A DNA stretch of 64,000 bases from Eledone cirrhosa (lineage: Eukaryota), in NCBI GenBank assembly GCA_964016885.1, contig OZ024741.1:236220001-236284000 (forward strand). Reading direction: 5' to 3'. The position numbers and the translations under genes were made by a program. The notes under the pieces were generated by a model, which was not told where the DNA came from, searched no databases, and saw only the letters and a list, made by a program, of their open reading frames with translations. Shown here piece after piece: positions 1 to 64,000 of this stretch. Within the stretch, counting starts at the first letter, position 1. Every line of letters begins with the position of its first letter.

Positions 1-590
1 ATGAAAGGTAAAGTTGATTTTGGTGGAATTTAAACTCAGAGAGCAGAGAACTGAAACAAATACTGCAAAGCATTCTACCTGATGTTCTAACAACTCTGCT
101 AATTCGCTGTCATGGTGCTTTATTATATCAACCTCCAAAGAATAAAAGACAAAGTTGTCTTTGATGAGATTTGAACCCAGAATGCAAGAAGCCTGAACAA
201 ATTTTGTCCAATACTCTAATGATGTTACCAATTCACTACCAAAACATGATGATAATAATAACAATTTCTTTATTATTTTTTTAGGTACAAGACGAACAAT
301 TTGTGGGGAGGGAAAATCAATTATATCAATCCCAATATTGGTATTTTATTATTTTATCAACCTTTGAAGGATGAAAGGGAAAGTTAATTCAGAGTGCAGA
401 CAGCAAGAACAAATACTGTAAGGCATTCTACCAATCCATGATCCTTATAATAATTTCTAATTAGCAATTTTGGTGGGAAGGAAAAGCCAATTATATCAAC
501 CCCAGCTCTTGACTGATATTTTATTTTATTTATCCAGGAAGGATGAAACGCAAAGTTGACCATAGCAGGATTTGAACTTAGGACAAAGAG
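1..590 (-). mobile_element. Cluster of degenerate OK-type tRNA-derived SINE fragments
   Basis: Repeated decayed matches to 'gatgaaaggcaaagtcaacctcggcaggatttgaactcag', the SINE core seen intact at 9741-9926. Confidence 0.6.
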
Positions 591-2658
591 ATTTAAATGA
601 ATATATATAATGAAATGCATTTTGAAGTTTTTTAAATGGCTTAGAAGAGGAGGAAGCTGGAAGCTGCATCCTTGAGACAGGTGGAAGTCCCTAGACTAGA
701 GATATGGTCTAAATACTTGCAACAAGACAGGTTTTCACACATTTTTCATCTACTAAATTTCAGACAGGGCTTTGGCTGATCTGCAGTTAAGGTAGATAAC
801 ACTTGCTGAACATTGTTATACAGGGATGGGATTGAACAGAAACCAATATAATTGTGAAGCAACATCTTTAGCTAAGCAGCCATTTGTTTGGCACTCTACT
901 CCTATAATAATGACAATAACAACATCACTAACAGAGACATAAAGTTAGTTGACATGCTTTGTAATATATCAACCCTAGTAGTTAACTGGTACCATCATTA
1001 TCATTTTACATCTGCTTTTCACATGCTAGCAGCATGAGTTGGGCAGGTTATTATGGTCCAAGGTAGTTTTTATTGAGGTGGGGGGTGGGGGACCACACCA
1101 CACTTATACATTCTATTTTTGACATCATTACTACGGCTGGATGCCCTTCCTAATACCAACACTTCCACAGAGTGTACTGGGTGCATTTTATTGTAGCATC
1201 ATTATAGAGTGGTTGTTTTGTTCCTAGATGGCAAAAAGAATCCTCTCCACACCAGTTAACTGGTATTGTATTATATTATAAATCCCCCTGGTATTGCATT
1301 ATAAACTAGTGTGACAACTACTGATTTGTGGATCCCATGGTTTGCTGGTAACATAGACCCCAGTAATATACTGGTACTGTATTATATCAACCTCAATAGT
1401 TAACTGGTACTACATTGTAGACCCCACAGTAGCTAAATAGTCCTGTATTATATTGAATATGGAAAGATGAAGTCAACTTAGGCTGAATTTGAACTCAGAA
1501 TATAAAGGGGCATAACTCAGCACAGTGTCTGCTGCTGTTCTACTGATTCTGCACCCACCCCCACCCATGCACCAATAATAATTGTTTCTACGTTTGGCAC
1601 AAGGCCAGCAATTATCCCAGTGTATTACTAATAAAGTACCAGTAATACACTGGAATAATAGAAACAATTGTTATTGGTGCACGGTGGGGGGTGGGTGGGT
1701 GCAGAATAATAATAATAATAGTCATTTGTAACACAGGCAGCACAAGAACACAGAATTTTTGTGAAGTGGAATGTAGTTAATGTAATAGACCACTGTGTTG
1801 GCTTGGGCCCTCAACATCTGATGGAGAGACAGGCACACTATGATCACAGTCTCTCAGATATCACCATGATCTCAGACAACTTGGCAGAGCCCAACCTTCT
1901 CTGGGCCTGACCACAGCCAGCTTTTTTCCACAGAGTGAGAAAGGAGGGAGTAGAGATTGAATACCAATACTTATGTATACTTTATTTTATCACCCAATAA
2001 AAGCATGAAAAGCAAAGCCGACTTCAGCAGGATAGCTCATTGAGGAGGGAGATCTGTTGTAGAGTGAACCAATAACCAAAGCCTTGACCAGCCCAGCTTT
2101 CTTTATGCATATCAAAAATTATTGAAATAGTAGCTGGTGTGATCTGAGGGAGATTTAGCTACTATCTCTTTTTAGCAGATCAAGCAGTCCTCACAGAGAC
2201 CACATCTCTCCATCTGCCCCCCCCCCCGCCCGCCCCCAATGCTTGCCTATGATGATCTCTAATGTGGGCACAAAGCACCACAAACCCCGGGGGGGGGGGG
2301 GTATTTGCTTTAACCCACATCCCGTAACAACATGAATCAAAAGAGTTGAACAGAGAAAATACATTAGTTTATAATGAAATCTAAAGACATTGATAATAAA
2401 CAATATATTACATTTATCAAAAATACATTAATCGCAACAACAAAAACAATAATGATAATAATGATAACAATAATGATAGGCTCAGCCAAATCCATATTAA
2501 TGATCAACAAATATTTGCTAATATTGAATTGTTTTTTGATAATGAGTCGTTAACAGATGAGCCTAATTAATTCCCCATTAATCAATTATGAGTAAATATT
2601 TGTTTATATCCTACATAGGAAGAGGTGGGATGGGGGCATGTGTGTATGAATGTATTTG

Positions 2659-2713
<55 letters not shown>

Positions 2714-4631
2714 CACGATGATGACTATAATTTCCTAGCACACAAAACTGAAAAGATATACACACACACACACACATATATATTTAAACATGCATACACA
2801 AATAAAAAATAAAAATGATATATACATATGTGTGTGTGTGAGTATGTGTAATATACACAAATATATATATATATATACACACACAAATATACTTTTTAGT
2901 CTTGTCTGCTATAATTCTCCCCCCCTCCCCCTCCTCTTTTCCTCACACATACACACTCATGAAGAAAATGTAGAGGAGGGGGTTAGGTCTTATGCCATTA
3001 TGGACAAGTAGTAACATGTACACACATCAATGTGTGTAAATATACACATTTCAAACAAAGAATACATACGTCAGGACTGGTGTGTAAGTTGTCTATGTGT
3101 GTGTGCTTGGATATATCAATATTACTTTTGGGTATTTCAAGAGAAATATTTCAACTATGTATATAAGTGCTAATATAAAGTAGTCACACACGTTATGCGT
3201 ATGTGGTGTGGTTCATGTGTGATTGTGCATAAATTGGAGCGCTTGTCTTATGTTTGCGTGAGTGTATAGCGCTGTATGTGTGTGTGAGGGGGTGGGAGTA
3301 TGTTGCGTGTGAATGTATAGGGCTGTCTATCACGGCGTGTATGAGGGTGTGTACCTGCGCGCGCGTGTGTGTGTGTGTGTGGTATGTAAATGTATGGAGC
3401 TGTCTATTACTGCGTGTGTGTGTGAGAGGAGTATGTGGCCTGTGAATATATTGGGCTGTCTATGTTTGTGTGAGAGGTTGTGTATATAGCGTGTGACAGC
3501 ATAGTGCTATATCACTGTCTCTCTCTATATATGTTTATATGACGTGTGAGTGTGCATAAATTGTGGAGCTAAGATGGCGTGTGTATATATATATATTTAT
3601 GTAGTGTGTGTGAAAGAGTATGTTTGTGTGCACAGTGGTATGTGTGTGTGTGAGAGTATGCACAGTGGTATGTGTGTGAGATTGTGCACAGTGGTACGTA
3701 TGATTGTGTGTGTACAGTGGTATATATATATTTGTGTGTGTGTGAGCAGTGCTGTGTGTATTTAGCTGTAAGTCTGTGTGTGTGAGTAGCGCTATATGTG
3801 TACTTAGTTGTATGTCTGTGTGTATGAGCACTGCTATATGTACTTAGTTGTGTGTGTGAGTAGTGTTATATGTGTACTTAGGTGTAGACCTGTGTGTGTG
3901 TGTATGACGTGTGAGTGTGCATAAATTGTAGTGATTTGTGTGTATGTGAAAGAAAATTGTAATGTTGACTCTATATGTGGAAATAGTAGCACTGGATCTC
4001 TCTGTATATCTTAATGTGTGTAGGTGTGGTTTGTCACTGCCTTCTGTCTATGTGCTTATGTATCAGTGTTGTATATCTATTATATATGTATGTGTGTATA
4101 TATGTATGTGTGTATATATGTGTGCGTGTCTACTCTATAGCTCCCTGATGGTGCTGCTATCTTCTAAGCACGCACGGGCCCCCTTCCCCACCACACACGT
4201 GTGTGTGCGTCACTCTGACATATACTGTAGAGTACATATACACACAGGTCTGTGTGACATGTACACTACTTAAGTAAACTGTGAGCCATGCATTTTGTCC
4301 AGTTAAACATTGAAGATAAATACACTTTTCACACACACACACACTGAATGTATATAATTATATGGTGTGTGTGTACCTGATGTGTGTTAAGTTAATGTAA
4401 GGCTATCTCTATGGACGTCAGACACAAGAGAGACAAGGATAGATAGATAGATACAGAGGGCGGGAGAAAGAAGACGATAGAGAGTATATATATACATACA
4501 TATACACACAAAAAACAACAACCCTTTCAGGCCCACGATTAAAAGTTGGGTTGTGCTCAAGTAGTGTGGGGATGGTGGGAGGAAAATAGGAAGTAAATAG
4601 TGGTAAATATAACACATACACATGTGTGTAT

Positions 4632-4664
<33 letters not shown>

Positions 4665-5128
4665 CATACATACATACAACACTCACACAACTGATACATA
4701 CATGTAAGTACACAGCACACGCAACAGACAGATACAACACACATATATGTATATATACTAGACAGGCAACACTTACACACAATATAGATAGAAAACGAAA
4801 GACGGGGAGGGAGGGAATATTGATTATGTTTGAAATATGAGACAGTAATAATAGTTGACAAGATGGTGGTGGTTGTGTTGCATCAATAGAGGTATTTTGT
4901 GTGTGTGAGATGAAGGTAAGGTAGCAGTCCTGCCACCCCACTAACACCCGAAATAGGAAGAATCGTTTGTGAATAGTCACAGCTAGGGAGTCTTATAAAG
5001 GGCTATACCTTCCTACATGTATACAGAGGGGAGGTCTGTATGCATACGCAGATGTACATATACCTTCCTATATATGTGTATGTGTATATAGATATACCTA
5101 CACACACAAAGAAATCATATATGATTGC

Positions 5129-5189
<61 letters not shown>

Positions 5190-5499
5190 CACACACACAC
5201 ACACAATCATATATGATTTCATTTTATATAAGCGACTGGATTTATAACACAAATTGAAACATGCATATGTGGCGTTAATGATATGCCCAGGAATATTTAG
5301 TGACCTTAATCAAACGAACCTGGTGATTGAAACCCTACCTACTGCTCGCAACAGCTTATTTCTTTCCTAAGTTACTGCTGGTAGAGTTTGTTTCAAGCCA
5401 GAGGTGGCGTGGGTGAGTGAAAGGTGGAGTCGAGACGAGCGGGATTTGAACTAAGAAACAGAAGGATAACACAACTAGTTGCAGTAATTTACCGAATAA

Positions 5500-5836
5500 T
5501 TGATTGGCAGAATCGACAGAGCGTCAGACAATGTGCCTTGCGGTATTTCATTACAGGCCTTTACGTTCTGAGTTCAAATTCCGCCAAGATCAACTTTACC
5601 TGTCATCCTTCCAGGGTCGATCAAATAAAGTCAAACACTGAGTGAGAGAAGAGGTTCATTTAATATTTTTATAAAAGACGGCAAGGCTCAAGGAAAGAAA
5701 TTGTTTACTGCGGACTGTTTCTTTTTGTTTTTTGCAGAATCCCTATAGTGACAAACAAAATGTTTTGCAATATTCAATTTGGGCCCTTTACGTTCTGAGT
5801 TCAAATCCTGCTGAAGTCAACTTTACCAGGGTCGAT
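5500..5836 (+). mobile_element. Two partial OK-type SINE copies
   Basis: 'ttacgttctgagttcaaattccgcc..tcaactttacc' B-box/core near 5561 and 5788. Confidence 0.7.
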
Positions 5837-5840
5837 ATGG

Positions 5841-6001
5841 AGCGTCTTCGTTTTTGCTCCTTAATTCAAATTAAAACAAGGGTTAATATTAAAAATTATG
5901 GGTTCGGAGTTAAGAAATAAGGTTATACTTAGGAGGTAGGGGTTAGGGCTAAATAAATAGCGTTTGTTTCAAACTGAAACGCGGAGTAATAATGAAGACG
6001 C
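5841..6001. mobile_element. MITE-like inverted-repeat element with internal TTAGGG-like repeats
   Basis: Ends gcgtcttc...gaagacgc and imperfect arms; interior gggttaggg motifs. Confidence 0.4.
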
Positions 6002-6329
6002 GCTGTCGATCTTAATAAACAACCCCTCCACAAAAATTACAGTGAGATCAATATTTCCATAAAACATCCTAAATGTGAATAGAATTATAATCTACCTTTT
6101 GTAGATGAATATCAACTGATACTTGGTGGACAAGAGTTGGGCTACACCTGGCGAAACGGTAATGATGTTTACTTTACGTCAGATACAGCACCACTATCTT
6201 TTGGGAAGTTAATAGAGGCCATATGCCAATCCAAAATAATTCCATACTAATAACTGATATATACATATAAACAAATATAGATAGGGAGTTGGAGAAAGAG
6301 AGATATAAGGAGACACAGAGAGAAAGATC

Positions 6330-6450
6330 GATCCCAGTACCGGACTTGCACTTTATTTATCGATCCCAAAAGGGTAAAAATTAAAGCTGACCTCGACGAA
6401 TTTTGAACACAAGCGCAGAGAGCCAGAACGAGTACTCTGCCAATTCACCT
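6330..6450 (-). mobile_element. Partial OK-type SINE
   Basis: Reverse match to the SINE core (tttatcgatccc..aaagctgacctcgacgaattttgaac). Confidence 0.6.
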
Positions 6451-7801
6451 TACACAAACAATAAAATATTTGTTCATTCAAGTTACATAAAACACCTCCG
6501 GTTAACTTTGCTATTCACTCTAAACTGATACACGCACACACAGTTATATAAATATACACATACAATTATATAGGTATCAGTAGTGGGGGTTAGTATGGAA
6601 GGGCGGTGCCTGTAGCATGGCTACAAGGCCCTTAAAACCAGTAAACTACCGAACTATGCTTCGAGACCTTTATTTTGACCGCGGTTCAGTTCAGTTCTTG
6701 TGAACTAATATATATAAAGCAATCGACACATACTGTGTAAATAAAATATATTTTATTAACAGTTTGACTTAGTCCCACATTACCTTAGGTTCCATCGGCA
6801 TAAATAATAAACATTTATATGAAACCTAAACGAGGAACTACCTTAATACAAAGTATGCTAGATCAGAGATGACATGCGGTTTAACAGCAATATCATAGAC
6901 ATATAGAGCCAACGAAGGAGACACAATGTGGTCATTTGTCTTGCTAGAAATAACAAACAAATCTTCTGAAAATCACACTCTAACGTCTTAAAAATGGGAG
7001 ACATGCAATAATACACGCACTGGTATCCAAAATTGACAATGGGCACAATCGGAGTGTCTCCGATCATAAGTCTGCTCTAACAGAACTGGCCTTGGGTTAA
7101 TCTACAACAATGCATAGAGGTATATTGATATAACGTAAACATTAATATTATTAGCTTTCAAAAACATGAAGGAAGCCGGCCGGGCTATGCGCGCCTAAAA
7201 TATAACTTGTCAAATGAAATACAGGTGATACTCCTATTACCAACCGTGGGAAAATGCCGGAAAACAGAAACTGACCCCAGTTTTGCTATCTCATTCCACA
7301 TTGATGCCATAAGTCAAGCTACAGCAAAACTTAAAACAGAAAATAACACAACTACTAATGCCCCCCCCAAACAAGGATTTTATGTTTCATATAATATAGT
7401 TTAAAACGCCCCCAAAATAGTACAAATACATGCAGGCAGATTCAAATCGTGTCGGATCATCGAATGCCGGATTTATGAGGTCCAATCAAAAATCAAAAGT
7501 CCTAAAACAAACATATTCCTTAAGTTTTTTTTTTTTTAAAGGTTTTGTAGGTATAACTAAAACTGTTATCAGGTATCCGAAATGCACTATTTGTAAACAA
7601 TACAATTCGAAAATAATAATAAAAAATAAGAACGAAAAACACCGTTTCCATCCGTTGTATCCAATCTGTGTGTGTATATATATATATAAAGAGAGAGAGA
7701 AATAAATGTATGCGTGTGCTGATGTATGTAAGCAAACATTAAATATAAAGATGATATATACAAATGATAAATAATTACACCCCCTCCTATACACACATAT
7801 G

Positions 7802-7856
<55 letters not shown>

Positions 7857-8777
7857 ATATATATATATATATACACACACAATATATACATAAAAGTACA
7901 TCTAGCAGTCAGTGCATTGTAGAGGAGGTGAAGTGGGGGTGTGGTTAGGACGTGCAGGACATGTCACACACCGACAGACAGGCGATAAAAATGTGCAGAA
8001 GAGAATATGCAAACTGAATTCTATACAATACATACATAAAAGAAGGGTTTTCATACCAAGAGGGTCCCGAAGAAAAATCTAACCAAAGACATGCGGGGTT
8101 TAGATGTAGAAGAAGAAAAAAAGCAACAAGGAAGAGCAGCAAGAGAAAACCAAAACTTACATTACCGACACAGGCAGACACACAGACAGACGGGGAACCG
8201 GTGCATGCAGAGACAGATTCCCCTGTTAAACAAAGTCCAAACACCGGGCTTTGGTCTGTAAGAAATAATTACATTTTCTAGTCCGAGAAGCCTGATCGAG
8301 TCGGTTCAAGGCGGCGATCTAGAATCATTTTGTAGGATTTTGTTTGAATAGAAGTGGAAATATCAACTGTAAAGAAGGTTTGGGATTTTCAGTGTATGGC
8401 AAAGTCGGCCCTTCTCCTCGATGCCTGCGTTTATCTCCCCGTTTGTTTACTGTAGGGTAAAAAAACAACAACCTTTAGTGGTTTTTCAAGTCACAACAGT
8501 TGGAATGAAAAGGGTAGGGGAATATACTTTATTTCCGTTGTTGACCTAAGGTTGAAAGCGTTCCAGCGTGACTATCTCGTCTCTTTTGTTTTAGACATAA
8601 TTTATCTAGGATTAGATCATTTAATATGTTCTTAATTATATAAAACAGTTGGATATGAGTTGAGAGAGATTTGGCTGTTATTTCTTTAGAAGATCGAGCG
8701 ATCTTTTTACACTGATGATGCCGACTTATTAAACTCACCAGAAGAACCTTTATGATGCGCGGGCGCGCACGCACACG

Positions 8778-8809
<32 letters not shown>

Positions 8810-8988
8810 TTTTTATAAGAATACATAAGGTCATGTGACAACTACTTTGCGTTAACGTTGACAGAAAAATGATAATTTGATATCTTCCTCTCTACCTGTC
8901 TCACAGAATTTTGATAAGATTCCAGTGGTCATGAAACAGTTATCTAAAGCTACCTAACCCCCATCTCTCTCTCTCTCTCTCTCTCTCC

Positions 8989-9069
<81 letters not shown>

Positions 9070-9123
9070 TCTATCTATCTATCTATCTATCTATCTATAG
9101 ATAGATGTGCTGTACCCCAGCAA

Positions 9124-9435
9124 GTTTTATGAAAGGTGGGTGAAAGTGGCGAGAATGGCCCGAGTGAATGGGCCTTCTCTCTATATCAGCCTGTAGGTTG
9201 AGGAAAAGGAGGAGGAGAGGAAAGGAGTACAAACTCTTCGTACTCCTGGAGATGAGGGTTGCACATTTTTTTCGGGGGTCTGTGTTACCCATATAAACTG
9301 TCTCCCTCTATTGGGGAAAATCGACTAACTTTTAAATTCCATCTGTGATAACATTTTACACGTTTTTATTGTATGTAAACTTCCCCCTTTGTATTTGTCC
9401 CCTTCTTTTGTGCCCCTGTGGCTAATAAAGAAATA
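9124..9435 (+). mobile_element. Tx1/L1-like LINE 3' end, inserted in (CT)n/(CTAT)n
   Basis: Near-identical to 61703-62013, the 3' end of the zf-RVT-coding fragment; ends with aataaa. Confidence 0.75.
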
Positions 9436-9479
9436 TATCTATCTATAGATAGATTGAGTCTCAGTCATTGATGTTATTT

Positions 9480-9673
9480 AACTGGAAAGTTTGTTGAAAT
9501 GAAGATCAAGCCGCTACCTGCAGCCTCAGATATTCAGGACGTACGGAGGGTTCTTGCTGTTCCCAGCAAGCATGCCTTTTGAAGTGTTCCAAAAAAGCAG
9601 GGCTGGACTAATTTTCTTTAACCATCCTTGGAAATTCTTTGAGATAGTACCTAGTGCGCCTATGACAACCGGG

Positions 9674-9678
<5 letters not shown>
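9480..9678 (-). mobile_element. R4/Dong-like (RLE) LINE C-terminal fragment
   Basis: Reverse translation gives IVPVVIGALGTI...LQKACLLGTARTLR (frameshifted), typical of the RLE-LINE C-terminus. Confidence 0.6.
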
Positions 9679-9708
<30 letters not shown>

Positions 9709-9740
9709 AATGTAATCTGAGTTTTTCGAATATTAATAAT

Positions 9741-9926
9741 TGTTTCTACTTTTAGGCACAAGGCCAGCAATTGCCCAGTGCATTACTGGTACTTTATTTT
9801 ATCGACCCCGTAAGGATGAAAGGCAAAGTCAACCTCGGCAGGATTTGAACTCAGATCGTAAAGGGACGTAACTATGCTGGAAAGCCTGGTGTCCGACCCT
9901 CTACCGATACTGCCAATTCACCGCCC
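9741..9926 (-). mobile_element. Full-length OK-type tRNA-derived SINE with 15-bp TSD
   Basis: A-box-like tggcagtatcgg, B-box gagttcaaatcc; TSD TCGAATATTAATAAT at 9726-9740 and 9927-9941. Confidence 0.9.
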
Positions 9927-10139
9927 TCGAATATTAATAATAACATTCGATTCGTTTGCAATTATGCAAACAAGCCTCAATTTTATAGCCATGTCAGTAG
10001 AATGAACCTTTCACTCTTGCTCTTGTATTGGCATGTGAACACTGTTGTTTCTTGGTATCACCCTTCATCAGTACAGCTCACTGTTCACTTGCCAAACTGT
10101 CAGAGCTAGTGAAAATATATGCTATTTTCAAAAATACAC

Positions 10140-10250
10140 AATGACTGATCGGCCTGATTTGCATATTAGCAGACTGACCGATCAGTCATATCTGCATATT
10201 AGCAGATCCACTGATCAGCCAGATTTGCATATCAGCAGACTGGCCAGTCA
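10140..10250. repeat. Minisatellite, ~33-bp unit, ~3.5 copies
   Basis: Repeats of tgcatattagcagactgaccgatcag. Confidence 0.7.
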
Positions 10251-10534
10251 GTTTCCTGTATACGAGCGATAAATGGCCGGCTTTGCCAAAGTCAAATAAA
10301 AAAGAAAATGTTTTCGCTATACATGGCTGAATACAATAAAGGTAATCTGAGATTTCGAATATTAATAATAACATTCGATTCGTTTGCAATTATGCAAAGA
10401 AGCCTCAATTTTATAGCTATGTCAGTAGACACCATTGAATTCTTTGTAACTGCCTCAAACAATTCGATTGGTAATCTGCTCAACTATACTGCGACTACAA
10501 CTTCGATTTATACCTATTATATACATATATACAT

Positions 10535-11480
10535 TCGCTGACGGTCCTGTGCTAGCTCCTCCACGTCTTCCAAAGTGATACCGATCCTCCTGAGATCTTC
10601 CCCGATGATATCCAGCCAGGCTACATCTGCGGTTGATTTCTGGGGTCAGGTCCCCATTACTGGTGACAGTCGAGTCCAAGTAAATAAAGGAGCTGACAAA
10701 CTCCACGGCATCGAGGCCAATATGAAGCGGAGGGGAATCCGGGCCATTGCCGACATGTCAGCTTTGTCTTCGCCCAGCATATGAGTTGATTGATCGAGTT
10801 GTTGAATAGGGTGGTGTCATCTGCGTACTCCACGTCGGTTACGTGGTAATTCTCGAAGGAAACGCCAGAAACTCGCTAACACCCCGCTGTTGATGGGGAA
10901 CCAGTCGGAGTCCTCTCCGTTCACCCGCACGCAGCTCTCGGTACTGCTATAGAGCCGCTGGAACAGGATGGTGATCTTGGGATGTGCGCCGACAAACTGG
11001 AAACATTTCCAGAGTGATGCGTGGTCGACCATGTCGAAAGCTGCCTTGGGGTCGACGAAGGCAACGTAGAGGCAGCGATCTTTACGGAACTCCCGAGATC
11101 TTTCGATAATGAGGCGGAGGGTAGACATGTGGTCAGCGGTGGATCGATTAGGCGTGAATCCGACTTGTGGGCGACGTCCGCTTCTGATGGTTGGGAGAGC
11201 ACGGTTGAGAAGGATCTTGGTGAAGACTTTGCTTGGTATGGAGAGAAGCGTGATGACCCTGTGGTTGATGCAGACGAGTTTGTCGCCCTTACGTTTCCTG
11301 AGGTGGAGGATAGTGCCTTGCGTCCAGTCATTTGGGAGCCACTCTGATACCCCCGTACATAGTTGATGATACGGGTGAGCCTCTAGATCATATTATCTCC
11401 ACCCGCCTTCAATATCGCTGCGATGATAGTGCAGATTCCAGGGGCTTTGTGGTTTATTTTTAGCTTTTTCAGGGCGGCTC
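10535..11480 (-). pseudogene. RTE-like LINE reverse transcriptase fragment (frameshifted)
   Basis: LYVAFVDPKAAFDMVDHASLWK, DVEYADD and FIYLDS motifs. Confidence 0.85.
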
Positions 11481-11535
11481 TGCATTTCTGTATATACATC
11501 TAGTTACTTGTCTGACTATCAATATATATATATAG

Positions 11536-11872
11536 GGTAAAGACCTCCTTCGGTCACAAATGACCATGGGATTTTCACCTAGAAAGTTCCCCTCCGAAGC
11601 ATAAGTCGGGAGAAGGTTGTTTTTGGAAGACCAGCAGTCGCCCATGCATACCTGTCTCCCCTCTCCACACTACTGATGTTGCCCAAAGAAAAGGCAATGA
11701 GCGATACAGCTTGGCACCAATGATGTCGCAACTCATTTCTACACCTGAGTGAAGTGGATCAATAAAGTGATCTAAAGTGTCTTGCTCAAGAACCCAACGC
11801 AAAGCCCGGTCCGAGAATCGAACTCACAACTTCAGGATTGTAAGCCCAACGCTCTAACCACTAAGCCTTCGC
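11536..11872 (-). mobile_element. Second tRNA-derived SINE family
   Basis: Head ggcttagtggttagagcg...gttcgattc (A/B boxes) followed by cttgagcaagacactt core; partial copy at 35450-35710 (+). Confidence 0.8.
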
Positions 11873-12473
11873 GTACACACACACACACGCACACACTCGC
11901 ACACACACACACACGCACACGCACACACACACACACACACTCGTACACGCACACGCACACACACACACGCACACACACTGACATCAAAACATCCTGGCAG
12001 TTATGTGATAATACTTTTATTAGTATATGCTCGAACCACACTACATCACGATTCGTGAACAATTCGTGAAATATAGGCTCGAAAAACTCCCATAAAAACT
12101 CTCATAAAAAGACGAACTAAATGCATATTGCCAACAGTGACATCCCCATTTGACAGCTATGGTATCGCTCGAATCCAAAAATTATAATCTTCGGAATTTC
12201 ATGAAGAGTATCATCAATAACTTAAGTGTAGTTGGGGAAGATTTGAGGCCATTGAGAAAAGTGTTTTTCTTATTTGCTTTCATCAATCACTGATAATAAA
12301 ACCAAAACCAGTAGCAGACTGGGTCCTGAAACTGGATGACATTAACTAACAGTCTGCTAAGGGACAGAAGCCTGTGTTTTCTCTGCCCAGCCAAGGCACG
12401 TTCATTTTCGTTTCAAACTTTGTTCAGCGGCTATGACTTAAGTTTTTCGTGACACCTTTTTAAAGCCTGTAAG

Positions 12474-12763
12474 CAGGGTTGGATTTAGACTTTGGGGGGC
12501 TCGGGACACATCAGATTTGGGAGCCCCCCCCCCCCCCCCCCTCACACACACACACCATTTCAAATATCAAATTACCTTGGCTCAAGTAATTGGAATTGAA
12601 AAGTCATGTATACAGGTATTAAATTAAAAAATGCTAACCATTCTAAAACTAAAAAGCTCTTCTGAGGGTACAAATAAATTGCTACGGCCGTCGCTGGTGG
12701 GGGCCTCCACTGCAGGGGGTTCGGGGCAATTGCCTCTTTTGCACCCCATTTAATCCGGCCCTG
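12474..12763. mobile_element. hAT-type MITE
   Basis: TIRs cagggttggattt / aatccggccctg; near-perfect 8-bp TSD cctgtaag / tctgtaag. Confidence 0.75.
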
Positions 12764-12989
12764 TCTGTAAGGCCTGTTTATCTCTAGCCCAAACAAGAAG
12801 AAATACTGCTCCGTTTCAGTGATTCCAGTGGACAGTATCTGTGAAATAAACCTGTAACACACCCTCTCTAAGAAAAGTTCCAGCGATATCATAGCAACAA
12901 TGGGCTCCGATTGATTCCTCGGGAGTGTCCTGGAGAAGTGTCGCATCAACTTCCATCCACTCAAGCTAATCTCTAGATGAACTCACTTG

Positions 12990-13830
12990 ACGCAGGCTAT
13001 ATCCCTGAACATTTTCTATCCCAGCCTGTCGCCCTAGTTTTCAAAAAACGAAACAAGTTCATTACACGTCTCACTTACCTCTCATATCATCAAATTATGT
13101 GAGAGGTGAGATCATGTATAACTCACTTCCTTGAACGTAACAATTTCTTTAATTCCAACCAGGGTGGGTTCTGCGATGGTTGGGATTGCTGAACACAGGG
13201 TTTACACCACTTTGATGACATTCTAAAGGCTTTGGGAGAAGGCTTCAACAGATATGTCATATACTCTGGCTTCAGCAAGGCATTTGACAGAGTCAATCAC
13301 GGCATCGTGTTGAAAAAAACTATCCGACATTGGAGTCAGTAGGAAGCTACTACTGTGGATTAAATGTTTCCTGGTGAACACAACCCAACATGTTGTGATC
13401 AAAGTAGTACGACCAAGCTCAGCAAAAGTCATAAATGTTGCCCCATATGTGTTGAACCCACTTATTTTCATTATTTACATTAATTACTTTATAGACGCCA
13501 TCGAGTAATAGCAAAATAAGAATCTTCGCAGATGAATCCAAGCTCCAGAAAGCTATTAACAGAGTAAGTGACGGGTCATACAATTAATCCGATTTACACA
13601 ATGCTATTTAGTGAGTTAAAAAAAAAAAAGAGAGAGAGATAGAACAAAAACAATATGCTATTAAACCAGGAAAACTTTGAGCTAATCCACTTTGGAAAAG
13701 AAAATGCATTTAAACACCCACATTCTCTTCCCTTGGAAGAAATCCTTGAGGCATCAACTAACACTAGAGACCTCCGTCCGTATAACTGCCGTTAACGATT
13801 TAAACTGCAGTGCCCACATCAACAATAAGA
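12990..13830 (+). pseudogene. Degenerate CR1/Jockey-like LINE RT fragment
   Basis: Remnants LTSHIIKLCER, FSKAFDRVNHG and IFADES with stops/frameshifts. Confidence 0.7.
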
Positions 13831-13900
13831 TTTATATGGCCTGCAGCCTATCGAAGTTATATGCACACATACACACACACAATATATATACATTTATATA

Positions 13901-14197
13901 CAGGGGCGGTGGAACTAGGGGGGGGGGGGGGAGGGAGAGAAAAATATAACTATTGGGGGAGAGGGGCGTAGCCCCTCTCCCCCAATAATTATATTTTTCT
14001 CCCCAAACTACCCCCAAAACACATCTATTTGTATACACGCTACAGTTTATGTACATGTTATGTGTTTATCGTATATCGAAGTTTTTTTTATATCTTGGTT
14101 GATATTTGATAAAAGCAGCTAAAAATCGCTACAACTAAATTGACCAAATTTGCCCCCCCCCCCTCTCCCCAATTCAGAAATGCTTCCACGACCCCTG
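13901..14197. mobile_element. MITE with CAGGGG TIRs
   Basis: caggggcggtggaa ... ttccacgacccctg; related partial copy at 27480-27569. Confidence 0.65.
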
Positions 14198-14237
<40 letters not shown>

Positions 14238-14783
14238 GGGGGGGTAGAACACTGGAAGGTAATATCCGTAGTGGTAGAGCACTCAGTCTATGGGACGAGT
14301 TTGGTAGAAGTAGTAACACAACAGTTAGTTCACCATACAGAAAGCTTCCTGTTCCGTATAACCATGACCAGTCCGAGCTGAAGATCCGCATAAGGTGAAA
14401 CAATTGTTCTCGGTTTGGTGAACTAACTGTTGTGTTACTACTTATATATATCGGATTTCGGAATGGAAGATTCTTAGCGTAGATTTTAAAGTTATTTAGA
14501 TAAAACATTACAGGGGACAGAGTGGCTCAGTGGGAGAGTGCGCGACTCGTGGCCGCAAGGTCGCGAGTTTGCGACGTGCGTTTGGGTTAACTGTTGGCCT
14601 GGGTTAACTGTTGGTCTGGGTTAACTGTTGGTCGTTTCCGGTCAAGCTTGGCGCCAAACGCGAGCTTTGGTGCGCAGACGACATCCTGGAAGAAATGTTC
14701 GGTTTCCGGAATTTAGATACATAATAGGATGCAGTCACGAGCAGAAACCGTAGGAGGTCACGGCTCTCGGTCGAATATTTTCT

Positions 14784-14840
<57 letters not shown>

Positions 14841-14843
14841 ACA

Positions 14844-14898
<55 letters not shown>

Positions 14899-16136
14899 AA
14901 GAGTTACGCAGGGTTCTCCATTCAAAATGGCTACCGAATGCAGTGGGCACATACATTTCTCAAGTTTCCATCCAAAATCTACACCCAGTTTTCCGCCAAG
15001 ATCATAAAGCAGAGAACTTTATTTCCCCTGCCTGGTGTATAGATACGACGGTTTGAGAATGATTGAGGCCATTAGCAAACATGAGAGACACCCGAAGGAA
15101 GCCGGCGGATACAACAATAATAACGCTAATCTGAATAAACCAAGCGGCAAATTGCCAGACGTTAGGGCGTAGAAGTCAACATGTCACTGTATTTGTTCCG
15201 GTTCACTGCGTTCTGAGTTCAATTATTATATATATTTGTAATAATAATAATAAGTAAGCCGGAACGAAGTTACAATTTAGCATTTTATCCTGCCGTCACC
15301 ATCCATACTCATATCACCTCCAACCCTAGCCTCTCTATCCCGTCACCTAGCACCCCCTTTCCTCTCCCCACCACTGAATCTGGACACGCTTGCCCAACCA
15401 CCTTGACCCCTCCGCTCCGCCACTTTCACTCCCTCACGTCCCTGCACTGTAGTCACCATACTCCAGGACCTACCACTCTCCGAAGCCGGCTCTCATCCTT
15501 GTTCCCGTTCCCGCTGCAACACTTGTCCCTTTATTTCCATCCTCACCACTCTTACAGGCCCTAACGGGTCCGCCATTCCTTCACCTGAACATCCACCCAC
15601 GTTGTCTATGCCCTCCGGTGTTCCCTTTGCGGGTCTTTATATATCGGACAAACGGGACGCCGTATGGCAGACCGTTTTGCCGAACATTTGAGGGACATAC
15701 GACTTGGTTTGGATACTCCTGTCGCCCGTCATTTCTGTTCTCCTGGTCATTCTTCCCTACATGTTTCAGTCTTGGGTGTCCTTTTACATCATGGATCACA
15801 GGCCTCGCGCACCAGGCCTCAACAAAGTCTGATTCACCGCTTTGGGTCCTATTCCCCTCTTCGACTCAACTCACCTCCCCAATTTCTCTAATACCCCGTC
15901 CATTATCACACCCCTAGATTCCTATCACTTTCTCTTGATCATTAGCAGCTTCTCTTACAACTAATACAGGCCGACTATATATGCTCACTCCACTTTTCCC
16001 TTCACTGCTCTGTATACACACATACACACCCTTATATTAACATACTTTTGCTCATAGCTTCGTACTTACATGCACACACTCTTTTACTCACATATATATA
16101 CACACCTTTCTTCTTAGCTACGTACGGACGTATAAT

Positions 16137-16263
<127 letters not shown>

Positions 16264-16491
16264 CCTTACACACGTGCATAAGTATAGCTTCTTTTATAAA
16301 ACGGTATTTTTTCCATTTCAGGTAGCCGCGTTCCATCATCCACTTTTCTAAAAAACAAATCATACACAAAACGCCAGCACCAACAGTTTTGCAAGAGATG
16401 TCAACATGAATGGACCTGTTATTTTTTATCTAAAGACTTTTTTCAAATTCCATCCCGCCCGTCCCCTTAATCTATCTTATTTCTCATTCTT

Positions 16492-16527
16492 TCTTCTGAT
16501 GAAGGACTAGCGTCCGAAACGTTAAGA
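16492..16527 (+). ncRNA. Minimal type-I hammerhead ribozyme (pLTR)
   Basis: tctt CTGATGA a GGAC tagc GTCC GAA ACGT t aaga; palindromic stem III ACGU. Confidence 0.85.
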
Positions 16528-17443
16528 CCCTCTTCCTGTTATATCAAGCTTTAACCTAATATATCCCTTCCATATACTGTACCGATTGTGTTGTTGTTTC
16601 TGTTTACCTTTTACATACATATATATATATATACCAACGCTTACGTGGACCTCTCAAAATTCGTTGGATTTTCTGATTGGATTTTCAACCCGGAACTGGA
16701 TACCAGCCCGCAGTACACCTGAACTTTCACCAGGAAATCTTTCGTATCTTTGAAATTTTCTTTGCTTCTTGCATTTAAGTATTCCACGACTCTCTACCAC
16801 TTTTCCTCTACTACAATCTTCTTACACCACCTTCTCACCCGTCTATTTTTCACTGCCACCCTAGTACCTTCAATATGCCCAAACTCAAATCTTTTCTCCG
16901 CCAGCTCCATTCTACTCTCAGACGCTTCCTACAACCCCCCCCCCCCCCCATATGCATCCACTCCTCCCTGCATCTCTCCAACCTCATCTTCACCAAAACA
17001 TGATACAACAGTCACATCACATTTTTAAGTCGCTGTCTCCACCACCACCTCATTTCCCGCGGTTTCCGCATCAAGTTTAACCCCACCTCTTACTCTGCTC
17101 CCACCACTGAGCCCATCCTTACCCGCTCCTTTCGCCAGATCATGCGGGCGACCATTCGATCAGCTCTCACCCAAATCCGTTCTCTCGACCGAGATCTCCC
17201 CAAGGCCTACCTCCATCTCTCCTCCACTTGCCACCCTTTCCTCGCCCAATCCTTTATCCAATTCAGCCTTTACCTCAATCGCCTCCTTTTCAATTTCCTC
17301 ACTTCCGTAAAAAACCACAAACTCGACTTTCTCCGCTCATCGCCTGCCGTTACCACCCATACTCATATCACCTCCAACCCTAACCTCTCTATCCCGTCAC
17401 CTACCACCACTTTCCTCTCCCCACAACTGAATCTGCACGCGCT

Positions 17444-18121
17444 TTGCCCAACCACCTTGATCTCTCCACCTCCCCCTCTTTCACTCCCTCACGTCCCTGC
17501 ACTGAAGTCACCAAACCCCAGGACCTACCACTCTCCGAAGCTGAACACTCCTTTCTCGCCCGTGGTTTGCGTTTTATACCAACCACATCTACCTGCGACG
17601 AGTTCCGCACACGTGCCGAGACTGAAGGGTTCTTCCGTCGATTAAAGCTGAAAGTTTTTTTTCACGACACGCCATCATCGACACAGACGGATGACTTCCC
17701 TCGTCTCAGTCGCCGGCAATCACATTGGACGCCGAGCACTGGCTAGTTCAGCACCCTCGACTCTTTTGTCGATACTTGCTCTAATGGGTCTTTCCGTATC
17801 CGCCATTCCTTCACCTGCACATCCAACCACGTTGTCTATGCCCTCCGGTGTTCCCTTTGCGGGTCTTTATATATCGGACAAACGGGACGCCGTTTGGCGG
17901 ACCGTTTTGCTGAACATTTGAGGGACATACGACTCGGTTTGGATACTCCTGTCGCCCGTCATTTCTGTTCTCCTGGTAATTCTTCCTTACATGTTTCAGT
18001 CCTGGGTGTCCTTTTACATCATGGATCACAGGCCTCGCGCACCAGGCCTCAACAAAGTCTGATTCACCGCTTTGGGTCCTATTCCCCTCTTCGACTCAAC
18101 TCACCTCCCCAATTTCTCTAA
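17444..18121 (+). pseudogene. PLE N-terminal domain fused in frame to GIY-YIG endonuclease (RT deleted; one TAG at 17744)
   Basis: ORFs 17444-17746 and 17894-18121 share a frame and are separated by a single stop. Confidence 0.75.
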
Positions 18122-18623
18122 TACCCCGTCCATTATCACACCCCTAGATTCCTATCACTTTCTCTTGATCATTAGCAGCTTCTCTTACAACTAATACAGG
18201 CCGACTATATATGCTCACTCCACTTTTCCCTTCACTGCTCTGTATACACACATACACACCCTTATATTAACATACTTTTGCTCATAGCTTCGTACTTACA
18301 TGCACACACTCTTTTACTCACATATATATACACACCTTTCTTCTTAGCTACGTACGGACGTATAATACCACACACACACACACACACACACACATGCTTA
18401 CGCACGTGCATAAGTATAGCTTCTTTTATAAAACGGTATTTTTTCCATTTCAGGTAGACGCGTTCCATCATCCACTTTTCTAAAAAACAAATCATACACA
18501 AAACGCCAGCACCAACAGTTTTGCAAGAGATGTCAACATGAATGAACCTGTTATTTTTATCTAAAGACATTTTTTCCAATTCCACCCCACCCGTCCCCTC
18601 AATCTATCTTATTTCTCATTCTT

Positions 18624-18659
18624 TCTTCTGATGAAGGACTAGCGTCCGAAACGTTAAGA
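18624..18659 (+). ncRNA. Minimal hammerhead ribozyme (second pLTR copy)
   Basis: Identical to 16492-16527; a CCGATGA variant lies at 20521-20552 (-). Confidence 0.85.
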
Positions 18660-18764
18660 CCCTCTTCCTGCTATATCAAGCGTTAACCTAATATATCCCT
18701 TCCATATACTGTACCGATTGTGTTGTTATTTCTGTTTACCTTTTACATGCACATATATATATAG

Positions 18765-18946
18765 GTACGTTATTCCGGGTTGAATCGGAGGTAACCACAG
18801 TAAGTAAAGTACTCAATACATAGCAGAGTAAAAAGTTTTAATATAGATGAGATTCTACAGGACTAGAACTGATTTATTCTTTACAAATCATCATGAGGAT
18901 TTCTAAAGAATGAAACAGTTCTAGTCCTGTAGAATCTCATCTATAT
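18765..18946 (-). mobile_element. Short fold-back pLTR-type element
   Basis: Inverted arms 18841-18871 / 18916-18946; related copies at 24136-24300 and 24340-24430. Confidence 0.7.
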
Positions 18947-19940
18947 ATATATATTGTGTGTGGAGACTTTCGTTGGATTGAATCTGGAACTGAATCTTGA
19001 ACACATTATAATTTACGGCCTGGGACCTTATACTTAGAGGGATTTTTTTATGTATAAATCCAACATGTAATTCATGTGACTGGATCTGATGTTACGTTTG
19101 AGTGATAATTTATATCCAAACTATTTTGTAATTTTGAATGATCTACATATGTGTTATTTAGACGGATTAGTTTTCTACCGACAATCCCACTTCTATTTAA
19201 CATTCGGGAAATATGTAACCAATTGGTCTAGCCTATACGGTTGGTTTGCTTGTGCATAGCTTGCTTTTTATGTCGTGCCTGTCTATATACTTGTTAAACT
19301 CAGCTCTATCCTGTATTAACCACAATTTGCTTGTGTATGGCTTGCACTTATGTGATACCTACCTACATGCTTGTGGAGCACCCATTGGCTACGTAATTCG
19401 GGTACCTACCAGTATACCTTGTGTATGTATAACATGGCGGGGATTCTGATTACTGTGGCCTTTCTGGATGTACCGTAAGGACCTCTTAATGCTTATATAA
19501 TTATAAGTTACGGAGATCCTATTCACTCGTTTTATTAGGGACCAGCGCTTAAATTCCTCTGGCTTCTTTATGTGCTTAAAACATTTTTCTTCTTTGTTTT
19601 TATTTCTTTAAAAAAAAAAAAAATTTTATTTTTTACTTTTTTAATTTTTTAACTTTTTACTTTTTATCTCTTTATATTATCTTCCTTTTATTTTTTTATT
19701 ATTTTATTATTATTTTTTATTATGTTTTAACCATTGCCTGTATCTTTTGCTTTTGTGTGCCATCAATTATATCTGCATTTTGTGGAATCCGCTTGTGCCC
19801 TGGCATTTAGCTGTGGTGCTTAACAACCCCGACATGTACCCCCTCCTTATTCGCCATCTCCTAGCTCCCTATATTTACCCTCTTTTGCATTCCGATTGTT
19901 CGTGTGACTAGGCTTTGTGGAGCTTATACTCAGCACTGTG

Positions 19941-20000
19941 TTTATTAAGCTCTGAGGATTCTTACCAAACGGTATGGATGAAACATTGTAAGCAAATAAA
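19941..20000 (+). ncRNA. Hammerhead ribozyme at the 3' end of a probable decayed PLE (18955-20037)
   Basis: gct CTGAGGA t TCTTACC aaac GGTATGGA t GAA ACA t TGT A agc. Confidence 0.75.
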
Positions 20001-20033
20001 AACTTTTTGAGTATGTAAGCGTTCTTTGGTTTC

Positions 20034-20118
<85 letters not shown>

Positions 20119-20274
20119 ATCAATCACACGTGACACGCGTTTCGTATTTTACTGCATGTTGCGGCTCCCCAAAACCGGTGACGACACAAACGAATCGTAC
20201 GTTAGTACCTGAATCCACGTAATAACATTGAGTACTCAAACTGGTGAACCAACAGTAATTTAACGTTACATACC

Positions 20275-20316
<42 letters not shown>

Positions 20317-20322
20317 GCGCAC

Positions 20323-20426
<104 letters not shown>

Positions 20427-20702
20427 TATATGTAAAAAGCAAACAGAAATAGCAAACCAAACGACAGTACAATGAAGAAATATATTATTAGTTTTACGCT
20501 TGATATAGTAGGAAAAGTTTCAACATTTCGGACGCTAGTCCTTCATCGGAAAATAGAATGAGAAATTAAAGAAGAAATAGAAAGATTGAGGAGACGGGCA
20601 AGGCGGAAACGGAAAAATTATTTTAGAGAAAAATAACAGGTATATATATACATACATATATATATACATACATATATATATACATACATATATATATATA
20701 TG

Positions 20703-20740
<38 letters not shown>

Positions 20741-20747
<7 letters not shown>

Positions 20748-20990
20748 TAAAATAACAGATTAAAGTTTAAGCAAAGAATCGCTGCTTTCACCCTTAACGG
20801 GATCTTCTGAAACTGACAAAGTCAATCTGTTTCAGAAGATCCCGTTAAGGGTGAAAGCAGCGATTCTTTGCTTAAACTTTAATCTGTTATTTTAATAAAT
20901 ATTTGCTCTACGGTTCTTATATATTTGATATATATTTATCCTTATCGAGCCCTCTTTGGATTTTAGTCTTCAAATATATTATTATTACTA
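20741..20990 (+). mobile_element. Fold-back solo pLTR of the Naiad family at 47735-49750
   Basis: ~70-bp inverted repeat 20741-20812 / 20829-20901; 20885-20990 is the reverse complement of 49556-49660; HHR-like CAGAAGA-tCCCgttaaGGGt-GAAA. Confidence 0.8.
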
Positions 20991-21198
20991 TATATATATA
21001 TATATATATATAAATTTCTATACCTTTCATTTATATATATATATATATATATACAGTTGAGCTTTTTAAGTTGAAAGGTTATAGGCTGCTATTTCCAGCG
21101 ATTTCTTCATCCTTACAAGCCACTATGTACTGTCTGGCGCGCATGTTTTCGTCTCTTCTCTCACCATGTGCGATATTTCAGTTATACCCCCCCCCCCC

Positions 21199-21251
<53 letters not shown>

Positions 21252-21326
21252 TACACAGTGAAAACATATATACACAGTGAAAGAGTGAAGAATGACATGG
21301 TCGGCTGTACAAAAAGGGTTTATTTA

Positions 21327-21439
21327 CAGTATTAACAATTGTTTCATTAATCAGGTGAGTCTAAAGGCCGCTACTCGCTAGAAATTACGTCACTCGACCT
21401 TAATTACAGTGTGTGTCTGATCAAATCATCGGAATACTG
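21327..21439 (-). ncRNA. Hammerhead ribozyme variant with long stem II insertion
   Basis: CAGTATT CCGATGA t TTGATCAG..~60 nt..CTGATTAA t GAA ACAATTGT t AATACTG; within fold-back 21275-21547. Confidence 0.7.
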
Positions 21440-21582
21440 AAGGATGTAATACAGGGCACTGGTATTTATAGATACATTCTCCGATGTATCTATATACCAG
21501 TGTTGCACCCTATAGTATTTCGACGATTTGATCAGGGACACACTGTAGAGAGATAGACAAGTAGATAGATGTTGGGCGTGAG

Positions 21583-21951
21583 TTAACCCTTACACTACCA
21601 TATTTCTATGTAGTTGAATTAATTAATGATGATTTGATCAATGAGCAAGATTTACTAAAATCATATTATTTCATTATTAAGATGGCATTTATCCATTCTC
21701 GCAGTGGTGCAATGCTAGCGCAGCTACCTGGGATACGGCAGGTGCCAGTTCGAATTCTAACTGGCGATGATTTATAGGCTATGTGCCAATGTTAGAACGA
21801 ATTAAGACAGATTTGTAACATGACTTGACAAAAAGGTCTCATATCAAATTATATTGGAAGATTTTAATTTAAATAGGAGCCCTTCAGAATGAGTGGTTTT
21901 GTTTCGTAGATGATGAGGCGGTTTTAGGTGGATTGGTATGAACAGGGTTAA
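21583..21951. mobile_element. piggyBac-like MITE
   Basis: TTAA-CCCT ... AGGG-TTAA termini. Confidence 0.45.
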
Positions 21952-23002
21952 TTAGTATATAATAATAAATGGAATGGAAACAATCTAACTTTATGGTTTT
22001 AAGAAAGATTTCAGAGAACATTATTGAAGATGACACCTGAAGATGTCAGGAGAGTACAACGAGCGAGACAGATATAGTAGATAGAGTGATTCTCAAATAG
22101 GAGGCACTTCTCAAATCCTAGGAGAAGAATTTAACGAAGGGTGAAATTGTGTGTGTAAAGGAATGCCAGTCAGGAGAGGAATCCAAACAGAGAAAGAACA
22201 GCATATATTATATGGATATTAAAATGCGGTATGATTGCTTTCATTGCATCTGACCATATTGCAGTTTCTAAGTCGTCTTATTTGCGCCAGTCACCAATTT
22301 AGTAATTTTCTCAGACCCGCGAAGAGGCTTGTAACTACATAGCTGGGTTGTGAAAGTTTCGTTGGGAGTTAACAATGTCACCTATTAGTTTACCGCTGTT
22401 GGTCCGGGGCTGCTTATTCGTCCGGCAGGAGCCCGCTTACATTACAACTAACCATCTTATCTGGTGCCTGTATCACTATCTGCCACCTGCGACCCGTTCT
22501 CTAGCAGAACAGCTCTGTCGAGAATATATCAAAATAAAATACCAATATAACCAACTATAGAAGCGATCTCAAAATAACGACAGTTGAAAATAAAGGGGGG
22601 AAAAAAAAACTGCTGCTATAGACATAATCCTATTTGGGACTCTACAATATATATTGAGGTTTGGAAAGCTTGCTCAAGTAAAACATTACCAGATGACTAT
22701 TCAAAATAGGAGGGGGGTTTGAGAAAACTTTGAATTGCAAAGTGGGAGACTGTAACCTGGATCTCAGGGAAACACAGGGATAGATAGATATAGGAAGCGT
22801 CTAGAAGTCAACATGGATATTCACTAAGATGGGAATTAAAACCCATCTTTATTAAATATTGGTATTTTTTTTTTAGATAATGTATAATTTCAGGAAGTTT
22901 GTGTTTGACAAATAAACAGATTGAAACAAGGGAGCAAAAATTGTGTTCATATATTATAGATACATAAATATATGACACAAATTTATGTTGGTGTCAATAA
23001 TG

Positions 23003-23042
<40 letters not shown>

Positions 23043-23055
23043 CATACATACATAC

Positions 23056-23197
<142 letters not shown>

Positions 23198-23251
23198 ATA
23201 CATACATACATACATATATATATATATACATACATATATATATATATATAT

Positions 23252-23295
<44 letters not shown>

Positions 23296-23816
23296 GAAAA
23301 GAGTGTGCGTGTATGCATACATATGTATATGAATATGTATATATGCGTATATGTATGTGTCAGTATATATTTCTATTGACACATATACATATATATTAGA
23401 TACATACATGTGTGTGTGTAGAAAAAAACTGCATTTTCTACGAAATGTTCAGAGTAAAGCGATGACAAGTGGAAGTAAGGTTGCCTCAACTGTGCGTAGG
23501 TATGGTAGTGTTAGCTTATGTATATGGTATGTGTGTAAGTATATATATGTGTGTATGCGTAAGAGTGTGTGTGCGTATAACGCCATGTAAACCTTTCATT
23601 TACTGCTTGCCATATGTGTATATCTCTAGGCTGGCGTGTGACTATTTAAAAGTATACACATACATACTAATGTACATACACACGCACACACATTTACATA
23701 CACACTCATACAGTCACACACATATACACTTACATACGCATTATGTAAACCTGTATGTATATACGAATATCTGTATATTATATATACAGTATATATATAT
23801 ATATATATATATATAT

Positions 23817-24027
23817 AACGAAGGAATTGTGGTAAGGAACCAGATGGACCATAACGCTCCAAAGTACTCAATACTTAGGGTAGTAGAGTGGGTAATAGGA
23901 ACAAGTATGACCCCGACGGCAGAGCTCAAGCCGTTTCGACGGCTATTTCTGGACTAAATAAATTCTTATTTAGTCCAGAAATAGCCGTCGAAACGGCTTG
24001 AGCTCTGCCGTCGGGGTCATACTTGTT

Positions 24028-24032
<5 letters not shown>
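23817..24032 (-). mobile_element. Perfect fold-back element (67-bp arms) containing the 3' half of an HHR
   Basis: Inverted repeat 23895-23961 / 23966-24032; GAA ACGGC ttgagctct GCCGT C; family copies at 42513-42600 and 54022-54210, diverged relative at 29360-29470. Confidence 0.8.
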
Positions 24033-24076
<44 letters not shown>

Positions 24077-24147
24077 ATGTGTTTATGTATGTTTGTCTGT
24101 GTGTGAGTGTGTGCATCATATTTATTATAGACATGGCTACTACAGGA

Positions 24148-24180
24148 GTAGAACTGTTTCATTCAAATGAAATCATCAGG
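24148..24180 (-). ncRNA. Minimal hammerhead core
   Basis: CTGATGA t TTC attt GAA t GAAACAGTTC; stem I cut by the inversion junction. Confidence 0.55.
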
Positions 24181-24600
24181 ATGATAATTTCTTTTGAATG
24201 AAGCAGTTTTCGTCCTGTTGAAGTCATTTCTATATTAAGCCTTACTAATGTATTGAGTACCTTACTTACTGTGGTTAGCCCGATTCTACCCGGTACTCAC
24301 ACACACATACATATATATATATGTGAGAGGGTTGTCAGAACAGAATGAAATAGTACTAGTCCTGTAGAAGTTATACATATACACTTTCAACATGATGTAT
24401 TGAGTACTTCATTTTAACTGTAGTCTTAGCCGTCCCTTAATAGAAAACCATTATACTCTTAACAGGTATGCGCAACCATAGGTTCCGGGGTCCAGTTATG
24501 GCCACCACCATATAGTGGAGGCTCCGTTCTCAAACTGGCCTCACTCATTAGGCACAAGGACAAATATTATACGTACATTCAGACATACATACATATATAT

Positions 24601-24653
<53 letters not shown>

Positions 24654-24675
24654 TATACATATATATATATATATA

Positions 24676-24758
<83 letters not shown>

Positions 24759-24781
24759 CACACATATACATATATATACAT

Positions 24782-24826
<45 letters not shown>

Positions 24827-24848
24827 TATACATATATATATACATACA

Positions 24849-24918
<70 letters not shown>

Positions 24919-24947
24919 TATACATATATATATATATATACACATAC

Positions 24948-25032
<85 letters not shown>

Positions 25033-25091
25033 CATACATATATATATATATATACCCACATATATACATATATATATATATATACACATAC

Positions 25092-25140
<49 letters not shown>

Positions 25141-25169
25141 TATACATATATATATATATATATATACAC

Positions 25170-25212
<43 letters not shown>

Positions 25213-25250
25213 TACATATATATATATATACACACACATACATACATACA

Positions 25251-25286
<36 letters not shown>

Positions 25287-25431
25287 CACATACACACACA
25301 TATATATATATAGATGTATACATCCATATGTATGTATGTATGTATGTATTTGTGTGCGTGTGTGTGTGTGTGTATGAATGCGTGCGTGCGGATAAAGAGA
25401 GAGATGTGGTAGCAAATAGATTGAATGGTAC

Positions 25432-25503
<72 letters not shown>

Positions 25504-25712
25504 TATATCTTAAAAAGTGCATATACTTATTATTGTATGTGCATCTGCATTTTAATTTAGCTTTGTGTGTATATGTGTGTATATATTGTATACTATATGG
25601 TAACGTTGGAATGGGGTATATTTGTGAGTATCCCTATGTAAACTGTATTTGATTTGTGGGTGTGTATATATCTGTGCGTATTTGTGTATATATATATATA
25701 TATATATATATT

Positions 25713-25777
<65 letters not shown>

Positions 25778-26299
25778 ATACATATATACACGTATTCTCT
25801 CATAAATATATATATATATATATATATATAAATGTGTGTGAGTATGTGTGAATGTTCCACATTATGTAAATATATACTACTCACACTTCCCCCTCCCTTC
25901 CACTCATTCTATATAGCTACATATATATTGTGTATGTGTGTGCGTGTACGCATGCGTGTCTACACGTATGTGTTGTATTATGCACTCTAAATTTAAACAC
26001 ATACATATGACCTACTTGGAAGCTGGTTGTCAGGCACATACTTCACTCTGCTATTAAATATCTACACACAACACACCACACGCCACACAATTCAATATAT
26101 GCATCCATCCATACACACACACATGTATATATATATATATGTGTGTGTGCGTGTGTTTTACATGTCTATAAATGTTTTCATGTTTGCAAATGCATGTATA
26201 TATATATATATATAATGCATGTATATATATATATATATATATATTTAGTTTCTCGCTAAAACAATTTCATTACCTTTCATTTATATATATATATATATA

Positions 26300-26340
<41 letters not shown>

Positions 26341-26629
26341 ATGTGTGTGTGTGTGCGTGTGTGTGTATCTGTGTGTGCGGTGTATATGTATACAAAGAGA
26401 GAGAAAGGATGAGGGAATGAGTGTACGTATCGCAACTATAATAGTATACTTCTGTAATGCTATATGTATCAAGCAGTGGATAAGAGTGTATGTATGTGAG
26501 TAGTAGTAGTAGGTTTAGTATTAATGGTGATGGTGGTGATGGTGGCGTGACTCTGGCATCTGAATACATTTGTGTGCATATGTAGCTATATGAATTGAAT
26601 ACGATAATGGGTTAAACAGGGTGTATGTA

Positions 26630-26727
<98 letters not shown>

Positions 26728-26738
26728 CATACACACAC

Positions 26739-26770
<32 letters not shown>

Positions 26771-26832
26771 GTGTGTGTGTATGTATGTATATATATATAA
26801 TTATGTATGTATATATGTGTGCATATATATAT

Positions 26833-27011
26833 CAGGGTGGGCTGAAAAGATCATAGGCTGACCAAAATACTCTCAGGGAATGACCAAATGAGGTTTATTT
26901 TTCAACATAAGTTCCTGGGAAGAAACAATGCACTTGTTAATGCATGCAAGATTTCACAGTTCTAGCATCACTCCTCCATAGTAAACCTATGAACTTGTTA
27001 GCCAACCCTCG
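26833..27011. mobile_element. Tc1/mariner-type MITE
   Basis: TIRs agggtgggctgaaaagatcatagg / cctatgaacttgttagccaaccct, in TA context. Confidence 0.65.
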
Positions 27012-27099
<88 letters not shown>

Positions 27100-27746
27100 C
27101 ATATGTAAAGACTATCAGCAGAAAATATACAGTTACGTAAGACGACCAGACAGCTGCATAAGCACCTCGTCAGCCACCTTGCTGGCGCGCTATTTCACAC
27201 ATTAAGGTGGTACTACACTTGTAATACCAGTTTGTGCAACAGATTGAAGAACCCCTCTGTTGGTTAGATGCATGTGAGACGATAGCAAAACAAAAAGCGC
27301 ACGCCATTTCTCGATAAAATTTAAATACCTGTACAGGTGCGATGAAAGCATTTCTGAATTTGGCGGCAAATCTGGACAATTTAGTTGCAGTGATTAGTTT
27401 AGCTCTTTGCACTTTAAAATGGTCAGAAAATTTCGTTATGCGATAAACGTAACATGTACATAAATTGTAGCGCATATCCAAATAGATGTGTGTTTTGGTA
27501 GTTTGGGGAGAAAATATAATTATTGGGGGGGGGGGGTCTATCCCTCCTCCACCAGTTCCACCGCCACTGTATATATACGATTAAAAAAAATACTCTGTGC
27601 CCTTTCCTAAGGGGTTAATATATCGAGCTACTTCGCATTTGGTAAGAAACTGGTATTATACCCAATTTATTCATCTCCTATATGTATATATATATTGGTG
27701 AGCTTTGTTATTCTAAAGTTTCACCTGCGCACTCACAGGATCACCA

Positions 27747-27791
27747 GTCTTGACTGATGAGTTCGTGGGTGAGACTCCAGAGTAACAAGGC
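27747..27791 (+). ncRNA. Degenerate hammerhead motif
   Basis: gtcttga CTGATGA gttcgtgggt GAG ACTC ca GAGT A acaaggc (A14G, weak stem II). Confidence 0.45.
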
Positions 27792-28218
27792 TTACCCATA
27801 ATAAATGAATATTTAAACTCTACTTCGGTATTGAGTTTTTATTCTTACGTCCGTCAATAATTCACGTTTTGTCAGGTCTTGAATAACCGTCCCCGCCACG
27901 TACCGTTCCTCTCTGACAGATAACTCCCCTCCCCCCCGGAAAACCCCCCCAGTTGATGGATGCGAATCCGAAATATAGGGACAATTAAATCTCTCCCCAA
28001 GGTAACTCTATCTCGGGTTATTATTTTTATTTTTTACGCTCTTTCCTACATTCCTCTACACACTATACATCTCATTCTACATTCCCTTACATCTCTCTTC
28101 ACCACCGGATTCTGTTACACGGAGATTTACCCATCTGCATTGTTGAGGCTTCCGAAACGACAAAAAAAATCATTTATTATTCCACATGCTTCAAGCAAAC
28201 TTCAAACTTCAATACTCT

Positions 28219-28286
<68 letters not shown>

Positions 28287-28515
28287 TTCTTTTTTCTCCA
28301 TGCATTTCTCTCTCTCCGATATTTCTCCACGTTTTTTTCTTTTTTATTTCTTTTTCTTTTTTCTCTCTCTCCGTCTTTTTTCTTTTTCTAATTGTCCTTA
28401 ACACTAAGACTTATTAAAATAATATAAACAATTCACTATCCAGATGGCTTCCAAAAATAATGGTTGCATTTTAAAAGGGTACGTCAAAGCTTATTTGTAA
28501 AACTGTTATATATTG

Positions 28516-28580
28516 TATTTTGTCTGATGAAGGCATACCATAATTTAATTTGGTATCCCTGAAATATGTATAATGAAATA
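28516..28580 (+). ncRNA. Hammerhead ribozyme
   Basis: tattttgt CTGATGA AGGcATACCA..TGGTATcCCT GAA ATAtgTAT A atgaaata. Confidence 0.8.
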
Positions 28581-28619
28581 AATATGGTTTTATAAATATA
28601 GTTTCCATTTATTAATATC

Positions 28620-28725
<106 letters not shown>

Positions 28726-28758
28726 ATATATATATATATACATACATATATATATATA

Positions 28759-28930
<172 letters not shown>

Positions 28931-29290
28931 CATATATATATATATATATATACACACACATACACACACACATATATATATATATATACAAAACTACTAC
29001 TTCTGTCAGCCAACTAACAGAGAAAGAAGGACAAACACCGACAGAGATATGAACTTTCCTCTCTAAATATGTATGTAAAAACTAATAATTGTTCTTCCCC
29101 CTTTTATTATTCGTATAAATATGCCAAATCAGCTACATTATGCATACCCGCAGTTGAAAAAGCATATAATGCTGAAACCGCTATTACTAAATGCGGAAAT
29201 ACCCACTTTATAAATAAATGTTTTGATATTATACTGAAAGAATCTCTTCAGCATTTTCTACTGAAAAAATCTTTTTCCTCTCTACTATTT

Positions 29291-29330
<40 letters not shown>

Positions 29331-29803
29331 TTATTTATTTACCAGTGTGCATTTTCACGTCACCGTTGAAACGGAGTGAGCTCAGCCGTCGGGCACTAAC
29401 CTTTAACTATACACTCTACTTTCGCAAGTATCGAGTATTGAGGTGAATATGGACTTACTAGTCTAACTGGTAACTTCCTATCTATCTATCTATATATATA
29501 TATATTCATTTTATTAACGCTAAATAGTGGGCCTTGTTACCAGAGGCTAATTTTCGCCTTATTGTAGTTTTTCCAAATTGAAGGATGAGTATTTTAGACT
29601 TTATTTTATCATGAGTTATTGATTTTTCCCTGGATTTCACTAAATTCTGTTGGATGAATCTATATCCTGATTCTTTTTGAATTGAGTTTGAATTATTTTT
29701 CCCACATCTTACGTTAATTATTTTCCCATTTTGACGCTATAGTCACTTATATATTATGGAATACTATTGGCTTCTTGCTACAATATGTTCTATACTTTTC
29801 ATT

Positions 29804-29841
<38 letters not shown>

Positions 29842-29842
<1 letters not shown>

Positions 29843-30145
29843 TAAAAGATGGTTAAAGAAGTTCCATATATTTTATTATGCGCATTTCGAAAACAAAATC
29901 ATCCTGGGGCAAAAATTATGTTCACATCAGATAAAATAAGGTAACTTTCCTGTTGACAAGTGTTTTTTGGCCTCGTATCATGTTACCTTATTTTATCTGA
30001 TGAGAAGACAATTTTTGTCCCAGGATGATGTTGTTTTCGAAATGCGCATAATAAAATATATGGAACTTCTTTAACCATCTTTTAATTTCTTCTTTAATAT
30101 ATACTCCAGTTCTACCAATTGTTGAGTGCTACTTATCTGATATAT
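29842..30145 (+). mobile_element. Fold-back pLTR-type element
   Basis: ~104-bp inverted arms 29842-29945 / 29982-30085; relative at 54877-55010. Confidence 0.8.
29989..30058 (+). ncRNA. Hammerhead ribozyme
   Basis: TATTTTAT CTGATGA GAAGACAAT..GTTGTTTTC GAA ATGCGCAT A ATAAAATA; homologue at 54901-54972 (-). Confidence 0.85.
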
Positions 30146-30179
30146 GCATAGTTTTATTGTTCTACAATATTACTCACCT

Positions 30180-30274
<95 letters not shown>

Positions 30275-30289
30275 CTATCTATCTATCTA

Positions 30290-30508
30290 AGGCGGGTAAA
30301 ATTCCCGAGATCCATGGACGAGTTCTCTCCAGCGGTCTCTGTCCCTCATTATCGCTGCCATGTCCTGCGTCTCCAACAGACCAGTGTCTGTCCTTAGGGC
30401 ATCAACATACGTCAACCTTGGTCTTCCTCTTCTAGTGTGTCCATGTAGGGGCTCCCAATGGAGCACTGAGTGCAATGTCAACTCTGGATGTCGGTGAGCA
30501 TGTCCACA
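30290..30508 (-). pseudogene. RTE-like LINE 3' end
   Basis: GHAHRHPE..VLHWEPLHGHTRRGRPRLTYVD..DRDRWR. Confidence 0.75.
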
Positions 30509-30516
30509 CACACATA

Positions 30517-30557
<41 letters not shown>

Positions 30558-31300
30558 CACGAAAATGTCGCTGAATTTCGCGGATTGATACCGATCACGC
30601 AACTGTAAACCATTTTTACATATAACAGTACGACGATTGTTTTATTATATTGAAATAAACGATGTATATGATTTTACATAATTACAAAGCTCATATTTTA
30701 CCCAAACAAATATGCTGACAATATAAAATGTATAGCTGTCAAAATTCAACACATACACACCTATATCTCTACTACTTAATTGCATTCGTTGGCGGTTCGC
30801 CTTACCGCGGTATCATGTGGTACCCGCGAGGGTGCTTGGTTATTCCGGCGCCTTAGCTTCGCTATCACCCGAGGTAAGCTGCCAATGTGTTGGCTTACCT
30901 CAAAAAGTATTTGAGGGAGACTCCTGCACTCCTTGTGGTGTGTGACTTAATATTTTCTTTCGTTTTAATTCTATATTCTCATGTGAAATGTTTATGTAGT
31001 ATATACCAGAGATATATGTGCGTACAAGTCACAGTATATATGACAAATAGAATGAGTCTGGCTAATATAATAAAGTAGATATTGATTTGATTAAGGAGTT
31101 CGCTACGCAAACAGCTGATTTTGGGTTCAGTCGTGCTTCTTGGCACCTAAGTTAAGTGTCTTCTACTATAACCTCAAGTTACCCAATGTCTTGTGTGTGG
31201 AATTTTGTAGATGGAAACTGCAGAACTGTGGTTAAAAAAAATTGAGGCTGTTTACTTGTAAACAAACCGAATATTAATAATGTTATGATATTATAACATT

Positions 31301-31490
31301 AGTAGATTGGCAGTATCGGTAGAGAGTCGGACACCATGCTTTGAAGCATAGAGTTACGTCCCTTTATGATCTGAGTTCAAATCCCGCCGAGGTTAACTTT
31401 GCCTTTCATCCTTACGGGCTCGATAAAATAAAGTACCAGTAATGTACTGGGTAATTGCTGGCCTTGTGCTTAAAATAGAAACAATTATTA
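31301..31490 (+). mobile_element. OK-type SINE
   Basis: Near full-length match to 9741-9926. Confidence 0.85.
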
Positions 31491-31699
31491 CTTTCACTCA
31501 CGAATATATTGTGCTTATTTCGTGTTAATCACAGTATGAAGCACACGACGTCAGTGTAACTTTTCTAGTATAATATGGGATCAGGCAGGTCTCCGTGTGT
31601 TAGTAAAATAATACAATAAAAGGTAATAAGTTTCTTCTTCACTACATTTTATTTATCACGTAATAGCTTTTATACGTATTTCCATGATATTCTTCTTTT

Positions 31700-32075
31700 A
31701 CTCTTCTTCTTTTCTTCGTGCACTTATTCCTGAGAGGGTCGTGGGGACAGAGTCCTTAAACACTCCCTCCAGCGAGTCCTGTCTGAAGCAACCGTCTCCA
31801 ACTGATCCGGCTGGATCCCCAAGCAAGACCAGCCGAGCCCATGTAAGTTATCCAACCATCTTGCTCGGGGTCTACCCCTGCGTCTCCTATCTGTTGGTTT
31901 CGTTCGTAAAATCTGTCCAAGGGTTATTTCCCGAGACATTCTAACCACATGCCCATAGTATAGGAGCTGTAATTTCTCAACTACCTGGAGTGTTTTTTCT
32001 GATCTCCGAGCTACGCACTTTATCGAGTAACCTTACCCTTCGCAGGAACCCCATTTCGGCTGCTTGTATTCGCGA
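31700..32075 (-). pseudogene. RTE-like LINE 3' end
   Basis: LLYYGHVVRM..RRRRGRPRARWLD..DRTRWR. Confidence 0.75.
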
Positions 32076-32322
32076 TCGTATAGTATTTGTTGCGTAATTT
32101 TAGACCTTCGGATACTATTTCATCAGACAGCTCTCACTTGTATACATTTTATATATGTCGATATATCACCAAATTACACCACTAAAATTTCTACAGGTGC
32201 AAGCTGTCGGATGATATCGTATCTGAAGGTCTGGAAATACGTATAACAGCTATTACGTGAAAAAAAAAAATATAATGTCATGAAGTATAAATTTATTGTC
32301 TTCTACTGTACCCCCCCCCCCC

Positions 32323-32361
<39 letters not shown>

Positions 32362-32364
32362 TTT

Positions 32365-32712
32365 AAAATAAAACAATGTTTAGTAGATAATTAATCTATT
32401 GATTTACGATCGTGTCAGAAGGCAAAATAAACAAAACATTTATCGATATATTGATTAATCGATAGTTGTTATGCAACTCAATAGTATTAATCACAGCAAA
32501 ATTGACGTATTTTGACGAAGACAATACTATGGAGTTACATAACTGCTATCGATTTGTCAATATATAAAAGTTTTATATAAATGTTTTGTTCATATTGGCA
32601 TCTGAAACGATCGTAAAGCAATGGATAAATTAAATATTAAAGCTTGTTTTATCTGTTTCATTATTCCACATTAGATATCTGACTAAAGTATTGAATACTC
32701 AACGGCATGTAA
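32365..32712 (+). mobile_element. Old imperfect fold-back pLTR-type element
   Basis: Arms ~32370-32488 / 32522-32650; HHR 3' half GAA ACGATCGT A. Confidence 0.55.
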
Positions 32713-32779
32713 CGTATGAAATACTTCGAACAGGGAATGGATTTATATCACGTCTTTGTTGAATTTACGAAAGCTTTAG

Positions 32780-32934
<155 letters not shown>

Positions 32935-33029
32935 CTTTCAAGGGCGTGAAACTAATAAACCTTTGTTTGTACTGCCTCTCTGTTTTTGATCCCGTTCCAG
33001 TTTTCACTATATAAATATATATATATATA

Positions 33030-35294
33030 TATGGGATAACAAATTATCGTTATAGGTAATCCAGTTAGAGGTTGTGAATACTCCGTATTGTGGATAGTTT
33101 TAGCGTACGGCGTTGTTTCACTCAACAAGAGGTTTCCTTAGGCAGCGAGTTTGCGAGTCCTCGGGAATTCCTATGCTGGTTAATCTTGGAGTAATAATAG
33201 TGAAAGAGTGAAGAATAACATGGTCAACAGTACAAAAAGGGTTTTATTTACAGTATTAACAATTGTTTCATTGATTAAGTTATCTAAAAAGTTCATGCTT
33301 ATCTTCTAACCTAGAGATTTTTAATGAACACGCTAACTACTACAACATAGCTTTACTTAAGGCAGACCACAAAGAGAGGCTCAAATACATACCAGATACG
33401 AACAACAACACACTTAACAGCAATAACACCACCCACACCTATAGAAATAACAAATATAGGACTAAACCTAGAAATAGACAACGAGCACCAGAAATAAATG
33501 AACCGAATACTAATATAAGGACCCCTAGGAACTATAGAAAATCCAGAGATAAGGAATACTTATGGTTCAATCCAATATATAACTCCTCTATAAAAACCAA
33601 ACTACCTTCTATATTCTTTAAATTAATTGACAAGCACTTCCCTAAACTTCACAAATACCAGAAAAACTATCAAACTATCTTACTCTACTGCAGCCATACA
33701 TAAAATTAACTATAAAAGAATCTCTAATGAAAATAACCTACAAACAAACACCATAACACCAAACATCGCAACCACACACACGTCAGAATGCATCACAACA
33801 AAACATTAACAAACCCAAATCTCAGCCCATACATAACAACATACAAAACTGCATCGATGAACCAGCACACAGGAAGGCCTCAAAATGTAACTGTCATTTA
33901 CCGGATAAGTGCCCACTACAAAATAGATGCCTGGGATCAAATATAGTGTACCTGTGTACTATTAATTCAGGCAACTTAGCATGGCACTAGATAGGTTCTA
34001 CGGCGGGGGAGTTCATAAAAAGATGGTACGTCCACAGACATTCTATAAAGAACCGTAGACTAATGAATACAACAACGCTCGCCAATAAAATCTGGCAGCT
34101 TAAAGATACAAACCAGGAATATGGGATTAGCTGGTCGAAACTGTCAGGGGCAAAGGCCTACAAAAATGGAATGTCCCACTGTGGACTTCGTAATATGGAG
34201 TTGCTCCATATTTTAAAATATGACAAAATGCTGCTTAACAGCAAAATAGAACGGTCAATTTTCTGTAGGCATAAAGCTACTAAATTCGCTAATTTTAAAC
34301 CAACTTGATTCGACCCAACACTTCCATAATTCAAACTCTACCACCTGAGTCTATAACCCGTTATTATTATTATAAATTGTCAATTAGGGCGGTGGATTGG
34401 CAGTCGGACATCATGCTTTGCAGCATAGAGTTACGTCTCTTTACGATCTGAGTTCAAATCCTGTTGAGGTTAACTTTGCCTTTCATCCTTACGGGGTCGA
34501 TAAAATAAAGTACCAGTAATGCACTGGGATAATTGGTGGCCTTGTGCCAAAGGTAGAAACAATTATTATTAACTGTCAATAAACCAACTAATCACTGAAT
34601 GAACATCATAACCTCCTAACTTTTCGTTCTTTCATTCTCTTTCCCTAAATATATTTGACCTCTTACATTATATCCTATCGTATTCTCTTCACTTCTAACA
34701 TAACTTCCAATTTATTAATTTATTAATTTATCCTGTATTTAGCACTGTACTATTTCTTCATAATATAATTTAACCAATACACATATATGTATATATTTAG
34801 TATTTTCATGTTTATACCATCACATCTTTATATTTTAACCACCACCACCACCACCACAACTATTTTCAACAATCATATTATGTTCACTTTTCTTCACACA
34901 CTAATACATTTTTTACTTATTTTTTATCATCTTCATTCTAACTTATTTATTATTATTTATTTATTATTTTTTCTTTATCTTTTATCTTTTTTCTTTTTTC
35001 TCTTTTCTTTTTTCTTTTTCTCTCTCTTTTTTTTTTCTTTTTCTCTCTCTCTTTTTTTTCTTTTTCTTTCTTTATTACTGATGTTGTGATTTGAATTTTT
35101 CTAGTATATTACAAACGCCGTGCATAATTTTAATCAGTTTTTCCGATGATTTGATTAAGCATACATTGTATTTAAAATTGAGTGACAGAACTTCAAGTGA
35201 TTAGCAATTTTTAGGCAACTTAATCAATGAAACAATTGTTAATACTGTAAATAAAAGCCTTTTTGTACTGTTGACCATGTTATTCTTCACTCTT

Positions 35295-35300
<6 letters not shown>
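33030..35300 (+). mobile_element. 5'-truncated Naiad-type PLE with inverted 5' pLTR piece
   Basis: LWFNPIY, CNCHLPDKCPLQNRC, IVYLC..*IGST, LANKIW..LLNSKIE..CRH; 33198-33281 is the inverse of 35218-35300; OK SINE inserted at 34386-34570. Confidence 0.85.
35135..35247 (+). ncRNA. Hammerhead variant with long stem II insertion
   Basis: CCGATGA t TTGATTAAG..~60 nt..CTTAATCAA t GAA ACAATTGT t AATACTG. Confidence 0.65.
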
Positions 35301-35377
<77 letters not shown>

Positions 35378-35709
35378 TTACAATTGTGAGCTCAACATTC
35401 TAACCACTAAGCCACGCGCCTTCACAAACACACAGACGCACGCAAATATATATTGAGTTCAGAATTGTAAGGTTGTAAGTTTGAATCCTGGACCGAGCTG
35501 TGCAGTGTGTTCTTGAGCAAAACACTTTATTTCACGTTACTCCAGTTCACTCGGCTGTAGAAGTCAGTTGATCGCCCATTGCCTTTCCCTTGGACAACAT
35601 CAGTGGCGTGGAAAGGGGAGACTGGCATGCAGGTGCAACTTCTGGTCTTCCATAAACACATTTTGCTCAGGCTTGTGCCTCGGAGAAAAGCTTTCTGGGT
35701 ACAAAACCA

Positions 35710-35747
<38 letters not shown>

Positions 35748-36304
35748 ACCGTTGAAAAATCTCGCAGTAGAACAACCCTAATCCATGAATATGAATACAA
35801 TAACACCAAGTTACAATCCATTACTATTCAAACATTCAATACAAATATAACTTAACATATGTAATGGATATGAAATCTGTAACTTTCATATTCTACACAC
35901 ACAAATTTGAACTATACAGAAAATATCATCGCATTACATCCTCCATAATACACTAACACATTCGCTTAAAGTGCTTGTATTTTATGTAATACCTTGCCAT
36001 ACAGTACTCATATATGCATAATACATTTGCTTGTTTCCTTCCCATATATATGACTAACGCATGTACTATCTCTTTAATTATTAGACTATTCTCTTGTATT
36101 ATCTGTCGCATGTATTCCACTCAGTGCTTTTAATTTTTAATTTTAATTTAAATCTTAATTTGAATTATTGTACAATTCTCGTATAATATATGTCGCCTCC
36201 ATTCCACCCTATAAACATGAAACTGTTGTCCACAACATCAATATATATGTATCTGTATGATTCTTCAGTTGAATAGGAGGTTAATGATATGTACAAACAT
36301 TGAT

Positions 36305-36356
36305 AATGCTCCGAGGAATCCAAGCTTAAGTTTGGAAGAAACAATTGTCAGCGATT
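36305..36356 (+). ncRNA. Hammerhead ribozyme (U4C variant)
   Basis: GCT CCGAGGA a TCCAAGC ttaa GTTTGGA a GAA ACAATTGT C AGC. Confidence 0.7.
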
Positions 36357-36732
36357 AAATGATTTAAACATAACTTTGATACTTGTGTAATCTATATTAC
36401 TGCTCTGTAAAACAACTGATGCTCTTACATTGAGCTATTTCTCTTACTGGTAATAAGGTAGTAATAAATTACTGACCTTCCCTGTTTATAGTTGTTTATA
36501 GTATAGTATATACATAACTATAAATAGTATCTTTAATATTATATATATCTCTCTCTCTCTATATATATATATATATAATATTCGATCTGTTAATGTTATA
36601 TGTTCATTCATCTATATCCCGGGTAGTGTTAGATGTAGCACTACATATTCCATCTTGACAGAACACAGAATTGTGCAAAACTGTAATATCCAAAGTGAGG
36701 TATTTATTGTTTATAAAAGAATAAATGTGAAT

Positions 36733-38060
36733 CTATCTATCTATATATATATTTATATATATACAAAATTCTTTGTCTGTCTGTCTGTTTCCTTAGTCTG
36801 TCTGTTTCCTTATGCATTATCAAATTGCTCGACCAAATCAAATCAAATTTTATAAAGTAATAGTATTAGACCCCAGGTTTAACAACATGTAATTTTTTAT
36901 TTTCATTTGGATTAAAACAATATAACATTTTATCTAAAATAATCTTTCTATTGTCAACCATATTACGACGGCGATGACGGCGACAACGATGACGACGACG
37001 ACGATGACGACAACGACGTCACATTTTGTATATGAATGTGTATCTGTTTCTGAGTATGTGTGTGTTTACACGTTTGTTACGTACGTGTGTTACATACACA
37101 TACATCTTCACGTAAATATTTAATCAGATACACAGAGAATTAAACACACACGCACACATCTTCACATGTGATGACTGACAAGTATGTGTGTGAGTGTATG
37201 TGAGAGTGAAAGCGTGTGTGAGTGTATGTGAGAATGTATGTGTGTGTGAGTATACATACATTTTTGTGACGACTGACATAACAAACGCTGGGAGGTGGGA
37301 GTGAAATTCTCTGTGTTTGTATGAATGTATATCTGTGTGCTTTTTATAAGTGTATGTTTGTGTTAGTGTATGTGTGTCTGTTCGTGGGTGAAACTCTATG
37401 GGTGTTTGTATGAATGTATGTCTGTGTGTTTTTTATAAGTATATGTTTGTGTGAGTTTATGTGTCTGTTCGTTAAATTAGCAGTTAATACATTTGCTTAT
37501 ATTTGGGTTTATTTCTTATGTTTGGTTAATTTACACTGCATACAAAAATTAATATAATAATATATATTTCTTTTGGATGTTGATATTTATTTATTTACAA
37601 TATTGAAAGAAAAAAATGTCTTTATTCTAAAAATTCCTCTCATACCTACAGCTGTTCCATTTGAATTTGAAAGCTTCAGTTTCTAGTCAAACTAAATTTT
37701 GTTATTTCAATTAACAAATCTCAGGGTCAATCCCTCAAGGTAGTTGGACTTGATCTCTTTACTACATGTTTCTCCCGGAGTCAACTCTATGCTGGTTGTT
37801 CACGAGCTGGAAACAGTAACAATTTATTCATTTGGACACCAACAAAAAATTACACATTGAATATTGTTTACCCTGAGGTGCTTCAAGATTGACAGATTTT
37901 CATTTCTAAATTATATTATCATTACAATTTTGCTATTTAAAAAAAATAAAATATAGATATTTTGAAATAATTATGAGAAAAAAATATATTTTCATATTTA
38001 TTGTTTACTAATCTGAATAAGAACAGCAGTAACCCGGACAACGCCGGGTCATTCCGCTAG
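36733..38060 (+). mobile_element. Non-autonomous Helitron with Pif1-helicase C-terminal remnant
   Basis: 37650-37890 encodes ISINKSQGQSLKVVGLDL..CFSRSQLYAGCSR..NIVYPEVL; 3' hairpin acccgg-acaacg-ccgggt then CTAG|T; 5' TC(TA)n start approximate. Confidence 0.85.
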
Positions 38061-38069
38061 TATTTAACA

Positions 38070-38622
38070 AATGAAAGGTTTGTTATATTTATCTATGGTT
38101 TTCTTTATGGCATTTGAAGACTGCATACATAGAATTTATATCCAGTATCGTACGACGGGCAAGTTGTTTAACATGAGATGGCTTGCTGGCAAAACAAAGG
38201 TGTTTACTTCTTTAATACGTCAATTTTTGTATGCAGATGATTGTGATCTTGTTGCTCACTCTGAGAGTGACATGCAACGCCGAATTGATTCATTTTCGGT
38301 GGCATGCAGCGCTTACTGAACCTAGCATTTATGTGCATGACAAAACATTGAAGGTTGTGGATAAATTTGTGCATTTAGGCAGTAGAGTTAATATGACAAA
38401 CAGCTTTGATGATGAAATCTCTTTACGAATAAAGAAAGCAAATGATTCTTTTGGTAAATTAGATGGGCGTCTGCGGTGTTAACGTAGTATTTTCATTGAT
38501 ACAATGTTAAAGATGTACAGAACACGTGTATTGTCTCCTTTGTTGTATGCATGTGAAACTTGGGTCACATACCAGCGAAATATAAAACTGCTTGAACATT
38601 TTCATCATCAGTGCCTTCGTCC
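38070..38622 (+). pseudogene. RTE/BovB-like LINE RT fragment
   Basis: IRQFLYADDCDLVAHSE, KVVDKFVHLGS, LLYACETW..LEHFHHQCLR. Confidence 0.85.
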
Positions 38623-38629
38623 AAAACTC

Positions 38630-38767
38630 GTTAGCGTCAAAAACATCCTCTCCGCGGGTCCTGTTATTGGCTGCTGCTTTTCTACGTCATCGTAAATCTG
38701 ATTTACGTTGACGTAGAAAACAGGAGCCAATAACAGAACGTGCGAAGGGGATGTTTTTGACGCTAAC
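38630..38767. mobile_element. Hairpin MITE
   Basis: Arms gttagcgtcaaaaacatcc..ctgttattggct / agccaataacag..ggatgtttttgacgctaac. Confidence 0.65.
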
Positions 38768-38971
38768 ACCCCAGTGAAAGAATTTGCTCCGAAATCATTA
38801 GACGTGTCCGTCGAACCTGCGGATCCAGAATCAGACAGATCCACACAATGATCGTGTCTCGAGCTGCCCGCCGGCGAAACAATTGTAACACAATAAATTG
38901 AGTTCAGATGCATCAGTGATTTTTCGTTTTATATTATATATATATATATATAGATGTACACACACACACAC

Positions 38972-39095
<124 letters not shown>

Positions 39096-39575
39096 TATCA
39101 AACCAGGAAAATTTATAAAAAGAAGACAACGAACGAAAACAAGGCAAAACGAAAGAAAACATTTTTGACTGGGAAACCTTAAACATTTTTTGGGGAAAAT
39201 ATAAAGACAAACGAAAGACACAAAACTCCCAGGTCTTCAACAATCAAAATGGACTTCTGGAAGTTTCGATCCCTACCGACGGTACTGCTGGTCCACCCGG
39301 GATCACAGCGTCTGACATAAGCGCTGTCGGTGGAGTAAAAGGACACAGAGGCACCGCAACAACCTCAGAACCTCGCCCTACACCGCACGTCGAACTACTT
39401 AAACCTCCACATGCCTACCCACCTCACCCATCCTAATTTTTTTCTCAACCGTCCAACCTGCTCTTTCTCCTAACTTTACTCTTTCGCGATGAAGGAATAT
39501 CGTGCATACCTTTACCTCTTCCAGCAAGCGTGAAACTAATAAGACTTTGTGTAATTGTTTCTCTGTTTCTCTTTA

Positions 39576-39686
<111 letters not shown>

Positions 39687-40039
39687 CCGTATGTGATATT
39701 GTTGGCTGAGAGAAAGGAGTACTCAACACTGATGTAGAGTTTTAATATTCATATCTGATGACCCTGTGATAACCAGGTGAAACACTCCAGCGTAACAAGA
39801 TTCAGTATTCAGCCTTAATAAAATGAATGTGTGTGCGTGTGTGTGTGTGTATATATGTATGTATATATATATATATATATCTATATACATACATATGTAT
39901 GTGTATATATATATATATATATGTATGTATGTGTTGATATGTGTTTGTATGTAATTTATATGGACTATAGATATATTTACATATAGGGAAGTGAATATGT
40001 GAGCCAACATGCCCCCCCCCCCTACTTCCTCTCCCAAAC

Positions 40040-40228
40040 CAATATCAACAACACATCTTTGACAAATGTTCCCAAACTATCCTTCTTTTCTCTTTTTCCT
40101 GTCATCCCATTATCAAAACCCAGAGAAGCACCTAAATTCATCTTTGATATAGAAATTTCTAGATGATATTCTTTATGGATTTGGAAGAGTTGATTCAGAT
40201 ATGCCATTATAAACTCATCAAAGGTCAG
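40040..40228 (-). CDS. Candidate internal exon of a host gene (63 codons, phase 0/0)
   Basis: ttttatttcattAG|LTFDEFIMAYLNQLFQIHKEY...FVKDVLLIL|GTttgg; unique, non-repetitive, open frame. Confidence 0.35.
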
Positions 40229-40313
40229 CTAATGAAATAAAACCAGCAGGAGAGTATGTTTACAACCACCTTCTCAAACGCCCTTATCTTACAACCTTAC
40301 CATTTTCTGAGTG

Positions 40314-40387
<74 letters not shown>

Positions 40388-40947
40388 TGTGTGTGTGTGT
40401 GTGGACGTGTGTGTGTGTGTGTGTGTGTGTCTGTATGTATGTATGCTTTAATTCCTCCGGACCTTCATCATCATTCACACTCATTAACACCACACCCCAC
40501 AACCCAGAGATTTCCAAATCTCTCTTATATAGTCACACATTTCAACACAACCTGATCTCAGTTTGACAATCGCCACAGACAGACGAATGCGAGAAAGTTC
40601 TCCAACCCAAGTTAACCAGGAATCTTTAAAATTCTTCCCACCGAAGTTAACAAAGAACTTACTGGATCTAACAACTCATAATATTATAATATTATAAAAT
40701 TAAATTAAAAGTGAAGTAATTCTTTTCCTTCTTTTCAAATATACCTAACAGTACCAAGGATCTCACACATTTTCCAATATGTATATATATTATATATATA
40801 TATATACATATATATATATAAATATATATTATAATTATATATATATATTATATAGTTCAGAGGTTGGTCACGGCGGATTAAATCGAGGTTGAACCGGTGG
40901 TCAAGGGGGTACTCCAGGGTGGGATGGAAGCCGTGTAAGCGTGTATA

Positions 40948-40978
<31 letters not shown>

Positions 40979-41029
40979 TCGTTTCTGAATTTGTTTAGCA
41001 AGATTCTTTATCTGAAAACGTGTGTTGAA

Positions 41030-42472
41030 ACCGATATTGTTATGCTTTGGGAGGGTCATGTTGCCAATAAGAAACACACGCATCAGTTGCTTTCACTCCA
41101 ATTTATTATAAATTAAATTAATAAATTTAAGAATTTATAAATTTCCGGTTGGTTCCACAACCGGACGGTTGTTCATATATTGTCAAAGTTCTTTCGTCAC
41201 ACATTCTGCGACCTCTTCAGTGACTAGGGATTCTTTTCTTTGTTGTTGTGCCTCTCCTTTGTTCTGTCCTACGCCATCTTGTTTTTGTGTGTGTTGTGTG
41301 CTTAGTTTGCGCATGTGTTACATCCGGTGTCTGTGTGTGTTTATATTTGTTTATTTATTTGTTTATTTACATGTTACTGGTTGGTTGTTTGTTCTATGTG
41401 TTTTCTATGTGTTTACATTTTGTCCTTAATTGTAAGTTGTGATGTTGCTATTCCATTCATGTTTTCTATTTAATTTAGGTTGGAGTTCATTTATGTTTAT
41501 TGCCTCTGTGATTTGTCTAAACATTGCGTCTTTTCTGTGTGTAGATTCTATTTTTATTCCTATGTTCTCTAATTTACCCTTATGTTTTAGCATGTTGGTG
41601 GAGTACAGATGATTCTTTTCTATCTTGAAGCTCTCGCCAGTGTTCATTTATCCGTTCTCCTATACTACGAGCTGTCTCATCTATGTACAATATATTCTTA
41701 TCTCTACATTGTCCTTCAGTACATCTTATGCTATATACTACATTTCTAGTTTTACAGTTAATATGGGGGCTTAGTTTACAGATTATACATTACTTATCTA
41801 TACAGGGAGGTCTTTGAAAAGGGTATGTATTGCTAATAAGTGTTTTTATGGAGGTACCTGGTCTTTCTACTATCTTAATATTGAGTTTATGTTTATTTAG
41901 GGCCCTTCTAAATTTGTAAGCTAATTCACCTCTAGGGGTTGTATTGATGAACATTACACTCTGCCATTTATTGCTTTCATACTATGAGTTTATTCTATTA
42001 ACCTTATTCCTAGTTCTTTCTACTCTATTCCAAAATTTGCTCCTATACAAGGGGCAGGTCCCATTTGTGTCATTATTTACCATTTTTTCCCATTTACAAT
42101 TAAGGACAAAATGAAAACACATAGAAAACACATAGAACAAACAACCAACCAGTAACATGTAAATAAACAAATAAATAAACAAATATAAACACACACAGAC
42201 ACCCGGATGTAACACATGCGCAAACTAAGCACACAACACACACAAAAACAAGATGGCGTAGGACAGAACAAAGGAGAGGCACAAAAACAAAGAAAAGAAT
42301 CCCCAGTCACTGAAGAGGTCACAGAATGTGTGACGAAAGAACTTTGACAATATATGAACAACCGTCCGGCTGTGGAACCAACCGGAAATTTATAAATTTA
42401 ATTTATAATAAATTGGAGTGAAAGCACTTGGTGCGTGTGTTTCTTATTGGCAACATGACCCTCCCAAAGCAT

Positions 42473-42480
<8 letters not shown>
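41030..42480 (-). mobile_element. 5'-truncated Neptune-like PLE with ~390-bp inverted pLTRs
   Basis: GIY-YIG remnant CKTRNVVYSIRC..LYIDETARSIGER..RQITEAINI..LNRKHEW; 41035-41435 is inverted at 42095-42480. Confidence 0.85.
42306..42348 (+). ncRNA. Hammerhead ribozyme (mirror copy 41182-41224, - strand)
   Basis: GTCA CTGAAGA g GTCACA gaatg TGTGAC GAA AG aa CT T TGAC. Confidence 0.8.
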
Positions 42481-42514
<34 letters not shown>

Positions 42515-42595
42515 CGAAGGAAATGTGGTAAGGAACCAGGTGGACCATAACGCACCAAAGTACTCAATACTTAGGGTAGTAGAGTGGGTAATGTT

Positions 42596-42633
<38 letters not shown>

Positions 42634-42641
42634 AATATCTA

Positions 42642-42762
<121 letters not shown>

Positions 42763-42781
42763 TATATAAATATATATATAA

Positions 42782-42812
<31 letters not shown>

Positions 42813-43244
42813 TATATAAACATATATATATAAACAGACACACCCATTTACATATGTACATATTTGTATGCTTACACATACTGTTAAAAACATAGATCAG
42901 ACCTGAACAAAGAGCACACACACACACGCAGGAACACGTACACACTCGCCCATACGTATAGATACCTGACTACTTCCAGTAAAGTAGGTCAACACTAGGT
43001 AAGCTATATCTACACGTATGTTACTTCCATTGTGTTTATCTCACTATTTCTCCGTCTGGATGTCTATCTATCAGTGTATGTGTGTGTGTGTGTGTGTGTG
43101 TGTCCATGCGTGCCTGTACGCGTATGTATGTGCGTGGGAGGTGGTTGCTTGTGTGAATGTATGTGTATGGCTACTCGCCTAGCTAGGTATCTTTCGTACT
43201 ACTCTCACTACACACACACACACACACACACACACACTTACACA

Positions 43245-43325
<81 letters not shown>

Positions 43326-43330
<5 letters not shown>

Positions 43331-43735
43331 TATAAATATTAATAAAATAGATGTTCTTTTGATCAATTACATTTTATTATACATCTTTCGGATGTACAAC
43401 AGTACGTAGGTACAATAGTACGTCCTCATCAGACAAAATATAATGATACATGACATACCCTGAGATGTTAAATGATTAAATCTTAACCATTTAACATCTC
43501 AGGGGTATGTCATGTATAATTATATTTTGTCTGATGAGGACGTACTGTTGTACCTACGTACTGTTGTACATCCGAAATATGTATAATAAAATGTAATTGA
43601 TCAAAAGAACATCTATTTTATTAATATTTATATTTTATATATTAATAACTCCGGAAAATTATTTTTTCGTAGAGTGCTTCCAATCTACTGTAAAACTCAT
43701 GATATACTCATTGAATATTGTTTAACACTTTAATA
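43326..43735 (+). mobile_element. Fold-back pLTR-type element (~150-bp arms)
   Basis: Arms ~43326-43479 / 43483-43637; single-arm copy at 60944-61190. Confidence 0.85.
43522..43594 (+). ncRNA. Hammerhead ribozyme (also 60991-61047)
   Basis: ATATTTTGT CTGATGA GGA.GTAC tgtt GTACaTCC GAA ATAtgTAT A ATAAAATGT. Confidence 0.8.
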
Positions 43736-43748
43736 TATATATATATAC

Positions 43749-43791
<43 letters not shown>

Positions 43792-43792
43792 C

Positions 43793-43824
<32 letters not shown>

Positions 43825-43825
<1 letters not shown>

Positions 43826-45266
43826 AACAATTAAGTTAAAAATGTACATCCACATATGTATACTGAAATACTAGTATGCATATGAATACACACACGTATA
43901 CATATGTAGATGTACCGAGTTTTTCACTGGTCACTTTACTGTGAGTGTCCAGCTATTCTGTATGTAAACACACAGACAAACCGGTTTTTAGAGTCATACT
44001 GGTTTTTGAGGAAACACCTTTCCTCTATTCTCCAGAAAGCCAGACAAGGAATATTGAACTAGTTTTGATGTTGTTACATCTCATCAGCAATATTTACCTA
44101 TCTTCCGGCCTCTCTAGAGAATCGTAAAAGCACATATCGTTATATGCTTTTTCTATGAAAATTAGTAGTGGGCAGACTAATTTGCATAGAGCGTGAGTAC
44201 GTACCGGTTCAACGGAGACGATAAAAACAAATAACGAAACGAAATTAAATTTCGTTTCGTTTGTAACTCACTTTTGTATGACTGACGCTTAAACAATTAA
44301 GTTAAAAATGTACATCCACATATGTATACTGAAATACTAGTATGCATATGAATACACACACGTATACATATGTAGATGTACCGAGTTTTTCACTGGTCAC
44401 TTTACTGTGAGTGTCCAGCTATATGTGCTTTTACGATTCTCTAGAGAGGCCGGAAGATAGGTAAATATTGCTGATGAGATGTAACAACATCGAAACTAGA
44501 TCAATATTCCTTGTCTGGCTTTCTGGAGAATAGAGGAAAGGTGTTTCCTCAAAAACCAGTATGACTCTAAAAACCGGTTTGTCTGTGTGTTTACATACAG
44601 AATAGCTGGACACTCACAGTAAAGTGACCAGTGAAAAACTCGGTACATCTACATATGTATACGTGTGTGTATTCATATGCATACTAGTATTTCAGTATAC
44701 ATATGTGGATGTACATTTTTAACTTAATTGTTTAAGCGTCAGTCATACAAAAGTGAGTTACAAACGAAACGAAATTTAATTTCGTTTCGTTATTTGTTTT
44801 TATCGTCTCCGTTGAACCGGTACGTACTCACGCTCTATGCAAATTAGTCTGCCCACTACTAATTTTCATAGAAAAAGCATATAACGATATGTGCTTTTAC
44901 GATTCTCTAGAGAGGCCGGAAGATAGGTAAATATTGCTGATGAGATGTAACAACATCGAAACTAGTTCAATATTCCTTGTCTGGCTTTCTGAAGAATAGA
45001 GGAAAGGTGTTTCCTCAAAAACCAGTATGACTCTAAAAACCGGTTTGTCTGTGTGTTTACATACAGAATAGCTGGACACTCACAGTAAAGTGACCAGTGA
45101 AAAACTCGGTACATCTACATATGTATACGTGTGTGTATTCATATGCATACTAGTATTTCAGTATACATATGTGGATGTACATTTTTAACTTAATTGTTTA
45201 AGCGTCAGTCATACAAAAGTGAGTTACAAACGAAACGAAATTTAATTTCGTTTCGTTATTTGTTTT
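43825..45266 (+). mobile_element. Retrozyme-like tandem array, 466-bp unit, ~1.8 sense units plus ~1.3 inverted 5' units
   Basis: Period 466 (44431 vs 44897); inversion junction ~44420; one HHR per unit; flanked by (TA)n. Confidence 0.85.
44930..44974 (+). ncRNA. Hammerhead ribozyme of the 466-bp unit (intact copy)
   Basis: AATATTG CTGATGA GATGT aaca ACATC GAA ACTAGT T CAATATT; copies at 44464-44508 (U16.1A) and 44050-44094 (-; G12A) carry core mutations. Confidence 0.9.
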
Positions 45267-45297
<31 letters not shown>

Positions 45298-45321
45298 TAT
45301 ATATACTGCCAAGACTGGAAT

Positions 45322-45361
<40 letters not shown>

Positions 45362-45382
45362 CATATACATGTATATATATAT

Positions 45383-45472
<90 letters not shown>

Positions 45473-45493
45473 ATATATATATATGTGTATATG

Positions 45494-45601
<108 letters not shown>

Positions 45602-45616
45602 CATATATATATATAT

Positions 45617-47735
45617 AATGAAAAATTTGAACAGGGACAGAACAGAGAGGCAGTACAATAAATGTTTATTAAATTCACGCTCAGGAGAGTGGGGGGTAGG
45701 TGGGGGACGACGTTTCGGGCATAAGCTCTTCCTCAGGTGGGAAGTGTGTGGGAACAGAGTTCAAAAGGTGTGTAAGGGGAGTGGTGGAGAGACATATAGC
45801 GAAAGGAAACGGTGCGAATGAAAAATTAACAAATAAAGACAAAAATTATAAAAACAAAAAATATAAAAAATTAAAATAAAGCATGATCAAAATACAAGGA
45901 ACGAGAAAATTTAAAAATAAAGGCATGATCAAAATAAACTGAAATTAAAAGGGGGTAAACAGGTGGTGGAAGGGTGTGGGGTGAGTAGGGGTGGTGGCGG
46001 GTGGAGTGGGGAGAGGGAGACGGGGTGTCCGAGCGGGGAGGGCTGAAGGTGGTGTGTGTGTGTAGGTGTGCGTGTGTGTGTGTGTGTGTGTGTATGTGAA
46101 AGTGAGGGTTGGGGGAAGAACGGGGTTGCATGTTCAGGAAGAGGTGTGTGTGGGGGTGTTTATGTGGGTCGGAGTGTCTGTGCGTGTGTGGATAGGGGGT
46201 GGGGGGAGAGGAATCAGGAGGCTGAGGGTGTAAATATGTGGTGGGAAGCACGTGTGTTTGGGGTTTAAGCGTGTTGTGGGTGTGGGTGGCGTGTGGAGAA
46301 AAAATTTTTTTTTGGGGTGTGTGTGTGGGTGAGTTATATAGGTGATGGTGTAAGAGGATGGTTGAAAAGTTGGTAAGTTCCAAGGATGTTTGGAGATTTG
46401 GTTATAAGTCAATTTCTGCGTGTGGGTAATCCATGAAGCGGTGGTCGGAAGAGGAGAGATGTGGGGTGCACGCGCAACAGGAAGTGGTCAGCAGTGGGAG
46501 TGCTGTGGTCAGAAGGGCATAGCAGCAGTCGGTGGAATGGTAGGGAGGCGAGGATGGGTAGGTGTGAGAGTTGGAGTGAGGTGGGTATGTGTGTGTGTGT
46601 ATTAGTAGGGGTGTTAGTGGGATGAGTGGGTGTGGAGCGGGGGTGTGGGTGGAGCGGGGAGAGAAGGGTGTGTGTGGTTCTATGGAGGGAGTGTGGTGTA
46701 CTGGTGTGTGTGTAGTTTGGTGAAGAGGTGTTAGTGGGTGTTAGTATACGGGAGGTGGGGAGGGGTGGAATGCGGGTGTGAGTGGGGGTTAGTGGTGGTA
46801 GGGTGTGTAGAGTTGGTGGTGTACGAGGGTGTGTGGGTACGTGTGCGTGGGGTTGGGGGGTGTTAGTGATGTTAGTTGCGTGTGGGGTGGGTGGTGTAAG
46901 TGGGTGCGTGTGTGCGTGTGATAAGGAGGGGGAGGGGGAGAAGAGGGGAGGGGAGGGATGTTAGTATGTTAGTTGGGGAAGGGTGGTCAGATGAGGGGTG
47001 GAGTGGAGGTGTTAGTATTGTTAGTGTGGGGTGGGCGGTGAAAAGGAGGGGTGTGTTCGTGGTGTTAGTGGGGGATAAGTGTGGGGGGAGGGGGGCGGTC
47101 GAACGCTAAAGGAATAAGGGTGGGGAGTTCAGGCCGGGGGGAGTGTGGGTCTGTAAGATGAAGATAGTTCGTTGTTCGACCGTAAGGCGATGGGCGGGTG
47201 TTCCGTGGCACTGGAGTAGGCCACAGACTGTGAGATGGCGTGCGGAGTGTCCAGGGCCACCAAAGTGGCGGGCGATGGGGGAACTGCCCCCGAGACGAAT
47301 ATCCCGGAGGTGCTCCGTGACTCGGTCCTCCAGGCGACGTCCCGTCCGTAGACTAGGTTGGAGGAGGTGCAGCGGAAGGCATGCCGGACCGAGAGAGAGT
47401 GGCCGTTGGGACCCTGGAAGGTGGTGGTGTTGGTGATGTGGGGACAGGTGTTGGAGCGGGGCCTAGAACAGGGGAAGGAACCGGGGGGGGAACAGAGCGT
47501 GGGTTGGGGGGTAGGGAGCTGTGGACGAGGAGGGTGCGGAGATTGCGTGCGCGTTTGAAGGAGGGGAGTGGTGGGGTTGGGAAGATGTGGGAGGTGGAGG
47601 GGTCGGACTGGAGGCGTCGGAAGAGGCGGCGGATGGTGCGGTGGAGGGGTAAGGTGGAGGGGTGGTAGGTGATGGGGAAGGGGAGACGGTGGGTGGGTGT
47701 GCGGTGGCGTGGGGTGAGGGTGGTGGAGCGGGACG
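45617..47735 (-). mobile_element. Neptune-type PLE 3' portion (linker, Zn-knuckle, damaged GIY-YIG, CA-rich 3' UTR/pLTR)
   Basis: RLPFPITYHP..FKRARNLRTLLVHS; PCSRPRSNTCP; RRLEDRVTEHLRDIR..PIARHF; HHR at 45707-45738. Confidence 0.85.
45707..45738 (-). ncRNA. Minimal hammerhead ribozyme
   Basis: ac CTGAGGA a GAGC ttat GCCC GAA ACGT C gt. Confidence 0.7.
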
Positions 47736-49512
47736 TGGGTGTTTCAACCTTACATTTGTAGACAATGTTACTAGAGAGGCATTTCCCGGATAGGGGGCAA
47801 TCAACCCGATTCCTACAATTACAGTTATTACTAACTACAGGATTGCACGTGTCCCTACGGCTAGGTAGTTTAGCTAAATTTGAAGCTGTGATGTTATGTG
47901 CAAGGTTAGAAGTCGTAGAGTAAGAAATTTTAATAGTATTTCTATTAAAAATGTTACTATATTTATGTGTAGAGGGAAAATGCTTCGTAATAAGGGAAAA
48001 AAAGATCTTAGCTAATGGTGTGGCCACCTCCATATTATATGGTGGGTTATACCAACAAATGCGACGGGATCTATTTCTTCTAGGTCTATTTTCGTACTCT
48101 GTATATGCTACCTTATCGACAAATCCACTCCGAGCAAGAGCTTCATCGTAATAAGTGGAATGGTCGTTGAAAATATGCTCGTTAGTAGATAGACGGGAAA
48201 GCCTCAACGAAACGTTTCTTACCAGGTTCTTGGTTATGCTGGCAGGATGGTTGGAATGCTTACTTATGTAATTAAGCGTATCATTCGGCTTTCTATACGG
48301 GTAATACAACCCATTCAATAAATTGAGGGTAACGTCGAGGTAATTAACGACCGAGAGATTGGCCTCAACCTGTATAGAGAGGTTGAAGCCTTTAAAGAAG
48401 GCTGTGAGTTCTTTTCTGAACCTGTCGCAATCACGAGGTCCGTACTTAGTCATGGTCAAAAGACCATCATCACGGCACAAACCACCGCCCGCGTTGGGGA
48501 ATTCGTCCTTGATAGAGAAAAGAAGGAAAAGGCCGATAAGATCAGTAACCTCCGCAGCATCACTGGCGCCCATACTCACGTCGAATGGGGTACTATTGGA
48601 TTTTTTAATCCAAATAGAGTCATCGAAATTAATCACCGACTTACGGGCATTGAGGATGACATCAACTTCGAAATCCTTAACCACTGTGAGTGTTTTAGCG
48701 AAATTGATAGCTGTAAGGAGAAGTAGTAAAGTGATGGAGGAGTAGTAATTGTTGATGTCGAATTGGATAAAACGGCAATGTTCCTTGTTGCATATGCCGT
48801 TGAACCAATCAATCACCGCGAAAGAATTGTTCCACAGTGCAAGAGGGGCCCAACTTCTAATTTCAGGTATAATTCTATCAAGAATCGTTTTACTAAGTCT
48901 ATCTAAATCGGACTTGGTAGGGTTAATAAGCCGAATAGAGGGGTTGTTCGGAAAATTGGATTTGTGATCCTTCAGGGTAAAGTGGGGAGAAATAGGGTCC
49001 AGAGGTTCGGTCCGGTCCAGGATGTTGAGATCAGATGTAATTTTAAACCCAGCATCGTTGATTTCATTGATGACGCACCGATTAGTTTGACGGTAATCCT
49101 TAGTTACAGCATTATGTAGTAGTTGATGGTAAGTACTGCGCTCCACTTGATATAGGTTGCCAGTTTTGTCGGAATGGACGTGCACGGCATTAGAATCCTT
49201 AATAGAACGAATTCTGTTCTTCAGGTCCTGCTGGAAGGAATTGCTCCTATTTCGAAATTTGATACTCTGAATGAGTTCCAAGACAACATTTTCGAAGGGT
49301 AGCAATGCTGGGTTACACGGGGGATTATTATAGGTTTTAAATCCAAATTTATCCTGTTTGTTGTCTGCTTTACGCGGATTATGGAAATAAAAGGCACGCC
49401 AACGCAACCTTTTAATGAACGCGTCTGTTTTCTGTATCAGGAGTTTTAGGTATGTTTTCCTGCTTGGTACGGGTATGTTCTTTGTAGAAATATTCAGATG
49501 TTGTTTCTGCAT
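47353..49512 (-). CDS. Naiad-type Penelope-like reverse transcriptase (719 aa), C-terminus replaced by Neptune-type sequence
   Basis: STKNIP, DKTGNLY, TLKDHK..RLINP, FDINNYYSSI, MGASDAAEVTDLIG, GLCRDDG (YRDD to CRDD), NYLDVTL, SNHP, WYNPPY, CxCx5Cx5C knuckle; GIY-YIG truncated after IVYKC. Confidence 0.9.
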   Translation of the reverse strand: MQKQHLNISTKNIPVPSRKTYLKLLIQKTDAFIKRLRWRAFYFHNPRKADNKQDKFGFKTYNNPPCNPALLPFENVVLELIQSIKFRNRSNSFQQDLKNRIRSIKDSNAVHVHSDKTGNLYQVERSTYHQLLHNAVTKDYRQTNRCVINEINDAGFKITSDLNILDRTEPLDPISPHFTLKDHKSNFPNNPSIRLINPTKSDLDRLSKTILDRIIPEIRSWAPLALWNNSFAVIDWFNGICNKEHCRFIQFDINNYYSSITLLLLLTAINFAKTLTVVKDFEVDVILNARKSVINFDDSIWIKKSNSTPFDVSMGASDAAEVTDLIGLFLLFSIKDEFPNAGGGLCRDDGLLTMTKYGPRDCDRFRKELTAFFKGFNLSIQVEANLSVVNYLDVTLNLLNGLYYPYRKPNDTLNYISKHSNHPASITKNLVRNVSLRLSRLSTNEHIFNDHSTYYDEALARSGFVDKVAYTEYENRPRRNRSRRICWYNPPYNMEVATPLAKIFFSLITKHFPSTHKYSNIFNRNTIKISYSTTSNLAHNITASNLAKLPSRRDTCNPVVSNNCNCRNRVDCPLSGKCLSSNIVYKCKVETPTSRSTTLTPRHRTPTHRLPFPITYHPSTLPLHRTIRRLFRRLQSDPSTSHIFPTPPLPSFKRARNLRTLLVHSSLPPNPRSVPPPVPSPVLGPAPTPVPTSPTPPPSRVPTATLSRSGMPSAAPPPT

Positions 49513-49750
49513 GATGAATATAAGTCAATAGAGTGCTCAACCGAGGGAGCCAAATAGTAATAATAATAAATTTGAAGACTAAAATCCAAAGAGGGCTCGA
49601 TAAGGATAAATATATATCAAATAAATAAGAACCGTAGAGCAAATATTTATTAAAATAACACACTGGGATAATTGTTAGTTTCAGAAGATCCCGTTAAGGG
49701 TGAAAGCAGCGATTCTTTGCTTAAACTTTAATCTGTTATTTTAATAAATA
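49513..49750 (-). mobile_element. Naiad 5' leader plus inverted pLTR fragment
   Basis: 49678-49750 is a pLTR segment in opposite orientation; identical to 20829-20901. Confidence 0.8.
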
Positions 49751-49881
49751 ATATATATATATATATGTATTTTAACGATAGTTATAGCTCTGATTTTTCC
49801 AAATTATTGAGCCCTCTGCCACATATATCGGATATTGTTTATCGTGATTTCGTGGGCTGATATTCCGATTCTCGATTATTC

Positions 49882-49919
<38 letters not shown>

Positions 49920-49922
<3 letters not shown>

Positions 49923-50131
49923 TAACCTCGGCGGGATTTGAACTCAGACCATAAAGGGCCGTAACTCTTTGCTGCAAACATGGCGTCCGACCCGCTATCG
50001 GTACTGCCAATCCACCGCCATTCTCTAATAATAATTGTTTCTACTTTTGGCACAAGGCCAGCAATTACCCAGTGGATTACTGGTACTTTATTTTATCGAC
50101 CCCGTAAGGATGAAAGGCAAAGTTAACTATA

Positions 50132-50168
<37 letters not shown>

Positions 50169-50285
50169 ATATAATAATAATAATAATATTTATTATATTA
50201 CGGCTCTGTCCTCAGACATTGAGCTAACCTCATACTGCCTGCTGGATAAGTGGAGTGTTATACACCCCTGATCCTTTCCCTAGCA

Positions 50286-50375
<90 letters not shown>

Positions 50376-50810
50376 TTTTAAAAAGTAAACAGAACAAAAA
50401 AGAGAAAAACGAAGAGGCAGTACAAATGATATTATTATTAGAGAATGGTGGTGGATTGGCAGTATCGATAGAGGGTCGGATGCCATCTATGCAGCATAGA
50501 GTTACGGCCCTTTATGGTCTCAGTTCAAATCCCGCCGGGTTAACTTTGCCTTTCATCTTTACGGGGTCGATAAAATAAAGTACCAGTAATACACTGGGAT
50601 AATTGCTGGCCTTGTGCCAAAAGTAGAAACAATTATTATTAGAGGGCGGTGGATTGGCAGTATCGGTAGAGGGTCGGACGCCCTGCTTTGACGCATAGAG
50701 TTACGGCCCTTGCCATTCTGAGTTCAAATCCCGCCGGGGTTAACTTTGCCTTTTATCCCTACGGGGTCGATAAAATAAAGTACCAGTAATACACTGGTTA
50801 ATTGCTGGCC
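49920..50810. mobile_element. Cluster of young OK-type SINEs (partial tandem on - at 49920-50127; tandem pair on + at 50441-50810)
   Basis: High identity to 9741-9926. Confidence 0.85.
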
Positions 50811-50892
50811 TATATATATATGTGTGTATATATCTATATATCTATATATATGTATGTATAGGTATGTATATATATATGTGTGTGTGTATGTG

Positions 50893-51087
<195 letters not shown>

Positions 51088-51455
51088 GTATATATATGTA
51101 TATAGTGAGCAAAGGCACTGCAAAAAGCCAGTCCCACTCTGTTAACCAAGATGATATTTAGAAAAATGCCCTGACAAAGCCTAAGGGTCCCCACTCCCAG
51201 TGATTTAACCACGCGATCGGGTAATTAGCCCGATTATTTCTATTTCCCCGCGCATATACATACACATGCATACATGTATCATATATACATATTTACACAT
51301 TTTTGGATGGCCGTTCACTCTTATGAGTTATTCCGCCCTTTGTCAGGTTTTGTTTTTTGTCCTGCAGGGTGTCCAAAATCACCTGGTGGAGTTGCCAGTT
51401 TAGTCGCCGACGACTCGACCACGCGACAGGTTGTACTGGGTTACATACATACATA

Positions 51456-51974
51456 CATGGTGGCTGCCAACTCGTTTTCGAGTACGGCCACTACTTTATA
51501 TCCATGTAGGAGAACACCTACTGATGCGCTGAACGAGTGTGACTTTTTAGTGCAGCCAGCGACTTGAAAACTCTGGTACAAACACTACAATTGTGACAAT
51601 TACTGACACATAGTGCTGGGCCCATTGTACCCTGTGATGACAAGTGCAGAGAGATCTCCAGATATAAAGCAATGCCTGTGCCGTGAAGCTTTTATAGTGA
51701 GCAAAGGCACTGCATAAAGCCAGTCCCACTCTCTTAACCAAGATGATATTTACCAAAAAGAAGAACAAGTCAACATCATTGGATACCATCAGGGTTGCAG
51801 GTGCTATATCAGAGTTTTCCTTCTCCCAGAATTCTGCCTTGAGTAGTGTTTGTACCAGAGTTTTCAAGTCGCTGGCTGGACTAAAAAGTCACACTTGTTC
51901 AGCACATCGGTAGGGGTTCTCCTACATGGATATAAAGTAGTGGCCGTACTCGAAAACGAGTTGGCAGCCACCAT
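51456..51974. repeat. Inverted repeat (~130-bp arms, ~255-bp spacer), unclassified element
   Basis: 51456-51588 vs 51843-51974; part of the spacer repeats 51100-51160. Confidence 0.7.
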
Positions 51975-52003
51975 ATATATGTATATAAGTATATATATAT
52001 ACA

Positions 52004-52075
<72 letters not shown>

Positions 52076-52256
52076 GGTGTTAAAGTTTGCTTGAAGCATT
52101 GTGAAATGTGTAAAAATACGTATTTAAGAAAGCCACACCTTTGTTTTGTTTTCATCTTTGTCTCTCTCAATTTTCACTTTCACCTGTTTTTCCTATCTAT
52201 ATTTCACTTCCTACCTCGAGATTTCCCTTTGCATTGTTGTGGCTTTCTTAAATACG

Positions 52257-52327
<71 letters not shown>

Positions 52328-52340
52328 TTATATATATATA

Positions 52341-52745
52341 TAATAACTAGAAATTGATTAACATATAAATAAACATGAATAATCACAGGAGATTATTTTT
52401 ACAAGTGTGTAACCACACATAGCTAGGTAGGTAACTAAAAAAGTTGACCAGAACTTCAAAAATAGATACCTGAGGAAGATTAATCATATTATAAGGTATC
52501 TATTTTTGAAGTTCTGGTCAACTTTTTTAGTTACCAACCTAGCTATGTGTGGTTACACACTTGTAAAAATTATCTCCTGTGATTATTCATGTTTATTTAT
52601 ATGTTAATCAATTTCTAGTTATTATAAAATGCTCGGACCTACTCGTTAGAATCTTAGGGTTTATTTTGCGGGTGATATGGCGCATGTCTTTCTGGCATGA
52701 TACCCATAATTTTGATTTAGATTAAATTCATTTGATTTATCTTAA
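52341..52745 (+). mobile_element. Fold-back pLTR-type element (no clear HHR); second copy at 62120-62820
   Basis: Arms 52341-52471 / 52493-52625; 62120-62276 / 62664-62820. Confidence 0.75.
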
Positions 52746-53567
52746 TTTTGTATATATATATATATATAATTATATATATATATATTAGTTATGTAATAAA
52801 CAACATAAGATAATTATTTCATTTACCAGTGGTTTCTGGAAAGCAACCAAAATTGCTTTCATTCATCAGAATGAAAAAATCCTGCTGTCTATATTTGTAT
52901 TAATCTCCCGAGTCTTACAATTAACCTGTTAATAATTCTATTGAAAGATTAATTGCATAAGTTTATTTTAAAACTACCTGGTTGAGTGTTTATTCGATTT
53001 GTGCTATTTATGCAATTTTTTGCATGATTTACACATACTGAATTCATTTGCCAAAATCTGGGGGTTTTCCCCTTGTGTGTTACGCATGTGCTTTTACAAA
53101 GCTCTGCGTTATTCACAAAGTTGGCGCAGAGCAAAATACCTGTTGATAACGTGATATTCCTTGTTCGATCATTATACCAAAAACTTATATTTTTAAGCAG
53201 ACAGTATTATTGATTTAGGTGTCATATAAACCCTGCATTTGGATTTTACCATCAATTCCAATGGGTCCAGGTCGGTTATATATGTGTATATGCATACATA
53301 TATATATATATGTATGATTTTATCATTTATTTTGTTTGACCTGTTTAGCTTGACTTGTTTTTTGGCTTAGGTGGTTAATGCCTTTTTGACCACTTTTTCA
53401 GTTTGTATGGCGTTTTAACATATATGTTTAGCTCTGTTTTTTTTTTAACTATAGAGCGCTTGCCAGCATAACTCTGATTTTGCGTTTCGTTTCGCTTTTT
53501 CTACCCTCCGAAATGCGATTCTCGCTGAATTTATATATATATATATAGTTATGTCATAAGATAGTTA

Positions 53568-53628
53568 TTTCATTTACCAGTGGTTTCTTGAAAGCAAACA
53601 AAATTTGCTTTCAGTCATCAGAATGAAA
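53568..53628 (-). ncRNA. Hammerhead ribozyme (family also at 52817-52876 - and 63221-63281 +)
   Basis: TTTCATT CTGATGA c TGAAAGCAAA ttttg TTTGCTTTCA a GAA ACCA c TGGT A AATGAAA. Confidence 0.85.
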
Positions 53629-53959
53629 AAATCCTGGTGTATTTATTGACAGTGGATTTTAAAAACAAAAATATAATCTATATGAAAGTGAGGCTGGAAA
53701 AGGAAGAAGGAAAGGAAACAGAATGAATATAAAAGTAGATAAACACACATGCACACACACACACATACACACACGCACACACACATATACATACACACAT
53801 ATATACATATATATACATATATATATATACATATATATACATATATATACATATATACACATACACACACACACATATATATATATATATACATACATAC
53901 ATATATATATATACATATCCATACATACACATACACACAAATACACAAACACACACACA

Positions 53960-54024
<65 letters not shown>

Positions 54025-54206
54025 CGAAGGAAAAGTGGTAAGGAACCAGGTGGACCATAACGCACCAAAGTACTCAATACTTAGGGTAGTAGAGTGGGTA
54101 ATAGGAACAAGTAAGACCCCGACGGCTGAGCTCAAGCCGTTTCGACGGCTAACAAGTAAGACCCCGTCGAAACGGCTTGAGCTCAGCCGTCGGGGTCTTA
54201 CTTGTT

Positions 54207-54302
<96 letters not shown>

Positions 54303-54334
54303 TATATATATATATATTTATATATAAATATTGA

Positions 54335-54845
54335 GTATATGTTGGTTGTATACCAACACCTCAGTATGCAGAATGGAGCACTCGACGAAGTGCGGCAGAT
54401 TGGTTTGGTTACTCCGGAGTAATGTAAAATAAAATAAAATAAATAAGTCAAATGTTTAAAATTTAGCTTCGTTTATTACTGCTATATATATTTCGGTGAC
54501 AGCCATCTTTGGCTGTGACCTCTTCAGGCAGTCCGAATTAGTGTGGTATAGACAAGTACATATGTTGTTGAGGTGTATAACTTTGTCAATAACTTTGATT
54601 CCAGTTCCTCAGTGAAATAACAACCCAACCAGGAACTGGGCATATCAGAGTATTGACAAAGTTATACACCTCAATAACATATGTACTTGTCTCTACCACA
54701 CTAATTCGGACTGCCTGAAGAAGTCACAGCCAAAGATGGTCTCACCGAAATATATATATAGCAGTAATAAACGAAGCTAAATTTTAAACATAAATGAAGC
54801 TAAATTTTAAACATAAACGAAGCTAAATTTTAAACATTTTATTTT
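54335..54845 (-). mobile_element. Fold-back pLTR-type element (~160-bp arms)
   Basis: Arms ~54452-54609 / 54631-54791. Confidence 0.85.
54478..54532 (-). ncRNA. Hammerhead ribozyme (mirror copy 54710-54765 +)
   Basis: ACTGC CTGAAGA GGTcACAGCCA aaga TGGCTGTcACC GAA ATATATAT A GCAGT. Confidence 0.85.
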
Positions 54846-55464
54846 ATATATATATATGTATATATAATATAAGATCAAAAGATGGTTAAAGGAGTTCCAT
54901 GTATTTTATTATGCGCATTTCAAAAACAAACATCATCATGCAATAATATTTGTGTTTTCATCAGATAAAACAGGAGAACATGATATGAAGGCTAAAAAAC
55001 ACTTGTGGATAGTGCAGTTTTAAATCAACATATAATGTGTATATATATACATATACACACACATATAATCATACATATATATACACGTACATACACACAT
55101 ACATACACATATATATACACGCATACATACGCACACACATATATAGATATATGTACCCACACCTACATACGCACACACAATTAATTATAATAAAAAATAA
55201 TAATAAAAATAAAAAATAAAAATAAAAAACAATGGACAACCATATGATGTAAAAGGCCGTCACATCAAAATAAAAAAAAAAATATATATATATATACGAC
55301 TTAAGAAAATAAAAATAAAAATTATTATAAAGTTGACAGCGATACAGGAAGGGACGCAAATAAATGAACAAACACGCGTGATAAGCAATACACACATTTA
55401 CACATACACATACATACATACATATAAATATATACATACATACACACACACATATACACACATA

Positions 55465-55492
<28 letters not shown>

Positions 55493-55498
<6 letters not shown>

Positions 55499-58400
55499 TA
55501 TGTACACGTACATACATATATGTATACCGACGTACAGTAGTATGTATATATATATATACATACATGCACACATATATATATGCACGTATGGATTCACCGA
55601 ACATTTATTATAATGCTCGGTGTGTTTGTAAACAAACATCCCGTATTAAGCCGTAGTGTCTAGCAACCACCGTTGCTCGTTTGTTCAACACTGACAAAGG
55701 AACGCTGTACTAGTTTCAAGCTTGTTAGCTATCGTCAGCAACGTATACCTTCCTGCCAGATTGTTGAACGTATATACTTACCTTATGCATATTGACGGCC
55801 GAGTAGCCCAATATGCATATCGAGTGGGTTAATCGGCCGGGTGCACCGAAAACGATAAACGGAAAAAATGAAACGATATTTCATTTCCCACTCTTAGTAC
55901 GGCTGTTACTTAAATATAAGTATGTACACGTACATACATATATGTATACCGACGTACAGTAGTATGTATATATATATATACATACATGCACACATATATA
56001 TATGCACGTATGGATTCACCGAACATTTATTATAATGCTCGGTGTGTTTGTAAACAAACATCCCGTATTAAGCCGTAGTGTCTAGCAACCACCGTTGCTC
56101 GTTTGTTCAACACTGACAAAGGAACGCTGTACTAGTTTCAAGCTTGTTAGCTATCGTCAGCAACGTATACCTTCCTGCCAGATTGTTGAACGTATATACT
56201 TACCTTATGCATATTGACGGCCGAGTAGCCCAATATGCATATCGAGTGGGTTAATCGGCCGGGTGCACCGAAAACGATAAACGGAAAAAATGAAACGATA
56301 TTTCATTTCCCACTCTTAGTACGGCTGTTACTTAAATATAAGTATGTACACGTACATACATATATGTATACCGACGTACAGTAGTATGTATATATATATA
56401 TACATACATGCACACATATATATATGCACGTATGGATTCACCGAACATTTATTATAATGCTCGGTGTGTTTGTAAACAAACATCCCGTATTAAGCCGTAG
56501 TGTCTAGCAACCACCGTTGCTCGTTTGTTCAACACTGACAAAGGAACGCTGTACTAGTTTCAAGCTTGTTAGCTATCGTCAGCAACGTATACCTTCCTGC
56601 CAGATTGTTGAACGTATATACTTACCTTATGCATATTGACGGCCGAGTAGCCCAATATGCATATCGAGTGGGTTAATCGGCCGGGTGCACCGAAAACGAT
56701 AAACGGAAAAAATGAAACGATATTTCATTTCCCACTCTTAGTACGGCTGTTACTTAAATATAAGTATGTACACGTACATACATATATGTATACCGACGTA
56801 CAGTAGTATGTATATATATATATACATACATGCACACATATATATATGCACGTATGGATTCACCGAACATTTATTATAATGCTCGGTGTGTTTGTAAACA
56901 AACATCCCGTATTAAGCCGTAGTGTCTAGCAACCACCGTTGCTCGTTTGTTCAACACTGACAAAGGAACGCTGTACTAGTTTCAAGCTTGTTAGCTATCG
57001 TCAGCAACGTATACCTTCCTGCCAGATTGTTGAACGTATATACTTACCTTATGCATATTGACGGCCGAGTAGCCCAATATGCATATCGAGTGGGTTAATC
57101 GGCCGGGTGCACCGAAAACGATAAACGGAAAAAATGAAACGATATTTCATTTCCCACTCTTAGTACGGCTGTTACTTAAATATAAGTATGTACACGTACA
57201 TACATATATGTATACCGACGTACAGTAGTATGTATATATATATATACATACATGCACACATATATATATGCACGTATGGATTCACCGAACATTTATTATA
57301 ATGCTCGGTGTGTTTGTAAACAAACATCCCGTATTAAGCCGTAGTGTCTAGCAACCACCGTTGCTCGTTTGTTCAACACTGACAAAGGAACGCTGTACTA
57401 GTTTCAAGCTTGTTAGCTATCGTCAGCAACGTATACCTTCCTGCCAGATTGTTGAACGTATATACTTACCTTATGCATATTGACGGCCGAGTAGCCCAAT
57501 ATGCATATCGAGTGGGTTAATCGGCCGGGTGCACCGAAAACGATAAACGGAAAAAATGAAACGATATTTCATTTCCCACTCTTAGTACGGCTGTTACTTA
57601 AATATAAGTATGTACACGTACATACATATATGTATACCGACGTACAGTAGTATGTATATATATATATACATACATGCACACATATATATATGCACGTATG
57701 GATTCACCGAACATTTATTATAATGCTCGGTGTGTTTGTAAACAAACATCCCGTATTAAGCCGTAGTGTCTAGCAACCACCGTTGCTCGTTTGTTCAACA
57801 CTGACAAAGGAACGCTGTACTAGTTTCAAGCTTGTTAGCTATCGTCAGCAACGTATACCTTCCTGCCAGATTGTTGAACGTATATACTTACCTTATGCAT
57901 ATTGACGGCCGAGTAGCCCAATATGCATATCGAGTGGGTTAATCGGCCGGGTGCACCGAAAACGATAAACGGAAAAAATGAAACGATATTTTATTTCCCA
58001 CTCTTAGTACGGCTGTTACTTAAATATAAGTATGTACACGTACATACATATATGTATACCGACGTACAGTAGTATGTATATATATATATACATACATGCA
58101 CACATATATATATGCACGTATGGATTCACCGAACATTTATTATAATGCTCGGTGTGTTTGTAAACAAACATCCCGTATTAAGCCGTAGTGTCTAGCAACC
58201 ACCGTTGCTCGTTTGTTCAACACTGACAAAGGAACGCTGTACTAGTTTCAAGCTTGTTAGCTATCGTCAGCAACGTATACCTTCCTGCCAGATTGTTGAA
58301 CGTATATACTTACCTTATGCATATTGACGGCCGAGTAGCCCAATATGCATATCGAGTGGGTTAATCGGCCGGGTGCACCGAAAACGATAAACGGAAAAAA

Positions 58401-59058
58401 TGAAACGATATTTCATTTCCCACTCTTAGTACGGCTGTTACTTAAATATAAGTATGTACACGTACATACATATATGTATACCGACGTACAGTAGTATGTA
58501 TATATATATATACATACATGCACACATATACATACTACTGTACGTCGGTATACATATATGTATGTACGTGTACATACTTATATTTAAGTAACAGCCGTAC
58601 TAAGAGTGGGAAATGAAATATCGTTTCATTTTTTCCGTTTATCGTTTTCGGTGCACCCGGCCGATTAACCCACTCGATATGCATATTGGGCTACTCGGCC
58701 GTCAATATGCATAAGGTAAGTATATACGTTCAACAATCTGGCAGGAAGGTATACGTTGCTGACGATAGCTAACAAGCTTGAAACTAGTACAGCGTTCCTT
58801 TGTCAGTGTTGAACAAACGAGCAACGGTGGTTGCTAGACACTACGGCTTAATACGGGATGTTTGTTTACAAACACACCGAGCATTATAATAAATGTTCGG
58901 TGAATCCATACGTGCATATATATATGTGTGCATGTATGTATATATATATATACATACTACTGTACGTCGGTATACATATATGTATGTACGTGTACATACT
59001 TATATTTAAGTAACAGCCGTACTAAGAGTGGGAAATGAAATATCGTTTCATTTTTTCC

Positions 59059-59059
<1 letters not shown>
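55493..59059 (-). mobile_element. Retrozyme-like tandem array: 7+ near-identical 422-bp units plus ~1.25 inverted units
   Basis: Marker ggaaaaaatg at 55861, 56283, 56705, 57127, 57549, 57971, 58393; inversion at ~58530; one HHR per unit; (TA)n flanks. Confidence 0.92.
55702..55744 (-). ncRNA. Hammerhead ribozyme of the 422-bp unit (repeats every 422 bp up to 58234-58276; + copy at 58753-58795)
   Basis: ACGTTG CTGACGA t AGCT aaca AGCT t GAA ACTAGT A CAGCGT. Confidence 0.88.
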
Positions 59060-59127
<68 letters not shown>

Positions 59128-59307
59128 TATACACATATATTCAAATATATATATACATACATACACACGTAGATACATATGGACAGTTAGCTTCTCGCTA
59201 CAACAATTTCTATACTTTTCATTTATATACATATATACATATATAAATGAGAGGTATAGAGATTGTTTTAGCGAGAAGCTAACAGCATTCTATAACATAT
59301 ATGCGAC

Positions 59308-59338
<31 letters not shown>

Positions 59339-59349
59339 CATATATATAT

Positions 59350-59576
59350 ATAAGAAAATACATAAATATTATATATATATAAAAATAAAAAGGTGGAAGG
59401 GGTAAACAAATAGTTGGGAATACGACAAATAATAAATAAATAAATAAATAGATAACGGTATAAATGTTTATAGCTGATTTAGAGCATTCAACAATTTCTA
59501 GAGCAAATAATCAATGAAAATAAACATTAAATCACTGTATGTAATTATGCATACAGATATATATAATTATATACAC

Positions 59577-59607
<31 letters not shown>

Positions 59608-60630
59608 CATATATATATACACACACATATACATACACACAGAAATAAATATCTATAAATAAAAAAGGTGGGTATGTAAAGGGTAAGATAGAAAGTAAGG
59701 GGGGGGGGGGGGATAAGGAAAATAAATAACATAGGAAAAGGTTTAAATATAAGGGGATATAAGGGAGAAAAAGAATATAAGAGTACAGAAAGTGAGTTCA
59801 GAGAGTAATAAAAATCGTAATGGATGTAAGGCGTAGAGAGCAGAGAAGAAGTTCAAGGTGGTTGAGTCATCGTAGGAATGTCAATCCAGTTACAGATCAG
59901 ATGTGATTTCAGGTGAGGACAACATCTGAAGATCTCGGTCTTGGAGTTCAGGCAAGTTGAAGTGGCTTTCAAGTTTTGTAGAATCCTAAATTGTTCAGTG
60001 GTATACAAAGAACAATTCTTTGTGCCCCTTTGGTATTCTCTCGAATGGTCTAAAATACACCAATCGATAGAGTACGGGATGTTTTTATCTTTGAATTCCC
60101 ACACCTTATTTGCGAGAGCCGTTGCTGTTCTTTTATCAGGGTGTTTAAAAGAAGCGACATGTGCATAAAACCTGGTTTTGAACCTGTCCTGAGTCATGCC
60201 AACATATCGTTCACTCCTGGCTGGCTGGTTGTTAATTAAAGGTGTCACTTTGGCCTCATATACAACGGATTTGGTATTACATTTGCCCTGTAATGGGCAT
60301 TCATCCGGCTTCCTGCAACTGCATCCTGGATTTATTCTCGTACGATTAGAATTAGTGATTTTAGACTTCATTGATTGGCAGCAAGAGTAACTGATTTTAA
60401 CTACATTTCTATTACATATCTTATAATATCTATGATATTACTCTCTGAACTCACTTTCTGTACTCTTATATTCTTTTTCTCCCTTATCTCCCCTTATATT
60501 TAAACTTTTTCCTATGTTATTTATTTTCCTTATCCCCCCCCCCCCTACTTTCTACCTTACCCTTTACATACCCACCTTTTTTATTTATAGATATTTATTT
60601 CTGTGTGTATGTATGTGTTGTGTATATGTG

Positions 60631-60684
<54 letters not shown>

Positions 60685-60904
60685 TGTGTGTATATAATTA
60701 TATATATCTGTATGCATAATTACATGCAGAGTGATTTAATGTTTATTTTCATTGATTATTTGCTCTAGGAATTGTTCAGTGCTCTAAATCAGCTATAAAC
60801 ATTTATACCTTTATCTATTTATTTATTTATTTATTTATTTATTATTTGTTGTATTCCCAACTATTTGTTTTTATTTATATATATATATAATATTTATGTA
60901 TTTT

Positions 60905-60910
<6 letters not shown>
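59350..60910 (-). mobile_element. 5'-truncated Naiad-type PLE with inverted 3'-UTR copy
   Basis: ORF 59853-60371; 59350-59810 is inverted at 60437-60910. Confidence 0.85.
59853..60371 (-). pseudogene. Naiad Zn-knuckle plus GIY-YIG endonuclease fragment (172 aa)
   Basis: CSCRKPDECPLQGKC, VVYEAKV..RYVGMT..FKTRFYAH..LNSKTE..CPH. Confidence 0.88.
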
Positions 60911-60946
<36 letters not shown>

Positions 60947-61203
60947 TAAATCTTAACCATTTAACATCTCAGGTTAAGTCATGTATCATTATATTTTGTC
61001 TGATGAGGAGGTACTGTTGTACATCCGAAATATGTATAATAAAATGTAATTGATCAAAAGAACATCTATTTTATTAATATTTGTATTTTAATATTAATAA
61101 CTCTGGAAAATTAAATCCATAGAGTGCTTCCAATCTACTGTAAAACTCATTCTTCGATATACTCATTGAATCTTGTTTAACTCTTTAATATATATATACA
61201 TAT

Positions 61204-61277
<74 letters not shown>

Positions 61278-61295
61278 GTTAAAGAGTTAAACAAG

Positions 61296-62015
61296 ATTGT
61301 GCTACCGAGGAGCTGTACCAGTTCGAGACAAGCTCTACAGACATGGGCGCCCGGGCAGGGACCCTGCAAAAAAGATCTGTCCGGGGTGCGTGCGAGACGA
61401 AGAAACCGTCGGGCACGCATTCATACACTGCCCGGGTGTCACCGACCTGTGGGGCTATGTAGAACGACTATTGTCGCGGGTGGGACCAATCCGGTTGACC
61501 ACCGAGTCCATTGTCATGATCAAACCGCCACCCTCCTTCAAAAACGAAGGAGAGGCGGTTTTCTTTTGTGTGATAGCTATGGCGAAAGAGGTTATATGGT
61601 GGACAAGGTTGAAAGGGCTGAGGTCAGACACCTTTCTCTCCGGCCAACAACTGATTTTTTTTTCAAATACCACTTTGGAAGAAGAATCAGGATGGAGAGA
61701 GAAGTTTTATGAAAGGTGGGTGAAAGTGGCGAGAATGGCCCGAGTGAATGAGCCTTCTCTCTATATCAGCCTGTAGGTTTAGGAAAAAGAGGAGGAGAGG
61801 AAAGGAGTACAAACTCTTCGTACTCCTAGAGATGAGGGTTGCACATTTTTTGTTCGGGGTATGTGTTACCTATATGTAATGTCTCCCCCTATTAGGGAAA
61901 ATCGACTAATTTTTAAATTGCATTTGTGATCATATTTTACACGTTTTTATTGTATGTAAACTTCCCCCTTTGTATTTGTCCCCTTCTTTTGTGCCCCTGT
62001 GGCTAATAAAGAAAC
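61296..62015 (+). mobile_element. Tx1/L1-like LINE 3' fragment with zf-RVT
   Basis: CPGCVRDEETVGHAFIHCP..LW (CCHC), followed by a 3' UTR with aataaa. Confidence 0.8.
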
Positions 62016-62911
62016 ATATATATATATGTATGTATGTGTGTGTATGTATGTATGTATATATATGTGTATATATATATGTATGTATATATATATATATATA
62101 TATCTATATCCAAAATTAAGATAAATCAAAGTGAATTTAATCTAAATCAAAATTATGGGTGTCATGCCAGAAAGGCATGCGCCATATCACCCGTAAAATA
62201 AGCTCCAAGGTTCTAATGAATAGGTCCGAGCATTTTATAACAACTAGAAATTGATTAACATATAAATAAACATATGAAACAATCACAGGGGATAATTTTT
62301 ACAAGTGTGTAAGCACACATAGCTAGGTAGGTAACTAAATAAAGTTAACTAGAACTTCAAAAATAGATACCTTATAATATGATTAATCTTTCCTGTATAT
62401 ATTCCATTAAAGAAATATATTTCACCAATTAATCGAATGGTAAACCACGGAGGCCGATACTTGGATTTTCAACAAGGAAGAAGTCCAGCCATCTGTGTTT
62501 ACGCATTAAGTTCAAATCAGCGACTGGCCAGTAACACGTGCTGAAGCTACTAAAAATACACACATCATACCAGCTTCGTCCCAGTGGCGTGAATAGGGTT
62601 ATCGACAACTAGAAACAGCAGTCAAGTCCTTTCAACAGAGTTAGCTCTACAATGTTAGCTCTACATATGTTTATTTATATGTTAATCAATTTCTAGTTGT
62701 TATAAAATGCTCGGACCTATTCATTAGAATCTTGGAGCTTATTTTACGGGTGATATGGCGCATGCCTTTCTGGCATGACACCCATAATTTTGATTTAGAT
62801 TAAATTCACTTTGATTTATCGTATATATATACGTATATATGTACATGTGTGTGTGTTTGTGTATTTGTGTGTATGTGTATGTATGGATATGTATATATAT
62901 ATATTTGTATG

Positions 62912-62980
<69 letters not shown>

Positions 62981-63015
62981 ATGTGTATATATGTGTGTAT
63001 GTGTATATATGTGTG

Positions 63016-63066
<51 letters not shown>

Positions 63067-63390
63067 ATGTATATGTGTGTGTGTATGTGTGTGTGTGCAT
63101 GTGTGTTTATCTACTTTTATATTCATTCTGTTTCCTTTCCTTCTTCCTTTTCCAGCCTCACTTTCATATAGATTATATTTTTGTTTTTAAAGTCCACTGT
63201 CAATAAATACACCAGAATTTTTTCCTTCTGATGACTGAAAGCAAATTTTGTTTGCTTTCAAGAAACCACTGGTAAATGAAATAATTATCTTATGTTGTTT
63301 ATTACATAACTATTAAGTTCTGTAACCTTCATAGAGCACTCTTTTTTCCTGGACCTTTCCGACGGAATGACTTCATTCATACATATATAT

Positions 63391-63420
63391 AGCACTAAGT
63401 AATGCTTATTGCAAAAATGC

Positions 63421-63490
<70 letters not shown>

Positions 63491-63592
63491 GCATTTTTGC
63501 AATAAGCATTACTTAGTGCTAACAGATCCAAAGTACAAAATACTGGCCAGTTTTGTACTTTGAATCTGTTAGCAGTAAGTAATGCTTATTGT
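63391..63592. repeat. Double fold-back (three alternating copies of a ~30-45-bp segment)
   Basis: 63391-63424 / 63487-63520 around (TA)n, and 63498-63541 / 63551-63592. Confidence 0.7.
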
Positions 63593-64000
63593 AGAATCGC
63601 AGCACCCTCGCCTTGGAGTATAACAATTTTTTCTCTTCCCCTCTGTTAATTTCTTTCTGACGAAATGCAATAATTTATTAGGTAATGCATACAATTGAGC
63701 ATTGGACTATGCAGCCAGCACATTTAGATGGCTATGTAATTGTACAGAAACATATGTTAACGATTGAACACTCAATAAATTTCTCCTTCTGACCACTTCT
63801 TCCTGCCTAATTTTTCCTGCTTTTCCTGGTAACATACTTATCATTACACACACACTCACACATATGTATATACACACACACATATATGTATATTTGTGTG
63901 TGCACATAGCTACATATACACGTATGAACAGATTTATATGTGTACGTGCATGTGTGCGTGTACTGTGCGCACATGCGTGTACTGTGTATTTGTGTGTGTT

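Follow-up and report, generated by a model that had tools for sequence, protein, structure and literature searches.

The tandem element at 43824-45269 of the window (the whole 64-kb stretch of Eledone cirrhosa DNA that was analyzed) is a very young insertion, and we consider it probable that it represents a retrozyme whose insertion was due to a Penelope-like enzyme, which used the two cut strands of a (TA)n target as primers at two fixed sites, likely with one small RNA circle as template. For the question of how animal retrozymes are copied into DNA and inserted, this family offers thousands of young insertions under a strict two-site rule. The class of the element is already known, and the new contribution of our analysis is the end rule of the retrozyme; no such paired-end rule for retrozymes was found in the freely available main texts that were searched. 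The locus itself is otherwise unremarkable and probably a dead-end copy, and the value of the family lies in the mechanism to which its ends point.

Organization of the Insertion

Self-comparison of the window delimits an insertion of 1,448 nt, corresponding to 3.1 units with a period of 466. The preliminary description had placed about three units of this period at 43825..45266 and had noted an internal inversion. Both observations hold, with the span refined to 43824-45269, and the inversion turns out to be an entire inverted arm, as the two arms are joined head to head with an overlap of 2 nt. The left arm (43824..44422, minus strand) comprises 599 nt or 1.29 units and runs from unit position 268 round to 400, with its sense 3' end at 43824 (site B). 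The right arm (44421..45269, plus strand) comprises 849 nt or 1.82 units and runs from unit position 87 round to 3, with its sense 3' end at 45269 (site A). Both 5' ends meet at the inversion junction (44421..44422), the position of which is free to differ among insertions of the 466-bp family. A complete unit with strong self-pairing is found at 44801..45266 (plus strand). The insertion is flanked by (TA)n target tracts on the left (43733..43825) and on the right (45267..45617), and a target-site duplication is unreadable in the TA run.

The units are arranged head to tail without an LTR layout, and the GC content is approximately 36% in 44001-45000. The longest stop-free frame in the circularized unit has 60 codons, and the unit therefore has no coding capacity.

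A DNA search with the unit in its own genome (3.0 Gb) gave full-length matches that were 97-100% identical among the 40 of 206 candidates that were scored. Pattern counts over the whole genome indicate a family of at least 7,758 units (counted by intact flanks of the hammerhead 3' half), with 7,701 intact hammerhead 3' cores and 0 hits for reversed controls, and its arrays range from <1 to >30 units in length.

Hammerhead Motifs, Age and Selection on the Core

A motif scan identified three type I hammerheads in the insertion, all with a 7-bp stem I, a 5-bp stem II and ACUAGU after the core GA, in line with the textbook hammerhead of the preliminary description. One is an intact type I motif (44930..44974, plus strand) with predicted cleavage after 44967 and a palindromic helix III (ACUAGU). 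As had also been noted, the other two carry different core mutations: U16.1A in the copy at 44464..44508 (plus strand; T>A at 44500) and G12A in the copy at 44050..44094 (minus strand; G>A at 44066, in a CpG context). The unit copies of the insertion differ at three unit positions only (158, 166, and 192), and at position 192 the last copy has an A where the family majority has a G. An apparent hotspot at this position was mostly an artefact, best hits having been taken to a query bearing the rare base.

Rfam at gathering thresholds gave 0 matches in the whole 64-kb window, and the hammerhead call therefore rests on the motif scan and on covariation (see below). It is not a chance occurrence of the motif, since the 22-nt 5' half of the hammerhead has 2,656 exact copies in the genome and its reversed control has none.

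G12 and U16.1 are essential for the hammerhead, and excision of a monomer takes two consecutive intact hammerheads. These are absent at 43824-45269 and present at many other loci of the family, and by the above rules the locus is probably unable to release a monomer. Li et al. (Li, Clavereau and Pollet, 2026; bioRxiv 10.64898/2026.07.22.740005) likewise require no fewer than two intact hammerheads in succession for an element to count as active, and the form with a palindromic helix III is described as requiring dimers (PMC4209133).

Two core hits among three private substitutions have a post-hoc chance of about 0.0015, which is unusual at one locus, yet expected at a few loci in so large a family, and both core changes are most likely chance hits after insertion. 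A CpG hotspot was considered as a cause of G12A, which is carried by three sampled insertions, and was rejected, as the rate at CpG sites is just slightly higher (25/8,944 vs 256/116,528 in the sampled insertions). Host selection against the minus-strand ribozyme is also unlikely, because seven intact minus-strand hammerheads are present 12 kb away and one is present at 43366-43444.

Genome-wide, six core positions are changed in 57 of 7,758 units (0.73%), compared to 387 of 7,441 (5.2%) for six control positions, so that the core is approximately sevenfold less variable (odds ratio 0.13, matched pattern counts), with the reservation that array units are non-independent and that the control may take in subfamily variants. 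The enrichment of core mutations raised in the preliminary description was rejected, as the sample shows an odds ratio of 0.46 (p = 0.23) and the genome shows depletion. The core is intact in 253 of the 261 hammerheads in 65 sampled insertions, which is an upper figure because the sample was chosen partly by exact hammerhead match. In 30 insertions both partners of a stem II pair are exchanged, position 17 is either U or C, and the variants that spread therefore respect the ribozyme. The ribozyme core is retained by selection, in a pattern as predicted for selection on source copies.

These data bear on the alternative that the locus is an older insertion from a decaying or inactivated family, as had been proposed at first. 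It could draw on the core changes in two of the three hammerheads, and on the fact that two of the three substitutions fall in the core, but we consider it very improbable: the copies carry only 3 private substitutions in 1,448 nt (0.2%), the divergence within the insertion is 0.41% compared to a median of 0.66% in 26 two-armed insertions, the majority sequence is identical to that of another insertion, and at the level of the family most sampled hammerheads are intact and core changes are depleted. What stands of the proposed inactivation is the narrow point that this locus is probably without monomer release.

Retrozyme Class and the Related 422-bp Array

By every sequence criterion tested the 466-bp family is a non-LTR retrozyme, its cleavage and circularity being predicted. 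Similar to animal non-LTR retrozymes (Cervera and de la Pena, 2020; PMC7229834), it is non-coding, low in GC, self-paired and arranged head to tail, with one type I hammerhead per unit, and both are found in thousands of copies in genomes that also contain Penelope-like elements. In contrast, the unit of 466 nt exceeds the 170-400 nt RNAs reported for animal retrozymes (PMC7229834). The inverted arms and fixed paired ends are features of the 466-bp family, and the word "inverted" occurs 0 times in the text of PMC7229834 that was covered. Non-LTR retrozymes accumulate as RNA circles in coral, mussel and axolotl (PMC7229834, PMC7761336); for the 466-bp family such circles are predicted.

Penelope-like elements have been proposed as mobilizers of retrozymes (Cervera and de la Pena, 2020, PMC7229834; PMC7761336). 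Vertebrate retrozymes, of the same class and with the same proposed mobilizer as the 466-bp family, have unit lengths of 51-972 bp, their arrays are ascribed to local amplification, and their link to Penelope-like elements consists of co-occurrence and likeness to pseudo-LTRs (bioRxiv 10.64898/2026.07.22.740005). The 466-bp family differs in having a Penelope-type footprint and no pseudo-LTR likeness that we could find, and the words "tail" and "initiation" occur 0 times in the portion of the vertebrate preprint that was covered.

A second array in the window, with a unit of 422 bp, is located at 55489-59064 and consists of 7.2 units on the minus strand and an inverted arm of 1.35 units, with eight intact hammerhead motifs. 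The 422-bp unit is a colinear homolog of the 466-bp unit, with a similar fold, a similar two-end pattern and a tail of approximately 60 nt. The earlier assignment of both arrays to one element class is thus supported, because the units align end to end and have a common fold and end architecture. A hammerhead signature common to the two families is found 22,104 times genome-wide, with 0 hits for the reversed control. Within the 422-bp array, 2 substitutions are found over about 3,500 nt, and this array may be a little younger than the 466-bp insertion, the substitution counts being too small for the two to be ranked by age.

RNA Fold of the Unit

The predicted fold of the 466-bp unit is far more stable than that of shuffled sequences (z = -10.4; 0 of 100 shuffles equally stable), and in the alignment of 23 units from both families 93% of the cells at predicted pairs are paired. 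Compensatory change was observed in 26 of 100 predicted pairs across the same units and includes stems I and II of the hammerhead, with most covarying pairs reflecting one split, that between the 466-bp and the 422-bp family. For the structure of the unit in the window itself, 25 of 153 pairs change on both sides, compared to 4-8 when partners are slid.

A long-range helix is formed by 45025-45032 with 45207-45214 (plus strand) and shows compensatory changes between the families. A small hairpin at 45189..45202 (plus strand) has a stem that is invariant in 23 of 23 aligned units, and the ends at site B (unit 392-400) fall in its loop and 3' arm. The tail between sites B and A (45201..45269, plus strand) is about 70 nt long, occurs at only one of the insertion's ends, and contains a 13-bp hairpin (45229-45257, plus strand).

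Paired Ends and Target

The ends were analyzed in 65 insertions, which were the best matches of the genome search together with the first-listed places on contig C1 from the pattern counts, after merging of overlapping loci. Three loci (L003, L004, and L005; G000:C1:217.38-217.59 Mb) represent one insertion found three times with identical flanks, about 100 kb apart, reflecting a segmental duplication or an assembly repeat, and L004 and L005 were dropped as duplicates of L003.

Site A corresponds to unit position 3 and site B to unit position 392-400, about 70 nt upstream of A. Both outer ends could be classified in 41 of the 65 insertions, and these were always paired: 21 were B/A, 20 were A/B, and neither A/A nor B/B was observed. 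The classifier is motif-based, and in 5 of the 41 the second, short arm was called by motif only, one of which (L172) is doubtful. The remaining 24 comprise 19 insertions with one unclassified end and 5 that extended beyond the DNA examined. The inner ends are scattered, with 1 of 92 located within 5 nt of the hammerhead cleavage site. Most examined insertions are flanked by (TA)n. Direct repeats of 12-14 nt flank three of the 24 listed insertions (L003, L085, and L179), and the other 21 lie in TA runs in which the length is unreadable. By analogy, the two-end pattern matches the footprint expected of a Penelope-type insertion.

Spread as a satellite at the DNA level, through unequal crossing-over or DNA circles and with an incidental ribozyme, could be suggested by the longest arrays. 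Arrays of 7 to >30 units (L012, L061-L062, L079, and L188-L189) contain variants that recur every 2, 3, or 6 units, a periodicity typical of local duplication. We give next to no weight to this explanation as a whole, as it leaves the fixed paired ends, inverted arms, target duplications and RNA-structure selection unexplained. It is unlikely for dispersal and stands only for later array growth: judged by these periodic variants, the longest arrays likely grow later by local duplication and turn into higher-order satellites.

Relation to Penelope-Like Elements

Penelope-like insertions contain an inverted 5'-truncated copy and a tail of 30-40 nt at one end, and their target is often (TA)n (Craig et al., 2021; PMC8557442). 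In purified form, one Penelope-like protein cleaves AT-rich DNA on both strands and begins reverse transcription from two internal RNA sites, between which the tail is located; a dimer of the protein has been predicted (Frangieh et al., 2024; PMC11167929). The 466-bp family resembles these elements in the inverted arm, the one-ended tail, the (TA)n or AT-rich target and the two starts, and Penelope-like elements likewise carry a hammerhead upstream of the start sites (PMC8557442, PMC11167929). Non-autonomous, multicopy head-to-tail forms have also been noted for the Chlamys Penelope-like elements (PMC8557442, PMC11167929). In contrast to Penelope-like elements, the 466-bp family has no ORF, its tail is about 70 nt rather than 30-40 nt, and its arms can reach many units. 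Its start sites are located 230 and 300 nt past the hammerhead cut, unlike those of the published Penelope-like elements.

Autonomous Penelope-like families in the same genome show a two-end pattern like that of the 466-bp family. We refer to them as Hydra-like and Neptune-like, clade names that we presume from resemblance. Tails, as read by eye, measure about 88-96 nt in the Hydra-like families; one Neptune-like family has a tail of about 35 nt together with a TA run. A partner of the 466-bp unit was not found among the three Hydra-like families and six Neptune-like groups sampled, and a BLAST search of the unit against 110 loci with Penelope-like ORFs or fragments identified only separate retrozyme copies or simple repeats. 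Alignment of the 466-bp tail to the ends of six families was no better than that of shuffles (best p = 0.14); for the 422-bp tail the best value was p = 0.018, uncorrected for 12 tests.

Two candidates for a partner were discarded. A match of 30 nt turned out to be antisense ORF sequence, and an abundant neighboring family with a 713-aa ORF has a tail of about 88 nt without likeness to the unit. Three further loci (L221, L222, and L223; G000, C1 and C5) contain open frames of 844-1,096 codons with a GIY-YIG domain at their end, and on this basis are apparently intact Neptune-like elements and candidate partners.

A different possibility is that the unit belongs to an autonomous Penelope-like element as its pseudo-LTR, so that its copies are truncated ends. 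The end architecture is indeed like that of the autonomous families in the genome, and vertebrate retrozymes resemble pseudo-LTRs (bioRxiv 10.64898/2026.07.22.740005). Nevertheless, we find it scarcely credible, as the units are arranged head to tail with no ORF between them, the ends run into (TA)n, and the 110 Penelope-bearing loci matched only separate retrozyme copies or simple repeats, although a rare ORF-bearing master may exist. The preliminary description had pointed to constant attachment of the unit to an ORF as the sign of such a pseudo-LTR; 0 of 20 loci of 9.9 kb have an adjoining ORF of >=200 codons.

Template of the Insertion

Both arms of an insertion nearly always derive from one source. 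At 42 polymorphic sites the arms mismatch in 1.9% of comparisons within 43 insertions, as opposed to 22.1% between insertions, and 23 variants, each seen in a single sampled insertion, are fixed across the two arms of that insertion, in a total of 10 insertions (11 of the 23 occur in one diverged copy). In 20 insertions both arms exceed one unit, and at G000:C1:30.83 Mb arms of 6.9 and 13.0 units have private variants in common and no mutual differences. A cut linear monomer is disfavored as template, because the arms run freely through the cleavage site, with 1 of 92 inner ends close to it, arms exceed one unit and about 20 identical units can occur together. Copying from a monomer circle amounts to a single-unit bottleneck with many passes after it, and the pattern favors rolling-circle copying.

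Alternatively, the template of Penelope-type two-site priming could have been a long multimer, left uncut after read-through of a genomic array, so that a circle was not needed. Uncut RNA is the main substrate of a Penelope-like protein in vitro, and this protein did not require its own hammerhead (PMC11167929); arrays of at least 30 units exist as potential sources. In two insertions (m009 and L076) variants missing from the units upstream are common, in register, to the terminal units of the two arms, and in five more, unfixed variants are shared out of register; as template, a mixed multimer accounts for these observations better than one monomer circle. In two others (L173 and L075) the arms are mixed in haplotype. 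Thus multimer templates, or switches of template, also occur. As a general explanation we nonetheless regard the multimer as rather unlikely. The insertion-private variants fixed in all units of 10 insertions, and the roughly 20 identical units at one locus, demand a single-unit bottleneck, although a very young homogeneous source array could mimic this, and with the core under strong selection long precursors should be cut.

Proposed Mechanism

Priming at two fixed sites on a small circle can be cast in a more specific model of twin-primed rolling-circle retrotransposition, which we put forward tentatively and consider quite possible: one enzyme dimer would act on one hammerhead-made 466-nt circle, with two starts 70 nt apart and many laps. 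Under the probable reading given at the outset, tandem arrays would be transcribed, the hammerheads would cut the transcripts, probably as dimers through the palindromic helix III, and the monomers would be ligated into circles. A borrowed Penelope-like enzyme would cut AT-rich DNA with a stagger of about 12 nt; one target strand would prime at site A and its counterpart 70 nt upstream, at site B, each with 2-3 nt of AT microhomology. Both copies would circle the template and fall off at random points, and joining of the two cDNA ends would yield the head-to-head arms.

If true, the twin-primed rolling-circle model would name the mobilizer of animal retrozymes by mechanism, single out as recognition element the loop of the conserved hairpin together with a U-rich stretch next to a long hairpin, and account generally for the inverted arm and the tail found in Penelope-like elements. 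As the start sites are mapped to a few bases on a conserved fold, the claims on the mobilizer and on the circular template are open to in vitro test.

Neighboring Elements

Several other elements were observed in the window. A different hammerhead element is present at 43326-43733 and 60944-61190, with two short inverted arms, hammerheads on both strands and ends that are about 96 nt apart. It looks like a Hydra-like end piece, with the 466-bp element lying in the TA tract that adjoins it. Another Hydra-like family is represented by end pieces at 29796-30104 and 54837-55006 and also at loci L095 and L076; its two ends are separated by about 90 nt, and it has a canonical hammerhead upstream of its ORF. 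A further hammerhead is located at 28516-28580.

The region 47353-49524 (minus strand) contains a copy of the abundant young Penelope-like family with the 713-aa ORF (when intact), for which 40,580 candidates with a mean nucleotide identity of 98.7% were found. The 3' end of this copy is interrupted by a fragment of another element. Upstream of its ORF the family carries a hammerhead-like motif with an unusual core, and its tail, given above, clearly exceeds the 30-40 nt of published elements. A Pfam search gave no match for the family.

A 199-bp unit is found as a permuted copy of 1.05 units (49918-50127) and as a tandem of 1.9 units (50431-50811), with different end points and (TA)n flanks, and related pieces are scattered over the window (501-591, 1467-1629, 5502-5827, 9731-9984, 31238-31490, and 34386-34571). 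No hammerhead was found in this unit and ARAGORN predicted 0 tRNA genes in the whole window. The unit carries what we take to be a B-box-like motif, and it is possibly a ribozyme-free, tRNA-derived repeat that spread like the 466-bp family. Finally, tandemly duplicated Neptune-like fragments with GIY-YIG remains are present at 15453-18763.
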